Below are positions 1 to 50,526 of a DNA stretch of 50,526 bases, one piece after another (position 1 is the first letter of the stretch; each line of letters starts with the position of its first letter). The DNA is from Prorocentrum cordatum (Eukaryota), in NCBI GenBank assembly GCA_963575745.1, contig CAUYUJ010000081.1, positions 620,001 to 670,526 on the forward strand, read 5' to 3'. Made by a program: the position numbers and the translations under genes. Below the pieces are notes generated by a model. The model did no database searches, was not told where the DNA came from, and was given only the letters and a program-made list of their open reading frames with translations.

Positions 1-304
1 GCCGCGCTCCTTTTTCTCTTGGCCGCGGCAGCCCGCACCTTAGTGGTGATGCGGCGGGCTACCTCAGAAGCAGGGCGCCAGACGGCCCAGGCGAACCGCC
101 CTCACCTCCCTCCGACGGCCGTCGGGGGCGTCACGTTGGACGCAGGAGGTGGCTTGGTCTGCCTGGTCGCTGGGTGCCGAGGTTGGCAAGCCGCAGCACT
201 CAGGCGCGCGCCCACTCCATGCATGCACTCCCAGCGCGCGCGACCTCCCACGCTGCACTGAATTTGCGGAGCTGATGGGCGTCCGAGGGCCCAGGGCACG
301 GGCA

Positions 305-1255
305 TCAGATACGACGGCGTAGCAAAGACTTTCCCCTGGCTCTCAACCGTCGCCCCTTCGCGCTGAGGCCGTGGCGCTCCAGCATGGCCACGCCATCCTG
401 GATGTAAATGCGAGCCGTGGACTGGTGCCTCCAACGGCCGCGAATCCATCTCTTGGAGAGACTTCCCGGGATCTTGAAGTGGTGGGCGGCCCCTCCCTCC
501 CCGGCGCAGCGAGCACGGCTTGCACCTATCAGGGTCGGCCCCAATGGACTGGACCAGTCTCCGGAAGGCACGGCGGAAGCAGCCCGTACCGCGGGGGCAC
601 AGCTGGGTGCCAGCTGGGCGCCCTTGCAACAGCTCGGCAAGGAGCACAACAGCCTCGAGCTCGTCGATGGCGACGCGCTCGGCGGTGCCTGACCTCTTAC
701 CCCCCTGGTGAAACCGAGGTTGAGGTGCACCACGCCACGGCCCAGGTCAAAGGTGCATTGCCCAGCTGTCAACATGCACTCGACGGGGCGAAGGATGCCG
801 TTGAAGCACACCAGTACTGCCGCAGCTGTCGCTTTGTCTCCTTCCTCTAGTGCAAAGCCTGCCATCGCCAGCGCCTGCTCGGGCAACAGCGGCCGAACAC
901 GGGAAGGGATTTCGGTCTTAGACCAGGTGCCGAACAGTCTCCAAGAATCGTTGAGACCTCTGCGCAAACTTGCAACAAAATGTTGGAGCCCCGACAACGC
1001 GACTCCCACCAAGCTCTTGGATTCTCCAGCCGCCCAACAATCCTCGAGATACTCCCCAAGAACCTCATCGGCGGCCGGGATCGAGACAGGCAAGGGCTCG
1101 CCAAGGCGCAGGAGCCACTGGAAAAATACATGTGTGGCCTCCAGATACCGCTGGACAGTGCGCGGTTGGAGCTGCAATTATCTCAGGGTTCCCGCTCTGC
1201 TTCGCTCATCCCTTCTCTGCCTCGTCCCGCCACTGAGCACTATGGCTGCCACCAT
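305..1255 (-). pseudogene. Tyrosine recombinase of DIRS element 1
   Basis: FNGILRP (catalytic R), SLRRGG (HxxR-equivalent box, read in the 102..647 frame) and RGRW...TARIY (catalytic Y). ATG at 1255 overlaps the pol end. In-frame TAA at 1178-1180; compensating frameshifts at ~705 and ~495. Confidence 0.9.
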
Positions 1256-4200
1256 ATGCTCGGAGCGTCGGCCGGATTGAGCTCCGACCGAACAAAGACC
1301 CAAAATGGGTGGCTGGACGTGGCTAGCAGGAGCGCGTTCAAGCGCATGAGGATGAACTGAAGCTGGCGGGACTGCGACCTACCCTTGCAGGCCACTGCTA
1401 CGGAAACCTGAGCATCACAGAAATGAATAAACCTCGTGCGCATGTTCGCACGGCCCCTCATACGCCAAGACACGGCGGCCAAGAGGGCTTGCAGCTCCAA
1501 GACGTTGATGCGCGCGCCTCCCTGCTTGAAGCTCAGGCAAGTGCGCCAGAGCCAGCGGTCTGCATCAACGCCTCTCCTTGGCCAACCCGCAGGCTTCCAG
1601 AGGCCTCCCGTCGCGGCACGCACATCGCTGCCCTTGAAGATGGCGTTCCGCACAAGTGACTCGCAAAGGGCGCGGTGCACTTGATCGGGGGTCGCCTCGG
1701 CGGCAGGCGCGTCCAGCAGCAACTCCAGGTAGAGGCTTCCGTCCCCACCTGGGGCCCCCCAGCACTCGGCGACAGTCGGCGGCTCGCTCAAGACTCCAGC
1801 GGCCACCAAACCTCTTCCAAGCAGGAAGGCTACCACCGGGACTGAGAAGGAGTCACCCAGCAGCGAGCACTTGACGTCCTCGTCGATCGACCCCGACTCG
1901 GACTTGGGCACGGCCCAGCTGCAATGGTTCCAGGGAAACCCTAGGCGCACAGCCCGCTCTCTGCTGGTCAGAGGTCGGAGCTTGTGCTTGGCGCCCGACT
2001 CCCAAGTCCTCGCCGAAGCGGCGGATGCCTCGACCAGGTTGTCCCTGCGGTACTGGCACGGCGGGTAGCGGTACTTGTCCGCCGCCCAGCGCTCGCGCGC
2101 AGCCTGGTCGGCCACCCCCAGCCCCGCTGGGGAAGGTGGCGGCCTCTCGCGAGGGATGGAGCGCACAAGGGTGGCCCACGCTCCCTTCTCTCCCCGCGAA
2201 CGGCGCGCGCCCTGCTCGAGCTGCTCTGCCCAACTCGGCCAGCTGCCAGTGAGCACTGCCTCGATGACCTCGTCCTCCTGCTGGCACTGGAACTCCGAGG
2301 TCCCGGGCCAGAGCGGCCAGTCGACCCAGTAGAGCCTCGGCCGCTTGACGGGACTGCACCCGCCGGCACAGAGCTCCACGGGCACGACTCCCATGACCTG
2401 GCTGAAGATTCCCCTGTCGGCGGCCGTCATCGAGCTGACGTTCTCGCCCAGGGCGAATACCTGGACATCGGGGAGGGCGGCTCGCACAAGGCCTGCTACG
2501 CGAGGTAGCTCTTGCACCAGTCGCGCGCGGTCCTCGGCCCAACCCTGCCCAAAGGCGTTGATGCGAGCGACTCCCTGGCACGGGGATCCCCCCAGCACGA
2601 ACACGACGCGCAAGTGGGGCGCCTTCGACATCACGGCCTTGATGGACTTCAGCGTTATCTTGGTCACGTCTCCGAGTTCTATCGCTGACGGCCACTGCTG
2701 ATGGCTGACGCGCCGAGCCTCGGGCAGCAGCTCTGCGGTGGCGTGGGCGGCGACCTCAATCCCCAGGCGGTCGAAGGCCATCCTGCCGCCCCCGACGCCG
2801 CTGAAGAGCTCCACCAGTCCGCCCTCGTCTCTCCCGGCTGCACGACCCTGGCAGAGGTCGGCCAGCGACGGGGCGACGGCTGACTGGCGAAGCTTGTCGC
2901 TCCAGCACACGCCCCCACCGGTCTCTGAGGCGCCACTGCAGGCGACCATCGGGGCGACTGGGCATCTCAGATCGAACTGATGCAACGGGAGGAGGCAGAG
3001 CGCCAGGAAGAACTCCGCGCTCACAGCTGGAGACAGATACTGCCGAGGCGGCCCCGTCCAGGCGTTGATCAGCTTCCAGACGCGCGTGAAGACGCAGGAG
3101 CACTCCCGACGGAAGCAGTCGAGGTGGCACCAGTGCCCTGCCACCACCTGCACGTCCTTCCTGCTGACCTTGGAGCACAGAAGGTGCAGCGTCAGCTGCA
3201 CCGCCAGCCCTGCTCTAGCCGCGGGGACAACGACTCTCCCGTCACGGCCGTCAATACAGGCGCCCAGGCGCTGGCAGTGGCTGACTCTGGCGCCGTTCTT
3301 CTCGCTGAGAGGGACATCGAGGGCGCGGTACTTGGCACGAGCCGCCTGGGCGAAGCGCCCATCGTCACCGCTCTCCTCGACTTGACTCCCCTCGGCGGAG
3401 TGGGTCTCGCACGCACGCCGCTCGACCTTCTCCGCGTAGTCGGCGTCGTCGCAATACACTGCCAGACATCGCGCATGTCTCCCCCACCTCGCAAGGCTGG
3501 CACTCCGCGGTCCTTGCGAATCTCCCTCGCCTGCGGAAGGCCGAGGGGGGGGCTGCAGGCCCTGCACCAGCATGCGGCGGTGCAGGTACTGGACGAGCCC
3601 CATCGCGTTATTGTACCCCATGGGCATCGTGACCGCCCCGAGGTAGACGCTGCTCGGCAAGCGCCCCTGCAGCCCGAGCCCCTGAGGCGTGAACTTGACG
3701 TCGAACGCGAACAGCGGCGCCCAGCACTTTGGGAGCCTGAACAGGTAGAAGGCGCCCTTGAGGTCGTCGAAGGACCACGTGAGCTCCTCACCTGGGCCGA
3801 TGATGAGCGAGCGCCACTGTGCGAAGTAGGAAAGCGCCGCAATGTCCCCCTCGAAGTCGACAGTGAGGGCGTTGGTCGCCGTCAAGTTCATGATGAGCCT
3901 CAAGGTCCCAGGGTCACCATTCGGCGAGGGCTCTCCCTTCGGGACCCCTCAAAGCCCGTTCAGAAGGGGCTGCCCCGCCACTGTGATGAGGTCCTGCTCT
4001 CGAAGCGGCACCACCAGCCCACACGCGAGGAGACCTCTCCCTAGGGGAATGCGCGACGGCGGCTCACATATCACCCGGCCTGGACGTGGTCTCTCGCTGA
4101 CTGACTCCAGCGGCACCAACGTGAGCTCGGGGCGACTGAACCACTCCTGCACCCTGGTGTCGCACAGGGTCATGACGTCCAGCGATGCGCATCGCGCAAG

Positions 4201-4900
4201 CGGTGGCAAGCTCGGCAGCACTCGGGACCATGAGAAGTCCTCTGCCTTCCTGGCAACCTCCCCGGTGTAGGTGACCTGCCTGGCCGTCAGGAAAGTGGCG
4301 GCAGTCTGCTCGGGCCTGCTGCCAGGAAAGACTCAACCGTCCTCTCCAGGTTCCAAAACATTTGGACCTGGGTGCCACTCGGCTTCGCGCCTTTCCTCTT
4401 GACTCCGCTGGATGCGTCGCCTGGCCAGCAAGAGCGCCGCGCCGACCACGCGGTGTTAAGTGCTCGCATGACCAGCTCGAGCCAGACCTCCAGCCCGCCA
4501 TGGATAGGGTGGGCTCGGTGGCGGCCCACGTCGCCCCCCTCACGCTCGAGCTGCCTGTAGGCTGCAGTCTGCCTGTACTCCTCGCTCCACCCGCTCTCTC
4601 ACCCGACAGCCATCGGCATGGAGCCGCGGCCGCGCGAGGCCGCCGCGCTGCAACCGACCCCTGCCGACGCCCTGAGGGGGAGGCAGCGGGCGAGGAGGGG
4701 GCCAATGGCTGGCAGTCCCAGGCCCGACAGCTCGGCTGGATCGATCAGCCCTCGAAGGGCCTCAAGCCCAGGGCACGCCTGGCCACCGCGCTGGGCTGCT
4801 GGCGTGGAGCAGCCAGGCGCCCGAGCTCGGTCCGTCTCCGCCACCTCTCGCGGCGCCCTGATGGGTGCGAGCGAGGCGGCGGGGGGGGCCCTCAGCGGTC
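1240..4900 (-). pseudogene. DIRS pol: reverse transcriptase plus RNase H split by a DNMT domain
   Basis: RT motifs YTGEV, LNGL*GVPK (TGA 3949-3951), RLIMNL, DLKGAFYLF, MPMG and YCDD (3445-3456). RNase H motifs ACS(G)ASETGGG (~2910-2945), INVLEL (1492-1509), FCDAQV and SELNPADAPS. The upstream part is frameshifted and the start is approximate. Confidence 0.9.
1810..2820 (-). CDS. C5-cytosine DNA methyltransferase domain, Dnmt3-like, in frame within pol
   Basis: Motif I ELFSGVGGG (~2785-2811), IV GGSPCQ (2575-2592), VI ENV (2437-2445), VIII RPRLYW (2326-2343), IX LTSRERAVRLGFP and X LLGDSFSVPVV (compare Dnmt3 LLGRSWSVPVI). No stop or visible frameshift in this span. Confidence 0.92.
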
Positions 4901-7312
4901 CTTCTTCTTGTTGGCCTGGCGAAGGGCGAACCAATACTGAGGGGGGCCCTTCCTCGGTTCCTTGCCCTTGCCTGGCCCCGAGCCCTTGCCTTTCCCACTG
5001 GATCTGCCCCTGGCATTCGGCTTGCCCTTGCCTCTGCCCTTGGGCCTCGCCTTCGGCGGCGGCGAGGGGGTCCGCACTTGCCGTGCGCCGCCACGGGGTG
5101 CGCGATCGCGATCGCCCTCCTGGGACAACTCCTCCCCGTCCGATCCAACGTGGGCCGCAGGGCTCGCAGGGTTGCACCGCTTCCTCCTCGGCGGGGACTC
5201 CGAGAAGCGAACCTTGTCTCCTCCACGGTTGTCGCCCGAGGGACTGCGGTCGGCCGAGGTCGCGTCTCTTGCTGGCGTCAGTGCGACACGCCCTGCGGGA
5301 CTGCGCTCTCGAGAGCCGACCCCCCAAGCTGCCGGCCTCAGCTCGACACCACGGCTTCCTCCAGGGCCTTCCGACCCTGACCGCGGGGGCACTCCGATCA
5401 CTGCCGGCTCCCCCGCGGGCGCTTGTCAATACTGGCCACGGTTCGACCCGACCTGGCCCTCCAGCTTGCGGTAGTGCATGTCCCTCTTCTCGTCCCTGAG
5501 GAAGGCTTCGCGCTCGCGATCGTCCGCGATGCTGACGCGACCGTCGCCGACCACCGAGGCATGCCGAGCCACCTTCCACGTGCCCCCGTCGGCGTGGAGC
5601 TGCTCGATGGACTTGCACTGCTGGATCAGCACGTCCGTGGCAGCCCCCAGATCGGCTTCGAGAACTGCGTCGACCGCTGTTGCCAGCGTGCGCATCTCGA
5701 GCTCGTTGCGAGCGCGAAGCTTGCCCTGGCAGCTCGGCAGGTACACGCTGGCGAAGTCGTTCAGCATGCACGGCGCCGTGTCGCCCTCGACCGCGCGCCC
5801 CTTGCTGACGAGGTAGCTGCGCGTCTTCGCCAAGGCGCGCTCCGTGATAACGCCCGGCATCCTCTCCACAAGGCGTTTGGCCATGTCGCGCGCGGAGAGG
5901 CGGGCGTCGCGAAAACGCTTCGACGACGACCCCTCACTCGACGCACCGCCGTCAGACTCCTCGCGGCGCTTCTTCTTCTCGCGCTTCGCCTTGCGCGGAG
6001 GCGAGCCGCGAGAGCTTCCACCTCCGCCTGCAGAGCTGCCACCCTGAGAGCCGGTGCCTCTCGACTCGGCCTTGTCCGGGATCTTGCCGCTAAGGCTGGC
6101 GCGGCCCTCGGCAGGCGCACTGGGCGCTCTGTCGCGGGCCTTCTCCCGGCGAGGCGAGCGGCCCCTCTCAGCACTCTTTGCCTCGACCAGGGCTCCTCGC
6201 CCCCCCTCGTCCTCGGGGCTGTTGGAGCGGATCCTCGCTGGCGCAGACCGCAGCCCCCCGCCCCTGCCTGCGGGGCGGCCGCGCTGGGCAGCACGCTCGC
6301 GCAGCTCGCCCAGCCGCGCGCTCAGCCCTCGATCGCGGGCGCGAGGCGACGCGCCACCTCCAAGCCCCTCGCGGCGGGCGTCCGACTTGGAGCCGTCGGC
6401 GCCCGTCCCGCGCTCTCCCCGATGACCAGGGGGTGGCCCAGGGGGCGAGCTCCGCTTCGCTGGCCTGCCCTGCACGCGCCTGGCGTCCGCGATGGCCTGG
6501 TCCCCCTGGTCGCGCGTGAGCTCCTCGCCTGCGCAGCCGCGGAACGGCAGCGCGGCGCAGCGCCAGCGACCCACGCGCAGAACCTGCGCGTCGACCAGGT
6601 CCTCGCCCACGCGGCACTCGTCGGCATGAACCGCCACCGAGCAGAAAAGCAGCACTGGAGTCCTCACCGGATCGTCGAACGCCACGGCGAGCTCCCTCCG
6701 CTGGGCGGGCATCTCCGCGCCCATGTAGGCGGCCTCCCAAAGAGGCGGGGACTCGCCGCACATCGGGTCGGGAACCGTGCGGTCGTCCTGCGCTGCCTGA
6801 CCGAGCACCTTGAACGTCGCCAGCCCGTCCATCTCGACCTCGATGATCGGCGGCTGGCCCTTCCTCGGGCCCGACGTGGCAGCCGACGGCCAGGTCTCGC
6901 CCTGATACCACTCACCAGCTGGGCGGCCCGCTTCGTGACGTGAGTCGGCTGCGATGTCGTCGTCGCCATGAAGGCCAGCAGCCGCTCGGTCGCCAGGCGC
7001 GAGGTGCTCGCCCTTGCGCGACCCACGCCCACCCGAGCGGGAGCGCCGCAGCGCAGACTGGCGGAGCCCTGAGGCTGAACCCCGCCGTCCGCCTCGGCTG
7101 CCTCCGCGGCCCCCTCCGCCCCCGCCGCCTCTCGGCTTGGTGACGCCGCCGTCGGGGCGCGGTGGCGGGTGGCCGCGGGAGCGGACTCGGCCTCCGCGCG
7201 CGACGTCGGGCTTGCGCTCGCCTCGCATGGCCCTCGGCGCCAGCGAGGCTGGGCGGCGCAGCGCGGCCGAGCCACGCCGCGCTGCGGCCGCAGGCCGCCT
7301 CTTGGGTGCCAT
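4892..7312 (-). pseudogene. Gag-like ORF1 of DIRS element 1
   Basis: Starts MAPKRRPAA at 7312. Contains EMRTLATAVDAVLE..AATDVLIQQCKSIE..GTWKVA, which resembles dinoflagellate DIRS gag, and a KGKGKG-rich tail. ORFs 5426..7555 and 4892..5401 share a frame and are separated by one TGA (5426-5428). Confidence 0.75.
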
Positions 7313-7565
7313 GGCCCAAGCCTCTCCGCCTGCCGCGGCTCGCGCTCCCGACAGGGGACAGGGATCCACGGCTCCTCCTGCTGAGCCGCGAGCCGCGCGG
7401 CAGCGGGCCTCCCCATGGGGGGGTCTCGCCCGCAGGCGGAAGAATCGCCCGCGCGCGGGCGCGGATCGCGCCCCCGCGCACGGGCCGCACCTTGTTTGAA
7501 CCCAAACAACTGCGGTCGCGGAGGTGGGAGGGAGAGCACTCGCACGAATCTGCATGAATGACGGA

Positions 7566-9066
7566 CTGCACCGCGAGGGTTACGACCCAGGGGGTAAAAT
7601 GTATACACTGAACCTGTTCCCGAGGGAGAGGAGCCACCTTCGCGTCGGACAGCGCGACGGAGAGGAAAAGGGTGCAAGACGCATCACTGGAAGGAGCGAA
7701 AGGTGATAGTCAGGCAACAAGTCGGCCTGTTGCACTTCAGTCCTTTCGTAGCGGGGCTCATCAAGGAGAACTAATAGCAGCGCTTGGGCTGCGATCCAGG
7801 GCTTCTGAGGCCGGCCCCAAACCTGCGATGTGGGTGTGGAGGGCCACATGATGAGAAGGAAGCGGAGGCAGGTTTACTAAGCGGGGCCAAATCCTTTGGG
7901 GGGCCGAAGTACGTTCATTGCGCGGCTGTAAAAGGAGGGTAGCCTGTATCAGGGTCACCCAAGGGTGACTAGCAATGCTGGAGCTGCGACCCTGGCTTTT
8001 CAAGGCGTAGCCTAAACCTGCATGAGAGAGTGATGGCCACCAGCGCGTCGGATCCGCGACGGGAAAAAAAAGGGGGTGTCAGGCGCATTAGAGATGAGAG
8101 TAGATCGGCTGCTGGCGCGCGACCTTCGCACTCGCGGGCAGATTGTTCACGCGCAGGGTGTAGCACATAAAGAGTCTACCTGATGCACATGATTAGTATC
8201 AAGTACGTGCGGGCTGGTAGACTGGCCTGTGGGGGTAAAGGCTGGCCTGGAGGCATCACTGCTTAACTCAGCAAGTACGATATGTCATCTGCTGGGTGCG
8301 TTGGCAGCATAACATTAGGCATGATGGGGTCGCGCCCTGCGGGGGGGGGGGGGGCCAAGTGCGCATTGAATGCGACAGAAGTAACTTGCAATGCTAGGGC
8401 TGCGACCTAGGGCTTAAAAAGTGTACCCTGAGACTGCTCTTGGGGGAGAGGAACCGCCAGCGCGTCAGACCTGGTGACGGAGAAAAGACGGGTGCAAGTC
8501 GCATCAGTGGAAGGAGCGAGGTGATAATCGGGCAAAGAGTCGCCCCGATGCACTGCAGCCCATTCGCAGCGGGGCCCATCAATGAAAAGGAATAGTAATG
8601 CTCGGGCTGCGACCCAAGGTTTTTGAGGCGGACCCCGCACCTGCGACGCGGGCGTGGAGGACCACATGATAAGAAGGAAGCGGGGGCAAGTTCACTGAGC
8701 GGGGCCATGCCCTCCTGGGGGCCCAAGTACGTACAGTGCGCGGCTGTAGAAGGAGGGCAGCCTGCATCAGGGTCCCCAAAGGGTGACTAGCAATGCTGGA
8801 GCTGCGACCCTGGCTTTTCAAGGCGTAGCCTAAACCTGCATGAGAGAGCGATGGCCACCAGCGAGTCGGATCCGCGACAAGGAAAAGGCGGGGTGCCGGG
8901 CGCGTCAGAGACACGAATAGGTCGGCCGCTGGTGCGCCACGCACTCGCGGGCAGATTGCTCACGCGCAAGGTGTAGCACATAAAGACTCGGCCTGATGCG
9001 CACGAGCCCACTCGCAGTGGGGCTTGTCTTGCAAATGAACTAGCAACGCTTGGGCTGCGACCTAGC
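7566..9066. repeat. Diverged ~200-bp tandem array with a conserved 26-nt motif and an ~818-bp higher-order duplication
   Basis: TAGCAAYGCTNGRGCTGCGACCYWGG-like motif at 7566, 7775, 7970, 8386, 8593, 8788 and 9041, with a weak copy at ~8316. 7566-8190 aligns with 8386-9005. Confidence 0.85.
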
Positions 9067-12000
9067 AAGGCAAAATACAATGAGGCAGCAAGGGCATGAA
9101 CCATGCGCCAGCCATGCGGCGAAGTACAGCTAGAGGACAGAAATGCATTGACTCTTCGTGAATCGATCGCAATAACCGATGAACGAACCGAACGATGAAA
9201 GAGCGAAGTACACGCGCAAGAATTCGCGGCCGGCCTCGCGGCGCCTTCGTCGTAGAACAAAGGTGAGCGCAGGCGGCCGTCGAACAAGGAGTAGCGCTGC
9301 AGTGCCAGGCGCTACCCTGGCCCTCCACCCCTCCACATCTCCCACCCCGCCCTCCAAAGTTAATCTAGGCACGCAGTAACTAATAGCGCGTGGGTGCGGC
9401 AAGAACAAACATAGAAAGCGACGTAAACATGCGCAGCGAGGCACGCAGATCATAGCGACGCTAGCGGCATGCAATCCGGCGGAAATGTAATGCACTACAG
9501 CGAGCCGCTGCTGGAAGTCCAGTCGGACGAACCAAGTGGCGATCCCCCTACCGACATGCCAAAATGGCAGTTAGCAACAAACATCAGCATGACGGGCAAA
9601 GAGCGAGATGCTGCGAGAAGGTGAGGGCGTTGAAACTGCGGCCCCTTGCGTCGCGCAGGGCCCCTGAGCAAGGGGGGGCCGCGCGCAGAGACCCAAGGCG
9701 GGATGCCTCCGAGTGCCTCCCCGCCCACCTCATGACACCCAGCGCCCAGCCACGCCAACCCCGACCCCGACCCCTCTCTAAAGCCAGAATCATCATCACA
9801 AATGCTCACGACAGCTGACGATCAGTAGAGGAGGGAAAACTGCTGGCTGTAGCTGCCATGATTGGGCTGGCTGGCCAGGCCAGTACTGGCTGGCCTTTTT
9901 GTTGGGCAAGAGGTATGCGATCGGGAGGGCTGAACATGTCAAACTCGCTGAGGTTCGCGATCGAATGGCTGGCCTGTGATGCCACCAGCAGCATCTGATT
10001 GGCACGCGGCGGGCAGCGCGAACCAGCGAAACGCGCCATTATTCCCCATCTTCCCCCTGCCCCGCCATGAGCGCAAGCGATCGCAACGATGGCCTAAAAA
10101 ATGAAATTGCATTGGGCTGCCGAGCCGCACAGCTGAGGACGGTTGCGCAAACTTGCACGGGCTGGCACCAAGTATGGCTGGCCGATTATGGTTCACTGTA
10201 AACTCTGGCCGGCCTGCCGCTGGCAATGCAAAAGGGGCATGGTTGCATCGGCAAGCCTCCTCGCCCCTCTTCTCCAGATCCACGCGCGCCTCCACCCGCG
10301 CGTCAAATGCTCGAGCCATCGCGGCGCCGGCGGGGACTGTAAAGGCTGGCCTGCGAAGCTGGAACATGATGATGGAGGGCGCCAATGCGGGCAAGCGGGG
10401 AAAACATCAAAGCCAGGCAGAATAACGCACTTTGAACCGTGCAGAGACAAGGTTGGTCTAGACAGTAACATACAAGGCTGGTCAGATCAGCGCTGACTGG
10501 CCGAGTAAGAGCAGCAGTTTGACATGTCACTCTGGCCTCGTTAGGCTTCCAGGTAGCCAGCAGTGGGCCCGCTCCTCGGTCTCTCGGCCAAGGGGCTCAC
10601 CTTCGCCGCCCCGTAGCCAGGTGGGAGGCAGGAAATAGAGGCTGCAGAGGCCAAAGAAGAAGGCGCACTACAGTTGCCGAGTGCGGCCGTCGTCGTCGTT
10701 GCCCAGTCGTATTTCATGCCATCGTCGTAGTCATGTCAAAAGTGGAGTGGAGCTATTAAGATACTGGGATGGTGGTTTGTTTGGTAAGTTCGTTCAAAGT
10801 TGCCGTGGGCGTACTGGGCACGGCGGAAAAAGTGCGCGTTGGTTAGTTGGCCTGCTAATCTGGAGTCTTTAGTTTGCCTGTTGCGCAGTGCGAAGTCTTG
10901 GACCCCTCAACCTGACTCTCTCTGCGGTGCTTCGTCTAGTCGAGGTCGCGCAGGCGAAAGGCGCGCGTCTGATTGCTCGGCGCCCCCGAGCACGAGGCAC
11001 GCGGTCGGCCCCGCCGGTGGCAGCTGGAAGGACGACGGCGGCGCAGCTCCTGCGCCCGGTTCAAGCGGCGGGCCGGGCAGCGCGCGCGGGCAGGAGTTGC
11101 CGATGGAGCACTCGCGATTGCACTCGTCAAAGAGCCTGTGCCAACAATGCAAACGTAAGTGGTCCTTCGGGAATCGGCGCGCATAAGTGTTGTCGTTCTC
11201 CCAATGGTAGACTGCGTGGTGCCAGCTTTCCTGGTCGCTGTCTCCGCGGCCGCCGTCGTCTCTGGCTCTGTGCGCCTTCCCATCCTGGTGGACAGCGAAT
11301 GTTGCGCACTTGGCTGGGAGTTGGTGATGCTAGTGCGAAGGGCAAGGAGACGCTTCTGTAGTCGTCTCAACTGTTTCCCTGGTCACTGTCGCCCTCGTCT
11401 GCACGCGGTTCAATAATGTGTTGCATAGCTTGAGCCGCTGTTTGCGCCGTAGCAGCTCCATAATCGCCCCACGGATTGGTAAGTTAGCACAGGTTGCATG
11501 GGATTCACTATTGGGATTGCGGCAGGTGTTGGCATTCCCGGCTTGCACGGCGGCGTCGGTTGGCGCGCTGGTGGAAGCCGCGGTCGGTCGCGGTTGCCCT
11601 CGGGTGGTTTTGGTCTGAAGTCGATGCGAGGTCCTCGGTATGAACTGGCGCGGAGGTGGTGGCTATGTATGTCCTGTGCATTCCTTGCGTAACTTGTCCT
11701 GGAAAACGTCCTCGACTAGCTCATGTTGTCGTCGTTCTTCGAGTCGCTGCTGCATCCGATCGCAGCGCACGTGATCTCAGTCGATGTTTTCGGGATGCCG
11801 CTAATTTGGGTGGGAGATGTGGCATGTGCATCGCAGGTGTGCATCGTATGGCCAGGGTTATCACTGGTATCCTGTGGCACCATGGATATATGTTCTCTAC
11901 TGGCATACGCGAGAGCCCCCCGATCGCTGGCGGCCACTTGGGGTTGACGGACGCAAGCGCCGGTAGCTCGCAGTGCATTGGTGGCAGCGTGGGCTGGCGC

Positions 12001-12185
12001 CTTGACGGCGGCTGCATCGCTGCACCTGTCCACTCGTTTAGCATCTTGGTAATGTAGCTCGGTGTTTCTCAGAGTTCCACGTAGCATTGCCGATCGTACG
12101 AGGTTGCTGGAGTGACGTGTCTGCGGGCCCTGGCAACGATTGATGTGGTCCCTGGAGGGCGCGGAGCTGCTGCTCCTGATGCGTA

Positions 12186-12685
12186 GGCACCGCCGCCCCG
12201 TTTCGGCACACCCCTCACACGTTTCGTGATCCCATAGGATGGTCCACCGAAGGCCCCGGCGGGAAAGTTCGCATGGCACCGCCGCCCCATTTCGGCACAC
12301 CCCTCACACGCTTCGTGGCCCCATAGGGAGCCCCACCGAAGGCCCTAGCAGGAGAGTTCGCATGGCACCGCGCCGCCCCATTTCGACACACCCCTCACAC
12401 ATTTCGTGGCCCCATAGGGAGCTCTAACTGAGGCCCCAGTGGGAGGGTTCGCATGGCACCGCCGCCCCAGCCACACCCTTCACACGCTTCGTGGCCCCAT
12501 ACGGAGCTCCACCGAAGGCGGTACTCACAACAACGGCACTCACAAGTGCATATAGTTGCGTACCCCCCCAACCCAGTGCAGCGCTTCGTGGCCCCATCGG
12601 GAGCTTCACCAAAGAAGATATGCACAATTGCGGTACCCAAAACTGCATATGGTTGGGTCTTTCGCCAGAATAATCTTATGTTGTT
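12186..12685 (-). repeat. Inverted copy of the head plus 89-bp minisatellite element
   Basis: Reverse complement of 14423-~14900: ~3.5 minisatellite units plus the unique head (GGTACCCAAAACTGCATATGGTTGGG). Confidence 0.88.
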
Positions 12686-12955
12686 TTTGGGTGGTGGTGG
12701 TGGTGGTAGGGCATCGTTGCCGCCGTCATCGTACCGGTTGGCAGATGTACGGTAATGTATTTCTAGAATGGTACGCCTTTCACGAATAAGTTGGTCGACG
12801 CGTTTGGCCGAGCATGTCATGTAGATCCCCATTGCGGGCACTCGCCCGAACCTCGGTGAATTGGACCACTTTTCCCCTAACAGTGTTTGCACTTAGGGGT
12901 TCTCACTTGGCTTAACCATCTCGGGGTGAATGGAGGCTTGTGCGGGCAGCGCAGC

Positions 12956-13075
12956 CCGTCGCCGCCGTCGCCGTCGCCGTTGCCGTCGCCGCCGCTCGGG
13001 GCAAGCGGCTGTTTTTGCGGGCGGCGCCGCCCGTCGCCGCCGTCGCCGCCGTCGCCACCGCTCGGGGCGAGTGGC
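12956..13075. repeat. (CGCCGT)-type microsatellite with an internal ~70-bp duplication
   Basis: CCGTCGCCGCCGTCGCC runs; CCGCTCGGGGC..GCGGCT.TTT occurs twice. Confidence 0.8.
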
Positions 13076-13119
13076 GGCTTTTGCTGGCGGGGCGTTGTAG
13101 TGCTGGTGGCGTCGTCGTA

Positions 13120-13685
13120 ATGCGGTGCTCCGCCGAACGCCATGTAGCAGTGCGCGGGTTCAACGTACAACACATCCGAATCTACAGACGAACCAAATCA
13201 AATCATGACGCGTTTGGAAACCCTGTCGTACCGCGCCTCTACTCGCAATTGACAGGATATGCTATACACGAGACAACATACTGACAAATCTTGGTGAAGC
13301 ATTGAACGGCGCTGTGCTCCGTCGAGCTTCGCGGAGGAGGTTACGAACCCAACGGACAACCATCATCTCAGACAACATGGCATATATCATGATATCACTT
13401 GTCACGGCGTGTTTCGGAGCCCTGTTCTACAGTGCCATTCTCAACTCACACAAAGATATCGGTGGGCGACAACCTAGGCGACGTTGTGTTGGCGTCGCAT
13501 GCCGTTGCTAGCATCGTCTGCGGTGCTGGAGTCGTGGTGCTGGTGCGAGCGTAGCACCGTGTTCCGTCGAACTTCAAGTATACGTTCACGAACTCGACGT
13601 ACAACAAGTCGCATTAGACATACGAATCGCATCAATCGCTAGGTGACCGCGGTTTTCGGAGCCCTGTATTACCGCGCATCTCTTC
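13120..13685. repeat. Three highly diverged ~200-240-bp units
   Basis: GCG(T/G)TTT(C)GGA(A/G)CCCTGT core at ~13210, ~13407 and ~13649; ACGTACAACA at ~13163 and ~13598. Confidence 0.55.
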
Positions 13686-13811
13686 AACCCCTTCTAGTGT
13701 CTGACTTACCAACCTCTCTTGGTAAGAAGAGAAAGTTGTGAAAGCATGGGATCCACTGAACCAGATGTGAAAGATGTATGACTGTCGCTGAGTGTGCCAT
13801 TCTAGTTTCTC

Positions 13812-13921
13812 CATCCTCCTCCTCCTCCTCCTCCTCCTCCTCCTCCTCCTCCTCCTCCTCCTATTCCTCCTCCTCCTCATCATCATCCCTATTCTCATGC
13901 TCATCCTCCCCTCCTCATCCT
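13812..13921. repeat. (TCC)n microsatellite
   Basis: Direct inspection. Confidence 0.95.
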
Positions 13922-13995
13922 CTTGGGCAAGAAAACGATTTCCCACGACCCAAGACGGAACGGACTGGGCAGGGAGAGAGAAGAAGAAAAAGAGT

Positions 13996-14096
13996 GACTT
14001 CAGCGGGTAACTATTCTCTCTGCTACGCTCGCTGGCCAAAGCGACTCGGATCCGAGGCACAAAGGCAGATGGCACGATCGCCTCTCGCTACAACCC
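13996..14096 (-). repeat. Split direct repeat B2
   Basis: Diverged copy of 14258-14356 (core GCGACTCGGATCCGAGGCACA.AGGCAGATGGCACGATCG). Confidence 0.85.
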
Positions 14097-14153
14097 CACC
14101 TAGGAAAAAAGGAGAAAGATGGAAGGGGAGCCGAGGCGGCCCTAAAGGGAGGG

Positions 14154-14247
14154 GAGCCTGGACGACTGCAGAGCAACAACCGTGTGGATCGATGAAGCCG
14201 ACAACCCAAACCACGCAAAACCGTTACTGGGCACGCACCCCCATGAC
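14154..14247 (-). repeat. Split direct repeat A2
   Basis: 94 bp; about 13 mismatches to 20840-20933 by manual alignment. Confidence 0.88.
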
Positions 14248-14257
14248 TTACCCTTGG

Positions 14258-14356
14258 CTTTCAACGGGGAACTACTATCTCTGCTAAGCTCGCTGATCCA
14301 AGCGACTCGGATCCGAGGCACAGAGGCAGATGGCACGATCGTTTCTCGCTAAAACC
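14258..14356 (-). repeat. Split direct repeat B1
   Basis: Diverged copy of 13996-14096. Confidence 0.85.
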
Positions 14357-14387
14357 ACAACCGACGCAGGTCCCCGAAACCGAAACT

Positions 14388-15442
14388 GTTCACACCGAAA
14401 GGTATTGCGCCCGCAGGGCGCTGAAAACAATTATCCTGGCGAAGGGCCCAACCATATGCAGTTGTGGGTACCGCAAGTGTGAATATCTGCTTCGGTGAAG
14501 CTGCACTGGGTGGGGGGTGCCTAAACATATGCACTTGTAAGTGCCGTCGTTGTCAGTACCGCCTTCGGTGGAGCTCCGTATGGGGCCACGAAACGTGTGA
14601 AGGGTGTGGCTGGGGCGGCGGTGCCATGCGAACCCTCCCACTGGGGCCTTCGGTGGAGCTCCCTATGGGGCCACGAAACGTGTGAGGGGTGTGCCGAAAT
14701 GGGGCGGCGGTGCCATGCGAACCCTCCCGCTGGGGCCTTCGGTGGAGCTCCCTATGAGGCCATGAAACGTGTGAAGGGTGTGGCGAAATGGGGCGGCGGT
14801 GCCATGCGAACCCTCCCGCTGGGGCCTTCGGTGGAGCTCCCTATGGGGCCACGAAACGTGTGAGGGGTGTGGCGAAATGGGGCGGCGGTGCCATGCGAAC
14901 CCTCCCGCCGGGGCCTTCGGTGGAGCTCCGTATGAGGCCACGAAACGTGTGAGGGGTGTGCCGAAATGGGGCGGCGGTGCCATGCGAACCATGCCACAGG
15001 TGCCTTCGGTGGAGTTCCCTATGGGGCCACGAAACGTGTGAGGGGTGTTGGGGCGGCGGTGCCATGCGAACCTTCCCGCTGGGGCCTCAAGTGGAGCTCC
15101 CTATGTAGCCACGAAACGTGTGAGCGGTGAGCCGAAATGGGGCGGCGGTGCTATGCGAACGGGGCGTGCCGAAATGAGGCGGCGGTGCCACGCGAACCCT
15201 CCCGCCGGGACCTCCGGTGGAGCTCCCTATGGGGCCGCGAAACGTGTGAGGGGTGTGCCGAAATGGGGCGGCGGTGCCATGCGAACCCTCCCGCTGGGGC
15301 CTTCGGTTGAGCTCTCTGTGGGGCCACGACACGCGTGAAGGTTGGGCCGACATGGGGCGGCGATGCCATGCGAACCCTCCCGCTGGTGCCTTCGGTGGAG
15401 CTCCTTAGTTCACACCGAATGGTAATGCGCCCGCAGGGCGCT
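14388..15442 (+). mobile_element. Non-coding insertion: ~140-bp head plus ~9 copies of an 89-bp minisatellite, flanked by 35-bp direct repeats
   Basis: GTTCACACCGAAWGGTAWTGCGCCCGCAGGGCGCT at 14388-14422 and 15408-15442. Unit GTGCCATGCGAACCCTCCC..GGCCACGAAACGTGTGAGGGG has period 89 (14621 to 14710). Confidence 0.8.
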
Positions 15443-15469
15443 CAATGAGAACAACGGCCTCTTGGAAAT

Positions 15470-15940
15470 GATGGTGTATAAACTCATACAGGCGCGGGTG
15501 GGAAATGGTTTTTCCCATGGCCGTCTCTAGATCTAACGCCAGGGCATCGTAGCCCGAGGCGGGTTGCGTCGTCAGACACAGACTAAAGAGGTAACGCTGA
15601 ATCCGGTGGCACAACGTTGTCTACACATATGCGACACGAGCTGCAAAGCCTGAAGTGTGGGAAATCGCGCAATAACTGACTTGCTGCTAGAGCTGAAGGA
15701 ACTGATCGCCGCTGGCAGCCCCAACTTGCTAGTATCTGACATCAGCCGAACTAGGCCTGTGGAAGGGACGGCACTGCACAAGGAAATTATCAGAGCTCCG
15801 ACTTTGCCACGCCTCATGTCTGAGCGGGGCCTGATGGAGAGCAAATCCGAAACATGTTTATTCTGAAAGAATTTGACTGGGAAGCCACACTCGACAACTT
15901 TGCAAGGCAAACGACTTCCTATGACCAGAACGAAAACAAG
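15470..15940 (-). pseudogene. Possible degenerate methyltransferase-like domain downstream of the YR of DIRS element 2
   Basis: CFRSGH...CGFPVKFF..SDLL..RSDMRRGKVGALII loosely resembles motif I-IV-like extensions that follow YR in dinoflagellate DIRS. No PC motif is visible. Confidence 0.25.
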
Positions 15941-15950
15941 CGCCGCCCAT

Positions 15951-16750
15951 TCACTGCCAGCGCAAAACGGGTTTTGGCAGCGCGAGGCCGCGCCCCGAGA
16001 TCCCCACGAATTTCTCTTCGAGTTTCACCACGAGGGCACGCAGCCACGGCGGGCGCGCCGCCCGCGTAGAGCTGAGACGGGCCCTCCTCGCGCAACGCAC
16101 GACTGAGCGACTAAACTTCCGCCCCCCTCGTTCCACGACCTCCGCCAGCGGGCGTTTGCGCGAGGCCATGTTGGAGCTGGCGCCGCTGTGAATGGCTCGG
16201 TGGAACAAAGCCCAGGTTCCCTGACGCCGCCTGCACGGTGGCGGCCAGCTGAAGGCAGGGGAAACGCCGCACCACCCGGTCTGGACGCCACGACCCGACG
16301 GCCTCCAATGTCGGGACCAGGCTGCTCCACAAGTCGTTGCCTAGCTCGATCCCCATGCTGAGCTTTTCGGCCTTCAAGGGGGCGACCTCGACTTGGGAGG
16401 TGGGCTGGGCGGCCAGGCGGGTAGCAACCTGGCCGGGCACGCACAGACCATCGGGCCCGAGGGCCGTTCGCTGGATCGGCCTGACACATATGCCCCATAT
16501 CAAGTGAGCGACCAAGATTATGTCGAAACGACATAGGCTGCATATGAACTGGTACACCCATTGAACATGTTGGGACTCGAACACCGGCATCACCGCGACG
16601 TGCCCCCCCAAGGTCCGGCGGGACATCACGGGGACCCTGCGCGACTCCAGCAGCAGCGTGCGAGCGCCCACCCTCGGCGCGACGGAGAGCGCGCGACTGG
16701 GCAAGGGCCTCGACGTGTCGGGGCGCCCCTACGCCTCGCCGTCGGAGCCC
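15951..16750 (-). pseudogene. Tyrosine recombinase remnant of DIRS element 2
   Basis: C-terminal AIHSGASS..RPLAEVVERGGRKFSRSVVRC..RARL matches a degenerate RHSGAS...EV..RGRW...SV.RY box. Catalytic residues are mutated; the 5' boundary is approximate. Confidence 0.6.
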
Positions 16751-17370
16751 GAGTCCTCGGCGAACCGCGGTTCGGAGCTGATCAACGGCCGCAACTGCTT
16801 CAGCAGAAACTTCGCCTCGGCGTTCGAGAGACGTGGCTGACTGGCGCGGCGGGCCAAAGCTCTCACCCCGAACGTGCTCCTGGCCCCCAGCACCGGGGAA
16901 CTGCGCTGCCACGAAGCGAACGGGCCCTGCGGATCCCGGGGGCGACGACCCCGCCCAGGGCCACCAGTCGGCGCCACTCCGGCCTGGGGCGAGGCCAGCA
17001 CTCGCACTCTGACATCTGATGTAGAGAGGTTCGGCTGCATGGACGCAGGCTTGAGCCAAGACGGCCGCGGCGGCACGGCGAGGCGCAACCACTCGGAAGA
17101 CCCCGCAGATAATTCACACAGGGCCCCACTTCACGGAACCCAAGATCTCGCGCGCAGGCGGGAGCGTGGGCTTCAAAGACGATCGGAAGATCCGCGGGCG
17201 TCTCAAGACTTACAATCTCGGGGCAGAATCGGAAAAATTGACGCCGAACGGGCGCATCTACACGGCACCGCCCGGGCCAAGGGCCCCATCCGCTTTTCCA
17301 CTGGTTTTGACTGCGTCACGGGGAGCGCGCTCACAAGGGACAGGGTCGGCCAACATCGCCCTGTCTAAGG

Positions 17371-19000
17371 TCAGCCGAAACTGACTGAGGCTGAAAACGA
17401 CAGTGCGGGCGTCAGCGGGATTCCTCTCCGACGGGATCCACCGAACAGGGAGGTGGATGTTGCGACTGAGACACCGGGCGGCCATTCTGCGCAAGACGAC
17501 AAGGATTTTGAAGGTCCGACACCGCCATCTGCCTGCGGCGAGTTCGAGCCCCAAGTTGTCTGCAAACAGAAGCTGGCGAATGTCGCGGCCAAGCCTGGCG
17601 CGGCTCACTCTCTCCAGCCCACGTAGAATCACGCGGGGTTCCAGGGCCATGATGTCCTTGGGCAGCCGAAACCTCTCTAGCCCCCGACGACCGACCACGT
17701 GGACTGCTCCGTCATGGAGCTGGGCACCTCGGCGAAGCCGGGATCAGCCAGGAGGCCGCCACGCCCAAGACGGCCCTCGACGCCCAGAAGCTCGGGCACC
17801 AGCGGGCCTCCCCCCCGGGCCGCGGCGCGGGCCCCGACGCGGTCGTCAGCGAGGTAGCGGTCTCGCTCGCGGCACCGACCGACCATCGCGACGTCGCGGG
17901 CGTCGAACCTTCGCGAGCAGATGCCGCAGCCAGTCCCCGAAGCGCCCGTAGCCACTTGAGGAGGCCCCAGTCGGACTCCCAGCTCGAGACCAGCATCACC
18001 ATCAGCCCAGCGGAAGCTCTCAGCTCGTCGGCAACGGACGGCCACAGGGCGACAAGTTGGTCGTAGTGCTCCCTGATGAGCGGGCACACCGTCGCGAACA
18101 CCAGCAGCGTCTGGCGCCTCGCCAGCCCGCAGAAGGTGGCATGGCCCAAGACGACCCCCACCTGCCGCCCCGACTGGCCGTCAGCCTCGCGCGCCGCCGA
18201 CGGCCATCACGCAGCGCGCCGAGCGCCTCGACGCCCGAGTCGGAGATGGCGACCTCATGCACGGCAAGGACCTTCGCCTCGAAAGCCGCGCAGACGTCCT
18301 CCAACTTGGAAAGAAGAGACCAGATCGCTCGTGGGTCCAACCGCCGAAGGCCAGCTTGTGTCTGGCCTTCAGGTCACAGATGACACGGGCGTAGAGCGCT
18401 AGGCTGCTGGCGAACTGGGGGTCGACGTAGCATCGCTCAGCATCATCATACAAACTGCCGCTGGCAGTAGGATCCAGCATGCGCTCGCCTGCGCCCTCCA
18501 GGAGGCAGGGAGGCCCGACCTCGCCGGCACGGCGCGAGCGCAATCGAAACGGCGTCCATCCTGTAGCCAGACGCCCTGTCACCGAGCAGTTCCCGAAGGG
18601 CCGCTTCTGGCGGCCTGTCAGAGTCCCGAGCGCCCCCCCGCACCTGAAGCTCTGCCAGCGCCTCCAGGCGGGCCGAACTATCATCCAGCCGGGGCGGCGC
18701 CTCCCGACAGGGCGGGTCGCCAACGTCGCTGGCATGAGCAGGCCGTCCTCGGACGTCAGGCGGTCGGCGGGCGTCGGTCTTTGCCGGCCAACTAAGTGCA
18801 TTACAAGAAGCCTCCACTAACTGTCGGACGTTGTCTCGAGCCCGATAGCGCCCGCGACGCCGACCGCCATCAGCAGGCGCATGTTCTCGCCGAGGAAGTG
18901 CCAGCGGGAACTGCTTGAAGAGGCGAGGAAGAGGGGAGGGCGCCCAGGCGCCCGAAAATCCCCCACCTTTAGCGGGCCGTGGCGTGGAGGGCCTGTCCAC
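17371..19000 (-). pseudogene. RT-RNase H remnant of DIRS element 2 (no DNMT insertion)
   Basis: QFPLALP, AALRELL, YVDPQF..YARVI, GVEALGA, VLGHATF, LWPSVADELRA, IMALEPR, FADNLG and VRWIPSERNPAD, spread across several frames. Confidence 0.75.
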
Positions 19001-19039
19001 GACCCGTCATCCGACTCCACCATCCATCGGGGCTGCGGG

Positions 19040-20478
19040 GCTCTGATCGCCCCGCCCGCCCCGGCTTGCGACGCCGCGCCCGCGGCCTCGGCCGCCGTCA
19101 GCAGCCCCTTGCCGCCTCCAGCGCCAGAGCCCTCTGCCGCAGGCCGCGGCTGGCACGCCCGAGCACTCTCACTCTCGTTCTGGCCCCATCAGCCCATTGA
19201 TCCCCCACTCCCACAAGGCGGGCACGAAGGCGCCCCCGCATCTGGTCTCGCTCTCGATCACGGCCGCCACGCGCGGCGAGGGCAACCAGCCACCCGCCGA
19301 GAAAACGTCGATCATGCCCAGCATCATACACGCCATCGCCTCGATGCTCGCCGACGCACCCAACCTGCGCTGGTCGTGCTCTCCGAGCAGCCTGAAACTC
19401 GCCGTCGGGGCGGTCATCTCGTTATAGGCGGGCTCCGCCTTCGAGATGTTGCGGATCCTAGCGAATTCCTGCCACAATCGCCGCGGGTCGCCTCCATGCC
19501 TCTCCGCGTGACGAGCAAGGTGGAATGTCCCTGGGAGGCCCAGGAGCATTCACGGCCGCGATGGGCTCATTCCTGCTCTCCTGAAAGACCTTCTCCCGAC
19601 GCTCGAAGCTCTCGCAAACCACGTCGTAGTCGGCCCAGAACGCGCGAACCTCATCGTCCTGCAAGGGAGCCTCATCATCGGGCCCAGTCCGCAGGACAGA
19701 AGAGCCCGCAGCTGCCGCGCCGCAAGCATACGGCGTACGAAGGCTCTCCACAAACCTCACGCAACCACGAACCTCACGCAACCACCGCTCGCGATCGCCT
19801 CCACGCGCAAGAACATGCCGCATCTGCGCCTGCGCACGATGCCGCCCCACAAGGTCATGGTCACATCCCCTCGCGCGGCGTCACCTCCAGACCTTTGGTC
19901 AAGTAACTGTCGGGGTTCTCGGGGATCAACCACACCAGCCCCTCGCGCGAGGCAGGGCGCTCGGGCAACACGGCCAAGAACGGCGCCACCGCCTTGGGGG
20001 CGCCTGGAGGCCCCTCGATCTCCGACTCGGGCACCTCGGGCGGCAGCGGCAAAAGGGGGGCGCAACGTTCCCACCAGCCACGGGGGCAACCCCAGCGTCC
20101 ACACGACGGAACCGACTGCCCACGCCTCCTAGCGGAGGCAGCTTGCCCTTCGCGGGCTCGCCGCGCGCGAACGTGTAGATCCTGCCCAGCAGGAAGCGCG
20201 GGCACATCCCCGCCTGGACCAGCAACTCGTCGGCCTCCACTGGGAAGTCCCCTTTCAGAGAGGTCACCGCAGGGCGTGAGGATCCACCAGATGGCGTCGA
20301 GGCCTTCCGCGCTGCGCAACCCAGGGCCCATGAAGACCTGCTTGTGCCACAGATCCTCTCCAGCATACTCAGCGGCCATCAACCGTCCTGGCCGAAGACT
20401 ACTCGAAAACTCCAGCAACGAATGAGGCCTGCCTGTGTCCTCGAGGGGCGGCGGACGTAGTGGAGAGCCGAACGCCAT
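19040..20478 (-). pseudogene. Gag-like remnant of DIRS element 2
   Basis: EYAGEDLWH..WWILTP(C)GD, VRAFWADYD, and HGGDPR..WQEFAR..AYNEM..GEHDQ..SIEAM; frameshifted. Confidence 0.65.
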
Positions 20479-20839
20479 CGCGTCGCGAGCAGGTCCAGCG
20501 GCCAAAAAGAAATAGCCCAAAGGTGGCCCTGGCCCGAACACAGGGCCAGCGTGGTCAAAGCAATGAGCCTGACGTCGTGCTCGCTGAACTCGCAGCTGAG
20601 CTCGCAGACGCACGCATCGGACCTCACACGACTGGCAATCTCCTCCACCATGCAAGGATGGACGGTCGCCTCGCGGCACGTCACCTCCAGCCTCGTCGGC
20701 GCGGGCGGCGGCCCCCCGTCGCAATCGGGCGGCACAACAAGGCCAGCTGACCACTGCCGCTCGGCAGCGTCACGCAGACAGATGGTCAAGGTGGCTAAAA
20801 GGACACCGATCACAGACTGCACTCGGTGCCAAAACCTCA

Positions 20840-20933
20840 GAGCCTGGATGACTGCAGAGCAACAACAATGTGGATCGATAAGAACGGCAACCCAAACCAC
20901 GCCAAGCCATTACTGTGCACGCACCCCCAAGAC
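20840..20933 (-). repeat. Split direct repeat A1 (5' terminus of DIRS element 2)
   Basis: Copy of 14154-14247 lying upstream of gag. Confidence 0.88.
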
Positions 20934-21001
20934 GGAGATAAAGAAATAAGGCAAACACTATAAACGATGCATAGAAACAAACATATACAATAGATCAAAG
21001 G

Positions 21002-21500
21002 CGTGTATACACATGTGCTGACATACAAACATATATATATATATATATGGATGGCTGTGTAGATATGCAGGTGTATATAAATGTGTGCATGTGTATGTAT
21101 ATCTATAGATATACTAGAACCACGCGCGTGCTTCGCGCGCGCTTCGGTTCTGGTCGCCCCCGAGGATCCATCATCGAAAATTACCGTTGGGCACTGCCAG
21201 GTTGACTCGGGAGTTCCCTTACGGTTGGTCGTGGGACCTGCCGCCATTTGATACAGTAATCCAGAGGTCCTGTAGAAGGGTCTTTGGGGGCTTCTACGAC
21301 GCGTCGTCTGGGGCTGAAAGAGATCAGAGGAGAACTGGGGTCCCCGAGTCCAGCTCCGCATTGCCAGGTGCCCTGGGGTCGCGACCTTCCGTGTACGTAT
21401 GAATACATGTACAGATGTGTAAACATACATACTATACACGTGTGCCTGACCATATATACAACTGTGTATATATATATATATATATATACGTGTACATATA
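21002..21500. repeat. Two (TA)/(TG)/(CA) microsatellite tracts
   Basis: Tracts at ~21002-21112 and ~21390-21500. Confidence 0.85.
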
Positions 21501-21539
21501 GCAGCGCGCGCGCTCAGGTTCTAGCCCAGACCAGGGGGG

Positions 21540-24335
21540 GCGCTGGAAGATCTTAGACAGCGCTATCAAGCACAGGCGCGTGACATAGTCGTGCCTCCTG
21601 AAGGCCTCTTGGGAACATCTTGGGTCTTCGTGGGGGCATCTGAAAGGTTTCTGGAAGGTTCTCCGTATTTCCTCAATTGGTTGGCTGTTGGAGGCACCTC
21701 TTGGGTGCTTCTCGGGGAAGGTCTTGGGGCTTCTTGAGGTCCCTTGGGGGCATCGTCGGGGTTCTCCGGGCAGTCGGAAGGTGATGTTCTGCAATCTGAA
21801 GCCGTCATTGGCCGTCTTGGCCCGACTTGAGGTCACCTGGGGCCACATTGAGGAGATCCAGAAGCCTCCCGGGAGCCTCCTGGCGGCAGTTTTGATGCAT
21901 TGAAGGCACTATTCGGCTATCTGTGGGCCCCTTGTACGTCTCCTGGCGGCCTTTTGGAGCCTCTTGGGAGGATTTGGGGGGCCTCGTCGGACCAATTGGG
22001 GATTTGGGGGGCCTTTTGCGGGCCTCTTAGGGCGGAGGGCTCTTCTGTTGGGTTCGCAATCCCCTTCTTGGACCTCTCTCGGGGCCGTTTTGGGGCCTCT
22101 TCGGCTATCTTGGAGCGGTCTTGGGGGCCTCTTGGGCCGTCTTGGAGCGTCGGGATGCCGAAAAGCTGAATTCATCAAATACCGATGGGAAAACAATGAG
22201 TAGTGCCTCTTCGGGCCTTCTTGGGAGGCCTCTTGGAACCTCTTCGGCCCTCTGGGGAGCCTCTTGGGGGCATCTTGGATCAATTGGGGGGCCTATTGGG
22301 GCTTCCTGAGAGCTTCTCGGGGTGGCAGGCTCGGATGTTCGGTTCGTGTTACCCCACTCGGCTCCCTCTTGGGGCCGTCTTGGGGCCCTCTCGGGCCGTC
22401 TTGGGCGCCTCTGGCGCCGTCTTGGGGTACTCTTGGGCTGTCTTGTGGCCGTCTTCGACGCCTCTGTGGCTGTCTTGGAGCGGACATTGGCGCCTCTTGG
22501 GCCGTCGTGGAGCGTCGGGAAACTGAAAAGGCGAGAAGTCGAAAAATCCAACAACCACAAGGAAGTCAATTATTTGTGCCTCCTGGGGTTTCTTGGGAGG
22601 CATCTTGGAAGCCTCTTGGAGCGTCTTGGAGGCCTCTTGCAAAATCAGGGGCATTCTGCTGTGATCTCGGGCCGTCAATGGTCGTTTCGCGGTCTGCCTG
22701 ACGATCCGAGCCCGTCTCCGGGCGATTTTAAAGAAGCCCCGACGCCACGGCAGGGCCCCCGGGGCCTCTGGCCCGAAGGCCCAGTCCTGGGCCCCGCCTC
22801 GTGCCCACGGCAAGGCGTCCCTGGGCCGTCTCGGCGCCCTCGTGGAGGCCTGTTACTTTACAGTGAGGTGGTAGGCCTGACCATCTACTGCGACTTAGAC
22901 GTAGCCACTTACTCGGTGTGTCGTATCGCGGTAGCAATAAGGCAAGAGAGAAGAGATGACCGCGTAAGCGGCAGGAGGGTAGCATCTCAAGAGTAAAGGG
23001 TTGAACCTTTTCCGTATCGATGCTTGGTAGCGTGTCGCAACGCCACACGGTCATATTGGCGGCCGGACGCTTGGGCCAAAATGGCCGCGTACAAACTCTC
23101 GTTACTTCTCGCCTTTGTCCCCCGCCCCGCCAGCAGGAAACCCCTCGGACCTCGACCCCCGGGGGTCTCTTGGGAACCTCTTGGGGCCTCCTGGGAGGTG
23201 CTTTGGGCGGAAGGCTACAATCCTCGAGTCGGAGTTCCCCTCTTGGACCCCTCCTGCAGCCGTCTTAGTCGGGCCTTGGGTCGTCTAGGCGCCCTCTTGA
23301 GCGCCCTTGAGGGCCTCATGGGATCCTCCGGGGCCGTCTTGGGGGAGAATTGGGAGTCTCTTGGACCGTCTTCAAAGCCGTGGAGGCTGCAAAAACGTTG
23401 ATGCTGAAAGCGTACATTTTCCTATCGGAATTTAACAAGGTTGGCCTCTTGGGGCCCTCTTGGGAGTGCTCTGGCAGACCTTTTGGGACGTCTCGGAGCC
23501 TTCTTCGACCGTCTCGGGGCCATCTTGGGTCGTCTTGGGCGACTCGGGGCCTTCTTCGGCCTTCTTGGGCCCGTTTTGGGGCTAACTTGGGCCGTCTTGT
23601 GCAGCCCTTGGGCCGTATTGGCCCCCTCTTGGTCTGTCTTGAGGGCCTCTTGGGACTGTCTTAGGCACTCTTGGGCAAGTCTTCGGAGCTTGTTGGGCCG
23701 TCTTCAAGCCCGTGAATGCCGAAGCGTCGCACATGCTAAAAATGTACGGTTCCCCATGTGAATTGACGATTTTGGCCTCTTGGAGGCCTCTTGGGAGTGC
23801 TCTGGCAGGCCTCTTGGGACGTCTCGGAGCCTTCTAGGACCGTCTCGGGGCCGTCTTGGACCGTCTTGGGCGACTCTGGGCCTTCTTGGGCCGTCTTGGG
23901 CGCCGTCTTGGGGCCAACTTGGGCCGTTTGGGGCGCCTATTGGGCCGCATAGGCGCCCTCTTGGTCCGCCTGGGGGCCTCATGGGATCCTCCGGGGCAGT
24001 GTTGAGGGAGTATTGGGAGCCTCTTGGACCGTCTTCACAGCCGTGAAAGCTGCAAAGGCGCACATGCTTAAAATGTAAGTTCCCCCATCGGAACTGAATG
24101 ATTTTGGCCTCTGTAGGCCCTCTTGGGAGTGCTCTGGGAGCCTTCGTGTAGCGTCTTGGGGCCTTTCTGGGCCGTATTGGACAACTCGAGGCCTTCTTGC
24201 GCCGTCTTGGGAGCCTTTTGGAACCCTCTTGGCTCGTTTTGGCACCCTCTTGGCCTCTCCGGGCCGCCTCTTGAGAGCGAAACAGGGGGGTATCAGCGAG
24301 CGTATTAGAGTTGTTGCGGGCTGGGCCGGCCCAAA
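21540..24335. repeat. Complex satellite of ~11-bp GGCC(T/G)TCTTGG subunits in ~320-370-bp higher-order units
   Basis: Dozens of CCTCTTGG/CCGTCTTGG motifs. AT-rich linkers recur at ~22160, 22530, 23400, 23740 and 24070. A related segment in opposite orientation lies at ~24525-24720. Confidence 0.88.
23070..23085 (-). other. Dinoflagellate spliced-leader relic
   Basis: Minus strand GCCATTTTGGCCCAAG matches 15/16 nt of the DinoSL 3' end (GCCATTTTGGCTCAAG), 15 nt upstream of an ATG at 23054. Confidence 0.6.
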
Positions 24336-24348
24336 GGGGGGGGCTTTC

Positions 24349-24360
24349 TTATATATATAT

Positions 24361-24447
<87 letters not shown>

Positions 24448-24462
24448 CATGTGTGTGTGTGT
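24349..24462. repeat. (TA)n-(TG)n microsatellite
   Basis: Direct inspection. Confidence 0.97.
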
Positions 24463-24814
24463 CAGTCAGTCACCATGCCCTTGAGGCACGAGTTGGAGTG
24501 TCCTCAGGTCCTTGCTCAAGGGCCCAGAGACGGACAGGGAGTGCCCCGAGCGGCCCCCGAGATGGTCCAGGAGCGCCTCGAATCGCTGAACGAATCGGTC
24601 CAAGACGCCCAAGATGGCCTCTAGCTGGCCAAAAAAACACCCAATACGTCCCAAGAAGCCTCCAAGAGCCTTCCCAAAAGGCCCCGACCGAGATGCCAAA
24701 GTCATTGATATCCCGTAGGTGTTTCGGTGTTTTTCCCCACATGCTTCGTGGGGTTCTGGTTTTCTTCCCTGCCGCGCCGCACCCGCGACACTCACACCTC
24801 ACACCTCCCTCTCC

Positions 24815-24815
<1 letters not shown>

Positions 24816-24874
<59 letters not shown>

Positions 24875-25056
24875 CACCTCACTCTTCCCCTCCTCCTCAC
24901 AGCACTGCTCAGCACAGCTCAGCTCAGCTCAGCTCAGCTCAGCTCTGCACGGCACAGCTGAGCTCAGCTCAGCTCAGCTCAACTCAGCACAGCACAGCAC
25001 GGCACGGCACAGCACAGCACAGCTCACCGCACAGCAGCACAGCACAGCACAGCACA
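24816..25056. repeat. (CT)n followed by (CAGCT/CAGCA)n pentamer repeats
   Basis: Direct inspection. Confidence 0.95.
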
Positions 25057-25067
25057 ACGCCACAGGA

Positions 25068-25428
25068 GGTGCGCTGGGGGTGGGGACCTTATGCGTTGTA
25101 GGCTCCCAGGGCGTGGCAGGCGTGGCATTTCCTGGGCGCCGCAGGGGGTGCGCTGGGGGTGGGGGCCCTATGCGTTGTAGGCTCCCAAGGCGTGGCAGGC
25201 GTGGCATTTCCTGGGCGCCGCAGGGGGTGCGCTGGGGGTGGGGGCCCTATGCGTTGTAGGCTCCCAGGGCGTGGCAGGCGTGGCATTTCCTCGACGCCAC
25301 AGGGGGTGCGCTGGGGGTGGGGGCCCTATGCGTTGTAGGCTCCCACGGCGTGGCAGGCGTGGCATTTCCTCGACGCCACAGGGGGTGCGCCGGGGGTGGG
25401 GGCCCTATGCGTTGCAGGCTCCCAGGGT
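25068..25428. repeat. 79-bp tandem minisatellite, ~4.5 copies
   Basis: TATGCGTTG(T/C)AGGCTCCCA recurs at 25090, 25169, 25248, 25327 and 25406. Confidence 0.95.
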
Positions 25429-25432
25429 TTTG

Positions 25433-25710
25433 CGGAGGAGGAGGAGGAGGAGGAGGAGGAGGAGGACGGGGAGGTGGGGCAGCAGCAGCGGCAACAGCAG
25501 CAGCAGCTGCAGCAGCAGACGCAGCAGCAGCAGCAGCAGAAGCAGCAGCAGCAGAAGCAGCAGCAGGAGGAGGACACCAAGGAGGAGAAGGAGGAGCAGC
25601 AGCAGAAGCATCGATGGCACACATGGGAAACAAGTGGCACGCGTGCCATGGCTCTTGCACAAAAAGGTAGGGGAGGCGGAGGAGGAGGGGGAGGAGGAGG
25701 AGGAAGGGGG
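25433..25710. repeat. (GAG)n/(CAG)n trinucleotide tracts
   Basis: Direct inspection. Confidence 0.9.
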
Positions 25711-25769
25711 GGAGAGGGGGCAAAACATCGCCCCTCGGGGCCCAGCAACGGGGCCCAAAATCCCAGGTG

Positions 25770-26420
25770 GGGAGAGGGGGGGAGGTGGCGTGCGTCGCGA
25801 CACGGAATGAAGTGCTCGGAGCGGAGGGGGCCTGGGGCGGAGGTCCCATTGGGGCGCTGGGGGCGCGGAGAGGAGGGGGGGAGGTGGCGTTTGCGTCGCG
25901 ACGCGGAATCAATGGTCGGGGAGGGACGGTGGCATTGGCGGGGTTTTCGGGCAGAGGGGCCACGGGGCGGGGGTCCAATTGGGGCGCTGGGGACGCGGGG
26001 GGAGGTGGTGTGCGTCGCGACGCGGAATAAAATTGTCGGGGTGGAGGGGGCACGCGGCGGAGCCCCCACTGGGGCGCTGGGGACGCGGGGAGGGAGGTGG
26101 GGGGGGGGGGAGCTTCGCGACGCGGAATAAAACGTTCGTGGCGGAGGGGGCAGTGGGCGGGGCCCCCGCTGGGGCGCTGGGGACGCGGGGAGGCTCGGGG
26201 CAGAGAGCCACGGCGCGGGGGTCCCACTCTGGCGCTGGGGACGCGGGACGGGTGGGGATGTGCGACGAGGAATACGTTCGTGGACGAGGGGGCAGTGGGC
26301 GGGGCTCCCGCTAGGGCGCTGGGGCGGGGGAGCTCGGGGCAGAGAGCCACGGCGCGGGGGTCCCACTCTGGCGCTGAGGACGCGGGGAGGGGGGGGGGTG
26401 CGACGCGGAATAAAGTGGTC
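25770..26420. repeat. G-rich ~100-140-bp tandem repeat containing the palindrome GCGTCGCGACGC
   Basis: GGGGCGCTGGGGACGCGGG..GCGACGCGGAATAAA units, about 6 copies. Confidence 0.85.
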
Positions 26421-26494
26421 GGAGCTCTAGACACCCTGTGCAAGAGGCTAAAGACTTATGTGATGTGTCTGCTGTGTTCATTCTTCCTTTTCGC

Positions 26495-26600
26495 TTTTGG
26501 GGGGCCTCCTGGGAGGCCCTCGTCGCCACGGCTGGATCCGCCTCCAGACTCCGTCAGAACGCACCCTGGGAGAGGTCCATGGAGTGGCAGTATCGGTACC
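26495..26600 (+). repeat. Dispersed ~105-bp repeat, copy 1
   Basis: GGGCCTCCTGG.AGGCCCTCGTCGCCAC..GTCAGAACGCACC..GTATCGGTACC also occurs at 28438-28542. Confidence 0.85.
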
Positions 26601-27569
26601 TTTCAGGAGGGGGGAAAACACACAGACACAATTAAGCGTCGATCCGCAGGAAAATGTGTGAACATGTGGGAAGTGGGGGGGGGAAGACGAAAACCCATAA
26701 AATAGCAGAAAATATTGGGAATCCTGGGATTCGTGTTCCTTTGTTTGTGTTTCCCTGGGCCCCTTTAACCTTCTCCCCCCCTGTGCGCTCACACCGGTCC
26801 TGGCCGGGCCCCTCTCGGGCCCAGGGGTGGGCCTGACCAGTATCGGTGCAAGTGACCACTTGCCGCTCGAGGCCTCCCAAATGGGGCCGGAGCAGATGGG
26901 CTGGGCGACGAAATCTATAAGTACCGAGGAATCGGGCGTCTCGAAAAAATCGAGACGGAGGTTTTTCGTCGTTTTCGGCCCTTCGGGGCCCTCGCCAGGC
27001 CTCGGGACCGTCAAAAAACGACTCGGGATAAAAAACTGGTCCCGGGGAAGTGGTCGGGATGTCGGGGGCCCGTGTCTTGAAAAAATCGAGACGTCGGATG
27101 TCTGGGTATCCACTGCTCCCTGTCCAGGCCCCTGCTGAACACGGCGCCGCCCTGGCCTGGCCAGGAGGGCGTATGTGCACACAGCTCCCGGGTGCGGGCT
27201 GGGCCTGGCCAGGGAGCTGCATCGCCCGCGTGGGGTCGAAGGCTCGCCGACGTGTCGGCGGCGCGGCGCGAACGGGAGTCCGCTCTCTTCAGTGCCGCCG
27301 TCGCCCTATGCGCCAGCGGCGGGGCTCGAGCTCTCCGCCCCCCGCCTCCTGAGGTCCTCCGAGCTGATATGCTTTCGGTCCGCGGCCCCTGGCGCTCGGC
27401 ATCGTTCGGGCGGCGTGCACCGTGTTCCCCGGCGTGGGCCCTCGAGGAGCATCGCGGGCCACCTTTCGGCGGCAAGCGAGGGGGGGAAGTGAGAAGGAGA
27501 AGGCCTTCCGAGAAGGTTGGGAAGTCCCCAGGCCTCCCGAGAAGTCTTCCAAGCCCTCCACGAAGACAG

Positions 27570-27735
27570 TCCTCCTCCCTCCTCCTCCTTTCTCCTCCCT
27601 CCTCCTCCACATCCCTCCTCCCCTCACTCCTCCTCTTCCTCATTCTCCTCCTCTTCTTTCCTCATCCTTCCTCCTACACTTGCCTCCTTCCTCCTCCGCC
27701 TCCTCCTCCACCTACCTCCTTCATCCTCCTCCTCG

Positions 27736-27781
<46 letters not shown>

Positions 27782-27870
27782 GCTCTTCCTCCTCTTCCTC
27801 CTCATCCTACTCTTCCTCCTCCTCCTCCTCCTCCTCCTACTCTTCCTCCTCTTCCTCCTCCTCCTCCTCT
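27570..27870. repeat. (CCT)n/(CAT)n low-complexity tract
   Basis: Direct inspection; similar tracts at 28560-28700, 29440-29750, 29955-30160 and 30421-30510. Confidence 0.92.
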
Positions 27871-28437
27871 GGAGGATAGCCCAGCACTGCTTGACGACGA
27901 CCACCAGAGCGAAGATGACCACCTCGAGCCACGGATCGACTGCATTTAAAACGATCTTCACAGGACGTGCAACAGTTGTAAGGGAAGCTGGGCGCTGCTG
28001 ACTGGATCTCTGCCCCGCGAATGAGGACATGGAGATGGGCATCTCAAGTCGCCTCCGACCACAAGTTAGCCTACAGAGTCTTGATGTAGGAGCCCGCTCT
28101 GCACACAGATCCCCAGCAGCCCAGTCTTGGGCATAAGCGCGCGGCGGCCACGTACAGCGGAAAACCATGCCAAGAAACACCTTGCTCACCTGAGTTTCTT
28201 AGGTTTCGTTGCGATGGTTCTGCTATGGAGAGCGCGACGTTCCCACACCCAGAATCAATGGACGTCCTGGGGTCTCGGGGTTGGGTTTCTTGTGGAAGCT
28301 TTCTTGTGAACGAGGTACACGGGACCGCTCCGCGCCATGCGGGCGCATCCATTGGGGCCTTCCGTGGAGCTCCGACGATGAGGAAGTGGAGGGAGGAGGT
28401 AGAGGTACCCACACCGCTACCGCTCCCTCGTTTTCCC

Positions 28438-28542
28438 TTGTGGGGCCTCCTGGCAGGCCCTCGTCGCCACTGCTGGATTCGCTTCGAGGTTCTGGTCAGA
28501 ACGCACCACTGGAGAGGTCCAGGAAGTAGCGGTATCGGTACC
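28438..28542 (+). repeat. Dispersed ~105-bp repeat, copy 2
   Basis: Matches 26495-26600. Confidence 0.85.
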
Positions 28543-28624
28543 TCTTCGTTTCTCCAGACGTGGAGGAAGGAGGGGGAAGAGGAGGAGGAGGAGGAGGAGG
28601 AGGAGGAGGAGGAGGAGGAGGAGG

Positions 28625-28656
<32 letters not shown>

Positions 28657-28854
28657 CAGCAGAAGCAGGAGCAGGAGCAGGAGGAGGAGGCGGAGGAGAA
28701 GGGGCCGCGCGGCGCTGCGGCTTAAAAGCGATGACACCCAACAAAAAAAGGAGGGCTGGGAATAAGACCGAACGCCGGGATGGAACGACATCAGAGCTTC
28801 GGAGATCGTGGTCTGCCCTGGCCCCTCTGACAAAAAGAGGGCCCGCCGTTGGGG

Positions 28855-29115
28855 GGTGTCGGACTGGGCTAGGACGAGGATAGATCCGTTCCAGAGCGTC
28901 CCGGAACGCTCTCGGAGCGTTCTGGAACGCTTTGGCAAGGCCGCGGCGCCCGAGACGTCCTTCAGAGCCGCTGGCTCTCAGAGGTGTCAGACTGGGCTAG
29001 GACGAGGAGAAATCCGTTCCAGAGCGTTCCGGAACACTCTTCCCGAACGCTCTCAGAGCGCTGGGGAACGCTCTGGGAAGGCCGTGGCGCTCGAGACATT
29101 TTGCAGAGCCGCTGG
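28855..29115. repeat. ~129-bp tandem duplication
   Basis: GACTGGGCTAGGACGAGGA..ATCCGTTCCAGAGCG..CAGAGCCGCTGG occurs twice. Confidence 0.88.
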
Positions 29116-29794
29116 ATTTCAGATATTCTCGATGTACAGTCAAACTGCATAGTAAGGATGGGCAACCTTCGCAAGGGTACCCTTGCATCCTTGCCTCCTA
29201 GGTTCAGCCTTGGCCACCTTCGTGGGCCGCGCCCCGCTCGAAAAGCACGAAAATGGCCTTCCAAGGCCCTTGCATCCTGATCGCGCATCCTTCTAGAGAT
29301 CCACGATTTGTCTTTACCTGATTTTATCATCGTCTTGTTCATATTAACTGAGGGTGGTGCGGGGCGGGCGAACCCGAGGACCCGAAAAGTACGAAAGGTC
29401 CATCGGGTAGGCCCTGCGGGCGAGTTGGCGCGGGGCGCGGAGGGAGGAGGGGGGAGGAGTGAGGAGGAGGAGGGGAGGAGGAGGAGAGGAGAGGGGGGGG
29501 GAGGGGGAGGGGGAAGGAGGAGGAGAGGAGGAGGAGGAGGAGAGGGAGGAGGAGGAGGAGATGGAGATGGGAGGGAGGAGGGGAGGGAGGGAGGGAGATG
29601 GAGTTGGAGGTGGAGGAGGAGGGGAGGAGAGGAGGAGGGCAAGGAGAGGACGAGGAGAGGAGAGAGGGGGACGAACGAGGGCGAGGACGAGGAGATGGAG
29701 GAGGAGGAGGAGGCGGGGGACGGGCGGAGAGGAGGCGGGGGAGGAGGAGGATGTATCCTTACCCGGTTCAATCCTCCTCCTGGCTTCGTCTCAG

Positions 29795-30226
29795 GCCTGC
29801 ACCGCCGCCCTCCGTCGGGGGGCGGCTCGCGGCTTGTGGGCGCGGTCATGAGCATGGACGAGCAGGAGCAGGGGGCGGGCCTTGTTCGGACGGGGCTGGG
29901 AGCAAGGGCGCCCTCGAAGGCGCGAGGATATTCGCGCGTCGCGCTTCGGCTCTGATTCCTCCTCCTCTTCCTCCTCCTCCTCCTCCTCATTTCTCCTCCT
30001 CCTCCTGTTTCTCCTCTCCCTCCTCATTCCTCCTGCCTCCTCACCCTTCTCCTCCTCCTTCCTCCTCCCTCCTCCTCCTCCTCCTCCTCCTCCTCCTCCT
30101 CCTCCTCCTCCTCCTCCTCCTCCTCCTCCCCCCTCCTCCTCCTCCTCCTCCTCCTCCTCCTCGCTCTTCGCAGGGGCATGGTACCGAAGGACACATTGTC
30201 AGTTGGAGTCGACGCATGGGCTTTGG
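29795..30226 (+). CDS. Two candidate exons (29795-29919 and 30174-30226) of a possible cold-shock-domain-like host gene
   Basis: CAG|G acceptors, GC donors and a phase-0 join. Peptides RLVGAVMSMDEQEQGAGLV and GHIVSWSRRMGFG loosely resemble CSD beta1/RNP1. Confidence 0.2.
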
Positions 30227-31899
30227 GCACAAGCAGGCGGCCGTTTTCTTGCTGTGGTGGAGGGTTCAACTCTCGTGCCAAGGGGCGGTACACCACCTTC
30301 GGGAAGGTGGCCGCAAGCTGGCCAGCGTCAAGCTTTTGGCCTATCCCAGCGCGCCTTTTCGTATTGGTGCACCCTTCTTCTGTGACGACTACCGTTGTCG
30401 TTTGCACATGCTCTTACACGCTCCTCCTCCTCCTCCTCCTCCTCCTCCTGCTCCTCCTCCTCCTCCTCTTCCCTCCTCCTCCTCCTCCTCCTCCTCCTCC
30501 TCCTCCTCCTCTTTCAGTCAATGCACCCCTTCCGCACCACCATCCTTTTGCCCATCCTGCTCCTTAGCCTTGCATGCACTGTCTGCTGCAGTGACTGCTT
30601 CTCTCCTGCAGCTACACTTTGGCTTTACGGAAATGGAAAAAGAGCGAGCCTGCGGCGCGCGCGTGCGTCGGCCGGCGGGCCGGCCTCCTCCCTTCAGTGC
30701 TACCCTAGTGTATGCTTGACGGCATTATTCTTCCTTCCCCATGTCATCGGCGAAGCCCACTGACCATTATATATCAACGGAACAGATTGCACACGTTATG
30801 CACATCCAGGCAAAAGATTGGTTATCAGCCGAAACGACGGCACAGCCGTTGGCTGCGCAGAGCATGGGATCACAGGAAGGACGCTCGGGCGAACGGAAAA
30901 TCCATGCCTTCCCGAGGGTAGCGAAGGTGTAGCCGCCTCCACGAGACGACCGAACTCTCTTAATCTTCCCAGAAGGCAAGCATCAGAGACTGTGTTTGAC
31001 TTGACAGAAGGGGATTCCTCGGTTGATTCGGCGACCAGGTCTAGAGCGCACATCTCAGGCGGAAGGTATGGCACAGCCAAAAGTTCCGCCGAAGGAACGT
31101 CTGGTTTGGCGTCGGTGCATCCAGGCTCCCAGCCGTCGATTGATCTAGATCTCGAGATGGAGAGACTGTTGGATCAAATCCTCATCGGAATATCAGGTAT
31201 CGAGAATAGAATATGCCCAATTCCATACCTCGCCCAGTCCATCGTATCATCTCGATCCTCTCCCCGATGGATGCGTCGGGCTCGCCTCCGGCGCAGACCC
31301 GTTAGTGAACGTGTCAGTTGATCATGTAACGGTTGAGGCAATCCAGAAGGCCATTCTCGATGCGGATGATGATCTCGAAGACGGAGGAAGCCCGACAGAG
31401 GCAGATGCTAGTCGGCAAAGCCGAGATCGAGCTCTCCCGATGTTGTGCGTGCAATAAGGAACACGCGAAAATCTACAGGCATGATTCCCCGTCCGATGAC
31501 AAAGAAACCGAAGGGCGAGAATTGCGACTTAAATTCCTCACCTTTTATTGCAAGGTTTTCACCGTCCAGACTTCGCCTTGCCCCGGACTAACAGGAACAG
31601 CGTACCGGAACTTGACGAGCTCGCAATGCAGGACAAAGGCGAAACAGCACAGAGGCGAGACGTTGATTTTAGTCACAGGGGTGTAAGAACAAGGGAGCAA
31701 CGCACGCCTACCTCCAGCAGTGCGCGAGGTCGTTCCAGCGAGGCCCCCAGGGCCGGACGTTCCAATTCTTAGGAAATTCGACGCCCTTGCATCGCCACGA
31801 TTGTCGTCGAATAGAACCACCGGCAGCTTCTCGATGCGGGAAAGTTGCTGGAATGCCGCGCCTGCGTGTCCGACTCCGGCGGAGGGCCGATGCCCGGGG

Positions 31900-32383
31900 A
31901 AGGCGCGCAAACCGGGGGTATCATGTTGAAGGCCTGTGTGCTCACAAGGTTCGAATGTTTGTTCTAAGTGTAGTCTGGCAGGTTTGCGAGGAATGCATTG
32001 CGATGGAAAAACACAGTTGTTATCGCATCGCCATTCAAGAGTGGGCGGGAAGACAGAGACAGGATCGAGAACAGATGGGAACTGCGCGCACAAATACAGC
32101 AGATCATCCTTGAGGCACAGGTAGATAGAAGGCCGCTGAAGAGGCTGAAGGTATGCTTGCAATATCCGAGGCAGAGAGGCAAGCAATGGCGCAACAGGTG
32201 GAACATGAGAAAATTGTCATTGTGGCAGATGCGCAGAAATGGATGCAGCAAGCTGAGGCCAGTATAGCAGTATAGCAGGAGTTACAGGCGAAGCTCAGCG
32301 GCGCCTTGCTCAAGAGGAGAAGGAAAGATTGAACGTCCAGAGCATGGCCGGACAACTGGTGTCAGACTCCCAGCAGAAGGTTG

Positions 32384-32435
<52 letters not shown>

Positions 32436-33817
32436 AAACAAAAAAAGTTGAATACAGAGAAATGGCCGACGCTGCCGGGGGGGGGGGAGAAGGAGCCCGA
32501 GAACAGGCAGCGCGAGAAAATCAGGAGCCCCGCAATCAACTTGAAGCTGCTAGACTCGAGGCCGAAAGAGTTAAATCGGAAGCTCTGCGAGCCCTTCGAC
32601 GAGGACCAAAAGAGAATGGCCGTTGCCTGGGATCGTCTGAACGGGCTTGCAGACGAACGAGTATGAAACGACGTTCTTGCCACTCGGGCCGCGAGCGAGG
32701 AAAACAGGGGGTTAAGGTCTGACCTGGGGCAACATCGGATGGACAAGGAATCGCGCGATAAAGTCCGTCTACCAGGGCAACCCGCGACAGAGATGTCGTC
32801 AAGAGTGGGGTCTACGATTGCGGCTTTGCCGGCAGAAGTGTGCCCCGAGGGGAAGTTCGGATCAACGCCGGCACAGCCGGTGCATGTTGAGCCGCCTCCT
32901 CATCCGATCACTGCTCGCCCAGTTCGCAGACGCGACAATATGCCGGGCCAGACACGAACAGGCAATCCGAATTTTCAATCGGGGTATGCATGGGTTGTTC
33001 GAAACGCACATGTAGGGGCCACCTGGATATGGGCCCCAAACAGCGCGCTGAGTATGCCTGGAAAAAAAAGTTTGGACGCCAGGATGATCTCGAGGGAGGG
33101 GAAGAACCACGAGGAATCCCTGATACTCACCGCGCCAACAACGACCCTGATGAAAAGGCACCGAGACAATCGGATTTGCCTAAGGATGTTGGATCAGAAC
33201 GCAAGACAAGCAATCTCGCCGATCTTATGGGCATGCCAGCATTCAAGTCAGACAAGTCGGAATTTGATAAAATTCCAATGCTGGCCGCTCCGTCTATACC
33301 CACGCTTCCTCTCGCGAAATCGCATTTCATTCCTGGGCCGGCTGTCGAGATGTCTCTTGGGACGAGTGAAGGTTCGATGCGGGAGTATGTCCAAGGAGTG
33401 AATCGTGGAAATGCCCCGACCAACGCCAAGATGTCAGGGCCCCCTGACAACTTTCACTTGCCTGGGCACCTTCCTCTCACCATCGGCTCAGCCGCGACCG
33501 GCGAAGGAGGTGGAGATCCCGGAGGACACGGAGATGACGAGAGAGATGACCGGAGCACAGCCCCCAGCACGGACATGATAGATGCGATGCAATTTGACGA
33601 GACAGGCAAGCCCAAGCCACCCAAAGGCCCCCCAGGGGGACCTGGTGGCGGCGGCGACCCAGACGGCGACGGCGGCGAGGGGCCGAATGGCCATAATGAC
33701 CCAATTTGACAGTCGTTTAATGCCGACCAAGTGGATGTGAATGTGAGGAGTTTTGGAAACAATGCAGAGCTAAACTTGCTGGACATACCGAGTGCCCAGG
33801 CACTCCGCGAATGGAAA
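31900..33817 (+). pseudogene. Copia gag, N-terminal part (coiled-coil and Gly/Pro-rich)
   Basis: Coiled-coil-like EAERQAMAQQVEHEK; PPGGPGGGGDPDGDGG; ends LLDIPSAQALREWK and joins in frame to 34661. (GA)n at 32385-32430. Confidence 0.55.
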
Positions 33818-34650
33818 TGAGAGGGACTTATTCGGCTACAAGTAGGTAAGTAGTGCCAGGTTCGCCCCTTCGTTCGTCCGCCACGCGGCGCTAGTGGGTA
33901 AGTCATCCAGGTTCATGCCGCTGTTCGTCGCGGCCACCAATTCACCTGAGGTAAACGCCAACATTTTGGAAGGAATGTTCGTGGGGCCCCATCGGCCCCG
34001 ATTCTTATTTGAGAACCAATGGCCGGTTCTCTGGATTGGGGATTTTCGCATATTCTTTTTTCGGGGGTCTTGCGATCCCGGCTCAGAGACAAAAGAACAT
34101 CCAAGAAATAAAAAATTTCAACATTTTGGAAGGAATGCGCGTGGGGCCCCATCGGCCCCTGTTCCTATTGGAAAACAAGTTGTGTTTAAACCCGTTCTAT
34201 GGATTTGTTTGTCCGGCCGGCGATCCTGGCTCGGAGACCGAATCCAAGAGGTAAAAGCACGAACATGTCGAAAGGAATGCGCGTGGGCGCGTGGGGCCCC
34301 ATTGGCCCCGGTTCGTATCAGGATTTGTGAAATGTTTTTTGTGCACGGGTTCGTTCAGGAAACTATTCAGCTAAAGTTCGCAGGTATGCGTGGAAGTGTT
34401 ATTATTTTCTCCAGTTATGTGTTCATCCCGAAAAGCTAGTATTTAGAGGTTGATTTATGTGTTGTTCGTCGTTTGAGTAGGGTAGTTCACGTCAATATGC
34501 GAGTTTGTTTGTCGTTGTTCGAGAACGGTGGGATGTGTTTCTTCATGTCGCGTTGTTCGTCGATAACACAGGGACTTCAGTATTCAGGAAAATCCGTTCG
34601 TTTGTCGTTTTTCCCTTGTACGTAGTTCAATATATAGAGACCCCCCCTCA
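33818..34650. mobile_element. Non-autonomous DNA-transposon-like insertion in Copia gag
   Basis: Flanked by CGAATGGAAA / CGAATGGGAG; short imperfect TIRs (TGAGAGGGAC...GACCCCCCCTCA); three internal ~140-160-bp repeats. Confidence 0.7.
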
Positions 34651-35050
34651 CGAATGGGAGCAGCATTGCGTGCGAGCGGTAGCTGGATCATTGCGTGACG
34701 TAAAGGCGGCGCAGACATGGGCCACTGAATCCATGGAACCCGACGTGCCGAAGGAAAAACCTTAGATTCCGGATCAAGGGTGCGTCTCGACATGATGATC
34801 GCAACGAATTTGCTTGATAAATTTGCTTAGATGAAGCGCATCCAACGTCTGTCAGTGCAGCATATTCATTTTCCTTCACTAATCAGCTGCGTGGACCATT
34901 CTTGCCAGATTGAGGGGCGACTTCTCACTGGCCCAAAAAATGATTCGCGCGATATGTGTTTGGTGCTCTGTCAGGTCTGAAAATGGACAATACTGCATAT
35001 GGCGAGATTCATTTTCAATGATACCAGAGAAAGACCTGATCATAATCTTT
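34651..35050 (+). pseudogene. Copia gag, middle part
   Basis: EWEQHCVRAVAGS..AAQTWA, DSGSRVRLDMMIATNL and EGRLLTG..MIRAICVW. Confidence 0.6.
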
Positions 35051-38000
35051 TTAATGCTATGGGGCTAAAGGGCTATAGGGTTATAAGGCTAGAGGGCTAG
35101 AGAGCAAGAGGGCGATAAGGCTAATCAGGGTATAAAGCTATGGAGCCATTAGGGCTATAGGGTTATAAAGCTATTGGGGCTAGAGGGCTATGAGGCTATA
35201 AGGCTCTAGGGCAATCTGGCTATAGGGCTACCGGGCGGGCGCCTGGGCACCTCCGGGCACGCCCGGGCACCTGGGCACCCGGGCGCCCGGGCACCCCCGG
35301 GCACTCGGGCACCCGGGCGCGCGGCAAAAAGCGGCGGCAAGCCTCACCTAACCATGTGAATCCGCTCGGACTCCTACAGGGGCAAGCTCTGATTTCGGGC
35401 CCCCCCCCACCAGGAAACAAATCCAGGGCCTCGACAATTTTGTTTTGCATTTTTTTGAATTATTGATTGGTGGAGACAAATGCGGTCGTCGCCGCGCGCC
35501 TGCCCTGATGTAGCAATTTCGGTCGACGGACGCACGCGAAGCGCGCGAGTTTCCTTCTCATAATTGTTTCTGCCGCGTGCCGCGTTTTCATGGCGCGCGT
35601 GCCACGCCCTGCCCTTTCAGACTCAATCGCTCGCGCTAGTGCGCGGACCGCATGCAGGCCGCAGTCCGCGCGCGCTAACGCGGCGCACCGGCGCTTCGAA
35701 ACGATGTTGGGCACAGATGCATTTTTACCGCAACGCTGCGAATTTGTTAGCCACCCCGCGCGGGCGATGCCGAACGCACGCGTGTCCCACCGCGCGTGCG
35801 CCGCCGAAGCTAATTTTCCGACTGCGGTCGTGAATTGTATCGCGGGCGCGTGTCAGGCGCCCTCGACGCGTCGCGCGGGCCCGCGCATTGGGCGTCCACG
35901 CATCATGTCGGAAACGTGCCATCTTACTACTCTCGCGTAATGCAGCGCTTTCGTTGCAGCGCGGTTCGCCGGGGGCGCTGGCGCGTCGCCGAAAGCGACG
36001 GCCAGGTTTCTTTGGCGGGGGGGCTGTGGAGGCGCGCGCGAATGAGGGGGGAGGGGCAATGCGGCGAGGAGGGGGGGGGGATGAGGCGGAAGGCGCGGGT
36101 GAGACGGGGAAAGGGGGAAGGGGGGGTAATGAGGGTGGTTGAGGGGGGCCGGCGACGCTCAGGGCCCCTCTTGGGGCCCTCTCGGAGCCGTCCTGGGGCT
36201 CTCTACGAGCTTCGGAAGGCGCCGAGAGGGCGGCCGCAAGCCGCTTGATGGGTGCGCTCAAATGGAGCGGCGTCGCCATGTGGACCCTGCCACTGGTGCC
36301 TCCGGTGGAGCTCCCTACGGGGCCACGGAGCGATGCGTTGGGCGTGCCGAAACAGAGAAATTATACACGGATGGGCAGGAACAGAAAAAGAGAGAGGGGG
36401 GAAGGGGGGGGGGGGGGGGGGGCGACGACGAGGAAGGGCACAGGGAAGAGAAACGATGGGGCTGGAAGAAGGGGGGACGAGTTAGTAGGGCGAGGGGGGA
36501 GGGATGGGGAAGACGTGGGTAAGGGGGAAAGCGAGGGCGGGATGGGGGGAAAGACAACAGGAAAAGGGAGGGATTGAGGAGGGGGAGGGTGGACGAGTTA
36601 GTAGGGAGGAGGAAGACAGGGTGATAAAGGGAGAGAGTTGGAACATGAGGGAAAACCGTAAAACATAGTTGCAACCAGCAGCCCCAATTTGTCCGCAGCG
36701 GGGTCCAGTTTTCTCCGCGACGCCCTTGCGAGGCTCCCACGAGTGCCATCTGAAGGCCCATGGCGCCTCCGAGAACGCCCGCAAGGCCTTGCAAGTTTTG
36801 CGCGAAAGCCCCCGGGGCATTTAGGAAATCTCCCCGCGCAAAAAAAAAAAAAAAACGGCGAGACCTGCGCCGACATCAAATGGCTTTTTTTTTTTTTGTT
36901 TTATTTTTTTTTTTTTTTGTTTACTTTTTTTTTTTTTTTTTTTTTTGTTTTTTTTTTGTTTTTTGTTTATTTTTGATTTTGCGACCCACAGCGCAGGCAT
37001 AGCGGCGGGGTTTGCCGCAGGCATCGGGATATCAAAGCCCCCCCCCCCGAATCCCCCTCGGGAACTTCCTGGGGCGAGCTCCGCGCCGCGTTCGCCCCGG
37101 CCGAACGACGCCCCCCCCCCCCCGAAGGGTTGGGCCAGGCGAGCTGAAGTCGGGGATGCCCGCCACCATGTCCCGTCGCCCCTCTTCCTCCTCATCGTCT
37201 TCCCCCTCCCCCTGCCAATCCCCCTCCCCCCCCTCCTCTCCCCCCCCCGCCGCGCCGCCATGTCCCCCCCCCCCCCCTCGCCGCGCGCTGCTGCTGCGCT
37301 CCCGTTAGGGCCGCGAATCGCCTAGCGAACGCGGCGCGACCTCGTGGATGCACCAGACTGCTTCGACGAACAGCCCAACCAAACTGACCGACAAAATGCC
37401 CACCCGGACCGTCGGACAAAATTGCCGCGGGGTCCAGGGGGGGTGCATCCTAACTGTGAAATTACAATGAATCCGCCCCGCAGCGAAAGCCAGGAACGCT
37501 TTTCTCGCGACACTTTCTTGGGCCTGTCCGATTTTTTTGTCGCGGCCGTCGTTATTTTGTCGGGCCATTTCTTTTTTTGGTCGGCCCATTTTGTCGGGCA
37601 GATGTTTTGTCGTTTTTTTTTTTTTGGGGGGGGGTCGGGGGGGGGGTCGGTTTTCTCGTCGGCCAATTTTGTCGGGGCACTCGTTCCTTTGTCGGCCGGG
37701 CGCCGCCCGCGGCGCGCGGGCGCAGGGGGGCAGACGGGTCGTATGGCAGCGAGGGCGCACGCACGCAACGCAGAGGGAGAACAAGAAGGAACGCGAACCA
37801 GGGCAAGGCAAGAACAGCGCGGGGGGAGGGGGCGCGAGGGGGGCGGCAAGAGCAGGTGATGACGAAATGAGAAAGGCATTTGCTTGTAGAGTACGTGTCC
37901 CGACGGATCCACGCACAGCGGGCGCCGAAGTGATCGCGGCGCCTTTGGTCTCCAATCTGTGACCTCGATGCCAGCGTCACAAGCGTGCGCAGGATGCTCT

Positions 38001-39515
38001 GTGGGCACAGTGCTCATGAAGTCCGCCCCGCGCGAGATGCAGCAAGCAGGCGACGCAACTCAACTCCTTCGCGCCGAGATGCGGGCGGCCACGCATGTCA
38101 AGAAACTCAAAGCGTCCCTCGCGGTCGCCCGCGGGGCCTCGCAAAGGCCTATTAGGACCTGGACTAAATAAGCTTGGCGGAATACCCAACCGCACGCAGC
38201 TGTGGGTACCATGTGGGGCCACGATTGCGTGGGGGGTGCGCCGAGATGGGGCGGCGCCGCCATGTGAACCGCGCCGCTAGGGCCTCCGGTGGAACTCCAT
38301 GCGGGGCCGCGAACCGAGCGAAGGGTGCGCCCAAATGGGGCGCAGCCGCCATGTAGACCCTGCCACTGGGGCCGTCAGTGGAGCTCCATGTGGGGCCACG
38401 AACCGTGCGAGGGGTGCGCCCACATGGGCGGCACCGCCATGGGGCCATGCCACTGGGGCCTTCGGTGGACCTCCATGTGGGGCCACGAAACGCGTGAGGG
38501 GTACGCCCAAATGAGGCGGCGCCGCCACGTGGACCTCGATCCAGCATGGATCCTGGCAGATCGGCAGGCCTGGCGAAAGCATGAAGGTATCCAAGAATTT
38601 CGGGTCCTGTCCGAGCCCATTGATATCCTCCTGCGTGAATGCATAATCTTCCTCGCAATCATGGCCGGCCCGCGGCGCCAAAATAATTGCCTTGCCTGGC
38701 CCACTCGCGCGCCAGATTATTAGCAGGGGCCATTCCACCATACCTGGTGTAGTGGAAGCTCTTCTGTTTCGGGAGCCCGTACTGGTCCCAACAGTTCACA
38801 GGGCTTCACACGGCAGCACAATTCACTGCGTTCCTGCCCGCCGCCGCGTTGTCGACGCCGCCCCGGTGTCTCGCGCGAAAGTGCGTCTCGCGTGATCGCG
38901 TCGCTTTGAATGCACAGCGCGGTTTTCATTATGGTTTTGCGTCCCCGAGAATTTTCAGAAGTGCGCCTGGCGACCTGCAACTTGCACAACCAGTTGCCAT
39001 CGCGCCGCGACTTCTGGCGATGCCACTGCCCTCGAACATGCGCGCGCGCACGTGCGAGCCCGCGGTTGTAGGTTAGCGTGCGCAGGCACGCGCGTCGCGT
39101 TTGCTTGTGCACTTCTGCGCTCATCATGCTGTTGCGCGCTGCAGTGTCGCATGGGGCTCGCGCGTGGCTGCGCGACCTTCAATGTGTTATTGAACGCAAG
39201 GGTGCCTGTGATGTCGCTGTCGCAGTGCCACTTGCTCCGAGGTGTTTATCCGATTATCACCGCTGCCGCTGTCATTGGCGCGGCGGTTCCTGATCGCAAC
39301 GTCGCGATTGGTAGGCAATTCGGTCCGCGCCCTTTTGCGCCAAACGGTGTTGTCGTGGTCCTCATCGGGGCATCAGTTCGCAGCAAGGAGCATCGCGCGT
39401 GCGCTCGCGCTCTCGCGTTCGGTCAGCCTCGATTTGTCCAACGCTATACCGATCATTTGGCGTTTAAGCGCTTATTTTTTGAATTGCGTTTTGTCGTCAA
39501 AAGCTTCGCCAAGAG
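35051..39515. other. ~4.5-kb composite repeat-rich insertion splitting Copia gag
   Basis: (GGCTATA)n, (GGGCACC)n, poly-A/poly-T tracts (36840-36980), a TTTTGTCGG cluster, 89-bp-family units (36270-36350, 38200-38540) and an AP2-like fragment. No TSD found. Confidence 0.55.
38560..38795 (-). pseudogene. AP2-like domain fragment
   Basis: CWDQYGLPKQKSFHYTRYGGMAPANNLAREWARQGNYF resembles the AP2 K.F...YG...A..LA..W pattern; frameshifted continuation DYAFTQEDI. Confidence 0.4.
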
Positions 39516-40560
39516 AAGGACATGGTTGACTGATTGGGGAATGGCGATTGGCTTGCAGAAGCCCAACCAAGTTTTGTACCACTTCTATAGTGAATGGATG
39601 GAACGATGTCAAGAGCTGCGCGGTGCTTGGGAACCGTCGGGCGATATGAAGGTTTCAATGCATGCACATTTCTACGAACAGATTTGACAGGTTCCGAGTC
39701 TTGAGCACGCAATGCAGTTGTATGAATTGTCGACAGATGCCCCGGGCACGGAGATGCGCTCTTATCAATGGCATTTGCTTCAGGTTGAATCACTTATGAT
39801 GCGGAACAGAGAACAGTGGGCCATGTCCGAACATGAACATGAATCGACCCTCAATTCCCGAAATAGACAGGCCCGCCCGGCAGGTGGGGCGAATGAGGGC
39901 GGTGGGGGCGGACAAAGAGCCTCCGCCATGGCGGCGACAATCCATCGATTAGGATTGCCCGCGGACAAGACGGCGAGCGGAAGAACTACAGGCGAGACGA
40001 CTTGCAAATTTGCGAAGCAAGGAAAGAATTGCCCAGAACACCGGCCGCACCGGCACGGCCGGGAGCGGGCGGTGATCACAAGGCCACCGGCGGAAAGGAC
40101 GACCGAAGAGGCAGGAGCGAGAAGTCTGGAAGTAAAGGCCCGAAAGGAAAGGGCCGGCCTCGCTCCTCGACTCCATCGAACAAATTCGGCATTTCGAATG
40201 CGGCACAGTCGCGGACGAGGAGTCAGTCGGAGGCCTCGCGAGAACACCAGAGTAAGATGGTGTGCTGCGCATGGTCGCGTGACCCCCGCAACTGCAAGGG
40301 CCTTCAGAGTGGGTGTTACAAGCTGCGCAGAGGCTTGTCCGAGGTCGAGGCAAGCTGATTCTGCTGCTGCTAACGCTGGTGATGCTACGCCAGGAGAAAC
40401 TCCAAGAAGCCGAGAATCGAGAAAAAGGCCGTGGAAAGAACAAGAGCAAGGGCAAAGGAAAAGGGAAAGACAAACCATGCAGGGTGTTCACCGAGACAGG
40501 ATCTTGCTCACGAGGCGAAGATTGTTGGTTCGCGAAGAAGACGCCAAACCATCCGTGACG
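39516..40560 (+). pseudogene. Copia gag, C-terminal part with CCCH-type zinc fingers
   Basis: RTWLTDW, MRSYQWHL, TCKFAKQGKNCP and KGKGKGKDKPCRVFTETGSCSRGEDCWFA (40478-40530). Confidence 0.7.
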
Positions 40561-41274
40561 ATGGCAAGGCAGTGGCGTACTACTCGGTGCCAAGATGATC
40601 GTCGCATCTTTCTCCCTTATCTTGCTGACGCTTACTTGCCTCTTGGAAATGTGGTCGCGATATTCTTACCGGCTAAGCCGACAAGGGAAGGGCAGGCATA
40701 GGCTCCCAGGCACAGCTAGCCGAGCCCTCGTTGCGTGTCCTGCCCCGCTGGCTAGGGGATCTCGTGGTCTACAAAAAATTCAGATGGACAACCAACTATG
40801 GTTGACACAAACAATGCATGCTCATTTGATTTCAACATTTCCCGAAGAAGCTGTTCCCGCTTCCGAGACGCAACGAGAATGCAGAGAACAGTTGACGAAA
40901 TTCGTCGCTATCCTCGTCCAGGTACGCCCTCTTCCAAGGGAGGCCATCGCATCCTTGTGCGCGTCAACCTTGCGAAGACGGGTAGACGCGGACTAAGCGC
41001 CCAGTTTCACCCCTCCACTCGTGAACCAACTGCCACTCGCAGGAGGGCGCGTCGCCGCAGCTCAAGAGAGCTGCCTTCGAGTGTAGACAATAGGTGGGAA
41101 ATTTCCGGAGAGAATATCGACGAATGCAGGCTGAATGGAAAGCATCGCTGATGGAGGCCCAGCTCAGAGCATCTGATTTAGCCGACGAAGTTTGGCATCT
41201 TTGGTTAGCATCTGAGGGAAATGAAGAAGCTGCCCAAGGTGGCTCAGCCGCTGCGGGAATCATCTGTGCACCTC

Positions 41275-41640
41275 GGCACGGTTAGGTTCGTAGTCGACAC
41301 AGGCTGTGGACACGACCTCATTGCAGAGAGGTTCATTCTTGCTGCAGGCGCAGTGGGTATGATAGAAAGATCAGAAGATTCAATTACCCTGAATACTTTT
41401 GGAGGTTCCTCACGGGCCCTCGGTTCAGTTTGCGTCGCGTGCCCCGACTTCAGAGATGGGGGCTTTGAAGCATTGGTCATGCCGGAGACACTGGCGACGA
41501 TCTCAGTCGGAGAGCGGCGCATGGATCACGGCGTTAGTTTGTCTGGCCAGCCGGCCAGCGACCCCGCTTTCATCTGCCCAACGGTCACAGAGTAGATCTG
41601 ATCGTTGAGGGCAGGATACCATACTTGTCCCTATCTGGCA
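41275..41640 (+). pseudogene. Copia aspartic protease
   Basis: RFVVDTGCGHDLI (DTG 41296-41304)...ALVMPET..ISVGER. Confidence 0.85.
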
Positions 41641-42289
41641 GAGAGGCGCCGGGTCAGTGGATGTGCGCGGTTGCCGCCGGGAAGCCTGCGACTCCTGAGC
41701 GGCGGTGTTGCGTGACGTCAGGTGCCGAGACATTTCTGGATGACGTGGGATCTGCGGGAGGTCCCCCACCCCACTCAATTCAGAATCGCTTAACGATAGA
41801 CTCGCACACACATGAGATGATGGGTGATCATGGCTACGCGGACGGCAGGCCAACCGTTGCCGAATGCCAATTCCCGTCCGACATAGAGTCCATGGGTACA
41901 ATCATTTATTTCTATTATTCATCATACAGCTCGTGAATGTGGTTGGGGCAAAACACCCATAGGCGTCATGAGTCTTGTAAGTCCCCCATCTGATCCCAAT
42001 CACGACACAGCCGTTGGCTGCGTGACATCACACCACGGCTTAGCCAGGGGTTGCGCGGCTAAGTTTGAGAACCCTTGTTGGTATGGGGTCCCTGGAGTTT
42101 TGCCTTGCGACACGGATCGTGGTCTGGATTCCATCGCGGTGACCGCCGCGCCTGGCCAAATTGCGGATGCAGATGAGGGTTCGGGCGGGGTTGGCGTTGT
42201 TGACGTGGACGTGCCGCCCGAAATCGGCCCAGATGGCGTTGAGGTTGAGGTGCCAGTCTCGGCGACTGAGCGACTCAAAAAGAGCGCGG

Positions 42290-43180
42290 CCCCCCTCCCA
42301 CACTTGCTAACTCACGCTCCTAAGAACCCCTCCTGCTCGGTATGTAACTGGGCAAAAGGCTATACGGCGCCAACCAAGGAAAGCGCAGAATAAGGGGCTG
42401 AGGGTGCCGAGACCATGCGCGAATCCCACGACGTTCGGACACCTGACCACCATGGACCATTGCCTTGCGATGGATAACCTATCGCGGGGGCTCCACGACG
42501 AGACCGCGCGCGTGACTTTTCGCGACCTGGCGACATTTCATAGCAGCACAGGGTGTGCACGACAAATCTGCGATCCACGTATTATTTTTGATTAACCTCA
42601 ATGCTCCAGGAGAAAAGTTATCATATTTGTTATACTGACGGTGCGAGAGAACTCGCACGCGCGTGCATCGAGTTGAAGATTGCACGTGGCCTTACCATCC
42701 CTGGCAACAAGAAGCTTATGGCTGTCGCTGAACGATCTAACGGAATTGTTCAAATGGGGACTCGTGCCCTGTTAATGCAGGCCGGGGTTCCCCCTCCTTT
42801 TTGGACGTATGCCGTCCGATACACTGTCTTTGCTATAGCGCAAGGATCCCTGAAGAAGGTGAGTTGTCATGGCAGCGGAGATTCGGACACGAGTTTGCTG
42901 CGCCCCTTCTCCCATGTGGCTCTCTTGTTCGATTCATGTCTCCTCCTGCTCTCGATTTCGGGTCGCCAAGACAGGTGGGGCGATGGCCACGGGAATTTAC
43001 ATCGGATGTGTACATAAAGTGAGGGGCATTGTTGGACCTGAAAGCTACGTGAGACCGTTAAGACAACTTGACGGACTTAACATGGATACGGGGCGGGCGC
43101 CAGCAGGCAAGCGCCCGATCATTGAAAAGCCCGATCAAGTCTACAGCAATGTGTTACACGGTACCGCACAATATCAATAA
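42290..43180 (+). pseudogene. Copia integrase
   Basis: HLLTH.PKNP.C..C zinc site (42301-42345); D (TMDH), D (YTDG) and E (VAER); ALLMQAGVP..FW.YA; GIYIG. Confidence 0.88.
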
Positions 43181-44499
43181 CCTAAGTTCCCTATGCGTGA
43201 AGCATATGAGACAGCACAGACGAAGGCTAAAAACGTCATTATTCCCCCGGGCGGTTCCATGCGGTTCCTCTGACGGCCCAGCCGGACAGGGGGCCCGATT
43301 AGGTTCACAGACGGCACGGCCTTTTAGTGATCGGGATCCAGGAGCACCGATGCCACCGCCTCCAGCACGAGGCGAGGCCGCAACGCCACCGAATGATGAT
43401 GATGTTGATGACTCCGATGACGATGGTCCTGGGGGAATCATTGTGGGTGGCGTGCCTGTGGTACCTGACGGTCGGGGTCCCCAGCGAGACTCGGGACCCG
43501 ATGATGATGCGAAACAAAAGCTCGGCCTCGCTCATATAGAATATAGGTTGGATCGGCAGTCTAACTTCTCGATGGCTCAGCCAAGGTCGAGAGCGCCTGG
43601 ACCAGGGCAACTCTTCGCCCGAGCCACACAGAACTTAGACATTATGGAGTATTGCGAAGACCGCCGTATTGTTGCCGGGCTCGTCAAGGATGAACTGACC
43701 GAAAAGTTGCCCTTGAAAGGCAGACGGACGACGTGCAGCATGCGAGTCGTGTTGTCTTACGATCCAGACTGTGCACCTGTCGCAGTAGTCTGGGTCACCG
43801 ACCCGGACCCGCGCTGCGGCGCTCAACGGCTTAAGAAATTACCCAGTTCCACCAGCCGGGGACTTCGCCCAAGTCGCTGGTTCAACATGAGCCATGCTGA
43901 ACGGAAGAAGGCAGTGGGGCAGTTCCGACTCGAGAAAAGAGGTTTCTTCGGGGTTGAGGACCCGGGGCCTTGCATTGCCCTTCTTCGCGACATTGGAATC
44001 GACGCAGTCGACTTCCAAAACGATAAGCACGGCAACGCAGATACTGAGCACCCAGAAGGTAATGTGCATCCTGGGGCTGAAATCCGATGAAGCAAGAAGT
44101 GGACTGGCGCGAGTTGTTGCATCCTGCGGGAGCGGCAGGGAAACTCTCCACGGACACAGGCTCCGGGAGTGACCACGGCACCTCCGATGATGAAGAGGCA
44201 TGGTGGAAACAGCCTTGGTGTGGAGGGACAATCCTGCGAGATGGGGTTCCTCCCGACATAGTCGGAGAGGACCTGACTGCCCCAAGATCCATGATGTTTC
44301 ACGGGAATAGCCTGACTTCGAGTCCGGCGGCCGCCGCTTCGCGACGTAGCGCGCCCTGTATGTCTTTGCAGCCCGCAGAATTACCTTTTCCTGCACATCG
44401 AGAATAAAACTTTGATTCCGAATATGTACAACCCGCTCACTGATGATACTCGAACTGCTGAACAAGCGTATCAACTACCTGCTGAGTTGAGCCAACTAC

Positions 44500-45940
44500 G
44501 GACTGCTGCGGCTGTCGCTCGACCTGCTTCCAAAACTGAAGCTGCGGTTAACCAAAATGCCCGCAAGGCACTGCGGGCCGAATGGGATCGGTTGCGCAGT
44601 CTTGGCACTTGGGATGAGGCAGTCGCGATGGAATACAACGATGTTATTCGGCAGCGAAAATGGCGAGGGACACATTTCGGACGCCTATCCGCAAGTTTGG
44701 TAGGAAAGAACTCAGAGCTCCCATTAGGACACAAAGACCGCACATATAAAGGCCAAGTTGTGTTTGATGGGTCCGACGTCAGAGATCAGAATAGAGAAGT
44801 AGCCTTATTCCAGGAACTTTATAGCAGGCCTGCGACGATGCAGGCCAACAAAGCAGCGGATGCGCATGGCGTGTTTGAGGGGCGCGACATTCAACAGGCT
44901 GATGCAATGCAGGCTTGCACCCAGTCCAAGCTAGGGGGAACCCGGACATGGATTTTCCTGCCAAAAGGCGAGTGGCCGCTCGCTCGGAAAGACATGAAAC
45001 TCTGTATGTCTCCTCATTCTTTCACTTTGCGGACATCCTGATTCTGCTGGATACTGGGAGCAGCATTGTGACGGACACGTGATTTCCAAAGGTTTCATTA
45101 CATGTAGTCCATTGCGTAGTTGTTACTTCCACACGAAGCTTATCATTTATGCCGATGATTTCAAACTTGCTGGACCAAGAGCGAATATCGAAAAAGGGTG
45201 GCGTCTTTCGCAAGAAGCCTCCGAAGGTTGCCCCAAGGGAATCGAGACCCACCAACTAACGTAGGACGTTGTTTGGGGTGTGAATATCATTTGTCTACGC
45301 AGTGCGTTGAATGGCAGGGAGAGTTACCAATTGTCCTTGATCCCCCACCTCCAAAGGTACAGAACACACCCGCCTCTGAACTACAGTCCGAGCGATGACG
45401 AGAACGCGGGAGGAGACTCATCGGCACAACCGAGCGAGACATATCCACTTAGACAGCCGAAAATGGTCAGAGCCATTGAGTACGACATGACTGAGTTCAT
45501 GCGCAGTTAACCGATACGAACCCTGCAACATACTCTGCTGCTGGCACCCCCTTGGCCCTGAGTTGACTGACTTCGAGGATGGACAAGGTGGTCCGAGAGG
45601 AGAAAAGTACTCCCCGGTAGACGGTAGCAGCGGCACTCGGGGTCCACGTTGACACAGGGTCCCCAGACAAGCCAGTCGAGGTTCCCGGCTTAGCCGCGGA
45701 ACCCAGATCAAACGACCCCGAACCACCGACCCCGTCGGGAGGGAGTTCCCCAGCCTATTGTTGCCAAAATTCCCATGCAAATATTGTACGGTGCACGAAT
45801 GGCTCGGCTTGATCTCCTGCGCGCAGTTTGTCGCACGGCCAGCTGCATAACGGAGTGGACCGAACAACGGGATATGGACATTTGTCGATGAATAGGTTAC
45901 ATAAAGCCCACATCCCAATGCAAAATGGCGTCTTGGGTAG
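44500..45940 (+). pseudogene. Copia reverse transcriptase
   Basis: AEWDRLRSLGTWD, KNSELP..YKGQVVFDG..VRD, ADAMQACTQ, LCGHPDS.GYWE, YADD (45148-45159) and ILYGARMARLDLL. Confidence 0.9.
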
Positions 45941-45959
45941 GCCACAACACGGACGATGT

Positions 45960-46450
45960 CACTATACGACAGTATGATGATGCAGACTTTGCCAGCGATT
46001 TACGCGTGCATCGCAGCGCAAGTGCGAGCCACCAGGTAATTTGGGCATCGCGCGCGAGAGCCAATCAGAGCATGGCTTCTTGACGACAGACTTGCGTGTC
46101 CCACAGCACACTTGAGGCAGAAATTGTCGCTGCGGATCTGGCCTGGCGAACTGAATCATTGCCAGCGCTGCCGCCGTGGGAAATTTTGTTAAAACGAGGG
46201 GTCAAATGCACGTTCATGGAAGATAACCAGGCGGTACGCAAGGTGATAAAAGCGGGGGGCTCGATGAAACCGATGCACCTTCCGAGAACCCACCGAATAG
46301 ATGTTGCTGCCATCTCTGAACAATTTACCCGTGGAGTTGTTAGTTTACAGTGCGAACGCACGCAGGATGAAGCCGCTGATATCGGTGCCGCACGTTTCAC
46401 CGACCCTCTTGCATGGGTAAAAGCACCTTACCTTGTTAACGGTGTTGTCC
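45960..46450 (+). pseudogene. Copia RNase H
   Basis: YDDADFA, VSHST.EAEIVAAD, EDNQA, HLPRTHRID and AADI. Confidence 0.88.
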
Positions 46451-46999
46451 CGCAGTTCTGGAAAGTCCATCGATATCCAGACTATCTGGCACCGACTTTC
46501 ACTGGCGGACTTCCCCTGGAAACCGCGGGGATTCTCAAACCACGGATAGGTCCGAAGGCTGTCGTGCGTCAAGGAGGCGCGGTGCAGAGTAAGAAGATGC
46601 ATCCACAGAAGAGAGTCACCAAATGTAAGCCCGTGACGTCCGCCCCTATAGAAGACGCGGCCAAAATAGCAGTTATTTCATGAGACGGCAAAGCCGGACC
46701 CGGGGAAGTAAATACACGTGCGCATCTTTCACCGGCACCGAACTCAGCAGTCGCAACCAAGGAATGAGCTAATAGCCGGAAGTGCTAACAGCCCAAGACC
46801 CTCCGAGAGCGACAAGGATGGTTCCAGGAAGAGCTCCCATCAGCGAAAATTGCAGACACAATTTTCCGAGACCCCGGAACATGCATATTAGAATGACAGA
46901 ACGACTACTGCGGTTGCGGCCAAGTCGAGCGACAAGGAATCGATACATTTGGTATCCCAAGCGGAAAAGGGACAACCAATTGACAGGAACGATTGGAAC

Positions 47000-47660
47000 G
47001 GAGAAAGATTAATACTTGAATGCTTTTGCGGACCAAATAGCAAAATAGGTAACTCTATGAACTTCGTTGACAGTTCTTGCGAGGTTATACGATACACTGA
47101 AAGCGAGGATACGAGGAGCGACGAGGGCAACATCCAAGCACTTACGGATATTAAAGAGTTTAAGGGGCAACATACTTCACTCTGGAGTTCGATCCCATGC
47201 ACCGGAGGTTCTCCCTGGCATTATGTAGATGAAGCTCACTATTTCCGTGAAGGTGGCCACAGATCCCTCCGTGGGCTCCGAGGGATCCGAACGGACTTTC
47301 GATGCCTACTTTGGAAGTTTAGAGAGATGGCCAGCGCCGTCGTTGATGCGGGGGGTGCAGTTCGTATAGAGTGGCCTAGCCAGTGTCAGCATTGGAGAGA
47401 CCCTCAGGTGAAAGCATTTGTAAGAGAAGTAGGTTTGCAGAAGACAGCGTTGCATGGATGCGCATATGAACTGAGAGATAGAAAGGGGAATTTCATGGAG
47501 AAGCCATGGGCCATTGCTTCCACGTCGGACATTGTGACTAGTGGTTTGGAACGGAAGTGTGATGGCACGCATGCGCACGTCGAGGCGCGTGGCAAAGATT
47601 GCAAATTTGCTGAAGATTACACAGATGAGTTTGCGAAACAGATTCACGTTGCACTTGCCC
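47000..47660 (+). CDS. Divergent C5-DNA-methyltransferase-like domain 3' of Copia RNase H
   Basis: Motif I-like LECFCG (47015-47032), IV-like SIPCTGG (PC 47195-47200), VI-like IEWP (E 47369), VIII-like KPW, CDGTHAH and X-like AEDYTDEFA..IH. Open frame within ORF 46949..48160. Confidence 0.7.
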
Positions 47661-47899
47661 GAGCGGCATCGCACTCCTCCCTTGATCTTACCTCCCCTCC
47701 CCATGATATTTGTGCCGCCGCTGTTTCCCCTCGTGAGCAGGGGCGGGGCCGCCGTCGGCCGTGCCCCCCGCCGGCGGAGCCGTCGCGTAGCCGCGGCCGC
47801 CCCCCCCTCGCAGGCAGTGGGCGCCAGCCCATAGCCTCCTGGTCGCGCACCGATCCTGGGCGGCAGGTTCTTGGCGCCTCGGCGGCGCAGCCGTCCGAG

Positions 47900-50526
47900 A
47901 TGACTGGGAAGGAGAAGTGGTTCTCCCTATGCAAAACGATAGGATGCAGGCACCTCGCTGGGATCACCTGGACACAGTCCTCGGCGACCCCAGCGGGCGA
48001 GGATAACCCGGCCAGTGAGCGCGCGAAGGGATCGATGACAGCACAGCCGAGGGAACATTACGAGAACGAAGATTGCCCATATCATTGTTGCAGGACAAGC
48101 TCCGAGAGAAGCGATGATGACGACATTTATATGCATGATAATGTGTTGTCTTCTGTATGAGTTCCTCTCGAATAGCCCGAGCAGGATAGCAGAAAGGGTT
48201 GCCGATAATCTGGGAATATTTGACCCCGAACGGCAAACCGCTGTGGCTGCTCAAAGTCTCGGTTACATGCGCAACATTACGGTACCCAAAAATATTGGAT
48301 TCTGAGATGATTGTGACGGAGTGGAAGGATGTTGAGTTGAAAGAAACGTGTCATTCCGAGCCAGAGGTAGTTACCAAGAAGTGGACCGATGTCGAATTGA
48401 AATGCACGTACCATTTGGAACCAGAAGAAGGTGGAACATCATTTCTTTGTTGCGATCAGCCTCAACATGGCTCGCGGACGATGGATGCAGAAGGTTGCGA
48501 TGACCCGGAACGTCCAAAATTATTTTCGGACTGGCAATATCGCCGGTAAACTCAATGAAGACTTGAAGAGATGCAACGAATCAGTCATTCAAAGAGTGTA
48601 CAACCAGAGGTCGGTGGACCCATGGGTCGTTTTCTGGGCATCCTGCCAAAAGGATCCGCGAGGCAATTTCAGAAGCAATTTCTATGGTCGCCCCCCCGAT
48701 CTCTCGAAAATTGAGGGGCGGCAGTATGTCCAATCCCATGTTGACCCAAGCGCGACATTGAAATGTAATTTTTACGTTGGACCCCCGGGGGATCCGAGAG
48801 CAGGTTTGTTCGGACCTGCGACCGCGGGGAGATAATCGGACCAGTTCTGATCGGCGCTAGACGCACCTACCTCAGAGGCGCAGGATATTTCGTCACGATT
48901 AGAACCATTGACCGACGCGCGGATCAAGTTGTCTTCATGAATGTTTGGACCCTCCAGGAACAAGCCCCCGCGCGTCGCAGCTGTTGATGGGTGGGGCGCC
49001 CACTTCGCACTCCTAGTTGGCAGAGGAGATCCCGGCGCAAAGATAAACGTAGTTGCGCAAGCGTTGACTGAGGAGGCCCTGGATCATCACCACGCATGGA
49101 AGGAGCAGCAGGAGTAACCTCAATCCAAGAGGGCCAGACTTCACTCGGCGGCGCAGCCGTCCGAGCGAGGAGGGCCGCCCTCGCAAGATGATAGCTGTCC
49201 GGCTCAAGAGACGAATCCTCCGCAGAAGCGATTAGGCGATGCCGAGGGATCGAGGCCAGCCAAGGCTGCCAAGACCGGGAAGGCCGCCGACGCTGAGGAG
49301 AGAGATCCTTCCTGAAACCCCGATGAGTGCTCCTAACGGGCCCGTAAATGCCCCGATGGGAGGCGGTCCTTCGGGCCCCGGTGCCTCCAATGGCGCTCCG
49401 AGCGGCAATGCTGCTTCCAACTTTTCATCCGACGGCGCAGCCTGGGGTTGGGGAATATCATCTGGATCGGGGTCCGGCGGCGGACGCCGGACAGAGTCCT
49501 GGCGCGCCGAGTGGGGGCGGAGGTGGCGGCCCACCTCCGGGCCCGAGCCCACCTCGACCTCCTCTTTCAGGAGGGGCAGGCGGCGAGCCTGACCCGCCTT
49601 CTTTGGCACGAGGAATCTGGAATGTGTTACGACATAGGGAGCAGACAGGGGCCGGCGCAGCCACGCCACTGAATGATGCCGAAGTTTCAGGATATTGGGC
49701 TCGTTGCATCACGGACATAGCCACACTGTATGCTGACGCGGTAGATCCTGCCCTTCTTATTTCGATGGGATGGCTTAATCAACAGAAAATGTGTCAGGTT
49801 AGCGGAGGTGCGTGGTCGCGGATGGATTCCCGTTAGTGGCGAAGATCTGGCCGCCACGGCGCGGACTGGTAGACATCCGCGTGAATTCTTCCGGCCCTTG
49901 ACTCAAACGCCTCATGAAGGGCACAAGTAGTGGGCCATTGCCATTCATCTAGTCTCCGACTCGACGTGTCAATTCCACAGTGCACGCGACAAGAAGCTTG
50001 GTGGTTCTGCAAGTCCCTCATTTTTCATGCGGGAGGAAAATAAAGGGAATGCAGAAGGGGATATGCTTGCGGAAGGACGCTCCTGCAATATATGATGGAA
50101 CCTGAGTTGTGGAACAATCGAGTTTCGCCCCATATGGGGAATCTCATCCCGGGTCATCATGCGCCGATGCAATTCATATTGAGGTTCCTGAATGATACCT
50201 CTGACGGAGACCACCGTAAGCTCAAGGGACTGGGCAGAGAGAAGATGGACAAGGCACAGCCCAAAATTCTGCTTGCTGTACTAGGCCCCTTCTTCGAGAC
50301 AGCTGAGAGAATGATCCACGAAGCGGCGAACCGCTCCAAGTCGGGAGCAGTTCAGATATTCTACGTTGGCGGAGACCATCGATGTTGGCACTCGGCAAAT
50401 GGCACCTTCAAGATGGATGTCACGTGGGGTGATATCGCCACTTTGCTTCGGGCACGCATGGATCAGCGCGTTGAGCGATGCAGAGCTGCGGGAATTCAGC
50501 ACAGAACCGTGAAGTTGGATGGCTTT
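47900..50526 (+). pseudogene. Unknown extra coding region 3' of Copia pol
   Basis: Overlapping non-repetitive ORF fragments (48199, 48431, 49348) and a 60-bp internal duplication with several synonymous differences. Confidence 0.45.

Follow-up and report, generated by a model that had tools for sequence, protein, structure and literature searches.

A cytosine methyltransferase encoded within the polymerase frame of a retrotransposon raises the question of how it is built into the enzyme that copies the element: is it joined end to end between the reverse transcriptase (RT) and the RNase H, or is it lodged inside one of them? Retrotransposons with their own cytosine methyltransferase are known; a description of how such a methylase is wired into the replication machinery was not found, as far as the searches reach. 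The question arises here for element 1, a DIRS-type element at positions 305-7579 on the minus strand of the window, i.e. the whole 50,526-nucleotide stretch of a Prorocentrum cordatum contig that was analysed. A first-pass annotation of this DNA had proposed that the methylase interrupts the RNase H.

The pol frame of element 1

All parts of the element 1 pol are carried by a single 902-codon open reading frame with its stop at 1240-1242 (Table 1), and residues 1-901 of this frame match positions 272-1156 of the family profile. The first-pass annotation had placed the first RNase H strand N-terminal to a complete C5-methyltransferase and the motifs INVLEL, FCDAQV and NPAD C-terminal to it, all in one frame, and both sets of motifs lie where it had put them. 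The motif ahead of the methylase, ACSGASETGGGVC, occupies residues 336-348 (window 2905-2943) and corresponds to the family pattern '[ST]DAS..GGG'; those behind it contribute E818 (INVLEL, 1495-1497), D845 (FCDAQV, 1414-1416) and D894 (NPAD, 1267-1269), the last of which is carried together with N891 by helix alphaE. In the AF2 model 451 residues separate beta2 from beta3. The loop that ends the return linker, 'KGSDVR...WPR' (G773, D775, R791), is conserved in a role that the nesting of the methylase does not explain.

Table 1. Features of elements 1 and 2, with positions in the window
Feature	Position	Strand	Remarks
Element 1 pol frame	1240..3948	-	order RT, RNase H beta1-beta2, DNMT, RNase H beta3 to alphaE
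RT palm and thumb, residues 1-330	2959..3948	-	YCDD box at ~3456
RNase H beta1-beta2 hairpin, residues 331-350	2899..2958	-	AF2 strands, docking, family conservation
Outgoing linker, one helix, residues 351-369	2842..2898	-	AF2 helix, model 55-67; leads from hairpin to methylase
Dnmt3-like C5 cytosine methyltransferase, residues 370-722	1783..2841	-	Pfam, PDB sequence and structure matches
Return linker, residues 723-801	1546..1782	-	three helices (AF2 model 426-467), then conserved loop
RNase H C-part: beta3, alphaA, beta4, alphaB, alphaD, beta5, alphaE	1243..1545	-	AF2 elements and conservation
In-frame TGA cutting the RT	3949..3951	-	family consensus there ...LNGLFGV...
Tyrosine-recombinase-like frame downstream of pol	305..1177	-	recombinase-like boxes by eye only, in two frames
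Element 2, decayed DIRS copy without methylase	~16038-18206	-	hmmsearch E 5.6e-5 and 0.002 (six-frame ORFs); tblastn E 1.4e-4
Element 2 RT thumb	17715-18206	-	family profile on six-frame ORFs
Element 2 hairpin-like 'TGAS..G.G'	~17949	-	in another frame
Element 2 RNase H C-part	17261-17743	-	family profile on six-frame ORFs
Element 2 recombinase remnant	16038-16190	-	part of the decayed copy

The locus itself is ordinary. The first catalytic Asp of the RNase H is replaced in element 1 by Gly339 (codon GGC, 2932-2934), a change predicted to abolish catalysis by the RNase H of this copy. The RT is cut by an in-frame TGA; its N-part lies upstream of this stop, without a change of frame, at 3952-4332 and matches profile positions 150-270, directly before the stretch matched by the pol frame. 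The recombinase-like frame downstream is seemingly broken by two frameshifts, with its middle part in frame at 102-746; Pfam recognised no family in it, and tblastn with the recombinase of a methylase-free relative matched element 2, not element 1. Judged from its sequence, element 1 is thus a dead copy by its Gly339, its TGA and its recombinase frameshift, the last being only probable. The terminal repeats of DIRS-Dnmt3 elements follow the order A - coding - B - A - B; upstream of element 1 only direct repeats of ~818 bp (7567-9065) were seen and no inverted ones, and the window begins near the 3' end of the element. When pieces of the pol and recombinase were compared with the window by tblastn, element 1 alone was matched and no second copy was found; a Pfam scan of 107 further ORFs of the window gave two weak sub-threshold matches and no retroelement domain. 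The window is rich in repeats and in remnants of other elements.

The methyltransferase domain

The first-pass claim of a complete Dnmt3-like C5-methyltransferase is upheld by Pfam, by sequence matches in the PDB and by structure. The methylase spans from motif I at ~2820 to motif X at ~1810 on the minus strand, and the Pfam family DNA_methylase (PF00145) matches the element 1 protein with E 3.9e-11. The best PDB sequence matches are the catalytic domains of DNMT3A and DNMT3B (E ~4e-9; DNMT3B E 3.5e-9), in an alignment that reaches DNMT3B residues 14-178 with motif X also aligned. The structure match to DNMT3B (6u8p_A) takes in 275 of 291 residues over model 73-421, with Z 28.5 and rmsd 2.9. 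Translation and a script place motifs I, IV (PCQ, with Cys457 at 2578-2580), VI (ENV), VIII, IX and X in their canonical order, without permutation, and P156, C157, E202 and V204 (model numbering) are at least 90% conserved among 68 sequences. Pfam found neither the PWWP nor the ADD domain of animal Dnmt3 in the element 1 protein (P0001), where RNase H strands stand on either side of the methylase. By its sequence and structure matches the domain is a Dnmt3-type C5-methyltransferase.

A predicted RNase H fold in two pieces

In type 1 RNase H, helices A, B, D and E accompany a five-stranded sheet of order 3-2-1-4-5. An AF2 model of pol residues 301-902 (model positions 1-602), built with 68 sequences, has a pLDDT of 91.3 and a pTM of 0.90. 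In it the hairpin ahead of the methylase forms two strands (model 31-40 and 44-50, pLDDT 97), and behind the methylase there are only three strands (502-508, 539-544 and 580-585) together with helices at 514-529, 547-555, 561-576 and 594-597. The RNase H1 chain 4e19_A aligns with 123 of its 133 residues (Z 15.6, rmsd 2.3) across model 31..602, and chain 3u3g_D with 127 of 140 (Z 15.2, chain 1..137). Since only ~104 residues follow model residue 498, the hairpin must contribute to the residues aligned with RNase H1.

The two halves were also folded as separate pieces by ESMFold2, with the hairpin piece (24-56) set against the post-methylase piece (450-602), which includes the rival Asp (D775). 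Three runs scored 0.80, 0.80 and 0.79 as compared to 0.01 for the best control, a result to be read with the caveat that both folding programs are familiar with the RNase H fold, so that a split domain can pass this test by its likeness to solved structures. In calibration, 51 of 78 solved complexes attained this mark, as did 2 of 108 mismatched pairs. At least 95% of the contacts were common to the three runs, with a partner pLDDT of at least 80. Antiparallel pairing joins residues 45-49 to 507-501, and parallel pairing joins 31-36 to 539-543, which gives the order 3-2-1-4. The contact pattern puts the insertion point at the opposite end of the sheet from the catalytic residues, and helices of the return linker (454-466) are on the interface list as contacting the hairpin.

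Taken over the AF2 model, the structure alignment and the two-piece pairings, the full 3-2-1-4-5 sheet with helices A, B, D and E is found in the element 1 models, built from a discontinuous chain in place of the one continuous stretch of type 1 RNase H; the structural evidence consists of predictions throughout. A Pfam scan recognised no RNase H in the element 1 protein or in any of 13 relatives. The methylase is predicted to lie within the beta2-beta3 hairpin of the RNase H, at the end opposite the catalytic site, because of the AF2 strands, the RNase H1 match, the docking of the two pieces and the position of D775 in a low-confidence loop. The proposal of a domain within a domain, as opposed to a tandem fusion, is thus borne out by the AF2 strands, by an RNase H1 alignment that covers both halves, by the two-piece fold and by the conserved Asp ahead of the methylase. 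The finding that the first-pass annotation had named as fatal to it, a complete RNase H wholly on one side of the methylase, was looked for in the AF2 model and the structure alignments and is absent from them.

Conservation across the family

Type 1 RNase H has four carboxylates, Asp, Glu, Asp and Asp. All four are retained in the family alignment, which was made of proteins fetched for this analysis and whose row number varies by position: the hairpin position of Gly339 is Asp in 156 of 161 rows, and E818, D845 and D894 are kept in 111/112, 110/110 and 102/102. The Gly is common to the three closest sequences (element 1, P0003 and P0006), a subfamily that may have lost RNase H activity or may survive without the hairpin Asp; the closest named relatives of element 1 are from Prorocentrum cordatum. 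The RT-hairpin-DNMT-RNase H order is colinear in all 17 near-length homologues and in all of the best 150 of 3793 library proteins (E <= 1e-30), most of these as one stretch across the whole profile, and 84 proteins cover both flanks of the methylase.

Relatives without a methylase

The assignment of element 1 to DIRS pol is confirmed by profile-profile alignment of methylase-bearing against methylase-free DIRS pol, which runs through the RT and ends at the hairpin with probability 100 and E 1e-48. Pfam RVT_1 was not found in the element 1 protein, and according to the available text of the paper on DIRS-Dnmt3 elements this family also misses their RTs (PMC5890265). The folded RT of a methylase-free pol resembles those of MMLV (Z 16.0, rmsd 7.3, 378 aligned) and Ty3 (Z 15.9, rmsd 8.3, 360 aligned).

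The methylase-free dinoflagellate DIRS elements (element 2 and proteins P0169-P0192, including one of Symbiodinium necroappetens) share with element 1 the RT, the 'DAS..G.G' hairpin after the thumb and the RNase H C-part. In them, too, the beta2-beta3 turn is where the RNase H chain is interrupted, by an insert that is ~80 residues long, partly helical and of lower confidence, as opposed to the ~450 residues with methylase in element 1. In the control P0175, 4e19_A aligns with 124 of 133 residues over model 422..625, and strands at 425-431 and 435-442 are followed by the next only at 523-529, an insert of ~80 residues at the turn. Both motifs were found in 21 of 32 methylase-free proteins, with an Asp-to-Glu spacing of 98-117 aa. 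A MAFFT alignment of methylase-free with methylase-bearing proteins scattered the insert region and had no part in locating the insertion point. By reading alone, the conserved loop after the methylase would be homologous to the methylase-free insert, the profile-profile alignment being N-terminal only.

Element 2 had been offered as a local control with an uninterrupted RNase H. It indeed lacks a methylase, but its RNase H is not uninterrupted: the copy is frameshifted, ~97 codons lie between its hairpin and helix A, and the intact relatives have their ~80 residues at this place.

Contents of the insertion site

Besides the methylase, the site holds DUF4326 in P0054 and P0132 and a 2OG-Fe(II) dioxygenase-like segment in P0011, i.e. 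one or the other in 3 of 93 rows, and linker lengths at the site vary between family members. The hairpin apparently behaves as an insertion slot, because ~80 residues are already present there in methylase-free relatives and a further domain is found there in some members. A recurrent insertion slot is thereby identified, one in which other DNA-modifying domains are also present. It may further be, although the authors rate this as rather unlikely, that the slot has repeatedly taken DNA-modification domains and holds them rigidly so that they modify new cDNA in cis in a host-like manner, and, under the same low joint rating, that the ~80-residue insert is the ancestral content of the slot. 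If so, the cDNA would acquire 5mC, and in the variant with the (Tet/JBP-like) dioxygenase perhaps an oxidised base of a kind that is abundant in dinoflagellate DNA.

A proposed mechanism and its rivals

The explanation preferred here as a whole, in which good confidence is placed, is that element 1 is a dead DIRS-Dnmt3 copy whose RNase H is split by the methylase at the beta2-beta3 turn, together with the following likely mechanism. Strand beta1, with the family's first catalytic Asp, and strand beta2 would come directly after the RT thumb; the chain would then leave the sheet at the beta2-beta3 turn, run through the linker helix, the methylase, the three return helices and the conserved loop, and re-enter as beta3 to complete the RNase H with Glu, Asp and Asp. 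The spacing between RT and RNase H matters in retroelement replication, and DIRS pol is not known to be cleaved by a protease; a distal hairpin would therefore accommodate a cargo of ~450 residues while the RNase H keeps its place with respect to the polymerase. The methylase would ride on the replication enzyme and, acting in cis, methylate the element's own cDNA at CG sites, its substrate most probably being duplex DNA and not the RNA:DNA hybrid. Nesting predicts a fixed geometry among the three active sites that is open to modelling. It also carries a warning for annotation: domain strings of the form RT - DNMT - RNase H conceal that one domain is split, with its first catalytic Asp ~480 residues ahead of its second catalytic residue.

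The evidence is evenly balanced as to whether the nesting, although real, has nothing to do with the hybrid, the turn being a permissive surface site and the methylase in effect a tethered free enzyme that acts on finished double-stranded cDNA or on nearby chromatin. The exit of the insertion at the sheet end opposite the catalytic residues favours this, as do the variable linkers and the tolerance of unrelated contents (~80 residues, DUF4326, a 2OG-dioxygenase-like segment), whereas the pTM of the two-domain model suggests a fixed arrangement and not a floppy one, and the return-linker helices touch the hairpin. A permissive site is compatible with the preferred explanation, and differs mainly on substrate from the first-pass annotation, which had set the methylase beside the RNA:DNA hybrid for methylation of nascent cDNA. 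As it was put, that placement is not supported: the insertion leaves the sheet far from the catalytic residues in the contact pattern.

Much less can be said for a tandem fusion, in which a complete RNase H would follow the methylase with D775 as its first catalytic residue and the 'SDAS' hairpin would be a vestige or an RT connection; the authors consider it very improbable. Conservation of D775 in 108 of 119 rows (Glu in 7), of G773 in 117 of 119 and of R791 speaks for it, as does the 43-residue distance from D775 to E818, which, judged by the canonical Asp-Glu spacings of type 1 RNase H, is within reach. However, the AF2 model has no strand at 471-490, where pLDDT is 55, and only three strands after the methylase; the alignment of full RNase H1 chains begins at model residue 31 and not near ~470; and the D775 segment was available in the two-piece fold, yet the hairpin took the places of beta1 and beta2. 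The hairpin Asp is moreover the better conserved of the two (156/161) and belongs to a classical motif after the RT thumb, as in the methylase-free relatives. D775 was rejected as the start of a complete RNase H on the AF2 strands, the RNase H1 alignment and the two-piece fold. This residue, which the first-pass annotation had missed, was a competing candidate for the true first strand and needed to be eliminated.

That the arrangement is an accident of the locus, with a methylase or another element fallen into a DIRS copy, or a misassembly, and the common frame fortuitous, can be dismissed as next to impossible, since for all the decay of the copy and the repeats and remnants around it the colinear order is family-wide (17/17 near-length homologues, the best 150 of 3793 library proteins, 84 proteins spanning both flanks).

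Comparison with known systems

The preferred arrangement, a methylase nested in the RNase H, has a parallel in the RNase H-like DDE transposases (hAT/Hermes, Tn5, RAG1), in which a whole domain is inserted in the catalytic fold and the fold still assembles. In those proteins the insertion occupies another position of the fold and does not bring in an enzyme of a different class, and what receives it is a transposase and not the RNase H of a retroelement.

The nearest described system is SymbioDIRS-Dnmt3 of Symbiodinium, whose pol ORF combines RT, RNase H and a Dnmt3-type methylase and which encodes its tyrosine recombinase, in place of a DDE integrase, in another ORF (PMC5890265), and whose DNMT carries out de novo CG methylation (de Mendoza et al. 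2018, PMC5890265). The proposal that the cDNA is methylated in cis as it is reverse-transcribed goes back to that work, to its main text and peer-review file (PMC5890265), and the DIRS-Dnmt3 layouts were described as 'two distinct structures ... distinct orders of domains' (PMC5890265). The available text on DIRS methyltransferase elements, figures aside, holds no statement on a split RNase H (PMC5890265; 10.64898/2026.05.21.726589), and no literature was found on methyltransferase-bearing DIRS retrotransposons in Prorocentrum. DIRS elements with a Dam-like N6-adenine methyltransferase likewise carry a DNA methyltransferase in the pol of a tyrosine-recombinase retrotransposon, but one of unrelated fold that modifies a different base (PMC5890265; 10.64898/2026.05.21.726589). 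KnitGypsy-Dnmt3 of Klebsormidium nitens is an independent capture of a Dnmt3-type methylase into a pol polyprotein, on a Gypsy-type backbone (PMC5890265). Element 1 shares with SymbioDIRS-Dnmt3 its DIRS type, the Dnmt3-type methylase in pol and a dinoflagellate host (PMC5890265), whereas its closest named relatives are from Prorocentrum cordatum and not from Symbiodiniaceae. On the available text of that description, element 1 belongs among the DIRS-Dnmt3 elements already published (de Mendoza et al. 2018, PMC5890265).

Nesting of the methylase in the pol frame of element 1

The pol protein of element 1, the DIRS-Dnmt3 retrotransposon copy of the window, is read as 902 codons of a single minus-strand frame from 3948 to 1243, with the stop at 1240-1242. 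The first-pass annotation had placed the first catalytic strand of an RNase H, the methylase and the remaining RNase H motifs in one frame, and its positions for all three are correct (see table). Pfam detects only the methylase in this protein (PF00145, pol residues 379-513, E 3.9e-11), with no match to RT, RNase H or integrase families. Among solved proteins, sequence comparison ranks the DNMT3B and DNMT3A catalytic domains first (E ~4e-9) and plant DRM2 next (E 1.4e-7).

Coding features of element 1 and of element 2, the second DIRS copy of the window
Feature	Pol residues	Window position	Strand	Basis
Element 1, RT boxes, YCDD box		~3456	-	read in pol frame
Element 1, site A motif 'ACSGASETGGGVC'	336-348	2905-2943	-	pol translation
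Element 1, C5-methyltransferase, motifs I, IV (Pro-Cys), VI (ENV), VIII, IX, X	~377-713		-	pol translation
Element 1, INVLEL, FCDAQV, NPAD	~100 residues past methylase		-	pol translation
Element 2, RT thumb		17715-18206	-	family profile on six-frame ORFs
Element 2, site A-like motif 'TGAS', different frame, Gly at family Asp		~17949	-
Element 2, RNase H C-part		17261-17743	-	family profile on six-frame ORFs
Element 2, recombinase remnant		16038-16190	-

Use of residues 300-902 as query against 5.8 billion proteins yields 17 homologues, all 17 of them colinear with the query; the best is a Prorocentrum cordatum protein, and 4 of the 17 matches bear that species name. The family profile built from these 18 sequences (query plus homologues) and run against 1.84 billion cluster representatives recovers 3793 proteins at E <= 1e-30, and in all of the best 150 of these the methylase lies between the two RNase H parts, mostly within a single matched stretch. 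The arrangement is a family trait and not an accident of the element 1 locus. Element 1 is of the Dnmt3-bearing DIRS kind described from Symbiodinium, as represented in the accessible part of de Mendoza et al. 2018 (PMC5890265).

Judged by its sequence, the element 1 copy itself is dead. The first catalytic Asp is replaced by Gly (codon GGC, 2932-2934), a residue shared by the two closest relatives (P0003 and P0006), and an in-frame TGA at 3949-3951 breaks the RT, upstream of which the family profile goes on in the same frame (3952-4332) and then in a different one (4290-4598). Recombinase-like boxes seen by eye are split over two minus-strand frames (305-1177 and 102-746), which suggests two frameshifts in the downstream recombinase; no profile confirms these frames. 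Direct repeats of ~818 bp with 76-89% identity occupy 7567-9065, just upstream of the putative gag-like ORF of element 1 (5429-7579, minus strand).

Predicted fold of the split RNase H

A type 1 RNase H fold requires five strands. In the AlphaFold2 model of residues 301-902 (alignment of 68 family sequences, mean pLDDT 91.3, pTM 0.90; model residue i is protein residue i+300), site A, the conserved Asp motif before the methylase, forms two strands (model 31-40 and 44-50, block pLDDT 97), after which a helix (55-67) runs into the methylase (~70-422), itself followed by return helices (426-467). A complete RNase H on one side of the methylase, which the first-pass annotation had held to be incompatible with nesting, was looked for after the methylase, and just three strands are present there (502-508, 539-544 and 580-585), together with helices at 514-529, 547-555, 561-576 and 594-597.

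Structural alignment against 48,161 PDB representatives matches the methylase part to DNMT3B (6u8p_A; Z 28.5, rmsd 2.9, 275 of 291 residues, model 73..421). Entire RNase H1 chains align across the methylase over model 31..602: 4e19_A with 123 of 133 residues (Z 15.6, rmsd 2.3) and 3u3g_D with 127 of 140 (chain 1..137, Z 15.2, rmsd 2.5). Human RNase H1 (2qk9_A; Z 13.1, rmsd 3.8, 122 aligned) and the HIV-1 RT RNase H (6uir_A; Z 12.5, rmsd 2.4, 112 aligned) are also matched. Because 123-127 residues align from residue 31 on and only ~104 residues lie beyond 498, the RNase H1 alignment includes the site A hairpin.

When the hairpin (model 24-56) and the post-methylase part (450-602) are given to ESMFold2 as separate chains without alignments, the scores are 0.80, 0.80 and 0.79, whereas the highest of three controls scores 0.01. 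In calibration, 51 of 78 solved complexes and 2 of 108 mismatched pairs attained this mark, although a known fold cut in two may pass simply by resembling solved structures. The runs share at least 95% of contacts, with partner pLDDT of at least 80. The lowest-error contacts pair 45-49 antiparallel with 507-501 (beta2 with beta3) and 31-36 parallel with 539-543 (beta1 with beta4), which is the canonical RNase H sheet order 3-2-1-4-5, and model E518, D545 and D594 lie in the interface with the hairpin. This shows that the predicted pieces fit the RNase H pattern; folding in the cell is a separate matter.

An alternative first strand is offered by site B, the Asp motif after the methylase ('K-G-S-D-V-R', ~43 residues ahead of the helix-A Glu). 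Were site B beta1, a complete RNase H would be located past the methylase and the nesting would therefore fail. Both motifs are conserved among 204 aligned stretches from 167 fetched family proteins: in site A ('[ST]-D-A-S-x-x-G-G-G') the Asp is found in 156/161 rows (Gly 4, His 1) and the following Ala in 161/161, and in site B D775 is found in 108/119 (Glu 7) and G773 in 117/119, with E818 in 111/112, D845 in 110/110 and D894 in 102/102. However, site B (model 472-478) sits in the sole weak, strand-free stretch of the AlphaFold2 model (471-490, pLDDT 55), beyond which the strand count stays short. Site B was also deliberately kept within the 450-602 piece, so that it had a fair chance in the two-piece fold, and the hairpin still paired as beta1/beta2. 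Site B as first strand is rejected on the AlphaFold2 strands, the RNase H1 alignments beginning at model 31 and the two-piece fold. Support for the domain-in-domain nesting, rather than tandem fusion, of a Dnmt3-like methylase in the RNase H of a DIRS pol comes from two controlled prediction methods, from structural alignment and from conservation.

The site B loop (residues ~767-801, window 1546-1650, minus strand) is predicted with low confidence, with G773, D775, R791, W799 and W801 strongly conserved; by eye it is similar to the stretch 'G-W-E-x-D..F.E-I-P' in the DNMT-less insert. Its partner may be nucleic acid or the RT, which is absent from the model.

The insertion slot and its contents

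In the two-piece pairings the chain exits the sheet where beta2 ends and comes back in where beta3 begins. The active-site positions are at the opposite ends of the strands (position 39 close to the beta1 C-terminus, D545 past beta4, E518 just past beta3), and the methylase is thus attached at the sheet end opposite the active site. As modeled, this attachment point does no favour to the putative placing of the methylase beside the RNA:DNA hybrid. The methylase body may reach the RNase H substrate despite its distal attachment, and the high pTM suggests that the methylase-RNase H arrangement is fixed.

Across 93 family rows covering both flanks of the slot, the beta2-beta3 hairpin, median lengths are 28 residues from beta2 to methylase motif I, 325 from motif I to motif X and 62 from motif X to site B. 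The last segment is far longer in three of the 93 (P0054 161, P0132 164 and P0011 245 residues). DUF4326 lies here, between methylase and RNase H C-part, in P0054 (1111-1190, E 3.1e-15) and P0132 (920-998, E 4.3e-15), above the Pfam cut-off. The extra P0011 segment (residues ~400-570) has HxD...H...R-x-S-like spacing and matches Tet_JBP weakly (E 0.0013; 18.5 bits against a Pfam cut-off of 34.9). Among the language-model clusters closest to it are those of the 2OG-Fe(II) oxygenase (score 0.92) and Tet_JBP (score 0.87) families. These contents are leads only; P0011 may represent a retrotransposon in which a dioxygenase accompanies the cytosine methylase. In another relative, P0017, DUF4326 lies close to the N-terminus instead, and the Pro-Cys and ENV motifs of the methylase are missing.

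Element 2 and DNMT-less relatives

Element 2 was missed by tblastn of element 1 pieces and by Pfam and was found by the family profile on six-frame ORFs (~16038-18206, minus strand) as a DNMT-less, frameshifted copy. Proposed as a local control with uninterrupted RNase H, it does lack the methylase, but its RNase H is interrupted, with ~97 codons between hairpin and helix A. Classical RNases H space the Asp and Glu by ~35-38 residues (E. coli D10/E48, HIV-1 D443/E478). Among 32 intact DNMT-less relatives examined, both motifs could be located in 21, and in these 21 the spacing is 98-117 residues. In one DNMT-less relative, P0175 (AlphaFold2 with 29 sequences, high confidence over residues 20-625), beta1 (425-431) and beta2 (435-442) are separated from beta3 (523-529) by a partly helical insert of ~80 residues (pLDDT ~60 at 461-500), and RNase H1 4e19_A aligns over 124 of 133 residues (model 422..625, Z 13.6, rmsd 2.6). 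Profile-profile comparison of the DNMT-bearing and DNMT-less families (probability 100, E 1e-48) spans the RT and stops exactly at the hairpin in both. Since the DNMT-less relatives are interrupted at the same hairpin, the methylase entered a hairpin already interrupted.

Elsewhere in the window, an ORF at 44316-45200 (plus strand) has Copia-like RT boxes by eye ('YKGQVVFDGSDV...', 'IIYADDFKLAG') and no Pfam match, and a 422-codon ORF at 46892-48157 (plus strand), Cys/His-rich in its N-terminal part, matches no Pfam family save weakly DUF6280 (E 0.0049). The long microsatellite and low-complexity stretch at 24000-30800 yields numerous ORFs that are long but spurious, in every frame.

Relation to known DIRS-Dnmt3 elements

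The catalytic residues of both enzymes are conserved in the family, and the RNase H fold is discontinuous in the models. In intact members, nesting at the distal hairpin would add ~450 residues and leave the polymerase-to-RNase H geometry unchanged, and the tethered methylase would mark the element's own cDNA. Because duplex DNA is the substrate of Dnmt3-type enzymes, it would most probably act once the cDNA is duplex DNA. In the accessible part of PMC5890265 the element's methylase is reported as able to methylate CG de novo, and its authors proposed cis methylation of cDNA. A literature search covering text passages of that paper found no statement in print of the split RNase H and its insertion slot. 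Element 1 is not a previously described copy but a decayed member of the published DIRS-Dnmt3 kind.
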